Source: Promethearchaeota archaeon
GTDB taxonomy: Archaea; Asgardarchaeota; Lokiarchaeia; Sigyniarchaeales; SOKP01
Direction: 5' to 3'
Assembly: GCA_004524365.1 (NCBI GenBank)
Contig: SDNL01000001.1
Coordinates: 1 to 55,831, forward strand
Length of the DNA stretch: 55,831 nucleotides
The notes under the pieces: generated by a model
The model's database searches: none
Told to the model about the DNA's origin: nothing
The model's input: the letters and a program-made list of their open reading frames with translations, nothing else
Program-made: the position numbers and the translations under genes
Part shown: piece by piece, positions 1-55,831 of the stretch
How the letters are laid out: each line of letters opens with the position of its first letter
Position numbering within the stretch: position 1 is the stretch's first letter

Positions 1-63
1 TACAAAATCTTCTCAAAGTTCTTAGATCGTAAAAAATAATAAAATAGAAAATAAAATTGAAAT

Positions 64-480
64 TTATTCTAAATCCATTTTGAATTGATCATAAATTTTT
101 TTAACTCTACGAGCGGAGGGACCTTCTCCGCGAACGCCGTTCTCATCTACAACGATCTTCCCGTTTAATATTGATATTAGGTTTTGTTCCTCTTTGAATT
201 GTACATGTCCTTTGGAAAAAATTGTTGCTATTCTATCGGCTAATGCTTGCATCGGAAATGGTTCTTCCTCCATGACAACATATTGATAATAAGTATGATT
301 AATCAATATCTGTGGAAAAGATTGATTTTTCTCGTTTTTTGCATCTGCAAGGATTAAATCTAAGTCCTTAGAGACGCCTTTTAATGTTCCAACAAAAAAC
401 TTTTTTACATCAATATAGACTTTTACTATCTGATCTATTAGTTTTTGTAATTCTATATTATATACTCTCTCAATTGACAT
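64..480 (-). CDS. Sm-like (LSm) domain protein with C-terminal extension
   Basis: The N-terminal stretch LIDQIVKVYIDVKKFFVGTLKGVSKDLDLILADAKNE fits the Sm1 pattern (hydrophobic strand, G-x-L-x-G-x-D-x-x-x-N/D-L-x-L-x-D/A). The remaining ~80 aa have no recognised motif. By-eye call only. Confidence 0.45.
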   Translation of the reverse strand: MSIERVYNIELQKLIDQIVKVYIDVKKFFVGTLKGVSKDLDLILADAKNEKNQSFPQILINHTYYQYVVMEEEPFPMQALADRIATIFSKGHVQFKEEQNLISILNGKIVVDENGVRGEGPSARRVKKIYDQFKMDLE

Positions 481-517
481 TTTCTTAATTTCTTATATGT
501 TATATATCTTATAATCT

Positions 518-1192
518 TTATTTATCTAGATTCATAGCCTCCATTAATTCATCAATATTTTCACCAGTTGCGACACTTGTTGTGAAAACTTTAAGTTCAG
601 GGTTTATCTCCAATGCATCATCTACCATTTTTCCAAGATCTACATCTATTACATCCATAAGATCGATTTTATTAATCACAGCAATATCAGACATTTTAAA
701 TAGTAAGGGGTGTTTTCTTACAACCCATTCTCCCTCGGTAATCGAAACAACCACAATTCTTGTTTCTACTCCCAATATGAAATCAGAGGGGCAAATCAAA
801 TTTCCCACATTTTCTATCAATACAACTTCATAGTTTTCTATATCAATATTTTTGAGTACTTGGGAAATATGGTAGGAATTAAGTGCGCATTCTCGAGCCG
901 TATTAATCTGAATTGCTTTTGCACCACCCTTTTCAATTCTATCGGCATCTACTCTTGTCGCTACATCCCCATTAATAACAAGTATATTTTTATTTTTAGA
1001 AATCCTTTTGACTATTTCTTCCAAGATAGATGTTTTACCTGCTCCAATAGCGCCCACTATATCAAAAGATCGTATATTGTGATCCATAAATACTTTTTTA
1101 TTTTGCTCCGCCAATCTATCGTTATTTCTAATTAAATCCTCGTTTAGTTCAATTATTTTTCCTACATCTTCATTTGGAGACATCTTTTTCAT
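518..1192 (-). CDS. hypB: HypB-type nickel-incorporation GTPase (SIMIBI class; UreG not fully excluded)
   Basis: P-loop GAIGAGKTS, the ENVGNLICP motif typical of HypB/UreG, and an NKIDL G4 motif. Length is 224 aa. No other hyp genes are in the window. Confidence 0.8.
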   Translation of the reverse strand: MKKMSPNEDVGKIIELNEDLIRNNDRLAEQNKKVFMDHNIRSFDIVGAIGAGKTSILEEIVKRISKNKNILVINGDVATRVDADRIEKGGAKAIQINTARECALNSYHISQVLKNIDIENYEVVLIENVGNLICPSDFILGVETRIVVVSITEGEWVVRKHPLLFKMSDIAVINKIDLMDVIDVDLGKMVDDALEINPELKVFTTSVATGENIDELMEAMNLDK

Positions 1193-1347
1193 CTAAAATA
1201 TTTAAATAATGATTTTTAAATGACTAAATGAAATAAAGGAATTATTTTTTATGGTTTAATTCGACCATTTTTTAAATCTAATTTTGAATTCATATACTTA
1301 TCAGAAAAAGGTATTACTTCTTTATTCATTATGACTTCTTTTGATTA

Positions 1348-2283
1348 TTAATATAATCTAACTTTTTGTCTTGTCTTATATCTGAAAATTATATACGACC
1401 CAAGAATTCCGCCTAAATCAGGGATATACATAAGAAGGTAAATCAAAAAGTAATATGGATCAAATAATCCATTTAATAATGCCGGAATAAGTCTTAAAAG
1501 AATTAATAGCAGCAATATAGTTTTTCCCTTCATACGTATTGGAATAAAAAATAGAAGAAAAGTCATTTCTTGATTAAGACTGGAAAAAATTAAAAATGAA
1601 ATAATGCCCAAAAGTCCTGAATAGGCTAGACCCACATATATTGTATCAACAATCAAAGGCGAGTAAATAAATTGCACAGGAATTAATAAGAGGAAAAAAG
1701 TTACTCCCGCTACTAAACAAGAAAATAAAAATAATCCTAATAGGAACTTTGGTCCAAATCGTAATTCTATTATTTTAATTATATTATAAAATAATAATAT
1801 CAAGATTAAAAGAAAGAAGATACCAAAATAGTTGGTCGAATAATTAACGAACGGAGCTGTAATAAAGGTCCATAAGTAAAAACCAAAGAAACTATTATAA
1901 CTTAAACAAGTGAATTGAGGAATAAATAATGCGACAATAGAACTGATAAAAATAGCCATAATAAGATATGTTGCTATAGAAAAGGAATACATCCCTCCTC
2001 CCATGCTTTGGTTGAAGATGTTTCTGGCTCGTCTCTTTTTCCTTTTTTGACGACGTAATAATCTATCAATATTTGGAGCTCCATTAGATTTAATGGGCTT
2101 ATAGGTCTTATTTTTAGATCCTTCTGACCTACTAGGGCTTGGAGTTGTAGGAACATGTTTTTTATCAAACGAACATGCATGATTCTCGGGGAGACGATGC
2201 TCCTTACAAAAGGTTCCACCACAATATTTGCATTTAAAGGGTAGATACCCAATTTCTTTGCCACAAAATTCGCAATATACCAC
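1348..2283 (-). CDS. AN1-type zinc finger fused to a rhomboid-like polytopic membrane domain (possibly catalytically inactive)
   Basis: The N-terminus [34 protein letters not shown] matches the AN1 pattern C-x2-C-x10-C-x2-C-x4-C-x2-H-x5-H-x-C exactly. The C-terminal ~200 aa has about 6 hydrophobic helices, with WTFITAPF..., AYSG and PDLGGILG segments that align by eye to rhomboid TM2/TM4/TM6. Confidence 0.6.
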
Positions 2284-2433
2284 TAATTTTTTACCTCTAT
2301 GAATTATTTCTTTAATAAATTAAATGTAAGATTTGGAAATTTTCAATTCAATAGTATTATATTAATAAAAAGATGGATCCCTCATATTTCTTTTTATTTA
2401 AATTTTATAATGATAAATTATGAAGATTTTAAA

Positions 2434-3435
2434 TTAATAATAGATATAATATGGATTTGTTTCGGGGGGGAGATATATTATTATATAATTCGTTATAAGC
2501 AGAACAATCATAATCGACATAAGGATAAAATATACAGACTTTCTCCACTGAAAAATAGCTTTGCCATCTAATATTCCAAGGGGGATTAAATTAAACGCAC
2601 CGAGCATGAAGTTAATTGATGCAGAAATGCCAATAAAATAATTAACCGGAAAAACAGGAATAAAGAAGGATGCTGTTAATAAAATAATACCGTAAACAAG
2701 ATTGATGAAAGGTCCAGCAGCTTTGGTTAATCCAGTCCGCTTATCTATTGTATCTAACCCTAATACCACAACCGCCCCGGGAAGCGCTAAAGCGGGTAGA
2801 GCGGCGGATCCCGAAACTAATGAAATCAATCCCATCAAAAATCCGAATACCGTTATTATCATTCCAAACTTTAAAAGTCGAAATTTACTCTGAAGTCCAT
2901 AATGGATGGCAACTTGACGATGTCCTAATTCGTGAAAAAGAAAAGCGGTTGTATAAATTCCTGCAACCATAAAGATAATCCATCCATAGCCGAGAGTATT
3001 TAATATTTCTTGAGTTTGGGGATTATAAAATCCTAATAGTCCAATTAGATAGATCAATATCCCCCCAATAAGAAAATGAAGGATTTCTGACTTATGGGCA
3101 AATAATATACCTTTAAATTCAATTCCAGAATCAGGATCAAATGCGTTTTCAGGAATGTTTCTTTCCCTTCTATACCATATAAACTCTTGCGGCTTTTCTT
3201 GCATTTGTGAAGTTGATTGGGTTCCAGAAGGAGAAAGATTATAATTACTCTGAGAATAGGAAGAAACTTCTCTATTATATTGACTCTGTTGGTTTTGTTC
3301 AACCGCGATTTCTTCTTGTTTGAGTTTACACTCATGATCAATCGGTTCCTTATGAAAACGACAGTAATAATGTTGGCAATCTTCACAAAAATACAACTCA
3401 TCTGTTTCCCTTCCACAATGATAGCATCTACTCAT
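2434..3435 (-). CDS. AN1-type zinc finger fused to an M50 (site-2 protease family) intramembrane metalloprotease
   Basis: CYHCGRETDELYFCEDCQHYYCRFHKEPIDHEC fits the AN1 pattern. HELGH (HExxH) lies in a TM helix, and NLIPLGILDG matches the NxxPxxxLDG motif of M50 peptidases. Confidence 0.75.
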   Translation of the reverse strand: MSRCYHCGRETDELYFCEDCQHYYCRFHKEPIDHECKLKQEEIAVEQNQQSQYNREVSSYSQSNYNLSPSGTQSTSQMQEKPQEFIWYRRERNIPENAFDPDSGIEFKGILFAHKSEILHFLIGGILIYLIGLLGFYNPQTQEILNTLGYGWIIFMVAGIYTTAFLFHELGHRQVAIHYGLQSKFRLLKFGMIITVFGFLMGLISLVSGSAALPALALPGAVVVLGLDTIDKRTGLTKAAGPFINLVYGIILLTASFFIPVFPVNYFIGISASINFMLGAFNLIPLGILDGKAIFQWRKSVYFILMSIMIVLLITNYIIIYLPPETNPYYIYY

Positions 3436-3653
3436 AATTTATCATTTAAAGAATTATTTATTATTTTAGGTTATATCTTTATTATAAAAATGTCTATAAA
3501 AAAATTTATTGTAGTTTTTATATAAATTTTTTAGTTCAAATACTAATTAAACATAAGCATTCAAAAACCAATTAACAAACTATAAAAGGAATTAAAAAAT
3601 AAAATACTTAACTAAATTGATAGTTGCTCTATCTCCAATAAAACTTATTTCCA

Positions 3654-5270
3654 ATGACCAGTACGCCAACTAGTGTCAACGATGGCCCCTACTCTACAAA
3701 TTGCCTCGTCTCTCCCTTTTTCTTAATACTTCACTTTATCAATATTTGGGTTAGTGTATTTCTCTTATTCTCCACTTTTTTGATTTATTGGAACTTAACA
3801 AGAGATTTTTTTTATCTTTTTATTTTTATATTACCCTTAGAGGTCTTTTTGAGTTATTTTTTAATTGTTTTTACAGCTTTGTTTATCTCAAAATTATTCT
3901 TAATACTCGTTAATCTCGTCTATGAACCCCGAGAAGGTATTTTTAAACGAAAAAAAAGCAATAAGGATTATTATTTCTGGAGTCTACGGGCAGTAATAAA
4001 GAAGTGGCCAATCTGGCTTGCGAATCTAATTCCATCTTCTGTTCTTACTAATCTATTGCTTACTGTTTTTGGGATTAAAACTTCATTTTCAAATAGCATA
4101 AATAATGCAAATATAGATACAGAATTCATAGAAATTGGAAGGGATACCATCATTGGAAAAGGTAGTTTTATTAAATCTTCCATGATCTTCAAAGAATATT
4201 TGATAATTAGAAAAATAGTAATTGAAGATGGGGTTATAATTGCCCCTCATTCATATGTTTCACCTGGAACTGTGATAAAAGAAAATGCAACACTTAATAC
4301 GCTCTCAGTCACAAAATTAAACGATATTCTCCATAAAGATTCGATTTATTCAGGATATCCCGCAGAAAAGATTGGGATAAATTCAGAAAAAAAAGAAATT
4401 ATAATAGAAGATTATATGGAGATTCTAGTAGATAAAAGTACAAAATCCTCATATTCAAAATTAATAGAAAAAGAAAATGATTCCAACAAGTCATCAGAAC
4501 CTAAATTTGTAAAAAATTTTCCTTTATATCTCGGACTTTTTGCTTTTATTTATTTTTTCTCCTATTCTCTCCCTATATTTTGTTTTATTCTTTTTTTTAA
4601 AGAATTTTTCATCCCATATGTAATCGTTAGAACCTTCTATTCACATCTTACGGCTTTAATTCTAATCCTTACACCTACAATCTTTTTATCTCTCTATGGA
4701 TTCAATATTATATTGACGGTTTTTATTACTAAATTATGTTATCACATTATTTGCAATTTAAATGAGCCAAGGGAAGGTGTTTATCATTGGTCAGACAAAT
4801 CCAAAGAGTATAATTTTTATTTTCTTAGATCCTTTTTGCTACGTTATGCTAAATGGAAAGTGCAAAGAGGACCTTTTCCTTGGTTAATTAAATGGATATT
4901 TAATTTTATCGGTAGTTGTACCATTGGAAAGAATTGCGTTATTGAAGATTTATATTTATCAAAAGAGTTCAATGAAATAGGCAATAATGTATACATGGGT
5001 AAGATTTTACTCACAAACCAATTATGGGATCGAGAACTCACTGTTAAAGGGGTACATATCGGGGATAATGTGGTAATTTCTGACGGTTGTTGTATTGCAC
5101 CGGGAAATATTTTAGAAGAAAATATAACCATACTTCCCTTTTCTCTCACGTCAAAAGGGACTCATTTATCTTCAAACAACGTGTATTATGATGACCCTAT
5201 TAAAAAAGTTCAAAATGAAGAAGAATTAGTCGAATTATTGAATTTGAAGGTGGATCTCAACAATGAGTAA
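3654..5270 (+). CDS. Membrane protein with two copies of a TM-hairpin + left-handed beta-helix (hexapeptide repeat) module
   Basis: There are two hydrophobic blocks, each followed by a conserved (Y/N)EPREG(I/V) motif and hexapeptide-like runs (IGKGSFIKSSMIF..VIEDGVIIAPHSYVSPGTVIKENATL; IGKNCVIEDLYL..IGDNVVISDGCCIAPGNILEENITI). Confidence 0.55.
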   Translation: MTSTPTSVNDGPYSTNCLVSPFFLILHFINIWVSVFLLFSTFLIYWNLTRDFFYLFIFILPLEVFLSYFLIVFTALFISKLFLILVNLVYEPREGIFKRKKSNKDYYFWSLRAVIKKWPIWLANLIPSSVLTNLLLTVFGIKTSFSNSINNANIDTEFIEIGRDTIIGKGSFIKSSMIFKEYLIIRKIVIEDGVIIAPHSYVSPGTVIKENATLNTLSVTKLNDILHKDSIYSGYPAEKIGINSEKKEIIIEDYMEILVDKSTKSSYSKLIEKENDSNKSSEPKFVKNFPLYLGLFAFIYFFSYSLPIFCFILFFKEFFIPYVIVRTFYSHLTALILILTPTIFLSLYGFNIILTVFITKLCYHIICNLNEPREGVYHWSDKSKEYNFYFLRSFLLRYAKWKVQRGPFPWLIKWIFNFIGSCTIGKNCVIEDLYLSKEFNEIGNNVYMGKILLTNQLWDRELTVKGVHIGDNVVISDGCCIAPGNILEENITILPFSLTSKGTHLSSNNVYYDDPIKKVQNEEELVELLNLKVDLNNE

Positions 5271-6006
5271 TCAAAACAGCATAATTATTCGCGGGAATAA
5301 TTTTAAAGAGAGTCGTTTTTTCATTATTAAATTTATTATGATTTGGCCTTCTCTATTTTTAACCTCAGTATGGATTTTCAATTACATTGAGATATATCAT
5401 TCTCTATTTTGGCCATGGATATCTTTTTTTTTACTTCCATTCTTGGCTATTGCCTTTCTTGGAATTTTTTTATTGTCTGTGCTCCTCTTCGCTAAATTAT
5501 ATTTAATTTTAATTAATCTGATTTATAAACCAAAGGAGGGAATATTTGAAATGACACTTAAAAATAAAGACTATTTATTTTATTGCTTACGAAAAACGAT
5601 TAAAGAATTTATTTTACAACTTTACGATTTTTTTCCCCTTCCATGGTCTAAAATATTTGCTTTAAATGCGTTTAATGTCATTATTCCCCCAAGCGCAGGT
5701 ATCCTTGACAGCTATATCGATTCAGATTTTGTGAAATTTGGTGAAGAATCTATATTAGGAGAAGGGGCAGTCATTTTAAGCTCAATCATAATAAACGGAA
5801 ACTTACTTATTAAAAAAACCATTATCGGTGAAAGAGTTACTATTGGAGCCTATAGTGTAGTGGCTCCAGGAACAATAATAGAAAAAGGCACCATATTGGG
5901 AATGGGAAGTTATACTAAAATTAATCAGCGTCTTGAAAAAGGATGGATCTATGTTGGGCGTCCCGCGGAAAAATTAAAACCAATTAAACCAGATCTAAAA
6001 TCTTGA
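5263..6006 (+). CDS. Membrane protein with one TM-hairpin + left-handed beta-helix module (paralogue of 3654..5270)
   Basis: Same architecture as 3654..5270: TM helices, YKPKEGIF, then LGEGAVILSSIII..IGERVTIGAYSVVAPGTIIEKGTILGMGS. It overlaps the upstream gene by 8 nt, which suggests an operon. Confidence 0.55.
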   Translation: MSNQNSIIIRGNNFKESRFFIIKFIMIWPSLFLTSVWIFNYIEIYHSLFWPWISFFLLPFLAIAFLGIFLLSVLLFAKLYLILINLIYKPKEGIFEMTLKNKDYLFYCLRKTIKEFILQLYDFFPLPWSKIFALNAFNVIIPPSAGILDSYIDSDFVKFGEESILGEGAVILSSIIINGNLLIKKTIIGERVTIGAYSVVAPGTIIEKGTILGMGSYTKINQRLEKGWIYVGRPAEKLKPIKPDLKS

Positions 6007-6082
6007 TTTTTATATAGCTTTCTTAATTATTACATTTATAATAGCAAGTATTAATCATCATAAATAAGAGATTTGAGATAAT

Positions 6083-6313
6083 TTGACTAAAAAACATGTA
6101 TGGTGCCCGACATGCGAGCGTTATGTGAAGCTTAAATATAAATCTATGCCACACACATATCATGAGCTCTGGGCATTTTTTATATTTCTAACTTTTGGCA
6201 TTGGGATCATTATTTATCTTCTTATCCGTTATCATCAGCCAAAAAATCGATGCCCACACTGCGAACGGAAGTTTGATCTTGAAAAACCCTTACCTGAAGG
6301 ACCTAAGGGATAA
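6083..6313 (+). CDS. Small zinc-ribbon membrane protein (TTG start)
   Basis: CPTC...CPHC cysteine pairs flank one hydrophobic helix (WAFFIFLTFGIGIIIYLLI). No ATG is in frame near the start. Confidence 0.4.
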   Translation: MTKKHVWCPTCERYVKLKYKSMPHTYHELWAFFIFLTFGIGIIIYLLIRYHQPKNRCPHCERKFDLEKPLPEGPKG

Positions 6314-6351
6314 ATCAGTTTATAATCTCAATTTGAAAACCAAATTTATGA

Positions 6352-6660
6352 TTATATTTTCCTGATTTTCATTTCTGACTTACAACGAGGGCAAATCTTA
6401 TCTTGCTGTGTAAGCTCTCGTTTCATTAAGGTCTTTTTATACTGACATTTAGAATTAGAACAACTCAATAGATATTTTGATAACTTTGATACTATTGATT
6501 TCTTCTTTTCCGCCTCTTCTCTTTTCTCTTCTTGTTTTGAGGGAATAATTAAAGTCCTTTGCTCTGAATCTGCCTTTTCCTCTTTTGAGTCTAACTCATC
6601 CTCTACTTCTTCAGTCTCCTCCTCCTCTTCCTCTTTTCCAAGCCATTTATCCAAACTCAT
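6352..6660 (-). CDS. Small acidic protein with C-terminal zinc ribbon
   Basis: Glu-rich N-terminus (EEEEEETEEVEDE). C-terminal CSNSKC ... CPRC four-cysteine ribbon. Confidence 0.4.
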   Translation of the reverse strand: MSLDKWLGKEEEEEETEEVEDELDSKEEKADSEQRTLIIPSKQEEKREEAEKKKSIVSKLSKYLLSCSNSKCQYKKTLMKRELTQQDKICPRCKSEMKIRKI

Positions 6661-6894
6661 TATCTTATCTCTTCCTCGTAAAAATGATCTAATCTTTTCT
6701 ATACTATTAATAAAATTATCTTTTTTAAAATCTATATCTTCTTTTTTTGCATTAAATATCTTTATTTGTAAAAATTGAAATGATGAAAAAATTAAATAAC
6801 TAAAATTACCTAATTTTTTCTTAATTTACTTCAACGAATATAAATTTTTAAAAGGAAAAAAGAATAAAAAGAAAAGATATTTTCGAGGTTTTAT

Positions 6895-8124
6895 CTAGAA
6901 TACTTGTTCTTTTCCCTCAATCAATCGTCCTCGAAGCTCTATAATGTAGTCCTTGGTAAGCTTCTCCTCGACTACTCCATTTGCTATCTTTTCTATACTT
7001 GAAAAGTTTACATTATCCGCAGGGATTAAACTAATAGAAGTGACCCATGGATCATTAATAGGTCTTCCGATTTGTGAAAGTAATTTCACATGGGCTTCCT
7101 TGATATCTCCTCCACCACGCTCGTATATTTCTCGGGCCATGTTTGTTGCTAATACATTATATATCTTTCCAACGTGATTGATAGGGTTCTTTCCACATAC
7201 TGCTTCTAAAGACATTGTACGGCATGGTGTAATAAGACCATTGGATCTATTTCCACGTCCAACCTCTCCATCATCACCATTTTCCGCGCTAGTTCCCGTA
7301 ATCGTAAGATAATAGATATCTTGCTCAAGACTATCCCCTACATTCACATTCACATTCACATTACGCTCAGGAATTAATTCATTGGCTAATTCTAATGTTG
7401 AATCCTTAATTTGCTCACAGAAATTAATATATTCGTCTTTATCATGAATGAATTTACTTACCATAGCATTCGCGATGGTAATATCAACATCATTTCCAAG
7501 TCGCTGGCTCATAACTTTAATATCTTCTCCAGATCCAGGACATTTATCCTTAAATTTATCCGAATTAAGCAATCTCTCCGTTTCTAATGTAATTGTCTCG
7601 CAATCAGATAAGGGTGCATAGCCAACTCCAAAACTGGTATCATTTGCTAAGGGTACTTGTTCCATAGCGTCCGATTCCTCAAATACTCCTGTTAAATCAA
7701 TAGATCCAGGCTTTACTGCGTAATCAAATTGGATATCTTCCATCAAATCTAAGTTCCGAAACACATTCGAAACCACTGTACGACATGCATCTAAACATAT
7801 AGTCGCTACAGGTATATGTTTTATGGCATTTTCTTTAAATACTTGTTTGATTGCTCTCCCAACTATAAGGAAATACTGTGGTTCCAAGATTGTTCCCCCA
7901 CCAAGTTCGGGTCGGGCTATTCCACCGACAAGGGCTGCTTTATCAACGTTATGATGGAAAAACCTCCCGAATTTCTCGTAATAATACTTGCAGAGCATCC
8001 TTGAGCTTAAATCCGCAGCGGCATCGCACACAGAATCAGGATGACCGACGCCTTTTCGTTCACAGAGCTCTGGGAAGTCACTTTTTTCAATTTCTTTAAA
8101 ATCAGCTTTATCTATTTTTAACAT
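6895..8124 (-). CDS. mat: Archaeal-type S-adenosylmethionine synthetase (methionine adenosyltransferase)
   Basis: [13 protein letters not shown] near the N-terminus and a ~400 aa length are typical of the archaeal MAT family. The rest of the sequence is alignable to the archaeal MAT family throughout. Confidence 0.9.
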
Positions 8125-8408
8125 CTTTAAATCATTTCTTTATCTAAAAAACCTTCTTAAATTATTATATTTTTAAGTTAATATTCCATTATAAAAGAAT
8201 TTATGTTCTATTCCTAATAATTATTTTAAGATTATGAATTCATTTTCACTATTATCTTCAAGAAGAGACAAAAATTAGTCATAATATTTTAATTCACTTT
8301 TTAATAATTAATAATGAACAATAAAGCAAAATTAAATATAATAAATATGTATTTTTATCAATGATGTTAAATTATTTTATTTAGCAACAATAAAAACTAT
8401 GATTAAAA

Positions 8409-9215
8409 ATGCTCGAAAAGCGGGTACATATTGTATTTAACTCAAGAGAGAATGAAAGAATTACTCAGCCTATTATATCATATTCCCCCAATACATTATA
8501 TTATTTTATAGCGTATATAGAAGAAACTGGGCAAAATGATGAGAATATCGATTATTTTGAGGAAAATTATTCCCTATTAAAACAAAATTTACCTCAATTA
8601 GATATCATAAGAAAAAAAGTGGATTATACGGATTATATTCAAATAATTCAAAAAATCTCAAAAATTATTAAAGTGGAAAGAGAAAAGGATCCCAATACTA
8701 GAATTTTTATAAATGTGGGATCTGGGTCAAAGATGACGGCTATTGCATCAATAGAGGCTTCAAAACTCTGGGATTGTGATGTTTATTATGTATATTCCAC
8801 AAAATATGATCCTTCTGGCAAGGGCCCGGAACATAAAGGTGAAATGATCATTAAAACGCCGATTACCTTTCCAATTAAAAAACCAGATGATCAAATCATT
8901 AAAATCCTTCAATTTATACAGAATTTAATAGAAAATCGTTATAAAGGGAAGCAATATGATAAATCCAAACGGAAATTTATATATAAAAAAAATTTAGTTG
9001 AACAATTGTTTGAACAAGGACTTATTAGTTTAATTCATAAAAATAAAGAAGAACGTAAATTACAAGCAAGTAAATATATGAAATCTCAAAAATATTTAAA
9101 TCCTATGGAACAAGAACTTAAATTTATTGAAATTTCTAAAGATAAAAGGAATAAAAAGATATATATAACCGATTTGGGATATGAGATTTTAGAGATATTC
9201 AAATATCAAATTTAA
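8409..9215 (+). CDS. Putative transcriptional regulator with a CARF-like/Rossmann N-domain and C-terminal winged helix (HFX_2341/DUF6293-like)
   Basis: VHIVFNSRENERITQPII and INVGSGSKMTAIASIEA resemble the VHIVP.GF..ER...P and NI..mPR...A segments I recall for this family. The C-terminal region ends in a wHTH-like KKIYITDLGYEIL. This rests on memory, not a search. Confidence 0.4.
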   Translation: MLEKRVHIVFNSRENERITQPIISYSPNTLYYFIAYIEETGQNDENIDYFEENYSLLKQNLPQLDIIRKKVDYTDYIQIIQKISKIIKVEREKDPNTRIFINVGSGSKMTAIASIEASKLWDCDVYYVYSTKYDPSGKGPEHKGEMIIKTPITFPIKKPDDQIIKILQFIQNLIENRYKGKQYDKSKRKFIYKKNLVEQLFEQGLISLIHKNKEERKLQASKYMKSQKYLNPMEQELKFIEISKDKRNKKIYITDLGYEILEIFKYQI

Positions 9216-9270
9216 TATATATTATTAAAAATAAAAAAAAATTTTTTTAGTACGAAAAAATATATATTTA

Positions 9271-10332
9271 TTGAAAATGGATGGTATTAAAGCATTATAT
9301 TCCCAAGCAATAAAATTATTGCACGAGGCAGGCTTTAAATCATTTTATGTTAATAAGAATCAGCAAAATAACCGTTTCTGCTATGATTTTATTGTTAAAA
9401 AGAAAAATCTCTCCTTTATTTTGAAATTCTTCAAAAATATCGATAATATTAAAGAAGAAACGGTTGAGGGTATTAAGATACTCTCCAAATTATTTAATGC
9501 AAGCCCTTTATTAATTGGACTAAAAAATAGATATCAGGAAATTGAGGATAATACCATCTATATACGAGAAGAATTGCCTATTATCACAATTGGCACGTTA
9601 AAAAATATTTTAAAGCAAGATCTTTATCCCTTCATTCTTGTGCGTCGAGGTGGAGGCATTGTCTTTCTAAATGGAGAATTGATGAAAAAACTTCGAGAGG
9701 CTCGGAGAATCTCTAGAAAAGAATTATCCGAACAAATAGGTGTGACTAAACGAACCATTTGTTCTTATGAAAGTGAAAATATGCGACCATCCAAAGAAAT
9801 TGCAGATAAAATTCAAGATATTTTGGATCATAGTGAAATTTTTAGAAATATTAATGTATTAGATTGGAAATTTGAGTGTAATGTTAGAAAAACTGCCTTA
9901 AATGAGAAGGAATTAAGCCCCTTTGAAAACCATATTCAAGGTATTTTAGATGATATAGGCATTAGTTCTTATTGGTATAAAAAAGGGTATTTCCCGTTTG
10001 AAATGTGTATATCCTCAAAGAAAGAGAACCTAAAAGAAAACCATCCAAATATTTATCCCCTCTTATCAGAAGTTTCAGAGATGAAAAAACAACTAAAGGA
10101 AAAAACAATAAATGATTTACAATGTTTAAAGCAGTTATTAACACTTTTTCATAAACATGCATTATTTATAGTGGATAAGGAGTTAAAAAAGTCTCAATTT
10201 TTTGAGAATACAAACATTCCTGTAATCGATTTGAGAGATTTAGAAAAAATCTCTAATGAGAAACAATTTAGAAGCTACTTTTATCAAACGGAATCAGACA
10301 ATGAATCTGAAAAATCGAAATTGTTAAATTAG
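9271..10332 (+). CDS. Archaeal XRE-family HTH transcriptional regulator (COG1395-like)
   Basis: The central LREARRISRKELSEQIGVTKRTICSYESENMRPSKEIADKI is a canonical HTH_3/XRE motif. The flanking domains and ~350 aa length match the conserved archaeal regulator. The listed start is TTG; an in-frame ATG lies at 9277. Confidence 0.6.
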   Translation: MKMDGIKALYSQAIKLLHEAGFKSFYVNKNQQNNRFCYDFIVKKKNLSFILKFFKNIDNIKEETVEGIKILSKLFNASPLLIGLKNRYQEIEDNTIYIREELPIITIGTLKNILKQDLYPFILVRRGGGIVFLNGELMKKLREARRISRKELSEQIGVTKRTICSYESENMRPSKEIADKIQDILDHSEIFRNINVLDWKFECNVRKTALNEKELSPFENHIQGILDDIGISSYWYKKGYFPFEMCISSKKENLKENHPNIYPLLSEVSEMKKQLKEKTINDLQCLKQLLTLFHKHALFIVDKELKKSQFFENTNIPVIDLRDLEKISNEKQFRSYFYQTESDNESEKSKLLN

Positions 10333-10653
10333 AGAAGAGAAAGAGATATAAGAAAAAGTAAGAAGCTTTTTTTATTTTAAAAGAATTAGATCCTATCTTG
10401 TTGCATGCTGTGAATTTGTAAGTTAAGGGATTTCAAATTTATTCACTTCAACTTTTTCTCTTAATTAACTATATTAAAATCATTTAAATTAATATATAAA
10501 TAAATTCGAAATAGAATATAGAGAAATAAATAGATGTATAAAGTTCACAATCTTTTTTGAATCAAGTTACCTTATTAAATTTAAAAAGTTTAAACAATTA
10601 TTTATTTTGTTTTATTATTTTTAACCTAAATGATTCCTTAAAATTAGATATTT

Positions 10654-11325
10654 ATGTGTGATCCTTTAATCTGTGGTCTCGATGAGGCTGGTAGAGGGCC
10701 TGTTTTTGGACCAATGATTTTATGCGGTATTTGTTTTAGGAAATCCAAATTACATTATTTAATAGAGAATGATGTAAAAGATTCCAAGCGAGTTTCACCA
10801 AAAAGAAGGGCTAAATTATCAAAACTTTTGAAACAAAACTGCCATTCTTTTAAGTCTATTGAGCTTACACCCCAAGAAATTGATCAGAGAAAAGAAAAAA
10901 ATATTTCACTCAATCAACTTGAATTAATTAAATTCGTAGAGATCGTTAATGAATTAAAACCAGAACATATATTTATTGATGCGGCAGATATAGATGAGAT
11001 TAGATTTGGTAATAATCTCAAAACTAAGCTAAAATATAATCCAGAAAAGATTATTTCTAAACATAAAGCAGATGATATTTATCCCATTGTTGGGGCGGCA
11101 TCCATTATAGCAAAGGTAGAAAGGGATGAGATTATAGAAAAACTTAAAGAAAAATATGGCAATATTGGTTCAGGATATCCCTCTGACGAGAGAACAATTA
11201 GATTTCTACGGGAATGGATTCGAGAGAAAAGATCGCCTCCTATATTCGCAAGATTGACGTGGAAAACTACTAAATTTATTTTGGACACAGAAATTAACAA
11301 TAAAAAAATAACTCAATATTTCTAA
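10654..11325 (+). CDS. rnhB: Ribonuclease HII
   Basis: GLDEAGRGPVFGPM catalytic motif, DSK, and ADDIYPIVGAASIIAKVERD. Confidence 0.9.
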   Translation: MCDPLICGLDEAGRGPVFGPMILCGICFRKSKLHYLIENDVKDSKRVSPKRRAKLSKLLKQNCHSFKSIELTPQEIDQRKEKNISLNQLELIKFVEIVNELKPEHIFIDAADIDEIRFGNNLKTKLKYNPEKIISKHKADDIYPIVGAASIIAKVERDEIIEKLKEKYGNIGSGYPSDERTIRFLREWIREKRSPPIFARLTWKTTKFILDTEINNKKITQYF

Positions 11326-12012
11326 TTAGATTTTTTTAGCAATCAGAGCTAAATGATTTGATGCATAATTATGGATATTAATCGTTTCCACTATTTCTAA
11401 ACCTCCTTCTTTTAAGATTCTTTTCTCTTGAGAATATACTTTTTTGGATTTTTTTACAGAATCAATCGATTGCGATTTTATCAATAAGATTAGGATACCG
11501 TCATCACTTAAATAATACTGACTATTTTTTAAAGCAATTTCAGCTTGATTTGGTTGAGCTACATCCTGATAGAGTAAATCAATATTGGTGAATACGCTCT
11601 TTGCAAACTCAACAGGATAACGGGCATCGCCCAAGATAGGGATTATATTTTCCCTTTCTGATGTATTTTGAATGAATTGACGCATACTCCTTTCAGCAAA
11701 TTCAACAGAGTAAATTATTCCATTAATTAATATATCCGATAGATGAGATACAGTCGTCCCGGATGCTGCCCCCAAATAGAGACATTTTAATCCCTTCCTT
11801 AGAAGATGTGTTTCTGGATTATTAATTAAAATGGCAGCAAGTTTACTCTGATGTGGGTTCCACGTTCGGTACTCTATTCCATTTTCTGTTATTAATTTCT
11901 CTCCGTATATCTGATTTCCAACAGTTAAATTTTTAGTATACAGTTGTGGATTTTGTAAAGACCCAGAAACAAATACATTATAATATCTAGGATGGTTTCT
12001 AATTTTTCCCAT
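11326..12012 (-). CDS. flpA: Fibrillarin (C/D box sRNP 2'-O-methyltransferase)
   Basis: The LYLGAASGTTVSHLSDI SAM-binding motif, a ~228 aa length, and a position directly downstream of nop5, as in most archaea. Confidence 0.9.
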   Translation of the reverse strand: MGKIRNHPRYYNVFVSGSLQNPQLYTKNLTVGNQIYGEKLITENGIEYRTWNPHQSKLAAILINNPETHLLRKGLKCLYLGAASGTTVSHLSDILINGIIYSVEFAERSMRQFIQNTSERENIIPILGDARYPVEFAKSVFTNIDLLYQDVAQPNQAEIALKNSQYYLSDDGILILLIKSQSIDSVKKSKKVYSQEKRILKEGGLEIVETINIHNYASNHLALIAKKI

Positions 12013-12039
12013 AATATTTCACTTAATTATTTATTATTT

Positions 12040-13194
12040 TTACTTTTTTGGAGGGTTTGGATTCTCTTTCTTGAGTTTTTCTATCTTTTCTTCTATTTCT
12101 TTAGCATATTCATCGCCTATAAAATCCCCCGAGAAATAATCTATTTTAGCAGCAAGTCCTACTTTTCCAGCTATTAATCGAGCTATATTTCCTCTAATCC
12201 AAGGTGGATTCCCCCTAATCTGCTTCCATTGAAAAACTATACCGTGTTTCGGAAGTTTACTCCCCGTTTTAAGATGTCGGTATAGGGCTTTTTCTGCTCC
12301 TAATAGCTGTATTCGTGAGGATGGCATAAATGCTAACTTACGAAGACTTCCCGCTTCGGCTATTAATTTTGCGCCTACTAGTGATCCAATTATTGCTTTT
12401 ATATTGGGGGCCAATTTTTCCATAAGATCCTCAAGGTGGCTCTCTAATGTTTCTCTATATGTGTCAAGCGATAAAATCTCTTCTGCAAAGCGTCTAACCA
12501 TTTCTAAATCAATATCTGCACCCATAGATTTTGATGCAAGATTAATAATTAAGTCAATTTCTCTCTTGTCAAAGGGAAATCTCGATGTTAAACGGTCCCT
12601 TGTGTAATTCTTCCTATTTCCAAATTCAAAAACTAATTTTGCTAATAAAACTTCTTCTTCAATGAATTTATCTGTGATTTCTGGAAAATGAAGTCCATAC
12701 CATTCCTTCAAGCGGTTTGAAAATTTACTAATAGCGGGTTTTATAAAATCTAAGGTTTCAATTACCTGAATTACTCGTTTATCTTTCTTTTCCCCTGCTT
12801 CTTTGATTTTTTCCCGTATTAATTGATTATTCACTACTTTATATTTTTGTAAAAGTTCTTGCTCGGTTAATTCTAACCCTATATTCTTTAGCTTTTGAAT
12901 CAAATTAAAGCGAAAATTTTTAAATTCTAATGAAGACTGATCCAAATGGGTTTTTACTTCAAGTTGTTGGGAAGTTACAGCTTCTAATTTTTCGTTGTCA
13001 AATATAAATTCATAAGTTTCAAGTTCATTTAATAGTAATGTATATTCCTTAAGTAGCGTTCCACTTTCTAAATTAGAATAAAAATTTATCATTTTTTCAG
13101 GGTCCCCATTAAAATCTCTATAATTCAGAAAGTTCCCGGTATTTTCATCAATAGCAAATATCCCTGTCAGTGTATCTATAATATATGCTCTCAT
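12040..13194 (-). CDS. nop5: Nop5 (Nop56/58) C/D box sRNP core protein
   Basis: The Nop domain region LGAEKALYRHLKTGSKLPKHGIVFQ..., an N-terminal NOP5NT-like domain, a central coiled coil and a C-terminal KK tail. Confidence 0.9.
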   Translation of the reverse strand: MRAYIIDTLTGIFAIDENTGNFLNYRDFNGDPEKMINFYSNLESGTLLKEYTLLLNELETYEFIFDNEKLEAVTSQQLEVKTHLDQSSLEFKNFRFNLIQKLKNIGLELTEQELLQKYKVVNNQLIREKIKEAGEKKDKRVIQVIETLDFIKPAISKFSNRLKEWYGLHFPEITDKFIEEEVLLAKLVFEFGNRKNYTRDRLTSRFPFDKREIDLIINLASKSMGADIDLEMVRRFAEEILSLDTYRETLESHLEDLMEKLAPNIKAIIGSLVGAKLIAEAGSLRKLAFMPSSRIQLLGAEKALYRHLKTGSKLPKHGIVFQWKQIRGNPPWIRGNIARLIAGKVGLAAKIDYFSGDFIGDEYAKEIEEKIEKLKKENPNPPKK

Positions 13195-13294
13195 GCTTTT
13201 AAATTAGTAAAAATTCATTATATTAGATTTTATTTCTTTATTAGATTTAGAAATAATTATTATTATATTTAATTCTTAATTTTTTAATAAAATA

Positions 13295-14218
13295 ATGCTC
13301 AATGTAAAGATATCGGAATTAGAATTGAAAACACCTATTATCCTCGCATCAGGGATATTAGGAGTGTCCCAATATACATTAAGAAATGTAATTGAAGCAG
13401 GAGCTGGAGCAGTCACCACTAAATCTATTGGTCCTCGGCCACGTAAAGGATATAAAAACCCCTCAATATTTGAGCTCTTGCCCGAAACTTTCATCAACTC
13501 TGTTGGATTAGCCAATCCCGGTATAGATGAATTTGTTAACATTATCAGTAATCTCAAACAATACAAATTTCCTTTAATTGTAAGTATTTTTGGTGATACA
13601 GAACAATCATATATAGAGGTAGGAAAAAAAGCAGAGCAAGCGGGATGTGATGCCATTGAATTAAATATTTCTTGTCCTCATGCTGAAGTTTCTTCTATTG
13701 GAATAAGTCCTTCATTAACCAAATCTCTTGTAGAGAAGGTTTGTAAGGAAATTTCCATACCTATTTTAATTAAACTTAATCCTAATGTCACCGATATTAC
13801 AAAAATTGCTCTTGCAGCTGAGAAAGGGGGTGCAGATGCCGTAGTAGCAATAAATACAATGGCTGCGATGGCTATTGATATTAACGTGAGGAGACCAATT
13901 CTTTCTCACGGTAGTGGTGGTCTTTCTGGAAGATCTATCCATCCTATAGCAGTGAAAAAAGTCTATGATCTTTATAAGGAATTAAGTATCCCGATTATTG
14001 GATGCGGAGGAGTCTTCAATTTTGAAGATGTTGTTGAATTCTTTTTAGCGGGAGCTTCTGCCGTTCAGATTGGAACTGCATTATATAAAGGAGTTGATGT
14101 TATTGCCCAAATTAACAAGGATCTGAAAAATTATTTAGAAAAAAACGATTATAATAATATATCTGATTTAACTGGGTTAGCTCATCAATATAAAACTCAA
14201 GAGGTGTCCGATTATTGA
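13295..14218 (+). CDS. pyrD: Dihydroorotate dehydrogenase, class 1B catalytic subunit
   Basis: ASGILG, ELNISCPH, GLSG and GGV..G.DA.EF..AGASAVQIGTA motifs. Confidence 0.9.
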   Translation: MLNVKISELELKTPIILASGILGVSQYTLRNVIEAGAGAVTTKSIGPRPRKGYKNPSIFELLPETFINSVGLANPGIDEFVNIISNLKQYKFPLIVSIFGDTEQSYIEVGKKAEQAGCDAIELNISCPHAEVSSIGISPSLTKSLVEKVCKEISIPILIKLNPNVTDITKIALAAEKGGADAVVAINTMAAMAIDINVRRPILSHGSGGLSGRSIHPIAVKKVYDLYKELSIPIIGCGGVFNFEDVVEFFLAGASAVQIGTALYKGVDVIAQINKDLKNYLEKNDYNNISDLTGLAHQYKTQEVSDY

Positions 14219-15066
14219 CTAAAAATAAAATAAAAACTGTAAGAGTTCAAAAAATTAGGGAAGAATGTAAGGATATTAAAAGTTTCAGATTTAATGTTAT
14301 GGATTTGTTTAAGAATTATGAAGCTCCCTTACCAGGACAATTTATCATGGTTTGGGTTCCTGGTGTTGATGAAATACCAATGTCTTTATCTTCTGCGGAC
14401 TCTGAGGGTAATTGGATGATATCTGTAAAGAAAGTGGGAGAATGTACTAAAGCTTTACATAATCTATCTGAAGGGGATTATATTGGGATAAGGGGTCCTC
14501 TTGGAAATGCATTCAAAATTCCAAAAAATAAATCAAAGAACATATTTCTGATTGGCGGAGGAATTGGAACTGCGCCACTTGGATTTCTTGCTCAAGAACT
14601 CCATAAGAAGGGACACGAATTTACCTTTATTGAAGGTGTTAAACAGAGATCGGAACTTTTTTTAAATAAGAATTTAGAAGATCAATGTGGTGAAAATTCA
14701 AATTTGATTTTCTGTACCGATGATGGTAGCTATGGGGTTAAGGGGTTTGCTTCAACAATTTTTAGAAATATGATTCAAAAACTTACTGAGCGCGAAAATT
14801 TAAGAACTGTTGCTTATACTTGTGGACCTGAAATTATGATGTATGAAACATTTAAGATATGCGAAGAATTTAATATTCCCCTTCAAGCGAGTTTAGAAAG
14901 GATTATGAGATGTGGATGTGGTTTATGTGGTTTATGTGCTCTGGAACCACTGGGATTGTTAGTTTGCAAAGATGGACCAGTATTTCCTTCCAAAATACTA
15001 CGTCAAATTGATGATTTTGCTAAATATAAAATGGATTTTTCAGGGAAAAAAATATCTCTTTCCTAA
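14215..15066 (+). CDS. pyrK: Dihydroorotate dehydrogenase electron-transfer subunit
   Basis: FAD/NAD-binding ferredoxin-reductase-like domains (GGGIGTAPL) and a C-terminal CGCGLCGLC Fe-S cysteine cluster. TTG start overlaps the pyrD stop by 4 nt. Confidence 0.85.
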   Translation: MTKNKIKTVRVQKIREECKDIKSFRFNVMDLFKNYEAPLPGQFIMVWVPGVDEIPMSLSSADSEGNWMISVKKVGECTKALHNLSEGDYIGIRGPLGNAFKIPKNKSKNIFLIGGGIGTAPLGFLAQELHKKGHEFTFIEGVKQRSELFLNKNLEDQCGENSNLIFCTDDGSYGVKGFASTIFRNMIQKLTERENLRTVAYTCGPEIMMYETFKICEEFNIPLQASLERIMRCGCGLCGLCALEPLGLLVCKDGPVFPSKILRQIDDFAKYKMDFSGKKISLS

Positions 15067-15129
15067 AATAAACATAGCTATTTGGGATTTAACGAAATTG
15101 CGAAAGAAGTCTCCTCTCTTTATTTAGGT

Positions 15130-15590
15130 AGGGGATGAATTTCTCACAGTATACAAACATTTTAGCTCTTTTGAGATACGGGAAAATTTACTCTCTTAAG
15201 GGTGAGATAAATCGCATAGTAAGGTTTACTAATTAAGGGGCCTAATTGCTTTTAAATATAAGTGAGTCTATTCCAAAGTGCTCCAAATGACACTCAAAAG
15301 ACTCGGTAACAACTATAAATCATTCTTTAGTTTATGGAAAAATGGAGATAAAAACGCACGACCTCCAAAATACAAAGGAAAAAACTTCTTCACTACGTTA
15401 TGTTATAATCAAACATACTGGGAAAGTTTCTCACCTCCGATGAGCTATCGCATCAACCCTCTTTGAAGGAGGAATCCTTTCTCCACAAATGGAAGGGATT
15501 TGCTACGATACACAGCCCTAAGATATGTCCACCAGCCAATGCTTAGCGGACTCGTAGGAAACCCCCTCCTTCATTCAAGGCGGGGAGACT
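15130..15590 (+). pseudogene. Decayed IS200/IS605-family TnpB (OrfB) remnant
   Basis: The 62-aa ORF 15278..15466 reads (S)KVLQMTLKRLGNNYKSFFSLWKNGDKNARPPKYKGKNFFTT. This matches the conserved N-terminal TnpB segment (...Q.vl.rl..a+k.FF...k.g....PkfK.k..f...). Frame-broken fragments lie upstream. A further fragment ending KPPPSFKAGRLQ (about 15550..15590) resembles the typical archaeal TnpB C-terminal tail. Local GC is higher than the surroundings. Confidence 0.45.
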
Positions 15591-15647
15591 TCAATGATAA
15601 ATTCTCAAGATCCATAAAATATTTGTTCTATCGATTGCTTTTATGCA

Positions 15648-17303
15648 TTGAATCTTAATTTTAAAGTTCGCAATAATTTTATGATTTCTAAAGAAGAAAA
15701 AATCGCTTGTGAAACGGTTAGATATTTATTAGAACATCCTGATACTCCTCGAGCTAAAATTACTAATTTAAAGGGGAAATTTGCCAAGAGATTTAATTAT
15801 GATACAGTGATTAAAAATGCGCTCGTTTTAGAATTTGCCGAACAGATGGATCTCTCCCAAGAAGAAATGCGGCTGATAAATAAGAAATTAAGAAGAAGGA
15901 CGACCCGGAGTATTTCTGGTGTCTCAGTAATCGCTATAATGACTAAACCCTTAAAGTGTCCTGGCACATGTATTTATTGCCCTGGTGTAAAATCTCAGCC
16001 AGATGAGAAAGTGGCTCAATCGTATACGGGTAGAGAACCTGCTGCAATGAGATCTATACACTACAACTATGATCCTTATCTACAAGTAAAGAGTAGAATA
16101 GAAGATTTAGAAGCAATCGGCCACTCGGTTGATAAAATTGAATTAATAATTATGGGGGGTACATTTCTTTCTGCCGAAAAAGATTATCAAAAAAAGTTTG
16201 TTAAAGGCGCTCTTGAAGCAATTATTGACGAACGAGTTAATAGTCTTAAAATCGCAATTAAAAAAGCTGAAACTTCAAAACGTCGACTTATTGGAATCAC
16301 GATAGAAACAAGACCCGATTATTGTAAGGAAGATCATGTAGATATGATGCTAAATTATGGGACAACAAGAGTTGAAATTGGCATCCAGACGATATTTGAT
16401 GAGATCTATCGCATAGTAAAGAGAGGTCATACCACTGAAGATAGTATTGAAGCAATTCGAATTGCGAAAGATGCAGGACTAAAGATTAATGCCCATATTA
16501 TGCCTAATCTCCCAGGTTCGTCCATTGAAAAAGATCTGACTACCTTTGAAAATCTATTTTCAAATCCCGATTATCGCCCAGATATGCTTAAGATATATCC
16601 TTGTTTAGTTATAAAAGGAACTGAATTATATACTTGGTGGAAGAATGGAAAATACGAACCTTATTCGTTAGATGACTTGATCACCTTAATTGCTACTGCA
16701 AAGCAGAATCTCCCCCCATACGTAAGAATTCAAAGGATTATGCGCGATATCCCCGCCCCATTAATCCAAGCAGGATGCAAAAAAAGTAATTTAAGACAAT
16801 TAGTTCAAAATCGGTTGAAAGAATTAAATGCCAAATGCAATTGCATTCGATGCAGGGAATATGGAATACAACATCGAAAACAAGATCTTCAAAAGGATTC
16901 TATAAGGGATGTAAAGTTATATCGTAATGATTATAAGGCTTCTAAAGGAAAAGAAATCTTTTTATCTTATGAAAATAAAAATAAAGACTATTTAGTAGGA
17001 TATTTAAGGTTAAGAAAGCCTTCGTCATTTGCTCATCGCCCCGAACTTAATGATGGAAGAACTTTAGTTGTTAGAGAAATAAAAGTGGTTGGTGAGTTAG
17101 TCCCTAAAGATTTATCCCCTCATAAAAACACACAAGTACAACATCGAGGATTCGGAACATCTCTATTAGATGCCGCTGAAAAAATAAGTATAGAAGATTT
17201 TGATGCGAAAAAGATATCTGTTATTTCAGGCATCGGAGTAAGAGATTGGTTTTATAGCTTAGGTTATAAATTAGATGGACCCTATGTATCAAAAACTTTA
17301 TAA
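15648..17303 (+). CDS. elp3: Elp3 homologue (radical SAM + GNAT acetyltransferase; tRNA wobble-uridine modification)
   Basis: CPGTCIYCPG radical-SAM cluster motif and a C-terminal GNAT region (QHRGFGTSLLDAAE). The 551 aa length is typical. The listed start is TTG; an in-frame ATG lies at about 15681. Confidence 0.9.
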   Translation: MNLNFKVRNNFMISKEEKIACETVRYLLEHPDTPRAKITNLKGKFAKRFNYDTVIKNALVLEFAEQMDLSQEEMRLINKKLRRRTTRSISGVSVIAIMTKPLKCPGTCIYCPGVKSQPDEKVAQSYTGREPAAMRSIHYNYDPYLQVKSRIEDLEAIGHSVDKIELIIMGGTFLSAEKDYQKKFVKGALEAIIDERVNSLKIAIKKAETSKRRLIGITIETRPDYCKEDHVDMMLNYGTTRVEIGIQTIFDEIYRIVKRGHTTEDSIEAIRIAKDAGLKINAHIMPNLPGSSIEKDLTTFENLFSNPDYRPDMLKIYPCLVIKGTELYTWWKNGKYEPYSLDDLITLIATAKQNLPPYVRIQRIMRDIPAPLIQAGCKKSNLRQLVQNRLKELNAKCNCIRCREYGIQHRKQDLQKDSIRDVKLYRNDYKASKGKEIFLSYENKNKDYLVGYLRLRKPSSFAHRPELNDGRTLVVREIKVVGELVPKDLSPHKNTQVQHRGFGTSLLDAAEKISIEDFDAKKISVISGIGVRDWFYSLGYKLDGPYVSKTL

Positions 17304-17737
17304 TATAATTATTTATTCTAAATGATTTTATTTGAACTTAATATAAAAATATGATGGGAGGATTATGTCGCCCTCTTTTTTCCCTATCTTATATCCCCTA
17401 TTGCTTTTTGTCTTTTACTCTCCCCTTAAGTTATAGAGATTATAAGTAAGCAGCTCAAAAGAATTACTCATTCTTTCCCAATTTTATATATATCTTAAAA
17501 CAATTTTCTAATTTAAAGCCTACTCCTAAGTTTTTTATAATTCCATCTAGACTCTATGAAGGCTTTGAGAATAACCCTTCTTAGTTAATTAACTTGAATT
17601 GAAAATACTACAAATTGTTTCCCTAAAAGTTTCAGAAAGCTAACTATATTTCTACAAATTTTCCAAAACTTTATTAATTAAGTTTTTCAATATATTACAT
17701 ATACTTATAAATATACTTATAAATCCACTATTAAATC

Positions 17738-18823
17738 ATGACAAAAAAGAAATATTTATCCACCAAAAAAACATCTAGGCAAACGATTTCTATTTCCCCT
17801 GCTCTTAAAGATTGGGTAAAAAGATATCTTAACAAAATGAATTCTGAGAACCCAGAAGATGAACGCTACAAGAGTATCTCTGCTTTTTACACTTATGTTA
17901 TGGAAAAAGCAATGAATGCTTTTGAAAAAGGAAAAACTCTTGATGATTTTGAACATTTCGTTGACGGTGAAATATATGAATTTTATGACGAATATTCGTT
18001 TAAGGCACATAGACCAATGGTTGAAATGTCTGTGAGACCCCATAAGTATACAAATCTCGATTTAAATTTCATCACTCACTTTTTTAATGACTTTGTATTA
18101 ATATTAAAGAAAACATTTAGTTCAAAAAATGTAAAGAAATTACAAAAGTTTCTAGATCGAATATCATCTTATTTAAATTCAAACAAAATTGCGGATTATA
18201 TAAAGATTGAAGTGCTTAATCTTGAAGAGTTTAAGAAAACAAAAAAAGATCTCACTGTGATGATTGAAACCCGTTGCCCCTATGAACATATTTGCTATGA
18301 AAATAACAAACTTTACGCTGCTCTCTTTGCAATAGCTGGTATGAAGGTAATAAATTTTACATACTCCAAAAAAAATTCCTATTATAGATGGGAGGCAATT
18401 GCGACGGATCAGTTATTGAAAGAAGAACTTCTCGAAGAGGAAACAACAAAATTATTCAATCATAATATATCGTTTCTAACAAATTATAAAAGAGTCCTAG
18501 ATGACGAACATTTCTATTTGTGGATGAAATTAGCGAAAGATAAAGGGGTTTGGATCGATTTTGATAATAAATTTACTAGAGAACGATGGATAAAGGCTAT
18601 TGAAGATGATATAAAAAAATTTTCAGCTCGAGAAGATATTGGAACTTATATATTAAAATTTTTTGAAACACTTCATTGGATTGATATCGAACATGAAGAT
18701 AACCGTATTTTTACATTCCGTCTACCAAAAGCTGGCAATAATGAAAATAAAGAATCTCTATTGAAATATTTAGCAAAAGTTTCAACTATAAATCAAATTG
18801 ATGGAAAATATCAGTTAAAATAA
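17738..18823 (+). CDS. Hypothetical protein, paralogue A (possible ribbon-helix-helix N-terminus)
   Basis: It aligns clearly along its length with the protein encoded at 18929..19987 (for example RQTISISPALKDWVKRY..NPEDERYKSISAFYTYVMEKAMNAFEKGKTLDDFE). The beta-strand-then-helix start resembles RHH/CopG. Function unknown. Confidence 0.5.
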   Translation: MTKKKYLSTKKTSRQTISISPALKDWVKRYLNKMNSENPEDERYKSISAFYTYVMEKAMNAFEKGKTLDDFEHFVDGEIYEFYDEYSFKAHRPMVEMSVRPHKYTNLDLNFITHFFNDFVLILKKTFSSKNVKKLQKFLDRISSYLNSNKIADYIKIEVLNLEEFKKTKKDLTVMIETRCPYEHICYENNKLYAALFAIAGMKVINFTYSKKNSYYRWEAIATDQLLKEELLEEETTKLFNHNISFLTNYKRVLDDEHFYLWMKLAKDKGVWIDFDNKFTRERWIKAIEDDIKKFSAREDIGTYILKFFETLHWIDIEHEDNRIFTFRLPKAGNNENKESLLKYLAKVSTINQIDGKYQLK

Positions 18824-18928
18824 AACTATTTCATCCTTCAATTAAAAAAAATAATCTCATATTGAAATATGGATAAGATAAGTAGTTTAAATTTTGATAA
18901 AAGATAGATATAATTATATTAAGGTGAT

Positions 18929-19987
18929 TTAGATTATTAATTGGTATTGTGTCCCTAGGTTCTTAAGCTCTCCATACTCTGAGACTCTATCTAATACAAA
19001 CTCTCTTTCCTCCTTCCATTTATCAATAGAGAGAGAAAACTCAAAAACTAAATCTTCCTGGTTAATAATTGTTATCCAATTTATATTTTTAAAAAAATTA
19101 AGAACTCCTTTTGCTTTTGATTTCTGTGAGCTGGTAAATCTTTCAATATCTTGTTTTATTTTTGAAAACCATTCTTCCATTGCCATTGGGGATTTAAATT
19201 TCAAGGCGATATTATTATCCTTCGCCATTTTTATCCATAAATGACAAGAATTGTCATCCAAAATTCTGAAAAAATTAACCAATTCTTTAACATTCTTTTT
19301 CATTAATTCTTTTCTTTTCTCTAGTAGTAGGTCCTTCTTTCCAAATAGAGGTTTGGGTTCAATATCATATCGGATATAATTTTCTTTTTCGGAATATACA
19401 ATTTTGTTTATTTTAAATCCTAAAAAGCCTAAAATCCCTATAATTAATTTAGCATTATGAAAATGAAGGTTTTTATAATTACCGATATGTTCCACTGAAT
19501 AAGAGTCTCCCCTTACTTCAATATTAGACTTATTAATTATTCTATTGGATATAAAATACTTATTAAATTCTTTAAATAAATTATTCACATTTCCCTTCGA
19601 ATAGTCTTTTTTATCAATAAATAATTCTTTAGACCTTAGAAATAGTTGAGGGATTTGATCATATTCAGGGATTATATACTTATTTAAGGAGATACTTGTT
19701 TCAAGATCGGGAATTATAGCTTTGAATGTAATGTCATCGAAAAAACCACGAATATCTTTATGAGCGATTTTTTCAAGATCCTCAAGAGTTTTCCCACTCT
19801 TAAGAGCAGACAAAGTTTTGTCCATTACAAATGTAAAAAAGGCAGAGATACTTTTATATCGATCATCATTAGGATTATTTTCCTGCATATCCTCAATATA
19901 TGAAATAATTGCTTGTCGAAGTGCTGGAGAGATAGATATTGTTTGTCGTGTTATTTTTTTATCCGATAAAACTCTTTTATTAGTCAT
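18929..19987 (-). CDS. Hypothetical protein, paralogue B (possible ribbon-helix-helix N-terminus)
   Basis: RQTISISPALRQAIISY..NPNDDRYKSISAFFTFVMDKTLSALKSGKTLEDLE and a C-terminal HLWIKMAKDNN... align with paralogue A. The two genes are convergent. Confidence 0.5.
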   Translation of the reverse strand: MTNKRVLSDKKITRQTISISPALRQAIISYIEDMQENNPNDDRYKSISAFFTFVMDKTLSALKSGKTLEDLEKIAHKDIRGFFDDITFKAIIPDLETSISLNKYIIPEYDQIPQLFLRSKELFIDKKDYSKGNVNNLFKEFNKYFISNRIINKSNIEVRGDSYSVEHIGNYKNLHFHNAKLIIGILGFLGFKINKIVYSEKENYIRYDIEPKPLFGKKDLLLEKRKELMKKNVKELVNFFRILDDNSCHLWIKMAKDNNIALKFKSPMAMEEWFSKIKQDIERFTSSQKSKAKGVLNFFKNINWITIINQEDLVFEFSLSIDKWKEEREFVLDRVSEYGELKNLGTQYQLII

Positions 19988-20095
19988 ATTTACTAGACAA
20001 ATTCAATTTCTTATATTAAAAAAAATTAAGTTTTTATAAATTATTTATATAGTTTTAAAATAGATTTTAAAATAAATATTTACTATCTTAGATAT

Positions 20096-22012
20096 ATGAG
20101 TAAATATGATTACAACGAACTTGGCTTGAAATGTGGTTTAGAAATCCATCAACAACTTGATTCTGAAACAAAACTATTCTGTAGATGCCCTAATGGACTT
20201 CAAGGCACAAGAGAACCAGACTTTACTATAACGAGAGAAATGAGGCCAGTTTTAGGTGAGATGGGAACCTATGATAAGGCAATGCTCACAGAATATAAAA
20301 AGGGGATGAACATCGTTTACGAATGTTATAATGATGTAATATGTACTTATGAAATGGATGAGACTCCTCCTTTTAAATGTAACGAGGAAGCTAAACAAAT
20401 CGCGATAAAAATCGCCCTTCTGCTAAATTCGAATATTATTAAAGAAATGCATGTCTGTAGAAAGAATTATTTAGATGGTAGCGTACCATGTGGGTTTCAA
20501 CGAACGATGATTCTGGCAAAGGGTGGTTTTATAGAATTAGAAAAAGGAAAAAAGATTGGGATTGATATTGTATGTTTAGAAGAAGATGCAGCAAGAAGAA
20601 CGAAAAAGGAAAGAAAAACTAATTATTTTAGATTAGATAGGTTGGGTATACCTTTAGTCGAAATTACTACAAAACCAGATATTAATGATCCTGATGAATG
20701 TAGAGAATGTGCTGAGCGATTAGGAATGTTATTATGGTCCACAAAAGTTAAACGGATTTTAGGTTCAATTCGACAAGATATAAATGTAAGCATCAAAGAA
20801 GGTACTCGCATTGAAATAAAGGGAGTACAAAAATTGGATTGGATACCTATTTTAATTAATCATGAAGTTTCCAGACAGAAGGAACTAATTAAAATAAAAA
20901 AACAATTACAATCATTAAGTTTGAATAAGAATAAAGTATCAGGAAAACCGAAAGACCTATCAAAAGATTTAGCAAACACTCAATGCAAATTTATTGGAAA
21001 AGGAATAAAAAATGGAAAAAGGGTGTTTGGAATTAATTTTAAGAATTTTAAGGGTATTTTTGGAACTGAACTGATGCCAGACTACCGATTCGGTACAGAA
21101 GTTAGTAATAAGGTCCAATCCATTTCTGGATTGAAAGGATTAATTCATTCTGACGAAAATCTTCCGAAATATGGGTTTAGTAAGGAAGATATCACAAATA
21201 TAAAAAAAGGGTTAAATTCAACTAATAACGATTGCTTTATTTTAATTTTAGGTGATCAAAAAGAGATTAAAAGCGCTATTGAAGTTATTTTGGATCGTGT
21301 CGATTATGCATTTGAAGGAGTTCCCCCAGAAACCAGACGAGCGCTCGAAAATGGAAATACAGAATTCCTAAGGGAGCTTCACGGGGGTGCAAGACTATAT
21401 CCTGATACAGACTCTCAAGCTATTATCAATACTGATGATGAAATTAATAATATAAAATCTCAAGTTCCTGATTATCCATGGGAAATAATTAATTCATACT
21501 CCAATAAGTATCAAACAGAACAAAGAGTTATTAAAGATTTAATCTTCACCAATAAATTATCTTTATTCGAAGAACTTATTCAAATTTATCCAGAAGATCC
21601 AACTTTAATTTTTACAACATTATTAGAAACAACCACTGCCCTTCAACGTGATGGAAAAGAAATGGAGCATATAAAAGACAGAGATTTCATACATATTTTT
21701 AGATTGCTAGAAGAAAAGGAAATAGGTAAAGAAGCCATTGAGAATATACTTGCTTATAAAGCAGATAATCCCAAATTATCTATAGAAGAAGTAAAAGAAA
21801 AACTTCATCTTGAAAGTGTTGATAAAAACGAACTTAAAGAAATATTAACTAAAATAGCGAATAAAAATGAAAAATTAATAAAAGAACGCCAAATGGGGGC
21901 AATGGGTCCTTTAATGGGAGACGCAATGAAAGAATTACGTGGCAAAATAGATGGATCTATAATTTCAAAAGAATTGCAAAATATAATAAAAAATAAATTA
22001 AAGGAGATGTAA
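20096..22012 (+). CDS. gatE: Glutamyl-tRNA(Gln) amidotransferase subunit E
   Basis: LKCGLEIHQQL start, a GatB/E catalytic core with the archaeal insertion, a ~630 aa length, and an adjacent gatD. Confidence 0.9.
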   Translation: MSKYDYNELGLKCGLEIHQQLDSETKLFCRCPNGLQGTREPDFTITREMRPVLGEMGTYDKAMLTEYKKGMNIVYECYNDVICTYEMDETPPFKCNEEAKQIAIKIALLLNSNIIKEMHVCRKNYLDGSVPCGFQRTMILAKGGFIELEKGKKIGIDIVCLEEDAARRTKKERKTNYFRLDRLGIPLVEITTKPDINDPDECRECAERLGMLLWSTKVKRILGSIRQDINVSIKEGTRIEIKGVQKLDWIPILINHEVSRQKELIKIKKQLQSLSLNKNKVSGKPKDLSKDLANTQCKFIGKGIKNGKRVFGINFKNFKGIFGTELMPDYRFGTEVSNKVQSISGLKGLIHSDENLPKYGFSKEDITNIKKGLNSTNNDCFILILGDQKEIKSAIEVILDRVDYAFEGVPPETRRALENGNTEFLRELHGGARLYPDTDSQAIINTDDEINNIKSQVPDYPWEIINSYSNKYQTEQRVIKDLIFTNKLSLFEELIQIYPEDPTLIFTTLLETTTALQRDGKEMEHIKDRDFIHIFRLLEEKEIGKEAIENILAYKADNPKLSIEEVKEKLHLESVDKNELKEILTKIANKNEKLIKERQMGAMGPLMGDAMKELRGKIDGSIISKELQNIIKNKLKEM

Positions 22013-22016
22013 ATAC

Positions 22017-23375
22017 ATGGCTAAAAAACTCGAAGGATATAAAGGAAAAGCGAAAAATATCTTAGATAAGCAAAGCTTTGAAACTTGGGATATTTTAAAT
22101 ATCAAAACGGAGAAAACTGAATATCAAGGAATATTATTACCTCGCAATGAATATTCTAGACCTGAATTTATTGAGATAAAACTCAAAAATAACTATAATA
22201 TTGGTATTTATGTAGATGATATAATGGAAATCACAAAAATTGGGACTGAGAAGGCTGATTACAAAATACCTGAAAAAAAGTTTCCAAAAACAAAAGGGTT
22301 TCCCGAGGTTAAATTATTAGGTACAGGAGGTACAGTTGCATCACGCTTAGATTATACCACTGGGGCGGTTATTCCTGCATTTACACCCGGGGAACTCTTT
22401 AGTGCAGTTCCGGAATTGGCTGAAATCTGTAATTTAGAAACTGAAATATTGTTTAAGATCCTTTCGGAAAATATGAAACCCGAATATTGGAAAAAATTAG
22501 CAGAAAAAATCGCAGAAGAAGCAAATAATGGAAAAGATGGTATTATTATCGCCCACGGAACAGATACAATGGGTTATACCTCCGCAGCATTATCATTCAT
22601 GTTAAAAGATTTATCAATACCCGTCGTTCTTGTCGGGAGCCAGAGAAGTTCTGATCGTCCTTCTTCTGATGCTCCTTTAAATCTAATTAATGCCGCAACA
22701 GTTGCCACATCCAATATCGCAGAAGTTATGGTGGTTATGTTAGGCTCAACATCTCATGAATATGGTCTAATTCACAGAGGAACTCTTGTTAGAAAGATGC
22801 ATACATCCTATAGAAACACATTTAGAACTATCGATGATATACCAATGGGAATGGTAAAAAACCGCCAGATAAAAATGTTTAAAGAGGATTATAATGAAAA
22901 GAATAAGGGTAAAACCAAGGCTATGACCAATTTTGAAGAAAAAATCGCTCTAATTTATTCTTATCCGGGATTGACCGAGGATCAAATTAATTTTTATATA
23001 AAGAATGGATATAAGGGTATAGTTTTTGCAGGGACAGGGTTAGGTCATGTAAGTACTCAAGTTTACAGTGCGATAGAAAAAGCAATTGATGAAAATATAA
23101 TTGTATTAATGACCGCTGAACCTCTTCATGGTTTCACTGGTATGAACGTTTATTCTACAGGTAGGGAACTTTTAGATTTAGGTGTTATTCCCGGGAGAAA
23201 CATGATCCCCGAAGTGGGATATGTGAAATTAGGATGGGTTTTGGGACAAACAACTAATTTAAAAGACGCAAAAGAATTACTTTTAACAAACCTGGCAGGG
23301 GAATTCCTCCCCCGTGAAAAACCAATCGCCTTTAATTATGATATAGATTCTCTTCTTCGTAATGATAAATTATAA
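22017..23375 (+). CDS. gatD: Glutamyl-tRNA(Gln) amidotransferase subunit D (asparaginase-like)
   Basis: LGTGGTVASR and HGTDTMGYT asparaginase motifs. A GGAG sequence 10 nt upstream lies inside the gatE 3' end. Confidence 0.9.
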   Translation: MAKKLEGYKGKAKNILDKQSFETWDILNIKTEKTEYQGILLPRNEYSRPEFIEIKLKNNYNIGIYVDDIMEITKIGTEKADYKIPEKKFPKTKGFPEVKLLGTGGTVASRLDYTTGAVIPAFTPGELFSAVPELAEICNLETEILFKILSENMKPEYWKKLAEKIAEEANNGKDGIIIAHGTDTMGYTSAALSFMLKDLSIPVVLVGSQRSSDRPSSDAPLNLINAATVATSNIAEVMVVMLGSTSHEYGLIHRGTLVRKMHTSYRNTFRTIDDIPMGMVKNRQIKMFKEDYNEKNKGKTKAMTNFEEKIALIYSYPGLTEDQINFYIKNGYKGIVFAGTGLGHVSTQVYSAIEKAIDENIIVLMTAEPLHGFTGMNVYSTGRELLDLGVIPGRNMIPEVGYVKLGWVLGQTTNLKDAKELLLTNLAGEFLPREKPIAFNYDIDSLLRNDKL

Positions 23376-23584
23376 CTCAAATTTTCTATTTTTCTTTTTT
23401 GATTAAAAAGAATTAATTATATTCTTTTTTTTGAGAAATAAATTTAATAAGCTTATTTTTCTTGGATTTAATAGATAAAGTATAATTATATTATTGATAT
23501 GGGATCATTCAGTAATATAAAGACAAAATAATCCCGACTAAGAAAATATCTTAAAAAATTAAATCAATTACGGTTATAATACTA

Positions 23585-25057
23585 ATGGAGCATTTGAAAA
23601 GACAATTATCGAAGGAAAATAATTTAATGCAGATTTTATTTGAGGAAAATCCTTATATGATTAATTTACTTGATAAAGAAGGAAAGTTTTTATATGCCAA
23701 CCGAAAGTTCCTAAAAAGAATTGGGTTATCCTTCGAAAATATTAGGGAAAAAACGATTTTTGATTTATTTAACTTTCAACAACCGGAAAAAATAAGAAAA
23801 GCAAGAAGGAAATTAAAAAATGGAGAGACCATAAAGAATCTTAAGATTGAACTTAATACTAAAAATAAGGAAAATCGTTTTTTTAAAATATATGCATTTC
23901 CATTAGGGGAAAAACATAATTATTCTAGCTTTCTAATTGTAGTTACTGATATATCTCGTCGTGAAAAAGTAAAAAAACAATTAAAAGAGCTGTCAGACAT
24001 TACTCTAAATAGTGCAGATTCCATTATTAAGACAAATAAACAGTTTGAGATTACCTATATGAATCCGGCAGCAGAGGAACTATATGGGTGGAAATTGGAA
24101 GATGCTCGTGGAAAAACCCCTGCTATCTTTAATGCGGCCCCAAATGTAGAGACATTTCAAAATAAAATTTATAAAACAGTTAATTCAGGTCAAATATATA
24201 AGGGTACTTACTTAAATAAACGAAAAGATGGAACATTATTCTATTGTGAAATGAAAATATCGCCCCTGTTTGACGAAAAAGGGGATATATATGCATTCAC
24301 CAGCTCACAAAGAGACGTCACCCCGCGAATCCAAGCAGAGAAACATCTTAAGGAAGCTCTCGCTAAATCAGACTTTTATAGGGATTTACTTGCTCATGAT
24401 ATGGGTAATATACTCAACAACATTCAATCTTCAATACAATTACTCGAACTTTTAGATTCCAATCAAGAAATGTCTAAAGAAAAAAAGGATGCTATGAATA
24501 TTATTAAGAAACAAGTAAAACGGGGGTCTTCATTGATTTCAAATGTGCGAAAACTTTCAGATATAAATGGTATTGAACTTCCCCTAAAAACTATAGAGAT
24601 TAAAGGATTTATTACTAGTGCTTTTAAAGATATCTGCTCACGATTTCAAGAGAGGGAAGTAGAAGTGAGGAGAAATATTCCAAAAGACGCTATTAAGGTG
24701 GAAGCGGGAGATCTCCTACTAGATGTATTTGAAAACATATTAATTAATGGTTGTATACATAATGATTCCAAAAAAATTGAATTAGAGATTAATGTTTCTA
24801 AAATAAGAAAAAATGAAGAAAGGTACATTCAAGTGGAATTCAAGGATAATGGGATAGGGATTATTGATGAGAATAAAGAAAGTATATTCCAAAGAAGTAT
24901 TAAAAGAGGAAAGAGTAAAGGGGGAATGGGATTAGGTTTATCCTTAGTAAAAAGCATTATAGAACAATATAATGGAAAAATTTGGGTAGAGAACCGAATC
25001 GAGGGGGATTATACTCAAGGTAGCAATTTTATCATTCTTCTTAAAGAAGCTCTTTAA
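23585..25057 (+). CDS. PAS-PAS sensor histidine kinase (soluble)
   Basis: Two PAS-like blocks (for example ITYMNPAAEELYGW...GT..NKRKDGTLFYCEMKISP), the H-box LAHDMGNILNNI, the N-box NILINGCIHN, and G-boxes DNGIGI / GGMGLGLSLVKSI. Confidence 0.8.
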   Translation: MEHLKRQLSKENNLMQILFEENPYMINLLDKEGKFLYANRKFLKRIGLSFENIREKTIFDLFNFQQPEKIRKARRKLKNGETIKNLKIELNTKNKENRFFKIYAFPLGEKHNYSSFLIVVTDISRREKVKKQLKELSDITLNSADSIIKTNKQFEITYMNPAAEELYGWKLEDARGKTPAIFNAAPNVETFQNKIYKTVNSGQIYKGTYLNKRKDGTLFYCEMKISPLFDEKGDIYAFTSSQRDVTPRIQAEKHLKEALAKSDFYRDLLAHDMGNILNNIQSSIQLLELLDSNQEMSKEKKDAMNIIKKQVKRGSSLISNVRKLSDINGIELPLKTIEIKGFITSAFKDICSRFQEREVEVRRNIPKDAIKVEAGDLLLDVFENILINGCIHNDSKKIELEINVSKIRKNEERYIQVEFKDNGIGIIDENKESIFQRSIKRGKSKGGMGLGLSLVKSIIEQYNGKIWVENRIEGDYTQGSNFIILLKEAL

Positions 25058-25200
25058 ATCATAGTTCTATAATAATCTCTTTAATATTGTGTCTTCCAAA
25101 AAAAATCGTTTCTCTCTTCATTTTTCTTCTTTAAAAAAATATTTAAATATGATTGAATATTTAAATCTTAATCTCAATTATCAATGAAATGTGATCTCTA

Positions 25201-26097
25201 ATGGGCTTTAAAAAAATGAAAAAAGCATATAATGCATCTGCAAAAATAATGGAGAAACGGATGGAAAAGGAACGCCCAGAAGACTTTCAAATTTTAAAAA
25301 AAGTTTCTAAATCATCTATTGTGATAGTTAAAGGAACATACGATAAAGTGGAATTAGTTTTAGATCTTATTAATATTCCATATCTCTTAATAGATTCTAA
25401 TCAATTTAATCAAATTGAACTAAATCCTAACCAAATTCTAATAATTAACTGTCCCGGAAACGGTATGGAAGAAAGTCTTACTAAAATTAAGGATTTTGTT
25501 AAACAAGGAGGCTTCTTATTTACAACCGATTGGGCTTTATCAACAATTTTAGAACAAATCTTCCCTGATTTTTTAAAATATAATCAAAGACCAACGCAAG
25601 ATGATTGCGTCGCAGTTGAAATAGTTGATAAAAATAATAAATTTCTTGAGGGAATATTTAAAGCTGATGAAAAACCAATTTGGTGGTTAGAAAGTTCCTC
25701 CTATCCTATTCAAATATTAGATCCTAAAAAGGTTCAAATATTGGTCAAAAGCGAGGAAATGAAGCAAAAATATGGTCAAGATCCTATTGTTATTACTTTT
25801 AACTATGGAGATGGTGGGACCGTTTTACATATGACCAGCCACTACTATCTTCAGCGTTCTGAATTACGGACAAACCGTCATATGAAATCAGCTGCAGACT
25901 ATGCTATGGAGGAGATGGCTTTTTCAAAAGAAGAAGTAATGGAAATCGAAAAAGAACTTAATGGTGTGTCATTAGGAGAGGCTGAATCAGCATATTCTAC
26001 AACCCAGTTTCTCGGTAATGTTATTATTGAGCAACAGAAAAAAGTGAATAAACGATTGACTAAAAAGAAATCAGTTGAAAATAAAGAATCCAAATAA
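25201..26097 (+). CDS. Hypothetical protein (possibly a class-I glutamine-amidotransferase-like / ThuA-like fold)
   Basis: ILIINCPGNG...IKDFVKQGGFLFTTDWAL is reminiscent of GATase1-like folds, but I see no catalytic motif. The coding call rests on ORF length and position. Confidence 0.35.
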   Translation: MGFKKMKKAYNASAKIMEKRMEKERPEDFQILKKVSKSSIVIVKGTYDKVELVLDLINIPYLLIDSNQFNQIELNPNQILIINCPGNGMEESLTKIKDFVKQGGFLFTTDWALSTILEQIFPDFLKYNQRPTQDDCVAVEIVDKNNKFLEGIFKADEKPIWWLESSSYPIQILDPKKVQILVKSEEMKQKYGQDPIVITFNYGDGGTVLHMTSHYYLQRSELRTNRHMKSAADYAMEEMAFSKEEVMEIEKELNGVSLGEAESAYSTTQFLGNVIIEQQKKVNKRLTKKKSVENKESK

Positions 26098-26213
26098 TTC
26101 ACCTTTTTTTCTTTTCCTTAAGAAAATTGTATTAACGAAAAAGAAGATATAAAAAAACAAATATTATTATTATTTTTATAATCATACAATAAGTATTTTA
26201 TAATGATTTTAAT

Positions 26214-27773
26214 TTGCCCATCAAAGTCCTAATTGCTGAAGATTCTGCTTTTGTAAGAAAAAAAATTTCACAAATATTATCATCTAATAATTTAATAGAG
26301 GTTGTTGCAGCGGCAAAAAATGGAGAAGAAGCAGTCGAATTAACATTAAAGTATCTTCCCGATGTCCTAATCTTGGATCTATTAATGCCGAAGATGAATG
26401 GATTAGAAGCATTTAAGAGAATTATGAATGAATACACGGTTCCCACTATAATTTTATCTAGCATGGGACCTAGCAATTTAGATTCATCTATCCAAGCACT
26501 TATAATTGGTGCCTTTGATTATATAATGAAGCCGGGTACTCTTAAAGGGGAAAGTCTAACTCATTTCAAAGATATTTTAATTGATAAAGTAAAACTAGCA
26601 TCTAAATCCCACTTTAAAAGAGCAGATGATAAAAATGAGAAAAAATTTACCCAAATATCCCCCCGGCAAAAATTAGTCAATGAAATATTTGAATTTGGAC
26701 GATTTTTAAAAAAAATTGAGTCATCTGATAAGTCAAATTCAAAGACAAAACTCAAAAATATAGAAGATTTGAATTCAGTTCAAAAGAATGTCCCTCTTTC
26801 CGAATTTAAGCGTCATAAAAAGAATAAAAAAGAAAAAAAAAGAGTTCCAAAAAACATAGAAAAAGATTCTAAGGATGTAAAAAAACCTAAGAATAAAACA
26901 TCAATTAAGAATAAAAACGGGAAAAAGAAAGAATTATTAAAAAAAACCAAAACTTTTAAAGAAAGCGAAAACAATGCCAAAGAAAATAAGAATGGTAAAA
27001 GAAAATATGATAACTATTCTAAGTCTGTGAAGCAAACTTCAAAAGAAACTCCAATACTTAGTGGGAATTTAAAAAAATCTAATTTATACCCAGATCAAAT
27101 AAGTAAAGATATTAATTTAGAAAATAAAGATAAAAAAACATCTCTTACAGCGATTGATCTTCTCTCAAATAGAAATTTTCAAAAATCAAATATAAAAATA
27201 CATAGGAAATTAATAGTTATAGGTGCATCTGTGGGCGGCCCCCAAACAATTAAAACAATCCTAAAAAAACTCCCTAAGGATTATCCATTCCCAATTATCA
27301 TTGTGCAACATCTAAATTCAAAATTTATCAAACCATTTGCACAATCCATGGACGAATTATGTCCAATAAAGGTAAAGGTTGCTGAACACAATGAATTAAT
27401 AAAATCAAGTGTTGTATATATTGCCCCTGGAGAAAAGCATATTAAAGTATCCACAAAAAATCATTATCCAAGTATAAAAATATTTAATGATATTTCTATT
27501 AATTTTTGCAAACCTTCAATTGATATATTATTTATTTCGGCTTCACAAGTATATAAAAATCGGGTAGTAGGGATTTTACTAACAGGTATGGGTAAAGATG
27601 GGGTAAAAGGAATAAAATACATTTACAACAATAATGGATTTACGATATCTGAATCAGAAGAAACTGCTATTTTATATGGGATGCCAAAATTTGCAGTTGA
27701 AAAGGGTGTGGTAAACAAGAGCTTACCAATTGATAAAATTTCCGAATTACTAATTAGATATTCTAATACATAG
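26214..27773 (+). CDS. cheB: CheB methylesterase with receiver domain and an unusually long Lys-rich linker
   Basis: N-terminal REC domain (VLIAEDSAFVRK...LILDLLMPKMNG...). C-terminal esterase with GASVGGP (Ser), QHLN (His) and GMGKDG (Asp). About 200 aa of K/N/S-rich sequence lies between them. TTG start. Confidence 0.85.
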   Translation: MPIKVLIAEDSAFVRKKISQILSSNNLIEVVAAAKNGEEAVELTLKYLPDVLILDLLMPKMNGLEAFKRIMNEYTVPTIILSSMGPSNLDSSIQALIIGAFDYIMKPGTLKGESLTHFKDILIDKVKLASKSHFKRADDKNEKKFTQISPRQKLVNEIFEFGRFLKKIESSDKSNSKTKLKNIEDLNSVQKNVPLSEFKRHKKNKKEKKRVPKNIEKDSKDVKKPKNKTSIKNKNGKKKELLKKTKTFKESENNAKENKNGKRKYDNYSKSVKQTSKETPILSGNLKKSNLYPDQISKDINLENKDKKTSLTAIDLLSNRNFQKSNIKIHRKLIVIGASVGGPQTIKTILKKLPKDYPFPIIIVQHLNSKFIKPFAQSMDELCPIKVKVAEHNELIKSSVVYIAPGEKHIKVSTKNHYPSIKIFNDISINFCKPSIDILFISASQVYKNRVVGILLTGMGKDGVKGIKYIYNNNGFTISESEETAILYGMPKFAVEKGVVNKSLPIDKISELLIRYSNT

Positions 27774-27871
27774 CTATACAAAGTAAAGGAATTGAACGAT
27801 TTAAGATAAATCTCATATATATAACAAAAACATATGTTTTTAAGTATGTTCTATATTATTTTTGTAGAAAT

Positions 27872-29986
27872 ATGAGATACGAAATAATCGAAGGTGTTAA
27901 TATTATTCAACCCTTAGAAATGGATTCCGATATTTATGATAAAATCATTCTAAAATTGGAAACTGAGACTCATATCAAATTTAAGTATTATCAAAATAAT
28001 TATGTGATAAAAAGAATCAAATCAAGAATAAATTCTTTGAATTTATCTTCTGATGGAGCTTATTATGATTATTTAAAGAATCACCCAGATGAAATCGATC
28101 TTTTCTTAGATAATTTTACTATTAATTATTCTTACTTTTTTAGAAACTTTAACGTTTTTCAAGAAATAAAGAAATTGATAGAAAATGCGGGATTAACTCA
28201 ACAAGACACTATAAGAATATGGTCATGCCCTTGTGCTTCTGGTGAGGAGCCATATTCCTTGGCGATATTATTTGAAGAGTTAAAAAATGATAAGAAAAAT
28301 TTTCCTAATTATGAAATTATAGGTTCGGATATCAATCCAAACGCTATAAAAAAAGCAAGATTAGGAATTTACGGCGAACATGCTTTGAGTGAGATACCTG
28401 AAAAAATAAAGAAAAAGTACTTTGAAAGACTTTCAGAAAGTTCTTTAAAATATAAACTGATAAAAAAAATAAGAACTAAAGTAAGATTTATTAATGAAGA
28501 TATTACTTTAGGCCATCAAAAGTCTCAAAAATACGATATAATATTATGTAGAAACTTTATAATTTATATAGATAATATTTACCGAAAAGAACTCCTTAAG
28601 AATCTCAAAATGGTTTTAAAAGAGCAAGGTATATTAATACTAGGTAAAACCGAAAAAATTAGACAAGACAATGCTCTTGAAATCATTGATCCAATTAATC
28701 AATTTTATATCCATAATTCAGAAAATGTAAATGATAAATATCCATATAAATCTCTTTTATTTAAAAAAAATGAACAAAAAAGAATTTCAAAACCTCTAAA
28801 TCTAAAATTACAGAGTAGAGAATTCAAAACAAGAGAAAAATCAAATAAAAAACACCTACAAACAAGAAAAACTAAAAAACAAATTGAACAAAAGAGAGAG
28901 AAAAAGAATGATAAAAATGAAAATGATAATAAAAATTCAATAAAATTAATTAAACCTAATAAAGCCAAAGTCAAAAATGATAAAATTGTAGAATTAGAAC
29001 TAGAATCAGAACCCAATAAAACTACATATACATTAAATGAATTCAATGACAAATTTGCAAACCAAAAAATAAAAGGTTCTCAAGAAAAATTAGAAATCCA
29101 AGGTGAGTCTTCTGAACAAATCCAAGAGAATTTAAAAAAATTAAAAGAAAAGATTGATAAGGAAATCTTTTATCTTGACCAGCAGAGAGATGATTTAAAT
29201 AATAAAATATCAATTTTCCAAAAAAAACAAAAAGATTTTCAATTAGAAAAAGAACAATTTATTCGAAAAAAATTATTTTTTAAGCAACAAAAGAAACAAT
29301 ATGAAAAGGAATTAAAATGGTTTCAAAAACAAAAAAATCAGTTCGAGACTAATAGAGAACGATTTAAAGTTAAAAGAATTCAATTTTTAAAGGAGAAACG
29401 GAAATTTGAATCACGATTGCACAATAATAAAAAAAATAATGATAACATTAAAAAATTTGAAGAAAAAAAGAGATCTCTTAAGGAATATATATTACCTCTT
29501 GGGAGCCATATCTTACTTTCTCAAAATGATAATAGACTTGGAATAGGACTTTTAAGTTTATATGGGTTGGGAAGTAGCTATGTGTTAATTTTAGTTGATT
29601 CTGTTATCAAAGTATATAGCATGGCTCATATTTTATTTTCTAAACCAAAAAATAAAATACAAATGCCCGAGGAAGTATCAGCAATTGAAAAACCACATCA
29701 ATATGCTTCCCTATGTGTACCCTATTTGATAAAGAGAATGCTAGTGAAAGGGGCCTCAGAAAAAATGATCTCTGCTTATATTATTGGAGGTGCTCAGTTA
29801 TTCAATAAAAAATATGAGTCTATTATGGAAACTTATAATATTCTTAAAGAAAAATTGTCAGCATATAATATAGAACTTCTTAATTCAGATATAGGGGGAA
29901 AATCACGCCGTATGATAAAATATAACCTTAATGAAGAAAAATTATATTTAAGAACTGAGGATGAAAAATCCTTTAAACCCTTATAG
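27872..29986 (+). CDS. cheR: CheR methyltransferase fused, via a basic coiled-coil linker, to a CheD-like domain
   Basis: The N-terminal ~285 aa form a CheR domain (FFRN..., WSCPCASGEEPYSLAILF, ILCRNFIIY). The C-terminal ~170 aa align by eye to T. maritima CheD (GLGSSYVLIL..MAHILFS..IIGGAQLF..SDIGGKSRRMIKYNL..KLYLR). Confidence 0.8.
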   Translation: MRYEIIEGVNIIQPLEMDSDIYDKIILKLETETHIKFKYYQNNYVIKRIKSRINSLNLSSDGAYYDYLKNHPDEIDLFLDNFTINYSYFFRNFNVFQEIKKLIENAGLTQQDTIRIWSCPCASGEEPYSLAILFEELKNDKKNFPNYEIIGSDINPNAIKKARLGIYGEHALSEIPEKIKKKYFERLSESSLKYKLIKKIRTKVRFINEDITLGHQKSQKYDIILCRNFIIYIDNIYRKELLKNLKMVLKEQGILILGKTEKIRQDNALEIIDPINQFYIHNSENVNDKYPYKSLLFKKNEQKRISKPLNLKLQSREFKTREKSNKKHLQTRKTKKQIEQKREKKNDKNENDNKNSIKLIKPNKAKVKNDKIVELELESEPNKTTYTLNEFNDKFANQKIKGSQEKLEIQGESSEQIQENLKKLKEKIDKEIFYLDQQRDDLNNKISIFQKKQKDFQLEKEQFIRKKLFFKQQKKQYEKELKWFQKQKNQFETNRERFKVKRIQFLKEKRKFESRLHNNKKNNDNIKKFEEKKRSLKEYILPLGSHILLSQNDNRLGIGLLSLYGLGSSYVLILVDSVIKVYSMAHILFSKPKNKIQMPEEVSAIEKPHQYASLCVPYLIKRMLVKGASEKMISAYIIGGAQLFNKKYESIMETYNILKEKLSAYNIELLNSDIGGKSRRMIKYNLNEEKLYLRTEDEKSFKPL

Positions 29987-30096
29987 AAACAGTTTTTATA
30001 TTTTCTAATCTTCTTTTTACTTTTAAAATCTTAACATTCTCTTATTTGCATGTTCGCATTTACTAAGATTTAAATATAATTTTTATAATTATATTT

Positions 30097-30900
30097 TTGA
30101 TTTTAAAAATGGAATTACTTCAACAAGCAGAAAAGGATTATAAAAACTGGGGAAATTTTCTTGATATTTCGGGATTTATGGATAAAATAACGACAAATCT
30201 TTCCGAAAAAGGCTTTGAGCGTGGAAACTCCCGTCTTGTTTATAGTGTATGTCCTGATGATGTCAATAGATTGCAAGACTTAAATACAATAGAAAAAGCA
30301 CTTACAAGTGAATATAACAACGAATTTCATTTGGGCGGCCTAGGTGCATACCCTATGGGCGGAGTATCTGGGATAATTGCTGCAAGTCATCACCCTCCTG
30401 ATAGAATTCTAAATGGTGATAGGCGCGGCGGTAATTTAATCTTTTTTATAAGCCCTCATTTCGGTCTTATCGAAAAAGAGAATTACCTCTATGGAAAAAT
30501 TATCAGACCAGGTCAACAAAAAATTACAAGTTCATGTGGTGCAATGATGGGCTTTTTAGATGCTTTAAAAACAGCGGGTAGTCCAAATAATTTTGATATT
30601 ACGCCCGACCCACATACTTTAGACCCTACTCGGATGGTATTACACTCTGAACTCATCAATAATTACTCGGATTGGCTCAATAATATTCTTCAAATGGATG
30701 ATCCTAATGATCAGGTGATTGATCTCTTTAAGTTAAATTACGATTTAGTAATTAATAAGATAGATGAAATGATAGAGGAATTTTTAACATTAGAAGGGGA
30801 TCACTTCGAAGGTGATATCGCAGTAATCGGAGGAGTTACTGTCAATACAGTATCTGGTGACAATTTTATTCTAAAAGAAATTAAATTTCCCAAAATCTAA
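30097..30900 (+). CDS. Hypothetical protein; tentative LCIB/LCIC-like (beta-carbonic-anhydrase-fold) family member
   Basis: Candidate metal ligands are spaced like a beta-CA-type site: VCPDDVNR (Cys/Asp), SPHFG (His) and SSCGAM (Cys). This rests on recollection of the family only. TTG start; an ATG lies at 30109. Confidence 0.3.
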   Translation: MILKMELLQQAEKDYKNWGNFLDISGFMDKITTNLSEKGFERGNSRLVYSVCPDDVNRLQDLNTIEKALTSEYNNEFHLGGLGAYPMGGVSGIIAASHHPPDRILNGDRRGGNLIFFISPHFGLIEKENYLYGKIIRPGQQKITSSCGAMMGFLDALKTAGSPNNFDITPDPHTLDPTRMVLHSELINNYSDWLNNILQMDDPNDQVIDLFKLNYDLVINKIDEMIEEFLTLEGDHFEGDIAVIGGVTVNTVSGDNFILKEIKFPKI

Positions 30901-31053
30901 TTCATTTTTTTTTCTTTTAATTATTATTTTACAATTTAACACAAAAACTTTTTTGACTATAAAAATCATAAGAAAAGAATACATTTTTATAATAAATCTA
31001 TTATTGTATAATAAAAATATAAGGAATAATTTTTTTCTACCAAAGAAATAAAA

Positions 31054-32550
31054 ATGATAACTCAAGGCTTAGCGAAAATTATTGAATCAAGTTCTAATGA
31101 AATTAACTTATTTTATAAAAAAATTGATGAATATTTCAAAGGTAATATGTTAAAAAATATACAAAAATTACCTCTTAATGCTAATGATCCTAAAGAAGTA
31201 TTAAAATCTCTGGTTTCATTAATTTATGATATATTAAGAGATTTGAGTTTTTCAGAACAAGAAATAGAATGTCATTTTTCTTCACTTTGGAAAAGCAATA
31301 TAGAAGATCAGTTAGGAAATAAGAAGGAAATTATGGAGATATATGAGATTTTGTCGCCACTGCTTTATAAACTCTTCCTAGATAAAATCATTAATTACTT
31401 GGCGGATACAAAATCAAATTCTCATATGGCAAAATTAAAGTCTGAGAACTTCTTACCGATTGAATTTATAATAAAATTGAAAGAATTAAGAAAATTTTTT
31501 AATCAAAATTTGGAGAAAAAGGATAGATTACAAAAATATTTGCAAATACAAAATAAAATCTTACAAAAATTAATTAATAATCAAGAAAATATTGAGAAAT
31601 TTCAACAATTGAATGATCCAAGAGATAGAATCCAATTATCCTACATCATGTATCGTATCATAGAATTTTTCAATTTGGAAGGAATGTTTGATTTTTCTCC
31701 TATCCAGGATTACATTAAAGAACATCCGGAACAATGGTTGGATACAATCCCATTAGTTTCATTAAAAAATCCCGATATTTATTACTGTGGGATCTATCTC
31801 ATTAATAAACTTATTATTCCAATGGATATGAATGATGTAAAATACTTCCTTTTAAATATGTATGACGAATGCATTGACGAATTTGAAGCCCCACTCATAG
31901 AAGCTACAAATCAAGTTTATTTCTTTTTTAAGTCCTCTTGGATGGCAAGGCTAGAGCTTTCTAACAGACAAAATAAAGAACTACTCAAAGGAGATAAAGT
32001 TTATTATACCACATCCTATCTTAGAAATCTCGAAACTTCTCAATTAGTTCTAATTTTAAGAGTATATAATCATTTAGATTTATTTGATAAATTGGATCAA
32101 GATAAAATTAAGCCGATTACCAATGAAATAGAGAGAAGAGTCTCGGAAAAGGGGATTAAACAATTTCGGGATGGTTTTATCTCTGCAGAAGCTACATACC
32201 ATGTCTTATTTTATAAATATATGAGAAATAGTTTAGAAGGACTTCAAACCCAAAAGATTTTGGATAATATTATTTCTCGTATTTATAGAAATCTACAACT
32301 TATTGATTTTTCAGAAGATATTAATTATGACTTGCTCACTGAATTGTTTTATGCATGTCAGAGCCTTCAATTATTAAATTGTATCGAAAATGAGTCTATG
32401 GTGGAACTACTTGCTAAGCATCTTTTCCCAACAAGGGTCCTTCAAAAATTTATAGATTCTGATGAGACCCCTACTTTCAATAACTCAAAACTTTTTGAGC
32501 TCAAGATATCAAAAGATACAGGCGACCTTATTCATGAAATTAGGCACTGA
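31054..32550 (+). CDS. Hypothetical all-helical protein
   Basis: A long ORF (498 aa) with local codon usage. I recognise no catalytic motif. The C-terminal half has recurrent aromatic-rich helices (IYYCGIYLINKL, VYFFFKSS, ATYHVLFYKY, LFYACQSLQLL). Confidence 0.4.
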   Translation: MITQGLAKIIESSSNEINLFYKKIDEYFKGNMLKNIQKLPLNANDPKEVLKSLVSLIYDILRDLSFSEQEIECHFSSLWKSNIEDQLGNKKEIMEIYEILSPLLYKLFLDKIINYLADTKSNSHMAKLKSENFLPIEFIIKLKELRKFFNQNLEKKDRLQKYLQIQNKILQKLINNQENIEKFQQLNDPRDRIQLSYIMYRIIEFFNLEGMFDFSPIQDYIKEHPEQWLDTIPLVSLKNPDIYYCGIYLINKLIIPMDMNDVKYFLLNMYDECIDEFEAPLIEATNQVYFFFKSSWMARLELSNRQNKELLKGDKVYYTTSYLRNLETSQLVLILRVYNHLDLFDKLDQDKIKPITNEIERRVSEKGIKQFRDGFISAEATYHVLFYKYMRNSLEGLQTQKILDNIISRIYRNLQLIDFSEDINYDLLTELFYACQSLQLLNCIENESMVELLAKHLFPTRVLQKFIDSDETPTFNNSKLFELKISKDTGDLIHEIRH

Positions 32551-32585
32551 ATTTAAATAATATTGTTAAAAATTAAAAAAATATA

Positions 32586-33236
32586 TTAAATTGATTTGAT
32601 CTTTTTGACTACTTCTCGAAGTTGTAAACTTCCCATCCCTAATCTTATCTCTTTAGAGAAAATTAAAATGAGAATAACTTCATAATCTTCTGCTAAATTA
32701 GTAAAGATTGAACATACCTTTTGTTTGTTCTCTAACTCAAGAAACATTTTCCTAACCTTTATCAATTTTTTTTGATTTCTTACTTCAAATTCTTTAATAG
32801 TATTTAATAATGTCTTATGTGGGAGGGAAGAGTAGAGAACCTTACCTGTAACCGTTAATAAAGCACTTCCAATAACCTCTTTATCATCAACACACTCTCT
32901 TAAAATATATAAAATATCTTCGAAGATATCCAAGGAGTTGAGATTTTGATCCATCGAATTTACCGATTCTTGAGTTTTTCCTTCAAAAAATTCCATTTTT
33001 GAGAATTCAAAATCAATTTTTTGATATCCTCGAGGTACATAATTTTTATCAATATAAACCTGGAAGCTGTGCCCGCAAATCAATCCTTTCGGAACTGAAA
33101 CAGTCGTTAACTGCTTACTTTCATTAATTATTTTAGAGGGGATCATAAGATGATCCTTTTTATCACAAACAGGACATTTTATCAATGTCTCTGTATATTG
33201 ATTACCCTCTGTGCTTGTATCTTTTTCACTTATCAT
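32586..33236 (-). CDS. Zinc-ribbon protein with C-terminal Roadblock/LC7-like domain (paralogue of 50171..50782)
   Basis: CPVC...CGHSF ribbon followed by RGYQKIDF. The C-terminal EVIGSALLTVTGKVLYSSLP...EVILILIFSKEIRLG fits a Roadblock-like pattern by eye. Confidence 0.5.
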   Translation of the reverse strand: MISEKDTSTEGNQYTETLIKCPVCDKKDHLMIPSKIINESKQLTTVSVPKGLICGHSFQVYIDKNYVPRGYQKIDFEFSKMEFFEGKTQESVNSMDQNLNSLDIFEDILYILRECVDDKEVIGSALLTVTGKVLYSSLPHKTLLNTIKEFEVRNQKKLIKVRKMFLELENKQKVCSIFTNLAEDYEVILILIFSKEIRLGMGSLQLREVVKKIKSI

Positions 33237-33494
33237 CTTTTAAAAAAATATCTTAATTTTCTGAATAATAATTAATATGTAAAATCTCAAATCAGATAAT
33301 AATTTTTATCATATATAAGGTTTATCAAAAAAAAAGGGACTTTTTTTACAAAAATTCTGTTAGAAATAAATTTTTTCCTTTTTTTTTACAAAGATTTAAA
33401 TAAGAATTTTGAGATTGTTTTATCAAATAGTTATTTTGTGTGAATAAAAAGTAAATTAAAACAAAAAAAGGAATAATAAGGTGAAAAATTAGAA

Positions 33495-33809
33495 ATGGCA
33501 TTAGAGATAGGTGAACTAACAGGTCTCATCATGATTTCGGTGGCAGTCGTAATATTTATTATCTCAATGATTCTACAAAAATCATTGATTAAATATTTCC
33601 CTGGTATTATCTGTACCTGGTTTATCTTTCTATTTACAAATATAGAGGCACTTCCAGAGATTGCAACAGAATTGGCTGATTTATTTAACTTGTTTGAGCA
33701 TACATTCATTATGCTGTCCGCAATATGCTTCACTTTGGGAATTCTGTATGAATATTATTCCGGGTTTATTCGGAGTAAGCTTGATCATATGGCGAGAGGT
33801 GAAAAGTAA
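33495..33809 (+). CDS. Small three-helix membrane protein, or the detached N-terminal membrane part of the MCP
   Basis: Three hydrophobic helices. The stop lies 1 nt before the MCP ATG, and the MCP frame is also open across 33661..33810. Confidence 0.4.
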
Positions 33810-33810
33810 T

Positions 33811-34932
33811 ATGTTATTAATTGAAATAGTCGATTTAAGAGATGGAGGGCTTAATTTAATAGGAGTATTTTTCTTTATGATCGCTTTGATTTTAGCCTTG
33901 ATTCTCTATTATAGAGAACGAACCTTGACTCATATCTTTTTCTTCTTGATAATGTTTGGAGGTTTTATGTATGCTCTTGGAAATGTTTTAGATAAATGGG
34001 GTTTTTCGCAAGGAGAACTTATGTGGGATGTTATGGGTGAAACTTTTAGCATGTTTATGATCGCTTTGACGTTTGTTGTAGGGTTTGTTGATGTGCTAGA
34101 GGTACGAATTGAGCAGCATGAGCAAGATTTAGAAAGATTAATTGATCATGCGGAACAAACCGCTATTAATGTTGCAAATATATCAGCAGAATTAGAGGCT
34201 AGTGCAGAAGAGGTCGATAAAGCAATACATGGAGCAGATGATCACATCCATCAATTGGAAAAAGGAACATTAGGACAAGTTGAAGCGCTAAAAGAAGTAG
34301 AAAGACATGCAATATCTGTAGATGAGAATGCTCATGAGATTTTAGAACATACAGGAGATATTGATCAAGTAATGAAATTAATTGCTAGCATCTCGGAAGA
34401 AACAAACCTCTTAGCGTTAAACGCAAGTATTGAAGCAGGAAGGGCAGGAGAACACGGTAGGGGCTTTGCAGTAGTTGCTGATGAGGTCCGAAAGTTAGCG
34501 GAAGAATCAAGAAGTTCTGTTTCTCAATCTGGAGAAAAGATTCAATTTATAGAAAGACTAATTGAAACAACAGTCGAAGCAATAGATAATGTAACAAAGG
34601 AAATCCATGAAGCTGAAGAACACGAAGAGGAAAATGAGGTAGCATTGGAAGAGATTGAGGAAACTCTAGATCAACAAGTTGTTGCAATGGATGAAATTGT
34701 AGCAACCGCTCAGAGATTAGAATTGCTAGCAGAAGAATTGCAAGAAGAATTAGATATTCATAGAGGGGAAGAAGGAAAGAAAGCGATTCAAACTAAAAAG
34801 ACAAAACCTAGCCGACAGATAAAGACCGGAAAAAGCGAGAAGAAAGAACACAAACAGAGAATAAAAGTTGAGAAAGCAGAAATACCAGAAGAGGAAGTTA
34901 TAGAAAGCGAAAGTGTCATAAAGGTAGACTAA
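33811..34932 (+). CDS. Methyl-accepting chemotaxis protein (membrane-embedded sensor, short signalling domain)
   Basis: The canonical hairpin-tip motif [38 protein letters not shown]. About 4 N-terminal TM helices with very short loops. No recognisable HAMP domain or large extracytoplasmic domain. K/E-rich tail. I take the start at the ATG at 33811, in frame with listed ORF 33661..34932. Confidence 0.85.
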
Positions 34933-35021
34933 AATCAAAAATTTAAAGTGGTTTTTTTATTTCCACATTTTTTTCATTATTTTTAAAAAAAAAATAAAAC
35001 ATATATGTGTAGGCAAACAAC

Positions 35022-35840
35022 ATGATTGATATGAAAAAGTTTTCAAATATGAATAAACTACGAACAGGAAAGTCTCAATCCATATTAGGGTTTTGTATAT
35101 TAAAACTCGGGAATAATCAATCACTTAATGATTATGAATTGGTTTTTAAAAAAGGATTAAGAGACCCATTGATTCAAAATGTAATTGAATCAAATAAACA
35201 AGAAATTATGCAGAAGGAAAAAGGAAATTCAATCATTCCGCTAGATGAAGTTATGATTATTATTCACTTTTTTGAAGATTCCTATCAAAATAAAATTATT
35301 TTAATTTTTATGGACGATAAAGAGAGAGATATCAATTTTACTCAATTATACTTAATTTCAAAAGAAATTTTTAAAAAATTCAGTTCACAGATTAATCATA
35401 CTGAAATAAAAACATTTTGTAATGAAATAATAAAAATCCCTCAGAGTGAGGATCTTATTGGAATTTTTATTTTAAATCCCTCGGGAAGTCCTTATTTTAC
35501 AAAAATAAATAAGGAAAGGGCGGGTTTAGCTAATAAGGATGTACAAATTAGTGGATTTATTTCAGCAATCCTTACATTTTCAAAAGAGGTTATTTCACAA
35601 GATTCAGGAGGAAATTTAAAGGAAATCAATTTTGGAAATCAGAGGTTTTTTACAATTATCAGAAATAATGTAATATTTGCATATTTAGTTGAAAATGCAA
35701 ATAAATTATTTAAAAGATATATGCAAATCGTAGTTGATGAGTTTTTCAGCTCGTATAAGAAAGAGTTAGAACAATACAATGGAGATATTTCTCCGTTCAA
35801 AGGTTTTGAAAATACATTAAACAAATACTTTAAAATATAG
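35022..35840 (+). CDS. Tandem Roadblock/longin-like domain protein (tentative)
   Basis: Two alpha/beta-looking halves. The second (LIGIFILNPSGSPYFTK...ISGFISAILTFSKEV...LKEINFGNQRFFTIIRNNVIFAYLVE) fits the Roadblock/longin-type pattern. It ends 6 nt before cheW. Confidence 0.45.
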   Translation: MIDMKKFSNMNKLRTGKSQSILGFCILKLGNNQSLNDYELVFKKGLRDPLIQNVIESNKQEIMQKEKGNSIIPLDEVMIIIHFFEDSYQNKIILIFMDDKERDINFTQLYLISKEIFKKFSSQINHTEIKTFCNEIIKIPQSEDLIGIFILNPSGSPYFTKINKERAGLANKDVQISGFISAILTFSKEVISQDSGGNLKEINFGNQRFFTIIRNNVIFAYLVENANKLFKRYMQIVVDEFFSSYKKELEQYNGDISPFKGFENTLNKYFKI

Positions 35841-35846
35841 AAATAT

Positions 35847-36431
35847 GTGATTAAAAAAATGCAAAAAAATATTTATGAGAAAGAAAACATTTCAATTATT
35901 ATTTTTAATGTGGGCTGGGAAGAATTCGCGATCGATCTCTTAGATGTTAAAGAAATTATACAGGCAGGACAAGTAAGAAAACTTCCAAAAAGTATGGATT
36001 TTATCGATGGAATTTATAACTATCGCGGGGAAATCATCCACATTATTAATTTACGTAAAAAACTTAATTTGGATGAGTATAAATTATATAGATCCAAAAA
36101 GGAATTATATGAAAGTAAAAAAGAGGGAGAAACTGTTAGTGAAGAGCAAATAGGAGGTTCTAATGGGGGGACAGCAAAAAAATATATAATAATTGTTAAT
36201 GTTGATAACAAAAATATTGGATTTTATGCTGATAAAATTCATAATGTTTCTCAAATTAACAAGAGCGATATTATAGACCTCACTCCTATATTTCAAACAA
36301 GCGTGGATGTTAATTATATTAAAGGGGTTATTCGATTTGAGGATCGACCTCGAATCCTAATAAATCTTAGTAAAGTATTAACCGAAGCCGAAGCTCAAAT
36401 GATTCAAAAAGAATTAGATTCAAGAAAATAA
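35847..36431 (+). CDS. cheW: CheW coupling protein (with a ~35-aa insertion)
   Basis: FAIDLLDVKEIIQ...P......GIYNYRGEIIHIINLRKKL and a C-terminal IKGVIRFEDRPRILINL. GTG start; an ATG lies at 35859. Confidence 0.8.
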   Translation: MIKKMQKNIYEKENISIIIFNVGWEEFAIDLLDVKEIIQAGQVRKLPKSMDFIDGIYNYRGEIIHIINLRKKLNLDEYKLYRSKKELYESKKEGETVSEEQIGGSNGGTAKKYIIIVNVDNKNIGFYADKIHNVSQINKSDIIDLTPIFQTSVDVNYIKGVIRFEDRPRILINLSKVLTEAEAQMIQKELDSRK

Positions 36432-36446
36432 AATAAAAAAAAAGAG

Positions 36447-36845
36447 TTGATAAATTATATGCCAGAAAAGAAAAAAATACTTGTTGTAGATGATGCAGCC
36501 TTCACTCGTAATATGCTTAAAAAGATAATAGATAATGCAGACTATACAAAGGTAGTTGGAGAGGCATCAGATGGAAACGAAGCAATAAAACTTTACAAGC
36601 AGTTAAAACCTGATTTAGTTACGATGGATCTGGTCATGCCAGTTAAAGGTGGTATTGAAACAATAGAAGAAATTAAAAAATTTGATGATGGTGCCTTAAT
36701 CATCTGTGTATCTGCATTAGGTCAGGAAGCATTAGTACTAGAGGCTGCAAAAAAAGGGGCAAAGGATTTTATCCAAAAACCTTTTAAGAGCGATCAAGTA
36801 ACAGAAGTTCTAGAACGTACACTCCTAAATAATAAAGGCCATTAA
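36447..36845 (+). CDS. cheY: CheY response regulator
   Basis: KILVVDDAAF, DLVTMDLVMP (phospho-Asp), VSALG and IQKPF. A single REC domain of ~125 aa. TTG listed; ATG at 36459. Confidence 0.9.
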   Translation: MINYMPEKKKILVVDDAAFTRNMLKKIIDNADYTKVVGEASDGNEAIKLYKQLKPDLVTMDLVMPVKGGIETIEEIKKFDDGALIICVSALGQEALVLEAAKKGAKDFIQKPFKSDQVTEVLERTLLNNKGH

Positions 36846-36867
36846 AAATTGAAGGTGAAAATTAGCA

Positions 36868-38976
36868 ATGTCATCAAAAGAAGATAAAGATTTTAAACTA
36901 TTTGTGAAAGAAGCAGAAGAATTAATAAGAAAGATCGAAGAGAGTATATTAAATCTTGAAGAAAATTTTAAAAACAATGATCCTGTAGAACAACTTTACT
37001 TTTCATATCATAATCTTAAAGGAATGACTGGAATGGTTGGATTTGACAATTTCTCAAAACTTTGTCACAGCTTAGAAAATCTGTTAGACGAGATTAAGGA
37101 TTATGAAAAACGTGCAGAAAATAAAGGTCAATTGATTGGGTTATTATTTGAAAGTCATGATGTAATGAGAAATCTTATAAAGAAAATAAAAGAAAGCGAT
37201 AAAGAGGATTTAAATCGACAGATTTTAAAGGAATTCGAGAAGAGAATAAACAATCTAAAAACATCAACCACCACCAGTGATTATGATATTACCTTCTTTA
37301 AACCTCTTTCTAAGGAAGAATTTGAAAAAATTACTTCAAAAAGCAATTATAAATTTTTCAAGGTTTATATTGAAATTCAAGATACTTGTGTATTTAAGAA
37401 AGTAAGACTTTTCATCATCTTTCGTGCATTAGATGAGATTGGAAGGATATGTTCAAGCAGTCCGGAGCCAACTGTGTTAGAAAAGGGTGCGATAGATAAT
37501 GATTTCGAAATCTATTTTATGACGAAGGAATCTAAAAATGTGATATCTCATAGAATAGATGAAATCTTAGAAATAGAAAGCCGGAAAATAACGGAGATAA
37601 GTTCTGATGAATTTTATAATTTGATTAGCGAATATTGCGAAAAAATGCTTGATCAAATGGAAGGAAATAGTCTCCCTACAGAAGAATATTCTATTGACAG
37701 TACCCAAGAAAGTACAGTATCTTCTGTAATTGCGGACAACTTTGACGATCAGAATAAAATTACTTCAATTAAAGTAGATATTCAGACCTTGGAAACCCTT
37801 ATGGATTATTTCGGTGAGTTAGTAATCTTAAAAAATCAAATGTCCCAGATTCTCCAAAAAAATAGGGAAAGAGAAGGATCAAGATTATTTGATGACATGG
37901 ATAAACTTTTTTTAGAAATTCAAGAAATTATTTTTCAACTAAAACTTGTAAGAGTTGAAAAAACATTCCGACGATATCGAAGATTGGTTAGAGATGTTGC
38001 AAAGGAGACAGGAAAACAAATAAAATTTGTTCTAAAAGGATTAGATGTTGAAATAGATAGAAAGGTATTAGAAGAACTAAATAGTCCTTTAATTCATCTT
38101 CTAAGAAATGCCATATATCATGGGATTGAAAGTCCAGAAGAAAGAAATAAAAAGAATAAGGATATAGTTGGTACTTTAAGACTTGAATCCTATAGAAAGG
38201 CTGGATCAATATATATTAAAGTAAAAGATGATGGAAGAGGGTTAAATTATGAAGGAATTAGACGAAAAGCTATTAGAAATGGAATGTACTCACCTGAAGA
38301 GGCTGGAAAATTAACTAATGAACAACTTGAAAAAATTATTTTCCGCTCGGGCTTTTCGACACTTAGAGGAGCAGATCAGATATCTGGAAGAGGAATGGGT
38401 TTGGCGATTGTTTCAGAAAAGGTGGAAGAATTAGGTGGATCTGTAGAAGTTAACTCTGTAGAAGAGAAAGGAACAGAATTTATTTTAGATGTTCCCTTTA
38501 CAAGAGCGATCTTAAAAGCACAGATATTTTCAGTTGGGGGGGATCTATATGCTATTCCCATTGAAAATATAAAACAGATATACTTTTACAAAAGGGAAAA
38601 TCTGGATTATATAAAAGGAGTTGAACATTATAGACTTGATTCTGAATTGGTTCCACTAATTCGAGTGGACGAATATCTTGGTCTCTCTTCAGCTACTAAT
38701 AGTAATGAATTCTCTCTCGAAAAGTCTAACTCCTCCACAAAAATCGCAATTTGGTGTAAAAAGGATGAAGAAAATTCTGCAGTATTAGTAGTGGATGAAA
38801 TTTTACAACAAATGGAGGTTGTGATTAAGCCCTTTAAATCAAAATATTCTAAATTCCGTTCTGTTTTAGGTGTCACTATAACAGGAAGAGGAAAGATCTG
38901 TATGGTAATGGATGTAATGGATCTCATCTCTTCAATATCTAGAGAAGTTACAAAATCAATTAGTATCTCAAACTAA
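36868..38976 (+). CDS. cheA: CheA histidine kinase
   Basis: Hpt motif YHNLKGMTGMVGF (His codon 37009..37011), a dimerisation region, the HATPase domain (HLLRNAIYHGIE, DDGRGL, GRGMGLAIV) and a C-terminal CheW-like P5 domain. Confidence 0.9.
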   Translation: MSSKEDKDFKLFVKEAEELIRKIEESILNLEENFKNNDPVEQLYFSYHNLKGMTGMVGFDNFSKLCHSLENLLDEIKDYEKRAENKGQLIGLLFESHDVMRNLIKKIKESDKEDLNRQILKEFEKRINNLKTSTTTSDYDITFFKPLSKEEFEKITSKSNYKFFKVYIEIQDTCVFKKVRLFIIFRALDEIGRICSSSPEPTVLEKGAIDNDFEIYFMTKESKNVISHRIDEILEIESRKITEISSDEFYNLISEYCEKMLDQMEGNSLPTEEYSIDSTQESTVSSVIADNFDDQNKITSIKVDIQTLETLMDYFGELVILKNQMSQILQKNREREGSRLFDDMDKLFLEIQEIIFQLKLVRVEKTFRRYRRLVRDVAKETGKQIKFVLKGLDVEIDRKVLEELNSPLIHLLRNAIYHGIESPEERNKKNKDIVGTLRLESYRKAGSIYIKVKDDGRGLNYEGIRRKAIRNGMYSPEEAGKLTNEQLEKIIFRSGFSTLRGADQISGRGMGLAIVSEKVEELGGSVEVNSVEEKGTEFILDVPFTRAILKAQIFSVGGDLYAIPIENIKQIYFYKRENLDYIKGVEHYRLDSELVPLIRVDEYLGLSSATNSNEFSLEKSNSSTKIAIWCKKDEENSAVLVVDEILQQMEVVIKPFKSKYSKFRSVLGVTITGRGKICMVMDVMDLISSISREVTKSISISN

Positions 38977-39011
38977 AAAAAATAAAGTTAAAATAAATAA
39001 GAGGTAAAAAA

Positions 39012-42000
39012 ATGGGTTTTAAACGCGTTTCAAAGGAAGAATTAGAACAAAGTAAGGCTCCACCCTTCTTAGGTCCTCCTCTTCAAACTACTGAAAGATT
39101 AGAATTACTCGGAAAAGAAAGTTTGAAATCAAAAAAGCAATTTACTCATAAAGAATCAAATATATTCCTACTAGCACAAGAAAATTTTAAATTCGAATAT
39201 ACTAAAAATGGGGCCCTTGATAATTTCGAAGGAATTGGAGATATTACAATAGTAAATAACTCAGAAAAGAATCGTATATGGGATGTTAACCTAAGTTATT
39301 CCGGAACAGAGAACATTTTTGAATATTACACTTTTATTAATGAAGATAAAAAAACGAATTTAGGTAATTTTGAACCTCAAACAAATAAAAATCTTGATTA
39401 TAAAATAAAAGATACAAAAAATATTATAAATCCAATCAAAATATTTGAAAAAATTACGGTTTCAAATCTAAATAAGGAAAATTTGGGAACTAAAATAAAA
39501 AAGCGAAAGATTAGGAAACTTGAAAAAGAAATTCAGAAAAAAAAGGAGAAAACCAAAGTTCAAATTGAAGAAAAATATGGAAAAAAAATCAAGAGTCTAC
39601 AATCAGAAATAAAAAATAAAGATAATGATATAGATAAGGTTTTAGAAACTTTATCAAAACATACTAAGAAAAAAAATCAGCTTCAAAAAGATATAAATAC
39701 ACTAAAAAAAGTGATTAATAACCTTAAGAAAGAAAAAAAAGAAGAAAAATATGAAATCCTTGAACGATATCTCAAAAAGGAAGACCTAAATCGTAATATT
39801 AATGAATTATTAGAAGAAACCAAACAAAAACTTGAATCATTGAAATCTAAAATTCCTGAGATCAAGAAGAATTATTCTAATAAACAAAAGATGATTAAAA
39901 ATGAGATTGAAGAGAAATATAATCAGAAAATAACTCAAGCTAATAAAGAAGTAGAAAAAAGAGAAGATGAATTGGCAAGAGCCTATAAGAAAGAAGAAGA
40001 GTGGACTAAAAAAGAGGATAGACTAGAAAATGTAGTTGGAAAAATTGAAGATAGATTAAAATCTTTAGAAGATAAATTTAAGATCAAAAAGGCTGAAACC
40101 GAACTTAAGGAAAAAGAAGGTCAATATAAAAAAGCAGAAGAAAAAGCCGATAAATTCGCTGATAAGGTTAAATCACTTAAAAAAAGTATTAAAAATCTTA
40201 AAAAAGATATTAAATCATATAAAAAGAATAAAAATAAAGAATTGGATTCCCAATTAGAGAATCTTACAGATGAAGAAGAAAATAAAATTGAAGAATATAT
40301 GGATAAAATTGACAAAAATAAGGGACTTCTTAAAGGAATTCAGAATATAATTGAAAAATATGAAGAAGATCTAAAGGAATATAGAGAAAAATTGAAGGAA
40401 CATCAAGTAAAACTATTAGATACAGGAAAAGAAATAGAAAATTGGATGGAGAAGAAAGAAGAAATTAGATTAAAAATTAATGGATTACAAGATGAAGTTG
40501 AAAGACTAGAAAAATTAAAGGAAAAAGAACTTAAAAAGGAAATATCAAGGATTAAAAAGAAGAAAGAAAAAAGAGAGCAAAGAATCTTAGATGGGTATGA
40601 TGATATGATTGGAGAAAAATTAAGAGATAACTATTATCTTTTATTTAATACACAAAATATGCTCAACTATTCAATAAATATTGAAAATGACTCAGAAAAT
40701 AAAGTAAAAGAAGTTAAATTAGCAAAACAATTCTCTGATGAATTTAGTGATTTTAAATATGAAAGTTCTTCTGTTTCTGATGTAAATATTAATAAAAACA
40801 CAATAATTTTTTCAATCCCATCCTTAGATCCTGGGGAAAAAGCTGAGATTACCATACATACATCTATAAAGCCTATTGAGAGAAAAATTATCGGAACAGG
40901 AAATATTCAACTCTCATATATATATGAAAATCGTCTTATTTCCGGTTTAAAATTTGAAGAATTAAATGGATATTCGCATGCAATGCATGCTATGAAAATT
41001 AAAGAAAAGGAAACAGCTCCTAATAAATGGACTTGTCAGATGATTTTTAAAAATAATAGCGATATCAATATGAAATTAAATTCTATTTTAGTGCTGGATA
41101 AAGAGAAAAGAAATAAATATTTGGACTTAGACTTTAATTCAGATAAAGATGGGAAACTAGTAAAACCCCAAGAAACATTTTTCAGCGAAAAATGGGAAGT
41201 TGAAGATAAAAATGAACCAAAATTTTATCGAAAATTAAATTATTCTATTACTCATAAAACTGAGAAGAAGAGTCTTATGAATCTTAATTTGGAAGAATCA
41301 ATTTTTGAGATCATTGATTTATCCGTGGAGAAAAAGTTTACAAAATCGAAGATTAAATCATATGAGGGATCCGATCTTAGTTGCACTCTTACTCTTAAAA
41401 ACACAGGTACAATACCAATTAAGGGAATGGTCGTTAAAGAGATAATTCCAAAAGATTTTCTTCCCCCTCAAGATCTTTCCAGTTTTTCAATCGCAACCTC
41501 ATCTGGAAAGGATATTGCGGATAAAGTTCAAATTGAAATCTTGCCAGACGATCAAGATGCTTCAAGCTCTCATGAAATAAGTATTAGGGTTAATTTAGAA
41601 AATATCAAACCATTAGAATTAATCAATGTGAATGAGAATATTAAAATAACTTATCCATTTAAGGCAATTAAACCTGATCATACAAAAGAATACAATTTCC
41701 CGCTTAATTTCACTTCTTATTATCCTAAAGAGAAGAAAAGTCCCGAAGATTTCTATTATATTTCAGGAACACTTCCTGCTCAAAAGCTTCCAAATTTAGA
41801 CGTGATCCATCAAAGACGGAATTTATTAATCGCAAAAGAGATCTTTCCTGGACGAAATGTGGATGAATTTGCAATCAGTCTTATAGTAAATAATAGCTCG
41901 AATATAGAAATAACAGATATCAAGATTGATGATACATTACCAAATTCTATAGAAGTGGTGTCCTCTAATAAGGAATACAATATCCTCGATTCTGATCTTG

Positions 42001-42134
42001 AGAGAGCTGATACTATTTCATTTACAATTGAGAGTATTTTACCTTTCCAAGAAGAGGAAATAAGATATTATGTAAGAAGTAAAGGAGATGAAACCTTAGA
42101 TCAAGAAAAATTAGAATCATATTTATTAACTTAA
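39012..42134 (+). CDS. Large cytoplasmic protein: N-terminal beta module, ~380-aa K/E coiled coil, then several Ig-like (CARDB/DUF11-like) beta-sandwich modules
   Basis: No signal peptide or TM segment. The central region (about 39490..40630) is heptad-rich and K/E-rich. A recurrent motif of type x-(I/L)-x-(V/I)-x-N-x-S/G-x-x-x-I-x-(D/E)-(V/I) appears at least five times (ITIVNNSEKNRIWDVNL, INIENDSENKVKEVKL, MIFKNNSDINMKLNSIL, LTLKNTGTIPIKGMVV, LIVNNSSNIEITDIKI). Confidence 0.5.
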   Translation: MGFKRVSKEELEQSKAPPFLGPPLQTTERLELLGKESLKSKKQFTHKESNIFLLAQENFKFEYTKNGALDNFEGIGDITIVNNSEKNRIWDVNLSYSGTENIFEYYTFINEDKKTNLGNFEPQTNKNLDYKIKDTKNIINPIKIFEKITVSNLNKENLGTKIKKRKIRKLEKEIQKKKEKTKVQIEEKYGKKIKSLQSEIKNKDNDIDKVLETLSKHTKKKNQLQKDINTLKKVINNLKKEKKEEKYEILERYLKKEDLNRNINELLEETKQKLESLKSKIPEIKKNYSNKQKMIKNEIEEKYNQKITQANKEVEKREDELARAYKKEEEWTKKEDRLENVVGKIEDRLKSLEDKFKIKKAETELKEKEGQYKKAEEKADKFADKVKSLKKSIKNLKKDIKSYKKNKNKELDSQLENLTDEEENKIEEYMDKIDKNKGLLKGIQNIIEKYEEDLKEYREKLKEHQVKLLDTGKEIENWMEKKEEIRLKINGLQDEVERLEKLKEKELKKEISRIKKKKEKREQRILDGYDDMIGEKLRDNYYLLFNTQNMLNYSINIENDSENKVKEVKLAKQFSDEFSDFKYESSSVSDVNINKNTIIFSIPSLDPGEKAEITIHTSIKPIERKIIGTGNIQLSYIYENRLISGLKFEELNGYSHAMHAMKIKEKETAPNKWTCQMIFKNNSDINMKLNSILVLDKEKRNKYLDLDFNSDKDGKLVKPQETFFSEKWEVEDKNEPKFYRKLNYSITHKTEKKSLMNLNLEESIFEIIDLSVEKKFTKSKIKSYEGSDLSCTLTLKNTGTIPIKGMVVKEIIPKDFLPPQDLSSFSIATSSGKDIADKVQIEILPDDQDASSSHEISIRVNLENIKPLELINVNENIKITYPFKAIKPDHTKEYNFPLNFTSYYPKEKKSPEDFYYISGTLPAQKLPNLDVIHQRRNLLIAKEIFPGRNVDEFAISLIVNNSSNIEITDIKIDDTLPNSIEVVSSNKEYNILDSDLERADTISFTIESILPFQEEEIRYYVRSKGDETLDQEKLESYLLT

Positions 42135-42135
42135 A

Positions 42136-42140
42136 GGAGG
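42136..42140 (+). promoter_or_regulatory. Shine-Dalgarno-like GGAGG, 6 nt upstream of the ATG at 42147
   Basis: The sequence aaaGGAGGaaaaaaATG lies in the 12-nt gap after the preceding stop. This is consistent with an internal ribosome-binding site in a polycistronic mRNA. Confidence 0.45.
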
Positions 42141-42146
42141 AAAAAA

Positions 42147-43004
42147 ATGAATTATCAATATTACAAAACATTAATGGACAAATCTGAGGAGAATTTATTT
42201 TTCTTAATTGAGAAAATAGTACCTGCACCTTTAAAGGAAGAATTAGGTCTTTTTTTAGAAGGATTTAACCTTGGAAAAATTAAAAAATCTTCTCTTGAAG
42301 AGAATTTTATTCAGATTAATCCATTAAACAAAAATTATGCTGACTTATCTAAACTCAATTCCCAACAATTAAAGGAAATATACGAAACTTTCATTAGTAG
42401 AGAAAAAAACGATAAAAAGGCGGTAAAATGGAGATTGCTCCGGTATTTGAGAATTCAAAAAGATATACAATTAGAAACACTTCACATTAATGTTGATATG
42501 AATGAAGATAATGCAGTGGATATAATCTTCGAAACTAAAAATCATAAGTATTACTTTATAAATTGTAGTTATATTCTAGAAAAGGAATATTATTACAATT
42601 TAATAGAAAAACTTATCGCCTTTTCTAAAAAAATTAACCTTAAACCTGAAAAAATCGTATTTTCTGCTCATAAAACCTATAGAGATATTCCTTATAAAGA
42701 AGATATTCAAGTAGGTAATATAAAATATGAGATAGAAAAAGAAATCTGGGTAGAATGGACAGAATTAGAAAAACCTTTTAATGGGGAAGATCTTCTTCTA
42801 ATCCTGAGTAATAATGAAAAAGATTTAGAACTTGCGGGATTTAATTTTACCAGCATCCAAACATTGTTGGATTATGTGTATAGATATTCTAAAGGAGGAC
42901 AAATTGCTATATATAAACAGCCTGGGTTTTTCTCGGCAAAAAGTAATGAAAATCCTCAAATTGAATTAATTTGGAAAGGAATTATGTTAAAAAATAAAAT
43001 TTAA
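42147..43004 (+). CDS. Hypothetical protein between cheA and cheC (CheF-like role possible but not recognised)
   Basis: A 285-aa ORF with a Shine-Dalgarno motif and tight operon spacing. I could identify no motif. Confidence 0.45.
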   Translation: MNYQYYKTLMDKSEENLFFLIEKIVPAPLKEELGLFLEGFNLGKIKKSSLEENFIQINPLNKNYADLSKLNSQQLKEIYETFISREKNDKKAVKWRLLRYLRIQKDIQLETLHINVDMNEDNAVDIIFETKNHKYYFINCSYILEKEYYYNLIEKLIAFSKKINLKPEKIVFSAHKTYRDIPYKEDIQVGNIKYEIEKEIWVEWTELEKPFNGEDLLLILSNNEKDLELAGFNFTSIQTLLDYVYRYSKGGQIAIYKQPGFFSAKSNENPQIELIWKGIMLKNKI

Positions 43005-43033
43005 ACATATTTTAAACAAAGAATAAAAATGAG

Positions 43034-44977
43034 ATGAGAAATATGGTAGAGACATTATCTGACAGTAAAAATATAAATGTTGTAATAATTGGAATAAAAA
43101 GTGAGAAATATCTAATAAAAGTAGAAAAAGTAAAGGAAATATATGTTCCAAAGGATAATATAGTACCTATCCCATTAGCAGATAAAACAATTACAGGTGT
43201 AATCGATATTAGGGGAGAAGTCTATTCTATTTTATCTTTGAGAAAAAAAATATATGATGAGGAAAATCTCCATCATATTCATAAAGATAATCGAGTGCTA
43301 TTATTAGAAACTAATGGTGTAAATCTTTCAATACTTGTTGATGAAGTAATAGGCGTTAAAGAAATTCCAACTTCGGTTTTTAATCATGGTGCGCCAATTA
43401 TTGAAACCGATCTTGATATAAAATTCATTGAATCCGTTGCAATTATTGAAGAAAATACCTATATTCTATTAGATATCGATGCCTTCATTAAAAGTTTCAA
43501 TATTGATTTAAACTATAATAGGATTGAACCAATTTCGCCTTCGCGAAAAGAAACTAAGGGAGGAAGTTCCAATATAAGTATTGAAACAAAAAGACCGGAT
43601 ACATCTCCCATATCCTCTAGTGAAACTTACGAAATAGGAGGAAAATTATCTGAATTAAAAGATAAAATTAAATTAAATCCTGAACAAGAGGATATGCTTA
43701 AAGAGATTGGAAATATTGGCTCAGGAAATGCAGTGACTGCACTTTCTCGATTGATTAAGAAGAAAATTGATATCGATTTAACTAATGTTGGAATTGTTTC
43801 CTTTGACAATTTGACGGATCAATTTGGAGGTCCAATGGAAAAAGTATGCGGAATATTCTCCCAAATTAAGGGGGCGCCCCAATCATCGATCCTCCAAGCT
43901 TTTGAGCTGAAACCGCTAATGAAATTGATTTCATCTTTAATTGGTGATGATTCTCAAATAGATCCAGAAAATGTATCATCTAAAAAGGATCTTGATGACT
44001 TTGCGATCTCAACTATTACTGAAATGGGAAATATATTAGCGGGTCATTATGCATCTGCTTTAGCAGATTTGACGGGAACTAAAATGATGATCAATGTCCC
44101 TGAGTTTTCTGTTAGTGATATCGGTTCAATTGGGAAATTTTTAAGCCAAGAATTAAAAACAATCTATACATATATAGTGGTCATAAAAACATCAATTAAG
44201 GTTGTAGACTATGAATTAAATGGAGTATTTCTTTTCATTCCTGGCTTGGATACACTTTATAAATTCTTTGATCAGTTGGGAATCAATTATAAACCACAAG
44301 AATCATCAAGAAAATTCCATAAGAAATCTTTAAATTCGGATAATTTAGAACTTACAGAAATTCAAAGAGATGCTCTTCAAGAAATTGGTAATATTGGTTC
44401 TGGTAATGCCGCAAATGCTTTAGCTAAAATGGTGAATCAAAAAGTAACAATTGCTATTCCAAAGGTAGAAATGATGACTATTGATAAATTTTCTAAGAAG
44501 TTACAAACAAATGATAACCTATATACATCTTGGAGTAATGTAAAAGGGAAAACTCGCGCAACGGTGTTAACAATTTTCCAAATATCTGATATCATTGAAA
44601 TAACTGCTATTCTAACTGATGATAAGAAGAAAAAACAATTGGATCTCAGAAAAAAGTATGATAGCGTGGAAAAGTTCCCCGAAATGTATCAAAGTGCTAT
44701 GAGTGAGCTAGGAAATATTCTAGCTTCAAATTACGTATCCTCGCTCGGAGATCTCTTAGATATTCGATTAATGACGGACCCTCCTGATATGATCATAGAT
44801 ACGAAAGAACAGTTATTTACAAATTTAAGAGACCAAATTGGATTTCTAGAAAAATTATCTTTAGTAATAACTACTGCTGTTATAATCACTGATATCAAAA
44901 TAGAAGGAGCCTTTTTATTTGTTCCTGAAATAGAAACTCTACATGAACTTCTAAAAGCGCTTGAAAAGTTCTATTAA
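43034..44977 (+). CDS. cheC: CheW-like domain fused to two CheC-type phosphatase domains
   Basis: N-terminal CheW-like domain (YLIKVEKVKEIYVP...ITGVIDIRGEVYSILSLRKKI). Then two CheC units, each with LKEIGNIGSGNAVTAL / LQEIGNIGSGNAANAL and E-x2-N-x22-P-type sites (TEMGNILAGHYASALADLTGTKMMINVPEF; SELGNILASNYVSSLGDLLDIRLMTDPPDM). Confidence 0.75.
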   Translation: MRNMVETLSDSKNINVVIIGIKSEKYLIKVEKVKEIYVPKDNIVPIPLADKTITGVIDIRGEVYSILSLRKKIYDEENLHHIHKDNRVLLLETNGVNLSILVDEVIGVKEIPTSVFNHGAPIIETDLDIKFIESVAIIEENTYILLDIDAFIKSFNIDLNYNRIEPISPSRKETKGGSSNISIETKRPDTSPISSSETYEIGGKLSELKDKIKLNPEQEDMLKEIGNIGSGNAVTALSRLIKKKIDIDLTNVGIVSFDNLTDQFGGPMEKVCGIFSQIKGAPQSSILQAFELKPLMKLISSLIGDDSQIDPENVSSKKDLDDFAISTITEMGNILAGHYASALADLTGTKMMINVPEFSVSDIGSIGKFLSQELKTIYTYIVVIKTSIKVVDYELNGVFLFIPGLDTLYKFFDQLGINYKPQESSRKFHKKSLNSDNLELTEIQRDALQEIGNIGSGNAANALAKMVNQKVTIAIPKVEMMTIDKFSKKLQTNDNLYTSWSNVKGKTRATVLTIFQISDIIEITAILTDDKKKKQLDLRKKYDSVEKFPEMYQSAMSELGNILASNYVSSLGDLLDIRLMTDPPDMIIDTKEQLFTNLRDQIGFLEKLSLVITTAVIITDIKIEGAFLFVPEIETLHELLKALEKFY

Positions 44978-45088
44978 TATAATGAAGCATTTATTTCCAA
45001 TGAAAAAGTAGCTTAAAAATCTTTATTTTTTTATCAATTTTATTAGAAATTACAATTAAATAATCCAAAAATATCATGAAAAAATAAC

Positions 45089-45613
45089 ATGCCAAATATT
45101 AAATATAGAGAAAAAATATTTCAAGTGGTTGGAGAAAATATAAAGCCAAATCCAAAAACCATTTTTAATCCTGAGGAAGTTTATCTATTTATTGATGAAA
45201 ACCTTAATGTGATATGGATCTGGGCTGGTGAGAAATCAAAACTATTTCATAGATACATTGCATCCTCATGGGCTGGTAAATTAAAGAGTAAAAAACAGTA
45301 TTTTAATTACAATTATGAACTTGTGAAACAAGGAAGGGAACCAAAAAAATTCAAAGTAATTATTGATGAAGTAGAAGAAGGAAGATCAGATCTGAATTAT
45401 CCCGGAGAATCTAGGACTCTTGAAATTAGTGTCAAATCCAAATCTAAAAATGATTTACATTCAAATCGATATTCACAAAAAATACCAAATAAAAAGGTTG
45501 CTAAAATTACAGCCATTCTCTCTGAAGTTCAAGAAATGCAAAGTCATATTAGATATTCTCTAGAACATATAGGAAAGCGCATTAGAAAGATAGATGAAAT
45601 TTTGAATAGTTAA
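45089..45613 (+). CDS. Single gelsolin-domain protein with C-terminal helical tail
   Basis: FQVVGENIKP......EVYLFIDENLNVIWIWAGEKSKLFHRYIASSWAGKLKS....ELVKQGREPKKF follows the gelsolin-repeat pattern (l..v.g....v...l.s.d.yiLd....iy.W.G..as..e...a...a..l......i..v.eg.Ep..F). Confidence 0.55.
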   Translation: MPNIKYREKIFQVVGENIKPNPKTIFNPEEVYLFIDENLNVIWIWAGEKSKLFHRYIASSWAGKLKSKKQYFNYNYELVKQGREPKKFKVIIDEVEEGRSDLNYPGESRTLEISVKSKSKNDLHSNRYSQKIPNKKVAKITAILSEVQEMQSHIRYSLEHIGKRIRKIDEILNS

Positions 45614-45672
45614 TTAAAAAATTTCTAATTAACTAAAATTTAGAAAAGAAAATAGAAAAAAATAACTTAAAA

Positions 45673-46626
45673 ATGATAAATTCATCACTTTTAGATACTT
45701 TACTTGAAAATTTTCTAAATCAAGTTAATGATTTAACTGCCGTGTTGGTTGTCGATGCAGATGGACTTATAATCGCTCAAGAATCAACCAAAGACTTTGA
45801 TGAACAAATAATCGCTGCCATTATGGCTATTCTGGATCAAACAATAAATAAGATTAAGAAATATGCCGAAACTTCCTTTGGGAGTGGGACTCTAGATACT
45901 AATGAATTCCGCTTGTTTTATTTAGAATTAGGAGGAGATTTCCCTGTTATATTCGTAATAGTAACCGATTCGTACACAAATATCGATAAATACATCCCTT
46001 ATTCATACCTAGTCGCCGAAAAAGTATCTCTCTTAATAAATAATACAAATGATATTAATGTTAGACTTCCAGAACTCCTTGAAAATGGAGAATTAAGATT
46101 TAATTCTTGCAAGAGTTCTAACAAACGTACCAAGAATTATATTTTGGTAATTGGTCCTCAAAAAGTAGGGAAAACGGCATTAGTAAATAAATATACAAAT
46201 AATGCATTTATTGAACATTATAAACCAACTATAGGATTATCAATAGTTAAAAAAGAACTTCAAATCTCTAAGAAAATTCAATCTATTCTTTATCTATTTG
46301 ATATGGGTGGATTTAAGGCATTTGGTAAAGTAAGGAAGCATTTTTATGAATCGATTGATATTAAAACAATAGTACTTGTTTTTGATTATTCCAAAGAATC
46401 TACTTTAGATAAAATTAATGATTGGTTTTATGAAGTCAATTTATTTAATAAACAAGAAAGCATTCAATATGTTTTAGTTGGAAATAAAATTGATAAAATT
46501 GATTATAGAGAGGAAATTAGAAAAAAAGCTGAGAATATAGCAAATGAATATAATTGTAGGTTATATGAGACATCCGCTCTTACAGGACAGGGTATTGATG
46601 AACTATTTATGAATATAGCCTTTTAA
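45673..46626 (+). CDS. Roadblock/LC7 domain fused to a Ras/Rab-like small GTPase
   Basis: The N-terminal VNDLTAVLVVDADGLIIAQES...IAAIMAILDQT...FPVIFVIVTD is a classic Roadblock/MglB-like pattern. The C-terminal G domain has G1 GPQKVGKT (46153..46176), G2 PTIG, G3 DMGGF (46300..46314), G4 GNKID and G5 ETSA. Confidence 0.75.
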   Translation: MINSSLLDTLLENFLNQVNDLTAVLVVDADGLIIAQESTKDFDEQIIAAIMAILDQTINKIKKYAETSFGSGTLDTNEFRLFYLELGGDFPVIFVIVTDSYTNIDKYIPYSYLVAEKVSLLINNTNDINVRLPELLENGELRFNSCKSSNKRTKNYILVIGPQKVGKTALVNKYTNNAFIEHYKPTIGLSIVKKELQISKKIQSILYLFDMGGFKAFGKVRKHFYESIDIKTIVLVFDYSKESTLDKINDWFYEVNLFNKQESIQYVLVGNKIDKIDYREEIRKKAENIANEYNCRLYETSALTGQGIDELFMNIAF

Positions 46627-46674
46627 TTATAATATTTTCTCTAATTTTAAGTTAAAATGCAATGAAAATTTGAA

Positions 46675-48756
46675 TTGATGCCAATAAAGATGAATAAAAA
46701 AATTAACGCCGTGAAAGCCAAGTTTATTAATCCAATAAAAGAACTTAGTATTCCAACTTTCATTATTGACTCAAATCATAACGTAATTGAATGGAATAAA
46801 GCCATTAAGAACTTGACAGGAGTAAGGCGAAAGGAGATACTTGGCACTTCTAATGCTTGGAAGGCCTTTTATTCAGAAAAGCGCCCTACTTTAGCAGATC
46901 TCTTACTGGATGGAAAGATAGAAGAGATAGAAACATATTTTCAAAACTTTTCAAAGGCAAAGCATTGTCTTAGAGGTTATACTGCTGAGAAATGGCTTGA
47001 AATAAATTATGAGAGATTATATCTTATCATGACTGCTACCGCAATTCTGGATAAAAAAGGGGAGATCATTCAAATTATACAAACAATTGAAGATAGGACA
47101 GAATCAAAACATATAAAGGATAGAAAAGAGTTTTTAAATTCAATATTTCGGCATGATGCAAATAATATGATAAATGTATGCCACGGGTTTCTCAAATTAT
47201 TGGAAAAAACTGAATTAACAGAAGTGCAGAAGGACTATCTTCAAGAAGCTATTAATGCTTCGCGTGGAGTAATCAGCATCATTGAAAAAGTAAGTAAACT
47301 TCAAAAAGTTGGAAGGGAAGAGACTCAAGACCTGTCATTAGGGGATTTAATTCAAGAAATTGTAAATAAAAATCAATTCCAAGCAAAGGAAAAAGGTATT
47401 ACGATTGAAGTATGTCTTCCAGAATTTAGCTCAAATGTCCAAGCAGGGGAATTGCTTGAAGATGTGTTTATTAATATAATTGGAAATTCATTGCAACATA
47501 GTCAATGCGACAAAATTAAAATCTCGGGAAGAGAAAGTAAGGATGCAATTATTTGTTGTATTGAAGATAATGGAAAGGGAATAAAAGAAGAAGATAAAGA
47601 AATGATATTTAATCAAGGATTTAAGAGAGGAAAAAGTGCTGGATCAGGATTGGGGTTATTTCTTGTTAAAAAGATTACTAATAATTATGGGGCGAAAGTT
47701 TATGTAAAGGATTCTCAACTTGGTGGTGTGAAATTCGAAGTTCAATTAAAGAAGAGTAAAGGAAGACCAGAAAAAAGAAGAAATTCATTATCTCAAATTG
47801 AAAATGATTTTCATCTCACAGAAGATTCTTTACTTAATAATGAACATCATCTCCAAAATTTAATTGTTGTGGTCGATGATAATTTACAATTTTTAACCTA
47901 TATGAAAGTTTTACTAGAAAATTATGATTACAAAGTGGAAACTTTTAGAAGTGCTGTAAATGCCTTATCATATATTGAAAATCAGGACTATCACTCTATT
48001 CCTGATCTTATTATTTCTGATATACGCATGCCAGAACTCTCAGGATATGAATTCTTTAAGAATCTTTCTTCTAATCCAAAATTAAATCGCATTCCTTTTA
48101 TATTCCTTTCTGGGTTGAGCTCGAAGGATGATATTAGATTAGGAAAATATCTTGGAGCTGATGATTATATTACCAAACCGGTTTATGAAGAAGATATCCT
48201 TGCTTCGATTAAAGGAAAACTCCGTAGAAAAAAAGCAGGGAGCGTGTTTGAAACGGAAATTGATAAATATTTAAATTTAGAACAAAAGCGAGACAATAAA
48301 CTTGAAAATATGAAGTTTGATGAGGAAATCGTTCTTTTTTTGATATTTTGGGATGATAAAAAAGGTCCAAAATTAATTGAACAATATCCTGAGAAAAGCA
48401 GAATTTCACTTTCTGTTGATAAACTTGGTACTCAAATATTTCAAGCAATCGTTCCAATATATGGGCAATCAAAAAATATTGTAAATGCGGAAGATGTATT
48501 ATTTAGAATCGAAAATATCAATAAACATGCGTATCTTTACTTTGATGCATTTTATGATGAGTCAAAGCGATCTAAACAGACAGAATTTATGCTTTCAGTA
48601 ATCGCTCCAACGATAAGTTATTTTGAATCATTAAAATTAAAAAAAATATTATCTAATCTCTCAAATATATTAAAAGAAGATAACGACACGAAAAAAATAA
48701 ATTTCAGGCAGTATTGGAAAGACATTTTAGGCATTTTAAGTAAATTTGAAAATTAA
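46675..48756 (+). CDS. Hybrid sensor kinase: PAS - HisKA - HATPase - REC - extra C-terminal alpha/beta domain (longin/Roadblock-like, tentative)
   Basis: H-box FRHDANNMINV, N-box NIIGNSLQHS, G-boxes EDNGKGI / GSGLGLFLVKKI. REC domain (VVVDDN...LIISDIRMPELSGY...ITKPV). The final ~150 aa (IVLFLIFWDDKKGPKLIEQYPE...) have no kinase-related motif. TTG listed; ATG at 46678. Confidence 0.8.
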   Translation: MMPIKMNKKINAVKAKFINPIKELSIPTFIIDSNHNVIEWNKAIKNLTGVRRKEILGTSNAWKAFYSEKRPTLADLLLDGKIEEIETYFQNFSKAKHCLRGYTAEKWLEINYERLYLIMTATAILDKKGEIIQIIQTIEDRTESKHIKDRKEFLNSIFRHDANNMINVCHGFLKLLEKTELTEVQKDYLQEAINASRGVISIIEKVSKLQKVGREETQDLSLGDLIQEIVNKNQFQAKEKGITIEVCLPEFSSNVQAGELLEDVFINIIGNSLQHSQCDKIKISGRESKDAIICCIEDNGKGIKEEDKEMIFNQGFKRGKSAGSGLGLFLVKKITNNYGAKVYVKDSQLGGVKFEVQLKKSKGRPEKRRNSLSQIENDFHLTEDSLLNNEHHLQNLIVVVDDNLQFLTYMKVLLENYDYKVETFRSAVNALSYIENQDYHSIPDLIISDIRMPELSGYEFFKNLSSNPKLNRIPFIFLSGLSSKDDIRLGKYLGADDYITKPVYEEDILASIKGKLRRKKAGSVFETEIDKYLNLEQKRDNKLENMKFDEEIVLFLIFWDDKKGPKLIEQYPEKSRISLSVDKLGTQIFQAIVPIYGQSKNIVNAEDVLFRIENINKHAYLYFDAFYDESKRSKQTEFMLSVIAPTISYFESLKLKKILSNLSNILKEDNDTKKINFRQYWKDILGILSKFEN

Positions 48757-48908
48757 AATCTAATTAATCAATAATTTCAACAATAGGGTTAAAAATTAAA
48801 TATCAGCTTTAAGGAGTTTATTTTTTTAGTTAAAATTAAATAGAAAAACTATATTAAATAAATACACACTATTTATAAAAATAAAAATGTATTAAAAACA
48901 TAAATTAA

Positions 48909-49844
48909 TTGATTCAAACTATGAAAAGTCTAAAGCTAATAATTGCAGGTTTAGATTATGCTGGGAAGACAAGTTCCATTATTGCTCTTAGAGAAAAATA
49001 TAATTTTTACGAAAAAGTGGAAAATTTGAAGCCCACGGTCAAGATTGAATATAGTAGTTTCAACTTTCTCAATCAATGGGAAGTTAATATTTGGGATATG
49101 GGTGGACAAGAGAAGTATAGACAAATTTATTTAGATAAACCAGAATATTTCGCAGATACAAATTATTTCTATTATTATATTGATATTCAAGATGAAAAAA
49201 AGATCTCCGAATCAATTAATTATTTTGAAGAATTATTAACAATTTTGAAAGATTTTAATTATTCTAATAAAATAATAATCTGTTTTCACAAATATGACCC
49301 AAAATTAAGAAGAAATAAAGATATTCTTGAAAGAATTACAAGTGTAAAGAAAAAACTTAAACAAAATGAACATTTTGAGTTTAAATTCTTTAGAACTTCA
49401 ATTTTTGATATTTCAACTCTTTCTAAAGCAATCTCATATTCATTAAATAGCTTAATTGATTTTAGTGTTTTAAAGCTAATTTTAAAGGGATTAATTCGAA
49501 AATTTAATGGAAATTATGCAATTTTATATACTGATTCAGGTGTGATACTTGTTGATTTTTATAAAGAAATTTTAGATTCGATTGAATATGAAGAGAAAGT
49601 ACGTCAATCAATTAACCGTGACCTTGTACTCATTCAAAAATTGAAGGATGATAATGTTGAATTCAATGAACGAGTAGATTATGATGAAGAGATTAAATAT
49701 TTAAAAAAATATGAGATTGGGGACAATATTTTCTTTCTAAAGATGAACGCTCCAAAAATGAGAGAGGAAAAAATACAATTATTGAAAAATAACTTTCAAA
49801 ATTTCGAAAACGACCTCCAAGAGATATTTTCAAATAATTCGTAA
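48909..49844 (+). CDS. Rag/Gtr-like (Arf-related) small GTPase with C-terminal Roadblock-like domain
   Basis: G1 GLDYAGKTS, G2 PTV, G3 WDMGGQEKYR (49092..49109). G4 is HKYD (49287..49298), the HKxD variant characteristic of Rag/Gtr GTPases rather than NKxD. The C-terminal ~125 aa (GNYAILYTDSGVILVDFYKE...) look Roadblock-like. The 311 aa length is close to eukaryotic RagA. TTG listed; ATG at 48921. Confidence 0.65.
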   Translation: MIQTMKSLKLIIAGLDYAGKTSSIIALREKYNFYEKVENLKPTVKIEYSSFNFLNQWEVNIWDMGGQEKYRQIYLDKPEYFADTNYFYYYIDIQDEKKISESINYFEELLTILKDFNYSNKIIICFHKYDPKLRRNKDILERITSVKKKLKQNEHFEFKFFRTSIFDISTLSKAISYSLNSLIDFSVLKLILKGLIRKFNGNYAILYTDSGVILVDFYKEILDSIEYEEKVRQSINRDLVLIQKLKDDNVEFNERVDYDEEIKYLKKYEIGDNIFFLKMNAPKMREEKIQLLKNNFQNFENDLQEIFSNNS

Positions 49845-49853
49845 GGAGTTTGC

Positions 49854-49910
49854 TTTTTTTATTTTAATTATTTTTATCTCATTTTTATCTCATTTTTATC
49901 TCATTTTTAT
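49854..49910 (+). terminator. Oligo-T tracts downstream of the Rag-like gene (probable archaeal intrinsic terminator region)
   Basis: A T7 run at 49854..49860 lies 10 nt after the stop codon, followed by four T5 runs within an 11-bp tandem repeat. Archaeal RNA polymerase terminates at oligo-dT stretches. Confidence 0.4.
49870..49910. repeat. 11-bp tandem repeat, ATTTTTATCTC x about 3.7
   Basis: Read directly: atttttatctc atttttatctc atttttatctc atttttat. Confidence 0.85.
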
Positions 49911-50156
49911 TGCTCTGCTATTTCTTCTTCCTCATAGTCTGGAGATTACATTGGTAGAACAAATATCATATCTTTTAACCATTTATTAGTAATCATAAAT
50001 GATTTTTTGTTTTGCTCAGATTTAAAAACAAAGACTATTATTAATTATTCTGAATTGACCAGTTAAAACTGTTGATATTTATTACAAATAATACACCAAA
50101 AAATTTTTAATATTAATTATGTGTCAATTCACAACTATTATAAGGGTTATTAATAA

Positions 50157-50162
50157 AGGAGG
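50157..50162 (+). promoter_or_regulatory. Shine-Dalgarno-like AGGAGG, 8 nt upstream of the ATG at 50171
   Basis: The sequence aataaAGGAGGtattcttaATG. Confidence 0.45.
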
Positions 50163-50170
50163 TATTCTTA

Positions 50171-50782
50171 ATGTTGGTAAATATTTTATGTCCGTATTGT
50201 AAGAAAATGTTTCGAAAGGAAATTACAAATACAAAAAAATCTGGGACTCTTTATTCCACACTAATAAAGGCCCAAGATGGACATGAAGGATGTGGTGCAT
50301 TTTTAGCATTTATCGATAATAACGGAATGCATCGGGGCTCTCAAAAAATTGATCATATTGAAGAAGCACATTCCGAAAATGAAACTTATATTAATCAAGC
50401 ACTTAAAAATATAAATGAATTGGATGAAAAAATTAGATTCTATCATCTTAAAATCCCTAAAACAAAATTCAAACGTTCCTTTGAGTATAAAGTGGCCAGC
50501 GTAAAGGATAGGGCATTTATGAGTTCACGCACTTATAAAGGCTTATTTAATTTTGTTAAAGATTGTAGGAATGATAATATGTTTGGAATGCTTTCTTTAG
50601 ATTCGGATGCTGAACTTGATGGCTCATTAGTCTATGGAAAATATATGGGGTTACTCTATGTTCTCTATTGGAATAATCAAAAAAAAATAAGAAATAGTTC
50701 TTGGGATGAAATCAAAGGCTATACCAATCTTACTGTTGAAAAACTTATTGAGTTGTACGAATTGATCGATTTATTCTTTTAA
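50171..50782 (+). CDS. Zinc-ribbon protein, paralogue of 32586..33236
   Basis: CPYCKKMF...GCGAFLAFIDNNGMHRGSQKIDH aligns with CPVCDKKD...CGHSFQVYIDKNYVPRGYQKIDF. The C-terminal alpha/beta region is possibly Roadblock-like. Confidence 0.5.
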   Translation: MLVNILCPYCKKMFRKEITNTKKSGTLYSTLIKAQDGHEGCGAFLAFIDNNGMHRGSQKIDHIEEAHSENETYINQALKNINELDEKIRFYHLKIPKTKFKRSFEYKVASVKDRAFMSSRTYKGLFNFVKDCRNDNMFGMLSLDSDAELDGSLVYGKYMGLLYVLYWNNQKKIRNSSWDEIKGYTNLTVEKLIELYELIDLFF

Positions 50783-51003
50783 ATCAAAATATGATATCAT
50801 AATGCTTTTCCTTTGATTTGTTAACTTGATTACCTTATACTGAAATTTAATTCTATAAAACAGTTGTTTGAACTTACTTGACTTCATTTTTCTATAAGAA
50901 TGTCTAATTGTAAAATTTTTAGGCAAACCATAAAAAATTTTAAGAAAAGAGTATTTCTCATTATAATATTAAAATAATTATTTAACGAAGTGTTATTTGA
51001 AAA

Positions 51004-51759
51004 ATGGGCAAGAGAATATTGGTACAGAGAAAAGGACAAGGTCATATTTGGGCTCGCTCACCTAGTCATCGCCATGTAGGGAGTGTAAAATACAGACCGT
51101 TCAAAGAAGGCGAGGATAGCTTTTCATTTAAGATTATTGATTTGATTCACTCTCCTGGCAGAGGTGCACCAGTGGCAAAGGTTCAATATCATGACAACAC
51201 AAAAGGATTATATTTACCACCAGAAGGTGTATATGTCGGTGATACATTTGTCCAAACCAGATTAGATATTAATCAATTGGAAGATATGGACGAAAAAAAG
51301 GATATGATCACCGTGGGCAATATTGTACCTTTGAAAAATTTAGCTTTAGGTTCGTTAATATTTAATATCGAAAATAACCCGCAAGATGGGGGTAAGTTTG
51401 CTCGCTCATCGGGAATTGCAGCAAGAATTACAGAAAAGTCAGGGAATAAAGTACGGGTGTTATTCTCCTCTAAAAAACGTAAATGGGTAAATGAAAATTG
51501 TCTTTGTACCATTGGCGCCGTAGCAGGCGGAGGTCGTACGGATAAACCCTTCTTGAAGGCAGGTAATAAGTATTATTATGTTAGATCGAAGGCAAAGAAA
51601 TGGCCGGTTGTTCGTGGGGTTGCAATGAATGCCTGCTCCCATCCCTTTGGTGGCGGGGCACATAAGTCTCCACATAGACCAGCTTCCACTGCCCGTAATG
51701 CCCCTCCTGGACGTAAAGTTGGACAGATTGCATCGCGACGAACAGGTCATAGAAATTAA
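51004..51759 (+). CDS. rpl2: 50S ribosomal protein uL2 (L2P)
   Basis: MGKRILVQRKGQG..., GNIVPL, GGKFARSSG, GAVAGGGRTDKPFLKAG, VRGVAMNACSHPFGGG and APPGRKVGQIASRRTG. Confidence 0.9.
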   Translation: MGKRILVQRKGQGHIWARSPSHRHVGSVKYRPFKEGEDSFSFKIIDLIHSPGRGAPVAKVQYHDNTKGLYLPPEGVYVGDTFVQTRLDINQLEDMDEKKDMITVGNIVPLKNLALGSLIFNIENNPQDGGKFARSSGIAARITEKSGNKVRVLFSSKKRKWVNENCLCTIGAVAGGGRTDKPFLKAGNKYYYVRSKAKKWPVVRGVAMNACSHPFGGGAHKSPHRPASTARNAPPGRKVGQIASRRTGHRN

Positions 51760-51947
51760 ATTGACTTAAACTTGATTTTTTTAACTCATTGTTTATTAAT
51801 ATTTCTCTTTAAATCTGCTTAAGAATTATTTCAACCTTATGTATACTCCAGAGAAAAAATATTATTGATTCGATTTGCGAATTAGCATAAAATTATTTTA
51901 ACTATAGGAAACTCTTATTTTTAAACAAGGGCTATTCTTACATAACA

Positions 51948-53066
51948 ATGAAACCATTTCAATTGCTAATAAAACCTGTCTCCTATGATTGTAATTTAAG
52001 ATGTGAATATTGTTTCTATTTGAGAATAGGAGATGAACTATACCAAGATATAACTCGACCTCGGATGAGCGAAGAAGTGCTTGAGGCAATGATCTCGCAA
52101 CTTTTAAGTTATAGGTTTCCGGAGTCAATTTTTGGGTGGCAAGGAGGCGAGCCTACTCTAGCGGGCTTGGATTTTTTTATGAAAGTTGTATCCCTTCAGC
52201 AAAAATATGGAGAATCGGGGCAAGTAGTTGGTAATGCATTTCAAACAAATGGAGTTCTAATAGATGAGAATTGGGCGAAATTTTTATATAAATATCGATT
52301 TTTAGTAGGACTATCACTCGACGGTCCAAAGCAAATACATGATAGATATCGACATAGTATAGGGGGAAAATCGGTATGGAAGAAAGTTATGAGGGCTGCT
52401 GAACTCTTTCAACGCTATAATGTACAATTTAATATTTTGTGCGTAATTAGTAGGGCGAATGTGAATCGAGTTGAGGAAGTGTATAAATTCTTTCTTAAAC
52501 AGGGGTTTAATCATATGCAATTCATTCCTGCTCTTGAATCTGATGAAAAAGGGAATAAAGCACCGTTTTCAGTTAATCCTAATCAATACGGAACATTTTT
52601 ATGCCGTTTATTTGATATTTGGAAACAAAATCCAAATAGGGCATCCGTCCGGATGTTTGATGCCGTACTTTCTTATTATTTGGGATATCCTAAAGGGGAA
52701 TGCACCTTTGAGAAAAAATGTGCCGAATATCTACTCGTCGAACATAACGGTGATGTATATCCATGCGATTTTTTTGTTCAAGATAAATATAAATTAGGTA
52801 ATCTTTTAGAAACACCGCTTTCAGAATTAAAACAAAGACGTGCCTCCTCCTTTGAAAAGAGAAAGGTAACCCTCTCAGAAGATTGTAAAAATTGTAAATG
52901 GTTGGAATTATGTTTTGGAGGGTGCATAAAGGATCGAATCTTTCAAGCAAATCCTCATCCCGAAAAAACCTATTTCTGTGATGCGTATAAACAGTTTTTC
53001 GATCATGCTGCTAATTGGTTCCAAAGTCAAGCTCGTCAAATTCGTCTCATGAATAAAAGAAGATAA
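51948..53066 (+). CDS. Radical SAM/SPASM enzyme, anaerobic sulfatase-maturating-enzyme-like
   Basis: CNLRCEYC (CxxxCxxC) near the N-terminus, GGEPTL, and the C-terminal SPASM motif CKNCKWLELCFGGC. Confidence 0.75.
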   Translation: MKPFQLLIKPVSYDCNLRCEYCFYLRIGDELYQDITRPRMSEEVLEAMISQLLSYRFPESIFGWQGGEPTLAGLDFFMKVVSLQQKYGESGQVVGNAFQTNGVLIDENWAKFLYKYRFLVGLSLDGPKQIHDRYRHSIGGKSVWKKVMRAAELFQRYNVQFNILCVISRANVNRVEEVYKFFLKQGFNHMQFIPALESDEKGNKAPFSVNPNQYGTFLCRLFDIWKQNPNRASVRMFDAVLSYYLGYPKGECTFEKKCAEYLLVEHNGDVYPCDFFVQDKYKLGNLLETPLSELKQRRASSFEKRKVTLSEDCKNCKWLELCFGGCIKDRIFQANPHPEKTYFCDAYKQFFDHAANWFQSQARQIRLMNKRR

Positions 53067-53114
53067 AAAGAAGAAAATATTAAAAAATTTATTGATTGTT
53101 CATTTTTGTAAGGA

Positions 53115-54017
53115 TTAATAATTAAGTTTCAGATTTTTTAATAAATCTTTATAACGGGATCTCAAAGTAACCTCTGTCACTCCTACTAATTGTGAGATTT
53201 CTTTTTGGCTTATCTTAATGTTTTTAAATTTTGCAACCAGGTATATTACCCCTGCACAAAACCCTTTCGGATCCTTGCCACAAATATTATGTGTTTTATA
53301 ATATTCTTTTAGAATTTTTATACACGCCTTTTCTACCTCTACCGGAAGTCCTAAATCAGCACAAAAACGTGGTATTAAATATATCGGGTCCAAATTATGA
53401 GTATTTAAACCAAGTTGTTTCACTAACACTTTAAAACATTTTTTGATGATCTTTTCATTAATTGCACTTTCATCTAAGATCTCTTGGAGAGTTATTGGGA
53501 TCTTTTCCTCTTTACATTTATAATACGCACATGCAGTAATCATTCCCTTAATTGAACGACCCCGTAATAAATCTCTTTCAAACACTTTTTTATATAGCTT
53601 AACTGCTGCCTTTTTAACACGTTCAGGAAAATTAAGAATACTCCCGATACGTTTTAGTTCGGTAATGGCGATGAGCATATTTCTATTTTCCCATGATAAA
53701 TGAGTACTCCACTTCGCAGCTCTCTTTAGATCCTGATTCTTTATCTCTGACGGGTCTATTACAGTTGCTAAGCCAATATCAGGAACTAAAATAGAAATCG
53801 GACATCCAGTCCTACTCTTTCTTTCTTTTTCTTGCTTAGTATAAGCTCGAATACCACTATGAGAAAGATCAATTAACCGATCTCTCACAATTAATCCACA
53901 ACCCTTACAAACAGTCTCCCCTTTTTCATAAATATCTATAGTAGCACTTCCACACTCCGGGCATCTGTTTAAATCTTGCGTTACTGTCTCATTTTTAATT
54001 TCTACCATATTTTTCAA
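53115..54017 (-). CDS. tfb: Transcription initiation factor B (TFIIB homologue)
   Basis: N-terminal zinc ribbon CPECGS...CKGCGLIV, a B-linker, two cyclin-fold repeats, and a 300 aa length. Confidence 0.9.
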   Translation of the reverse strand: MKNMVEIKNETVTQDLNRCPECGSATIDIYEKGETVCKGCGLIVRDRLIDLSHSGIRAYTKQEKERKSRTGCPISILVPDIGLATVIDPSEIKNQDLKRAAKWSTHLSWENRNMLIAITELKRIGSILNFPERVKKAAVKLYKKVFERDLLRGRSIKGMITACAYYKCKEEKIPITLQEILDESAINEKIIKKCFKVLVKQLGLNTHNLDPIYLIPRFCADLGLPVEVEKACIKILKEYYKTHNICGKDPKGFCAGVIYLVAKFKNIKISQKEISQLVGVTEVTLRSRYKDLLKNLKLNY

Positions 54018-54416
54018 TATACCCCAAAAGTTATTTTTTTACTTTTTGTACAAAAAAGCATAAGATTTATATTTTAGGTCTTATGTTTTACACAAAAATC
54101 CAACCGTATGTAATAAATAATATAATGACACAATCATATTTAAATGTTTCGTTGTTTGTTATAAAAAATGGAAGCTCCATATAGAAAGTTATAAAAACCA
54201 TTTTAGATGAGATCTTAATTTAGTTGATCTTTTATTTATTATGATAACAAAAGAGGTATTAATTCTTTTAAAAATTTCTGATTTGTATTAATATTCAATA
54301 ATCGTTATAAAAAAATATGATAAAAAAGTTTTTTAATAGAATCTTTTTTTTTAAATTATAAAAAAATAATTCTCATTATAACCTTAATACTTCTTCTAGC
54401 AATATTTATTATAAAA

Positions 54417-55831
54417 ATGATTATGGAAGCATTAAAAGAATATTTTCTTCGAGGTGAAACAGCGATCTCGTTAAGTGGGAAGGTAACCCCATATGCGGTT
54501 AAAAAGGAAATACGCCATTTGCTTAAGGAATATGTGGAAGAACCGAGTACAAGTTCTCGGAAAAAGGAAGGGTATGAACTAATAGAGTATTTAGAGCTTG
54601 ATAAGGAGGTGCATAAATATAAGATTGAACAAGGAGATTTAGATAGTCTGGTAAGGTTTTTCTCGGATTATTATAAGCATGGTGAAATTACCGATAAAAT
54701 GCGACTCCCAAACTTTATATATTCGATGGTTTTTAAACGCTCTGTAGTAACCGGGGCGTACTACAAAAATCCATCGTATCAAGACATAAAATCCTTAGCC
54801 GAAGAGAAGTACGGATATACACTGGTCGGTAAGCTCGGCTTTTGGTTGGAGCAAGTATTTACCAGCAAGAGTACAGAAATAAGCGATCTTCAGTTTATTG
54901 TATCAAAAGGCCTAGACTTAATTTCGAAATCCATTAGAGAGCTGCATATTGAGTATGTAGCGGAGCAACAAAGGTTATACAACGAGATCAGAGAAATGAG
55001 AAGAGAAGGAAGCCATGAATCTCAAGAATTTCAAGAGTTAATGGACGAAATACAAGCCCGTTTCGACAGTTTTGCTGAACGGCGGACGGGGGCGATGATG
55101 GCGGAACTTACCGGTATCCCCCTTTCCCATGTGGTTACAAAACACGATGAATTCCAAACACGAGTCCCCGTCACGAGCGTGTTTCAAACAGAGCTAAAGA
55201 GAAGATACGACATGCTCCTCAAGCTCAAGCTCGGAAACCTGATGAAAAATCTTAATGATATCGGGATCCTCCGAGAGAAAATTTGGCGAGACCTTAACAA
55301 CCCCGCATCCGCGACGCAAAAGAATCTGGGGCTCGAGACGGAGAGCGACCACGACCAGCATTGGCGCTCCGGCAAGGAATTCTTAACATGTAAATATCTC
55401 TTATTCGAGATCCCCGAGGCGGATATAGAGGATTACAGCGATATAGAGAGTATCGACGCCGCCATCAACCGCTACGGCAAGGAGCACAAGCTAAAACACG
55501 AGCTTCTCGACCCCGAGACGGAGTTCTGGGGGCATTGCTCCAACCTACAGGCGTGGACAGAAAACAGCTACGATACACGCCTCCTCGACAAACGGCTAGC
55601 ATTCCCGCTCTTATGGGCGCTCGCAGACGAGGGCGACCCGCAGGCAAAAAAAGCATTCAAGGAGGAGATCGCCCGCCGCCTCGAAAACGGCACCCCCACC
55701 GTCAGAACCTACTTGCTGAGGGAAGGGTACTTGGAATATTTAACGGAAGAGGAGCTGGATACCATTACAACTGCGTGGGTCAAATATAAGGGCGAGCGGA
55801 TACCGGTGATTAAAAATTCGCTATTCTTAAA
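54417..55831 (+). CDS. Partial CDS (3' end truncated by the window edge), unknown function, compositionally foreign
   Basis: My own translation from the ATG at 54417 stays open for 471 codons to the end of the window. It is not in the ORF track because it has no stop codon. GC and codon usage (CTC, GAC, GGC, CGC) differ strongly from the rest of the window. The terminal segment PLLWALADEGDPQAKKAFKEEIARRLENGTPTVRTYLLREGYLEYLTEEEL resembles a module I recall preceding LRR regions in some archaeal proteins, but I could not verify this. Confidence 0.6.
   Translation, partial: MIMEALKEYFLRGETAISLSGKVTPYAVKKEIRHLLKEYVEEPSTSSRKKEGYELIEYLELDKEVHKYKIEQGDLDSLVRFFSDYYKHGEITDKMRLPNFIYSMVFKRSVVTGAYYKNPSYQDIKSLAEEKYGYTLVGKLGFWLEQVFTSKSTEISDLQFIVSKGLDLISKSIRELHIEYVAEQQRLYNEIREMRREGSHESQEFQELMDEIQARFDSFAERRTGAMMAELTGIPLSHVVTKHDEFQTRVPVTSVFQTELKRRYDMLLKLKLGNLMKNLNDIGILREKIWRDLNNPASATQKNLGLETESDHDQHWRSGKEFLTCKYLLFEIPEADIEDYSDIESIDAAINRYGKEHKLKHELLDPETEFWGHCSNLQAWTENSYDTRLLDKRLAFPLLWALADEGDPQAKKAFKEEIARRLENGTPTVRTYLLREGYLEYLTEEELDTITTAWVKYKGERIPVIKNSLFL

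Follow-up and report, generated by a model that had tools for sequence, protein, structure and literature searches.

Introduction

Small gelsolins, an actin cytoskeleton and chemosensory systems have each been described in Asgard archaea. Lokiarchaeia have a lokiactin cytoskeleton, and L. ossiferum carries che genes, putative chemoreceptor arrays and eight gelsolin-like genes (PMC9834061). One-domain Asgard gelsolins are without calcium sites and 2DGel-type proteins are calcium regulated (Akil et al. 2020, PMC7444086); among the former, 1DGelX binds actin with a Kd of 7.7 µM, nucleates and severs filaments, and acts without Ca2+ (PMC7444086). The canonical output of archaeal chemotaxis runs from CheY~P through CheF to ArlCDE and the archaellum (PMC9680633). 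Fusions of Roadblock domains to GTPases have already been described (PMC10933270), and published surveys record few conserved neighbourhoods of eukaryotic signature proteins. While Asgard gelsolins, lokiactin filaments and chemoreceptor arrays are each known, no paper joining them was found. Nor did we find mention of a che-linked gelsolin in the literature searched, coverage of which was partial, so that earlier publication is possible.

Here we describe a gene whose position and predicted fold suggest a link between these themes. The stretch of DNA analysed (55,831 nt, hereafter the window) is archaeal, has a G+C content of 30% and comes from a sediment metagenome; in it, housekeeping genes flank a complete chemosensory system. 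Within that system lies the gene for a che-linked gelsolin-domain protein, hereafter Gel. Gel belongs to the one-domain Asgard gelsolins, among which it resembles ProGel and 1DGelX, and forms with its orthologues a distinct basic subfamily; its gene holds a constant place in a chemosensory cluster of the Lokiarchaeia type.

Results

Gel contains a gelsolin domain

The open reading frame was recovered on the plus strand at exactly the positions that the initial annotation had given, with the peptide quoted there, and its neighbours are those that had been named: a cheW-cheC-cheC fusion (cheW-cheC2) upstream and a Roadblock GTPase gene downstream, both recognised by Pfam (Table 1). The three genes do share the plus strand as claimed; the spacers between them had each been overstated by one, measuring 111 and 59 nt and not 112 and 60 nt.

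Table 1. Positions of Gel, its parts and the surrounding chemosensory genes in the window.
Feature	Position	Strand	Evidence and remarks
cheB	26214..27773	+	Pfam; in most relatives directly downstream of Gel
cheR-cheD fusion	27872..29986	+	Pfam; in most relatives cheR/cheD directly downstream of Gel
Membrane-bound methyl-accepting chemotaxis protein (MCP)	33661..34932	+	Pfam MCPsignal 1.8e-29; hydrophobic N-terminal segments
g272	35022..35840	+	Order kept in relatives
cheW	35847..36431	+	Pfam; order kept in relatives
cheY	36447..36845	+	Pfam; order kept in relatives
cheA	36868..38976	+	Pfam; order kept in relatives
Coiled-coil + DUF11-repeat protein, 1040 aa	39012..42134	+	Pfam DUF11 5e-14; SMC-like coiled-coil matches; synteny
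g285	42147..43004	+	Conserved Asgard-only protein, always between DUF11 protein and fusion; 151 homologues
cheW-cheC-cheC fusion (cheW-cheC2), 647 aa	43034..44977	+	Pfam CheW 2e-19, CheC 2.9e-41 in four stretches; NCBIfam CheC 3.5e-67
Spacer cheW-cheC2 to Gel, 111 nt	44978..45088	+	T7 run at 45026-45032; probable A/T-rich promoter region after it
Gel gene	45089..45613	+	ATG start, TAA stop, 174 aa, pI 9.6
Gelsolin domain, residues 10-98	45116..45382	+	PDB sequence and profile matches, Foldseek
DLNYPGESR motif, residues 101-109	45389..45415	+	Nearly invariant; ordered in model, pLDDT ~89
Variable basic disordered linker, residues 111-133	45419..45487	+	pLDDT <50 for 114-133; column conservation 0.33; length varies among orthologues
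C-terminal amphipathic helix, residues 134-173	45488..45607	+	AlphaFold2, pLDDT 81-88
Roadblock-Ras/Rab-like small GTPase, 317 aa	45673..46626	+	Pfam Robl_LC7 8e-6 (N-terminal), Ras 2.7e-31

The gelsolin repeat that had been read from the residues alone is borne out by a predicted fold and by sequence and profile matches beyond chance. When Gel was compared with all PDB chains by phmmer, it matched Heimdall 2DGel (7whf, 1.8e-6), Thor ProGel (7c2f, 1.6e-5) and CapG (1.9e-4), as well as Thor 2DGel3 and Loki 2DGel, and every match at E<=1.4e-3 was a gelsolin-family protein. A profile built from the 28 full-length orthologues, which share 41-76% identity, reached 7c2f at 5.8e-10 and CapG at 3e-7, with villin, adseverin and gelsolin ranking lower. 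The Pfam gelsolin model PF00626 was not reached by the window protein alone in a Pfam-A scan at E<=1; 10 of the 28 orthologues reached it at E<0.1, the best at 5.7e-6. Searched against Pfam and NCBIfam, Gel gave no usable match, the one candidate, DUF4998 (0.0065), falling below the cut-off.

The AlphaFold2 model of Gel (mean pLDDT 81.5; 84-96 per 10-residue block across residues 1-110) displays the gelsolin-type order of strand, long helix, strand and helix at residues 10-97. Strands at 10-14, 17-20, 31-36, 41-46 and 75-80 accompany helices at 52-66 and 86-97, and the central beta-sheet lies between the long helix and the shorter one. Foldseek returned 72 PDB matches to this model at E<=1e-3, and the 50 listed are all gelsolin-family domains or gelsolin-domain fusions. 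The best, 7c2f_B, is ProGel bound to actin (E 6e-7, target-normalised TM 0.76, rmsd 1.9 A over 79 columns). By sequence, family profile and predicted structure, residues 10-98 of Gel are a gelsolin domain.

Conserved surfaces, motif and C-terminal helix

The long helix at residues 52-66 (LFHRYIASSWAGKLK) is the most conserved element of Gel, with a mean column conservation of 0.91 versus 0.72 for the whole domain, and four of its residues (H54, R55, Y56 and W61) are nearly invariant. Together with the IWIWxG strand (IWIWAG in the window protein), it makes up the most highly conserved surface, a region that aligns to ProGel; the L-F...A-x-K-L pattern of the helix is also present in ProGel in these alignments. 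From the conservation of this helix, and from what is described for Gel's relatives, we infer that Gel may bind actin.

Beyond the domain, P105, G106, S108 and R109 of the DLNYPGESR motif are invariant among the 28 orthologues. PG[EQ]SR was present in 29 of 38 che-type proteins and in 0 of 12 paralogues, and the motif is specific to the che-linked subfamily. The C-terminal helix shows a heptad pattern in which ten hydrophobic residues share one a/d register; E146, E149, H153, Y156, S157, H160 and R164 are conserved along it.

When 1.84 billion representatives were searched exhaustively with the profile, a compact full-length family emerged, with 16 members at E<=1e-30, together with a second family (P0054, P0055, P0057, P0058 and P0062) at about 1e-13 with a gelsolin-linker-helix plan and lengths of about 171-187 aa. 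The che-Gel profile covers these paralogues over positions 10-167 of 173. They share the gelsolin domain, linker and C-terminal helix with Gel and differ from it in being acidic (median pI 5.3, versus 9.4 for che-linked Gel), in being without the PGESR motif and in lying beside a FIST-domain gene. Both kinds occur in one MAG (GCA_019058515.1), where the paralogue adjoins the FIST-domain gene and the che-linked copy lies in the che cluster. Since this paralogue has no link to che genes and departs from Gel in charge and motif, the che-linked family is specialised. The C-terminal helix is ancestral to both families and, since non-che paralogues have it too, is no che-specific docking element. 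The che-specific features are instead the DLNYPGESR motif, the charge and certain residues of the long helix.

Calcium-site positions

Calcium-related residues of human gelsolin domain G2 include G186, D187, E209 and D259. In that numbering, the position of the calcium ligand D187 presumably corresponds to Val31 of Gel and that of E209 to His54. HMMER alignments place an Asp (domain 1) or a Glu (domain 2) of 2DGel at the seventh residue beyond the glycine of the W-x-G strand. At this type II Ca2+ position Gel has His54, conserved at 93%, and ProGel has Lys; Val31 is conserved at 96%. Canonical Ca2+ regulation of Gel is not expected because His54 and Val31 replace the acidic ligands, in keeping with the statement of Akil et al. 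that one-domain Asgard gelsolins have no calcium sites. Control by Ca2+, which the initial annotation had put forward for assay, is thus unlikely to operate through the canonical site, where calcium-regulated gelsolin domains have Asp or Glu.

The chemosensory cluster of the window

In addition to the genes of Table 1, the chemosensory set of the window includes a PAS histidine kinase, a PAS-histidine kinase-receiver protein and a Rag/Gtr GTPase. The E-x2-N motifs of the cheW-cheC2 fusion are invariant in an alignment of its homologues. The Roadblock-Ras GTPase matches Rab12, Rab7 and a Thor Rab in the PDB with E values of 1e-18 to 1e-20. For g285, AlphaFold2 gave a confident model (pLDDT 87, pTM 0.85) that had no fold match in the PDB, the best hit being a nuclease-like subdomain at a non-significant E of 0.08, and no sequence-profile match was obtained; g272 yielded only a non-significant Roadblock match (E 0.37). 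No scanned window ORF matched an archaellum family or CheF (Pfam PF04283) in Pfam-A scans at E<=1 for seven ORFs, including Gel and g285, and at E<=0.001 for the others, including g272.

Conservation of the Gel neighbourhood

Relatives keep the order g272-cheW-cheY-cheA-(1040-aa coiled-coil/DUF11 protein)-g285-cheW-cheC2-Gel-(cheR-cheB-cheD-cheC)-Roadblock-Ras GTPase. Seven loci obtained from orthologues at 43-76% identity all run from cheA through proteins of ~1000 and ~285 aa to cheW-cheC2 and Gel. A genome scan with peptide patterns, using one genome per species, added 29 further loci in MAGs labelled Promethearchaeota, Hodarchaeota, Hermodarchaeota or uncultured archaeon; no match was named L. 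ossiferum or P. syntrophicum, a result in which misses are possible given the use of peptide patterns. By tblastn with the window proteins, the fusion lies directly upstream of Gel in every locus having upstream DNA. When only loci with non-identical spacers and with both genes complete and adjacent are counted, found from either gene, the total is at least 43 distinct ones, in all of which Gel comes straight after cheW-cheC2; identity ranges from 33 to 79%.

The same association emerges when the search begins with the fusion. A metagenome scan with the fusion alignment gave 17 loci with full-length homologues, and Gel was next in all 14 that had at least 600 bp of downstream DNA. The sole exception found, L065, has 674 nt of apparently non-coding DNA before Gel at a contig end, and cheD, cheC, the GTPase gene and cheB still follow Gel there. 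Even the most divergent che-type members (P0045 and L058) are still inside a che cluster.

The downstream side varies. Roadblock-Ras comes directly after Gel in the window's lineage (L001, L005 and L009-L012). In ~20 loci cheR-cheB-cheD-cheC come next, so that che genes flank Gel on both sides, and Roadblock-Ras and a receiver protein follow; a few loci have a Na+/Ca2+ exchanger after Gel. The Roadblock-Ras gene is within ~4 kb of Gel in most relatives. Divergence of Gel correlates with that of the fusion (r 0.90), g285 (0.89), CheA (0.88) and the GTPase (0.91), which fits a cluster inherited as one unit. Fusions of gelsolin to Che or receiver domains were absent from 78 longer relatives, whose domains were Gelsolin, DUF7904, MPK1_gelsolin_C, VHP, LRR and similar only. 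Co-conservation with che genes in relatives, on which the initial annotation had let its reading depend, is therefore present: it is seen beside cheW-cheC2, from the fusion in reverse, and in most lineages by the position of Gel amid the che genes.

A probable transcript boundary upstream of Gel

The spacer preceding Gel is the longest in the cluster, with a median of 102 nt (range 33-195, 43 loci) versus medians of 27-53 nt elsewhere. A run of at least six T occurs in it in 34 of 43 loci (mean 8.7 and maximum 15 in 200 shuffles), and a run of at least eight in 19 of 43 (shuffle mean 1.6). Oligo-T tracts are the intrinsic termination signal of archaeal RNA polymerase. Other spacers of the cluster are mostly without a T run, the exceptions being cheA-DUF11 (15 of 32) and Gel-cheR (4 of 13, within shuffle expectation). 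Apart from the T run, the pre-Gel spacer shows no sequence conservation across loci, and the 111-nt spacer of the window had no Rfam match and nothing notable in its fold (z -0.49). On the other side of Gel, the spacer to the GTPase gene measures 6-59 nt, and in L009 the two genes overlap.

To judge from these sequence signals, the pre-Gel spacer is probably a full or partial transcript boundary with a terminator-type signal. Because the longest spacer and the enriched oligo-T run both lie there, Gel probably heads a downstream transcript, which it would share with the GTPase gene in the window's lineage. Co-transcription with cheC, for which the initial annotation had proposed a test, is accordingly doubtful, and the simple reading of Gel as co-transcribed with cheC was set aside for a separate downstream unit. 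No RNA run lists Gel, and the window sequence was found in sediment DNA metagenomes only.

Discussion

The best explanation that we can offer, at a probability of roughly 45%, is that Gel binds lokiactin and acts in the output branch of the Che system together with the Roadblock-Ras GTPase. The gelsolin domain would bind lokiactin via the long helix 52-66, in the manner in which ProGel and gelsolin G1 bind actin, and would do so without canonical Ca2+ control. The heptad helix at the C-terminus might dimerise Gel or touch the side of the filament, a role put forward for domain X of 1DGelX, and the DLNYPGESR motif and basic linker could form a link to acidic signalling partners encoded beside Gel. 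Gel would start its own transcript, with Roadblock-Ras here and with cheR-cheB-cheD-cheC and the GTPase in most relatives. CheA/CheY signalling, which the CheC phosphatase fusion would set, could then bring about local changes in capping, severing or bundling of actin filaments, either directly or through the small GTPase, and the outcome might be the steering of protrusion growth or of cell polarity. Like actin binding, the coupling of Gel to CheY~P or to the GTPase is something that we infer. The position of the gene, shared by many Lokiarchaeia-like Asgard archaea, suggests, short of proof, that among the archaea nearest to eukaryotes a bacterial-style sensory pathway is linked to an actin cytoskeleton. 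That a Che phosphorelay with a dedicated gelsolin and Roadblock-Ras output lets stimuli remodel actin, with directed protrusion growth or polarity as the result, is a more ambitious proposal and one that we consider rather unlikely as it stands.

Counted in favour of an actin output are the gelsolin identity of the domain, the conservation of its long-helix surface, the constant place beside cheW-cheC2 with the 14/14 reverse result, the correlated divergence, the specialisation of the che-linked family, the short or overlapping junction with the GTPase gene, the Ca2+-independent severing by 1DGelX, the lokiactin cytoskeleton and chemoreceptor arrays of Lokiarchaeia (PMC9834061), and the lack of a CheF match among the window ORFs in the Pfam scans. 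Several points were counted against the main reading. Actin genes were seen neither in the window nor in the fetched loci, gelsolin-Che fusions are absent among the 78 relatives, the C-terminal helix occurs in non-che paralogues too, and the oligo-T spacer speaks against simple co-transcription with cheC. ProGel binds actin very weakly (Kd 337 uM), and gelsolin-fold domains may bind non-actin partners such as Sec23 (PMC7444086). Finally, an archaellum has been reported to be encoded by L. ossiferum, so the Che system may have a conventional output.

This last point leads to an explanation that keeps actin binding and moves the output elsewhere. Gel might tether or position the array, or the CheW-CheC2 phosphatase, on actin while the Che system controls something else, for example the archaellum, comparable to the way in which bacterial arrays are positioned by systems of the ParA/ParP or PpfA type. 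A small protein with a coiled-coil helix would suit the role of a linker, Gel always adjoins an array-type protein (the CheW-domain fusion), and L. ossiferum has been reported with both chemoreceptor arrays and archaellum machinery. Yet the transcriptional signals apparently split Gel from cheW-cheC2 and group it with the adaptation enzymes and the GTPase, and the Pfam scans matched no window ORF to CheF or an archaellum family. We regard a tethering role as improbable on this balance.

Alternatively, the gelsolin fold may have been repurposed without actin, as a che-specific module that binds, for instance, CheY~P, the CheC fusion, g285 or the Roadblock-Ras protein. In its favour, the subfamily differs from its paralogues by the nearly invariant H54, R55, Y56 and W61, by the DLNYPGESR motif and by its basic charge (pI 9.4, beside acidic neighbours), and Sec23 is a precedent for gelsolin-like domains with non-actin partners (PMC7444086). 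The nearest relatives of Gel in sequence and structure are nevertheless actin-bound Asgard gelsolins, and its long helix retains the L-F...A-x-K-L pattern of ProGel, so that we rate a switch away from actin as distinctly improbable. That Gel is a neighbour of the che genes by chance or through shared regulation only, as its probable own promoter, the terminator-type signal before it and the lack of domain fusions with Che proteins in 78 relatives might allow, is very improbable and hard to reconcile with the synteny, given an adjacency held in at least 43 loci down to 33% identity while downstream genes rearranged, a reverse test of 14/14, a same-genome paralogue that lies elsewhere, and a sole exception (L065) at a contig end.

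In this cluster, a prokaryotic chemosensory system of the two-component type includes a Ras-family GTPase and a protein with the fold of eukaryote-type actin regulators. The arrangement offers a testable handle on what che genes control, and on how signals regulate actin, in these archaea, and both questions bear on models of eukaryogenesis. Gel, CheW-CheC2, g285, g272, the DUF11 coiled-coil protein and the Roadblock-Ras GTPase are the proteins to consider together. If the more ambitious proposal, that stimuli remodel actin through a dedicated gelsolin and Roadblock-Ras output of the Che system, is true, this output would be a prokaryotic precursor, or else an analogue, of the actin-based chemotaxis of eukaryotes.

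Comparison with known systems

Thor ProGel (PDB 7C2F; Akil et al. 2020, PMC7444086) is the best match of Gel by profile (5.8e-10) and by structure (TM 0.76, rmsd 1.9 A). Both have a single gelsolin/cofilin-type domain, and both are without an acidic Ca2+ ligand after W-x-G. They differ in that ProGel is a bare domain with a chain of ~90 aa, while Gel continues beyond the domain with the DLNYPGESR motif, the basic linker and a C-terminal helix 40 residues long. For ProGel a che context has not been described, whereas Gel lies in a che cluster.

With Asgard 1DGelX (Akil et al. 2020) Gel shares a general layout in which a predicted coiled coil comes after a gelsolin domain, and by analogy 1DGelX is most likely the best biochemical model for Gel. 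The likeness is one of outline architecture: 1DGelX is much larger, as judged from its running near actin on gels, and the helix of Gel, at only ~40 residues, is far shorter than those of putative 1DGelX-type relatives. Two relatives with long coiled coils, P0075 (470 aa) and P0127 (396 aa), are probably of the 1DGelX type.

The cluster as a whole shares with canonical archaeal chemotaxis the core of CheA, CheW, CheY, CheB, CheR, CheC, CheD and MCP. Unlike the canonical systems, the window gave no match to a CheF or archaellum family in the Pfam scans, and instead has g272, the DUF11 coiled-coil protein, g285, CheW-CheC2, Gel and Roadblock-Ras. A Che-type phosphorelay without a rotary motor as its target exists in bacteria: in Myxococcus, the Frz pathway works with the Ras-like GTPase MglA and the Roadblock protein MglB to control polarity and motility. 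Here too, Ras-like GTPase and Roadblock sequences are encoded beside a Che-type pathway, a resemblance that consists in co-encoding only. In this locus, unlike Frz/MglAB, a single protein carries both the Roadblock and the GTPase domain, and the cytoskeletal partner would be an actin regulator of eukaryotic type; the comparison is one of analogy only. Within those bounds, the proposed logic of the Gel cluster more nearly resembles Frz acting on MglA and MglB in Myxococcus than CheY acting through CheF on the archaellum.

Predicted transcription units and gene order of the che cluster

Oligo-T runs were compared in the spacer preceding Gel, the che-linked gelsolin-domain gene, using the window sequence and its equivalents in L001-L059, homologous loci from related MAGs and metagenomes. 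Such runs were enriched, being present in 34 of 43 loci versus approximately 9 expected, and the spacer between cheA and the DUF11 protein gene was likewise enriched (15/32). Because both spacers display this feature, the sequence suggests that the che cluster comprises three transcription units. Coordinates of these and other features are listed in the table.

Features of the che cluster and related loci (coordinates of L loci are their own)
Feature	Position	Description
cheB	26214-27773	519 aa; unusually long receiver-methylesterase linker
cheR-cheD fusion	27872-29986	single gene, 704 aa
g272	35022-35840	first gene of cluster, conserved
DUF11 protein	39012-42134	1040 aa, cytoplasmic; long SMC-like coiled-coil stretch, then DUF11 repeats
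g285	42147-43004	Asgard-only protein family, 151 homologues
cheW-cheC2-to-Gel spacer	44978-45088	T7 run at 45026-45032
PAS-HisKA-HATPase-receiver protein	46675-48756	extra C-terminal region of ~150 aa
Gtr1/RagA-like GTPase gene	48909-49844	next after PAS-HisKA-HATPase-receiver gene
Na+/Ca2+ exchanger gene	L003 11218-12444; L005 11577-12602; L007 10775-11818	adjoins Gel or GTPase gene
L065	1-1229	sole locus where cheW-cheC2 fusion does not precede Gel
Acidic paralogue gene	L040 8001-8516; L041 506-1021	171-aa product with gelsolin domain and C-terminal helix

In L065, the 674 nt before Gel, which reach the contig end, contain no sizeable plus-strand ORF, and cheD, cheC, GTPase and cheB genes are still present downstream. 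In most relatives cheR, cheD and cheB are separate, unfused genes located just downstream of Gel. A Na+/Ca2+ exchanger gene neighbors Gel or the GTPase gene in several relatives, although the gelsolin domain has no canonical Ca2+ ligand.

Conserved cluster proteins

All che clusters of the Gel-linked type retain the DUF11 protein, in which a search for a hydrophobic segment found none. The gene encoding g285 holds a constant position, flanked by the DUF11 protein gene on one side and the cheW-cheC2 fusion on the other. Its AlphaFold model is confident (pLDDT 87, pTM 0.85), and comparison with the PDB yielded no significant fold or sequence match, the best Foldseek hit being to a nuclease-like subdomain (E 0.08). 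The C-terminal half of g272 reads like a Roadblock/longin domain; a Pfam search with g272 returned no match, and its profile match to dynein LC7 was not significant (E 0.37).

Gelsolin domains and signaling proteins

The C-terminal extension of the kinase-receiver protein lacks a Pfam match. Its motif FLIFWDDKKGPKLIEQYPE is weakly similar to the C-terminal domain of the protein P0089 (BLASTP E 0.003 over 39 aa), and in P0089 this domain is fused to a gelsolin domain. Outside che clusters, genes of the acidic paralogue, a second gelsolin-plus-helix family devoid of the PG[EQ]SR motif, are directly followed in L040 and L041 by a gene encoding a sensory FIST-domain protein, which may represent a second pairing of a small gelsolin with a signaling protein.

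Follow-up and report, generated by a model that had tools for sequence, protein, structure and literature searches.

Gene content of the locus

The 55.8-kb window, i.e. the whole stretch of DNA analysed in this study, contains a complete Che gene cluster. This cluster comprises genes for CheB, CheR-CheD, an LCIB-type carbonic anhydrase, two unassigned ORFs (one of them on the minus strand) and an MCP, as well as a 272-aa ORF, CheW, CheY, CheA, a 1040-aa DUF11 protein, a 285-aa ORF and CheW-CheC-CheX. Located 3' of the Che cluster, all on the plus strand, are a 174-aa gene, a gene encoding a Roadblock-Ras-family GTPase (RblRas), a hybrid sensor kinase gene, the gene of a Rag/Gtr-like GTPase (RagL), and a 203-aa gene. 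Rfam did not detect any RNA family in the window. The individual features are as follows.

26214..44977, plus strand: Che gene cluster, assigned by Pfam, with the same gene order in the relative L092
45089..45613, plus strand: gene of a 174-aa protein between CheW-CheC-CheX and RblRas, kept in related Che clusters
45673..46626, plus strand: RblRas, N-terminal Roadblock followed by a Ras-family GTPase (Pfam Ras 108.8 bits, Robl_LC7 25.9 bits)
46675..48756, plus strand: hybrid sensor kinase directly 5' of RagL (Pfam and AlphaFold2)
48331..48753, plus strand: longin-like domain of the kinase, aa ~553-693 (AlphaFold2 topology and motifs)
48821..48881, plus strand: signals in the spacer 5' of RagL, read from the sequence and weak, in DNA of ~26% GC
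48921..49844, plus strand: RagL ('Rag/Gtr-like GTPase'), 307 aa from ATG 48921, Gtr1_RagA being the top Pfam match
48921..49463, plus strand: G domain of RagL, aa 5-185 of the 311-aa ORF (motifs and PDB phmmer scores)
49464..49832, plus strand: Roadblock-type domain of RagL, aa 186-308 (AlphaFold2 and Foldseek)
49854..49910, plus strand: signals 3' of RagL, read from the sequence
50171..50782, plus strand: gene of a 203-aa protein, third in the cassette described below, restricted to loci that also have RagL and the kinase-longin gene (L001, L007, L009, L010)

The RagL gene product

The RagL ORF extends over positions 48909..49844 on the plus strand and encodes 311 aa if counted from TTG 48909. 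This ORF and the G1, G3, and G4 motifs named in the original prediction are present in the translation. Since the close homologues all begin at the Met equivalent to ATG 48921 (MKSLK or MESLK), this ATG probably is the true start, resulting in a protein of 307 aa. The same length is given in the public annotation of the identical MAG protein EU541_00210 (P0001; Promethearchaeota archaeon). With the start at ATG 48921, ~4 residues remain ahead of beta1 and there is no space for an N-terminal amphipathic helix. In a check for lipid-anchor signals, neither Gly2 nor a Cys among the last 6 residues was found in any of 60 homologues.

The G domain contains the motifs G1 GLDYAGKTS, G3/switch II WDMGGQ with the catalytic-type Gln67, G4 HKYD (aa 127-130), and a G5-like FRTSIFD. 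Homologues of ~310 aa are widespread in MAGs of Promethearchaeota, Thor-, Hod- and Hermodarchaeota. Across 60 homologues the first position of G4 is occupied by H, N or T. HKxD is found in the close RagL clade (>=63% identity) and is scattered beyond it, and NKxD is carried by most homologues at 45-53% identity. Hence, HKxD was dismissed as a fixed hallmark of the Asgard RagL family. RagA-D and Gtr1/2 have HKxD instead of NKxD as G4, and in this respect the archaeal family, in which the His is not conserved, differs from the eukaryotic Rags.

Assignment of RagL to the Rag/Gtr family

RagL is an Asgard Rag/Gtr-like GTPase in which a G domain of the Arf/Rag class precedes a Roadblock domain at the C-terminus and which lacks lipid-anchor signals. 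In the Pfam scan Gtr1_RagA (PF04670) matched aa 9-223 with 84.3 bits (E=1.1e-23; curated cut-off 22 bits). The further matches were Arf (59.5 bits), Roc (34.5 bits), Ras (30.4 bits), and SRPRB (26.9 bits). PDB sequences were ranked in the order Loki Rag-like proteins (8yl2, E=5.7e-26; its Loki relative 8zla, 4.9e-20), RagA and Gtr1 (human RagA 1.7e-13), and finally Arf, with phmmer scores of 54 bits for RagA, 47 bits for Gtr1 and 38.9 bits for the top Arf. Judged by the E-values for the Pfam profile and 8yl2, the match of RagL to Rag/Gtr is far beyond chance.

The AlphaFold2 model of RagL reached a pLDDT of 89.7 and a pTM of 0.85. Its C-terminal elements (H186-198, E203-208, E213-218, H224-247, E254-258, E261-270, E273-282 and H286-308) follow the order alpha-beta-beta-alpha-beta-beta-beta-alpha, which is the Roadblock topology; the C-terminal region alone had no Pfam match. 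When the model was compared to the PDB by Foldseek, the best 40 matches were all full-length Rag/Gtr chains with alignments of 300-334 columns, headed by the Lokiarchaeal structures 8yl2, the 'RagA-like small GTPase from Asgard Lokiarchaeota' (E=1.3e-18), and 8zla. Thus, the earlier proposal that the gene encodes an archaeal Rag-type GTPase, with the G domain at the N-terminus and Roadblock at the C-terminus, is supported by profile, sequence and fold. Gtr1_RagA, not Arf, was the best profile, and a Roadblock fold was predicted for the C-terminal part.

Some homologues are annotated as 'ADP-ribosylation factor-like protein' or 'Small Arf-related GTPase', and RagL might accordingly be read as a GTPase of the Arf-like (ArfL/ArfR) type that carries an unrelated extension at its C-terminus. 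The Pfam Arf profile also scored above its threshold, and Tran et al. (PMC10933270) place the Rag-like class structurally near Arf too. RagL indeed shares the P-loop, WDxGGQ and an interswitch-type G domain with Arf/ArfR proteins (e.g. GerdArfR1, PDB 8oum). But Gtr1_RagA is ahead of Arf by 25 bits, and Gtr1, aligned on the G domain alone, scored higher than every Arf (47 versus <=39 bits). Arf structures were matched by Foldseek over ~180 columns only, at E~1e-8, in contrast to 1e-16 to 1e-18 for full-length Rag/Gtr. Furthermore, Arf/ArfR proteins consist of a single domain of ~180 aa and have an amphipathic helix or Gly2 at the N-terminus, whereas RagL has neither of the two and carries an additional ~125 aa with Roadblock topology. 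The placement of RagL with Rag instead of Arf is based on score rankings (Pfam, PDB sequence, and Foldseek); profile, fold and N-terminus evidence ruled out the Arf-like assignment, which we regard as highly improbable.

RagL is a further member of the Rag/Gtr-like family previously described in Asgard archaea, where such classes were termed 'GTPase-RB' (Tran et al. 2024, PMC10933270) and 'RagGtr' (Vargova et al., bioRxiv 10.1101/2024.02.28.582541). Rag/Gtr-like Roadblock GTPases count among the established 'eukaryotic signature proteins' of Asgard archaea, and crystal structures exist for two Lokiarchaeal ones. LokiRagO (8yl2) is a homotetramer with GTP and LokiRagM (8zla/9m28) is a monomer, so the oligomeric state is not uniform among Asgard Rag-like proteins. 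RagL has the phylum, the layout of G domain and C-terminal Roadblock, and the lack of lipidation motifs in common with both. It shares only ~25% identity with them over the structural alignment and therefore belongs to a different paralogue family.

The similarities to RagA/B, RagC/D and Gtr1/Gtr2 include PF04670, the G plus Roadblock layout, the length of ~310 aa, and the absence of a lipid anchor. HKxD as G4, DxGGQ in switch II, and a TSI(F/W)D-like G5 are also shared between RagL and the eukaryotic Rags. Full-length fold matches to eukaryotic Rag/Gtr proteins had E-values of 1e-12 to 1e-16 at 17-21% identity. These proteins are obligate heterodimers connected to Ragulator/EGO and TORC1, whereas TOR kinase has been reported to be absent from Asgard archaea (bioRxiv 10.1101/2020.10.19.343400).

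Relation to the Che cluster

The original prediction had described RagL as embedded in a Che operon. Its location 3' of a real Che cluster, on the same strand, was confirmed, but the linkage is confined to a narrow clade. No Che gene was present within 10 kb in 78 of 80 RagL-family loci from species-representative genomes, L010 and L011 being the exceptions, and RagL was not found in the Che clusters of the relatives L092, L093, L094 and L095. RagL was thus rejected as a conserved component of Che clusters. The suggested link between two nutrient-sensing systems that are normally separate gained little support, and nothing at the locus points to a role of RagL in nutrient sensing.

The conserved GTPase of related Che clusters is RblRas (45673), not RagL. 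RblRas orthologues close the Che clusters of L092 (64% identity) and L095 (54%; CheA 51%), and RblRas remnants were found in the Che cluster of L093. The 174-aa protein encoded upstream of it (45089), for which no Pfam family was found, gave tblastn identities of 46-76% in L001, L007, L010, L092, L093 and L095. The RblRas gene that closes Asgard Che clusters is a candidate for the chemotaxis output in these organisms.

Among the 4 neighbors previously listed as Roadblock-like (35022, 45673, 32586 and 50171), this description held for 45673, with a Pfam Robl_LC7 match of E=8e-6, and not for the other three. ORF 35022 had a sub-threshold Pfam match to Fuz_longin_1 (E=0.041), and ORFs 32586 and 50171 had none. 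A Pfam search at E<=10 with 50171, 45089, 42147, 35022, 32586 and 31054 resulted in sub-threshold noise with Fuz_longin_1 in 35022 as the one lead. A relationship of ORF 35022 to the longin-like domain of the kinase or to the 272-aa P0151 was discarded, as BLASTP found no similarity to either.

The contiguous location of RagL on the same strand as a complete Che cluster may also be taken to mean that RagL and RblRas are downstream effectors of the chemosensory array, by analogy to Frz control of MglA/MglB. Phosphoryl groups from CheA/CheY would then enter the kinase-longin protein at its REC domain(s), and thereby act on a GTPase switch governing polarity, protrusions or motility. A precedent is the Frz-RomR (REC)-MglA/MglB pathway of Myxococcus xanthus, a chemosensory pathway that reportedly has a GTPase switch as its output. 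Both systems tie a Che-type cluster to a small Ras-superfamily GTPase, Roadblock and REC proteins. In support of such a role, RblRas still closes related Che clusters whose CheA identity is as low as 51%, the kinase orthologue in L001 contains an additional N-terminal REC domain that could take phosphoryl groups, and neither archaellum nor CheF-type genes were found within the 55.8-kb window, to which this search was confined. However, archaellum genes may be located outside the window, RagL is missing from the four related Che clusters named above, and most of its homologues are encoded far from Che genes. Moreover, the kinase possesses a PAS sensor and HisKA/HATPase domains of its own, which makes an input from CheA unnecessary. 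The GTPases found here also are Rag-like and Ras-like and not of the MglA type, there being no MglA chain in the best 60 PDB sequence matches; Roadblock is fused to the GTPases in contrast to the separate MglB in Myxococcus, and the candidate GAP is a longin. We consider RagL unlikely to be an output of the Che array.

The kinase and its longin-like domain

The kinase is composed of PAS, HisKA, HATPase and REC domains, a long helix, and a C-terminal longin-like domain. Orthologues are encoded at the same position in L001, L007, L010 and L009. The AlphaFold2 model of the REC and C-terminal part had a pLDDT of 90.2. The predicted topology of the C-terminal domain, beta-beta-alpha-beta-beta-beta-alpha-alpha, fits the longin fold. 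The junction of beta1 and beta2 carries WDDKKGP, and the beta4-beta5 loop contains SKRSK. In the model, W170-D171 end the strand 164-171 and G175-P176 begin the strand 175-182. Within a set of 60 family members, the W is conserved in 58, the G in 57, and the P in 56 sequences; 42 have an Arg in the beta4-beta5 loop and 18 do not.

A GP motif that immediately precedes or opens beta2, together with an Arg finger, has been described as restricted to FLCN, NPRL2, SMCR8, C9orf72, and one Asgard longin class (PMC12290439). W33-D34...G38-P39 of C9orf72 (PMC12290439) shows the same spacing as WDxxxGP of the kinase. Predicted fold and motifs make the C-terminal domain of the kinase a candidate longin of the GAP type. 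It resembles the longins of GATOR1 (NPRL2/NPRL3), FLCN-FNIP and C9orf72-SMCR8 in having WDxxxGP before beta2 and an Arg in the loop, and it adjoins a Rag-like GTPase. The Arg fingers of NPRL2 and FLCN, to which the loop Arg may correspond, are R78 and R164, respectively. In contrast to these GAP complexes, in which two longins form a heterodimer and are combined with DENN or other domains, the kinase longin is a single domain attached to a histidine kinase/REC protein.

Homology searches provided little further information on this domain. Pfam did not match the longin-like domain, neither in the window protein nor in the 60 family members. A profile search of PDB sequences gave nothing relevant, and no homology to NPRL2, FLCN or SMCR8 was detected by either of the two methods. 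Foldseek of the REC plus longin model against the PDB matched REC domains only. A single weak match, to a viral 'Longin domain-containing protein', was obtained by Foldseek in BFVD (E=0.019, probability 0.87). A word-indexed search started from a C-terminal segment of the kinase (174 aa) returned no match, not even the parent protein. An exhaustive HMMER scan found the domain in 153 clusters, mostly as REC fusions; in P0158 it is joined to a GTPase of the Ras family. The family resembles in this the Asgard NPRL2-like longins of Liu et al., which are fused to two-component domains. In a metagenome scan for REC-longin proteins, the patterns used (DDYITKPF etc.) matched generic bacterial response regulators, and L096 (1.7 kb) was the only genuine case.

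In L090 and L091, a stand-alone REC-longin regulator is encoded beside a PAS histidine kinase and a GTPase of the Arf/RagA class with 182 aa. Altogether, only three independent arrangements stand behind the pairing of longin and GTPase. Counting against the pairing is also that the longin assignment is based on predicted topology and motifs.

A three-gene cassette in a narrow lineage

The PAS-histidine kinase-REC-longin gene, RagL, and the 203-aa gene form a cassette that is located 3' of a Che cluster already ending in RblRas, in one narrow Promethearchaeota (Loki-type) lineage. The three genes co-occur in the window, L001/L002, L010, L007/L011 and L009. Adjacency to Che is restricted to the window, L001/L002, L010 and L007/L011; the L009 contig ends just upstream of the cassette. 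All three genes are missing in L092, whose Che cluster is collinear apart from this; there RblRas is directly followed by LMWPc-BacA, the genes found after the cassette in L007. In the window the cassette is followed by ribosomal protein L2. The 203-aa protein, with CPYC...HEGCG at its N-terminus and 78% mean column identity among 4 copies, had no match in Pfam or the PDB, including a profile search of PDB sequences.

Outside the cassette, RagL-family genes are found in other surroundings. No longin or two-component neighbor was present at 78 of 80 RagL-family loci, and among these loci the longin domain is confined to those with the cassette, which makes the pairing of RagL and longin kinase clade-specific. 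Even homologues at 63-68% identity are encoded in unrelated contexts (L003, L008, L012 and L013).

An AT-rich spacer of 164 bp separates the kinase gene from RagL, and 326 bp separate RagL from the 203-aa gene. The first spacer contains a T7 run (48821-48827) ~65 nt past the kinase stop and a TATA-like TTTATAAAAA at 48872-48881, 40-49 nt ahead of ATG 48921. Another T7 run (49854-49860) starts 10 nt past the RagL stop codon, and is followed at 49869-49910 by ~3 copies of the 11-nt tandem repeat catttttatct. This T7 run and the repeat together are a probable transcription stop. As read from the sequence, the T-runs and the 164-bp AT-rich spacer suggest that RagL may have its own transcript.

A monocistronic RagL would be consistent with an ordinary Lokiarchaeia paralogue whose neighbors are incidental and whose gene order simply stems from a recent ancestor shared by a few genomes. 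Its role would then be apart from the kinase and Che, e.g. in membrane or protrusion regulation, as generally proposed for Asgard GTPases. This agrees with the distribution of the family loci, which mostly lack Che genes and the longin domain, with the unrelated contexts of rather close homologues, and with the observation that GTPase genes of MK-D1 are generally found outside of operons with regulators (Tran et al., PMC10933270). As Lokiarchaeal genomes contain dozens of small GTPase, Roadblock and longin genes (PMC10933270), some adjacency is expected by chance. On the other hand, the cassette is intact between genomes whose proteins share just 57-66% identity, despite downstream flanks that differ (L2 versus LMWPc-BacA). 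Its three genes are present or absent jointly, in L007 the kinase and RagL genes are just 34 bp apart, and a REC-longin protein is again encoded beside an Arf/Rag-class GTPase in L090 and L091. Incidental neighborhood thus appears possible but rather doubtful.

Proposed function of the cassette

We favor the explanation that RagL belongs to a three-gene cassette in which a phosphorelay-controlled longin GAP acts on RagL, and assign to it a probability of about 50%. The PAS domain of the kinase would sense a signal, upon which the kinase would phosphorylate its own REC domain. Once REC is phosphorylated, the longin domain attached to it may become more or less available. The WDxxxGP pocket and the conserved Arg of the longin domain would provide a GTPase-activating platform for RagL, comparable to NPRL2/GATOR1 and FLCN on the Rags. 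The Roadblock domain of RagL could mediate dimerization or docking, for which its counterpart in RblRas is a possible partner. The adjacency to Che may permit cross-talk with the chemosensory array, but would not be needed for the module. A GEF-type role of the longin domain toward RagL is possible but less likely.

The more useful feature of the locus is the adjoining kinase with its candidate GAP longin, rather than the adjacency to Che. Asgard GTPases rarely share operons with Roadblock or longin regulators, which complicates the matching of GAPs and GEFs to their GTPases (PMC10933270), and for the GP-motif longins of Asgard archaea the partners have not been identified (PMC12290439). The locus suggests a specific pair, i.e. 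a GP-motif longin on a kinase-REC phosphorelay encoded directly 5' of a Rag-like GTPase. The kinase longin and RagL move jointly in evolution, and the trio of kinase, REC-longin and Arf/Rag-class GTPase recurs elsewhere. Longin and RagL therefore represent a defined pair, amenable to laboratory expression, on which GAP activity can be assayed. Should the pairing be true, it would show how longin GAPs regulated Rag before TOR existed.

A more far-reaching idea, which we consider improbable, is that the cassette represents a prokaryote-style precursor of the GATOR1/FLCN-Rag switch. In this lineage it would be connected to a chemoreceptor array of which RblRas already is a conserved component and which is read out by GTPase switches. 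In that case a histidine kinase phosphorelay would directly gate a GP-motif longin GAP on a Rag-like GTPase. Loki-type chemosensing without an archaellum would then be read via GTPase switches acting on polarity and protrusions, not via a rotary motor, similar to Frz-MglA.

A Rag-like GTPase with a Roadblock domain

The 55.8-kb window has a GC content of about 30% and carries archaeal genes for TFIIB, Nop5, GatD/E, an Lsm-type protein and an archaeal-type SAM synthetase. Eukaryote-like small domains unrelated to the GTPase studied here occur in a zf-AN1 protein (310 aa, 1348-2283) and in an Lsm plus Lsm_C protein (64-480). The ORF 48909-49844 (+) is present, and its product is identical in sequence to a 307-aa hypothetical protein of a Promethearchaeota (Loki-type Asgard) MAG. 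ATG 48921 is most likely the start of the gene, termed RagL (48921-49844, 307 aa), because the corresponding Met is the first residue of close homologues.

The original prediction of a Rag-like GTPase with a C-terminal Roadblock domain was borne out by profile, PDB sequence, model and Foldseek evidence, and all G-motifs cited in its favor were found in the ORF. The top Pfam match was Gtr1_RagA (84.3 bits, aa 9-223), followed by Arf (59.5), Roc, Ras and SRPRB; NCBIfam returned only a generic small-GTPase domain under cut-off. Among PDB sequences the best matches were the Lokiarchaeal 'GTP-binding proteins' 8yl2 (E=5.7e-26) and 8zla (4.9e-20), then human RagA (1.7e-13), yeast Gtr1 (about 2e-11) and many Arf/Arl proteins (6.6e-9 or higher). 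In the AlphaFold2 model, built with 60 homologues as input (pLDDT 89.7, pTM 0.85), the G domain is followed by residues 186-308 in the order alpha-beta-beta-alpha-beta-beta-beta-alpha, which is Roadblock topology. In the Foldseek search against the PDB, ranks 1-40 were taken by full-length Rag/Gtr chains only, with alignments of 300-334 columns, headed by 'Homo tetrameric RagA-like small GTPase from Asgard Lokiarchaeota (LokiRagO)' (1.3e-18), and Arf structures appeared from rank 42 onward (about 1e-8), with the G domain only. Hence, neither Arf/Sar nor unrelated GTPases are the best matches, and a Roadblock fold is predicted.

The HKxD motif proposed as G4 is present in RagL, but its His is variable across the family and NKxD is found in most homologues at 45-53% identity. 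The G domain contains a catalytic-type Gln67 within DMGGQ. Neither Gly2 nor a C-terminal Cys was found in the RagL family, and intrinsic membrane-anchoring signals are absent from RagL.

Asgard Rag-like GTPases with a Roadblock domain are an already known kind of protein. Such fusions have been described with unknown function, in a study that also reported Asgard GTPase genes to lie generally outside operons with Roadblock or longin genes (Tran et al. 2024, PMC10933270). 'Gtr1/RagA GTPase' is among the listed Asgard eukaryotic signature proteins (PMC9834061), and Vargova et al. (bioRxiv 10.1101/2024.02.28.582541) recovered a RagGtr clade with eukaryotic sequences nested among Asgard ones. The PDB matches of RagL include two Lokiarchaeal Rag-like proteins with crystal structures released in 2025-2026. 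RagL itself falls in a separate paralogue family whose proteins are about 310 aa long. Its hundreds of members (322 proteins in one search, 412 loci in another) are distributed over Promethearchaeota and Thor-, Hod- and Hermodarchaeota MAGs.

The neighboring Che cluster

The Che cluster in the window is real. Its genes and those following it are:

26214, CheB, first in order
27872-29986, CheR-CheD, an unusual single-protein fusion of 704 aa
30097-30900, LCIB-type beta-carbonic anhydrase
33661, MCP
35022-35840, 272-aa protein without assigned function, sub-threshold Fuz_longin_1 match (E=0.04)
35847, CheW
36447, CheY
36868, CheA
39012-42134, 1040-aa DUF11/'CLIPPER' protein without assigned function
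42147-43004, 285-aa protein without assigned function
43034-44977, CheW-CheC-CheX, an unusual single-protein fusion of 647 aa
45089-45613, 174-aa protein without assigned function
45673-46626 (+), RblRas, a Roadblock(N)-Ras-family GTPase of about 317 aa
46675-48756 (+), kinase of 693 aa, PAS-HisKA-HATPase-REC plus an unannotated C-terminal domain of about 150 aa, longin-like part about 48331-48753
48921-49844 (+), RagL
50171-50782 (+), 203-aa protein with N-terminal CPYC...HEGCG, a possible zinc ribbon

Ribosomal protein L2 follows. For comparison, Che clusters of relatives were located via CheA homologues (loci L092-L095). The CheW-CheC-CheX fusion is kept in every related cluster examined, and CheR and CheD are two separate genes in L095. 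The carbonic anhydrase lies inside or beside the cluster in three genomes, including L092 (2390-3184) and L093 (20797-21216). The 272-aa, 1040-aa, 285-aa and 174-aa genes keep their positions among the che genes in L092, L093 and L095, and to some extent in L094; they look like uncharacterized core components of Asgard Che clusters.

RblRas is the GTPase linked to the Che cluster

It had been proposed that RagL belongs to the Che operon and links two nutrient-sensing systems. The gene does lie beside a Che cluster, but in species-representative genomes only 2 of 80 loci, L010 and L011, have a Che gene within 10 kb of a RagL-family gene, and the linkage is absent from L092-L095. L001/L002, L010 and L007/L011 share the gene order of the window between CheA or DUF11 and the 203-aa gene, and their RagL copies have 86%, 83% and 66% identity with that of the window; in L007/L011 LMWPc-BacA takes the place of L2 downstream. 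In L009 (71%) the kinase, RagL and a 208-aa gene are present and the contig ends upstream of them. RagL homologues at 63-68% identity occur in unrelated gene contexts. The linkage is confined to the narrow clade of the window, L001/L002, L010 and L007/L011.

In L092 (CheA 64% identical) the cluster is complete up to and including the 174-aa gene and RblRas (18825-19772). LMWPc-BacA come directly after it, and the kinase, RagL and 203-aa genes are all absent. The rearranged cluster of L095 (CheA 51%) ends with an RblRas orthologue (21203-22085, 54% identity) 7 nt after CheC. RblRas is the last gene of related Asgard Che clusters even at 51% CheA identity and altered che order. The L093 cluster (CheA 60%) stops past the 174-aa gene, and RblRas fragments (19885-20133, 14-385) lie beside a group II intron reverse transcriptase and a transposase. 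In L094 the cluster comprises only CheY-CheA-DUF11-279aa. In this comparison the GTPase with a stable link to such Che clusters is RblRas, not RagL, and the kinase, RagL and 203-aa genes form a cassette of three that is gained or lost together. In the Asgard Che system RblRas is a candidate for a conserved component or for the output, and its conserved position is of interest in its own right.

Co-transcription of RagL with the che genes in the window is doubtful because T7 runs (48821-48827 upstream, 49854-49860 just past the stop) and a TATA-like box (40-49 nt 5' of the ATG) flank the gene, although such signals are weak in DNA this AT-rich. The sequence TAAGGAGTTT followed by a T-run occurs twice, at 48810-48827 (about 55 nt past the kinase stop) and at 49842-49860 (RagL stop codon), and about three copies of the 11-nt unit catttttatct lie just 3' of RagL (49869-49910). 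RagL as a Che operon member joining two nutrient sensors is weakly supported, and nothing in these data speaks for a nutrient-sensing role. The locus is better described as a two-component/longin/Rag-like cassette beside a Che cluster.

In the group at 45-53% identity, another Ras/Arf-type GTPase often lies within 10 kb of the RagL-family gene (L005 and many of the loci L014-L064), seen as 30-36% tblastn matches to the RblRas query, which may reflect conserved pairing or cross-matching. In L005 the nearby gene (12749-14539) encodes an Arf/Ras protein of 596 aa that also has a zinc ribbon.

A longin-like domain in the upstream kinase

The most informative feature of the locus is carried by the upstream kinase. 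Pfam and PDB sequence searches with its last approximately 150 residues gave no match. In an exhaustive HMMER scan, which covered 1.84 billion representatives, the domain occurred in at least 153 clusters, mostly REC plus domain proteins of about 295 aa annotated as Lokiarchaeota response regulators; other fusions involve a Ras-family GTPase, RsbRD_N, DUF1638, PAS-HATPase and TPR repeats. The AlphaFold2 model of the REC and C-terminal part (pLDDT 90.2) shows REC, a long helix and beta-beta-alpha-beta-beta-beta-alpha-alpha, which is longin topology. The longin fold is a provisional assignment: the Foldseek PDB list was saturated by REC matches, and the sole longin match, obtained with BFVD, was a weak one to a viral 'longin domain-containing protein' (E=0.019).

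A WDxxxGP motif is near-invariant in the family (W in 58, G in 57 and P in 56 of 60 members), with WD closing beta1 and GP opening beta2, and an Arg of the beta4-beta5 loop is kept in 42 of 60. A 2025 paper reports just such a GP motif, positioned beside the arginine finger and either directly preceding beta2 or opening it, as specific to the GAP longins FLCN, NPRL2, SMCR8 and C9orf72; it also finds the motif in a class of Asgard longins, for which it raises ArfR or Rag/Gtr as possible GTPase partners (PMC12290439). W33-D34...G38-P39 of C9orf72 (PMC12290439) has the same spacing as the kinase motif. The kinase longin domain and RagL form a testable candidate GAP-GTPase pair, which together with the conserved RblRas gene gives the locus its interest.

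The analysis shows a Rag-like G domain, a Roadblock domain and a cassette with a kinase-REC-longin protein. In the mechanism proposed, the PAS domain would sense a signal, and autophosphorylation would be followed by transfer to the kinase's own REC. Phosphorylation would control the longin domain via the long connecting helix, and this domain could act as GAP on the neighboring RagL, to which it would contribute its loop Arg. Dimerization or docking may be the task of the RagL Roadblock domain, with that of RblRas as one candidate partner. The closest functional precedent is the Myxococcus Frz-RomR-MglA/MglB system, in which a chemosensory system drives a small GTPase/Roadblock switch. The Che array may feed into the cassette, for example through the extra N-terminal REC of the L001 orthologue (7406-9871). 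This REC is found in the kinases of L001/L002/L010 (approximately 821-830 aa) and is absent from those of the window (693 aa) and L007 (686 aa).

The 203-aa protein gave no Pfam or PDB sequence match. It was found only together with kinase-longin and Rag-like genes, in four copies with 78% mean column identity.

Both stand-alone REC-longin regulators that could be placed on long contigs (2/2) adjoin a 182-aa G-domain-only GTPase, for which Arf and Gtr1_RagA score equally, and have a PAS histidine kinase nearby. L090 (2838-6912) has the order HTH, GTPase, MASE3-PAS-kinase, REC-longin, and L091 (5191-7968) has GTPase, REC-longin and a second REC-longin in tandem. The trio is thus arranged in three ways, one each in the window cassette, L090 and L091. 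Both L090 and L091 also have small HTH_5 and AsnC-type regulators nearby.
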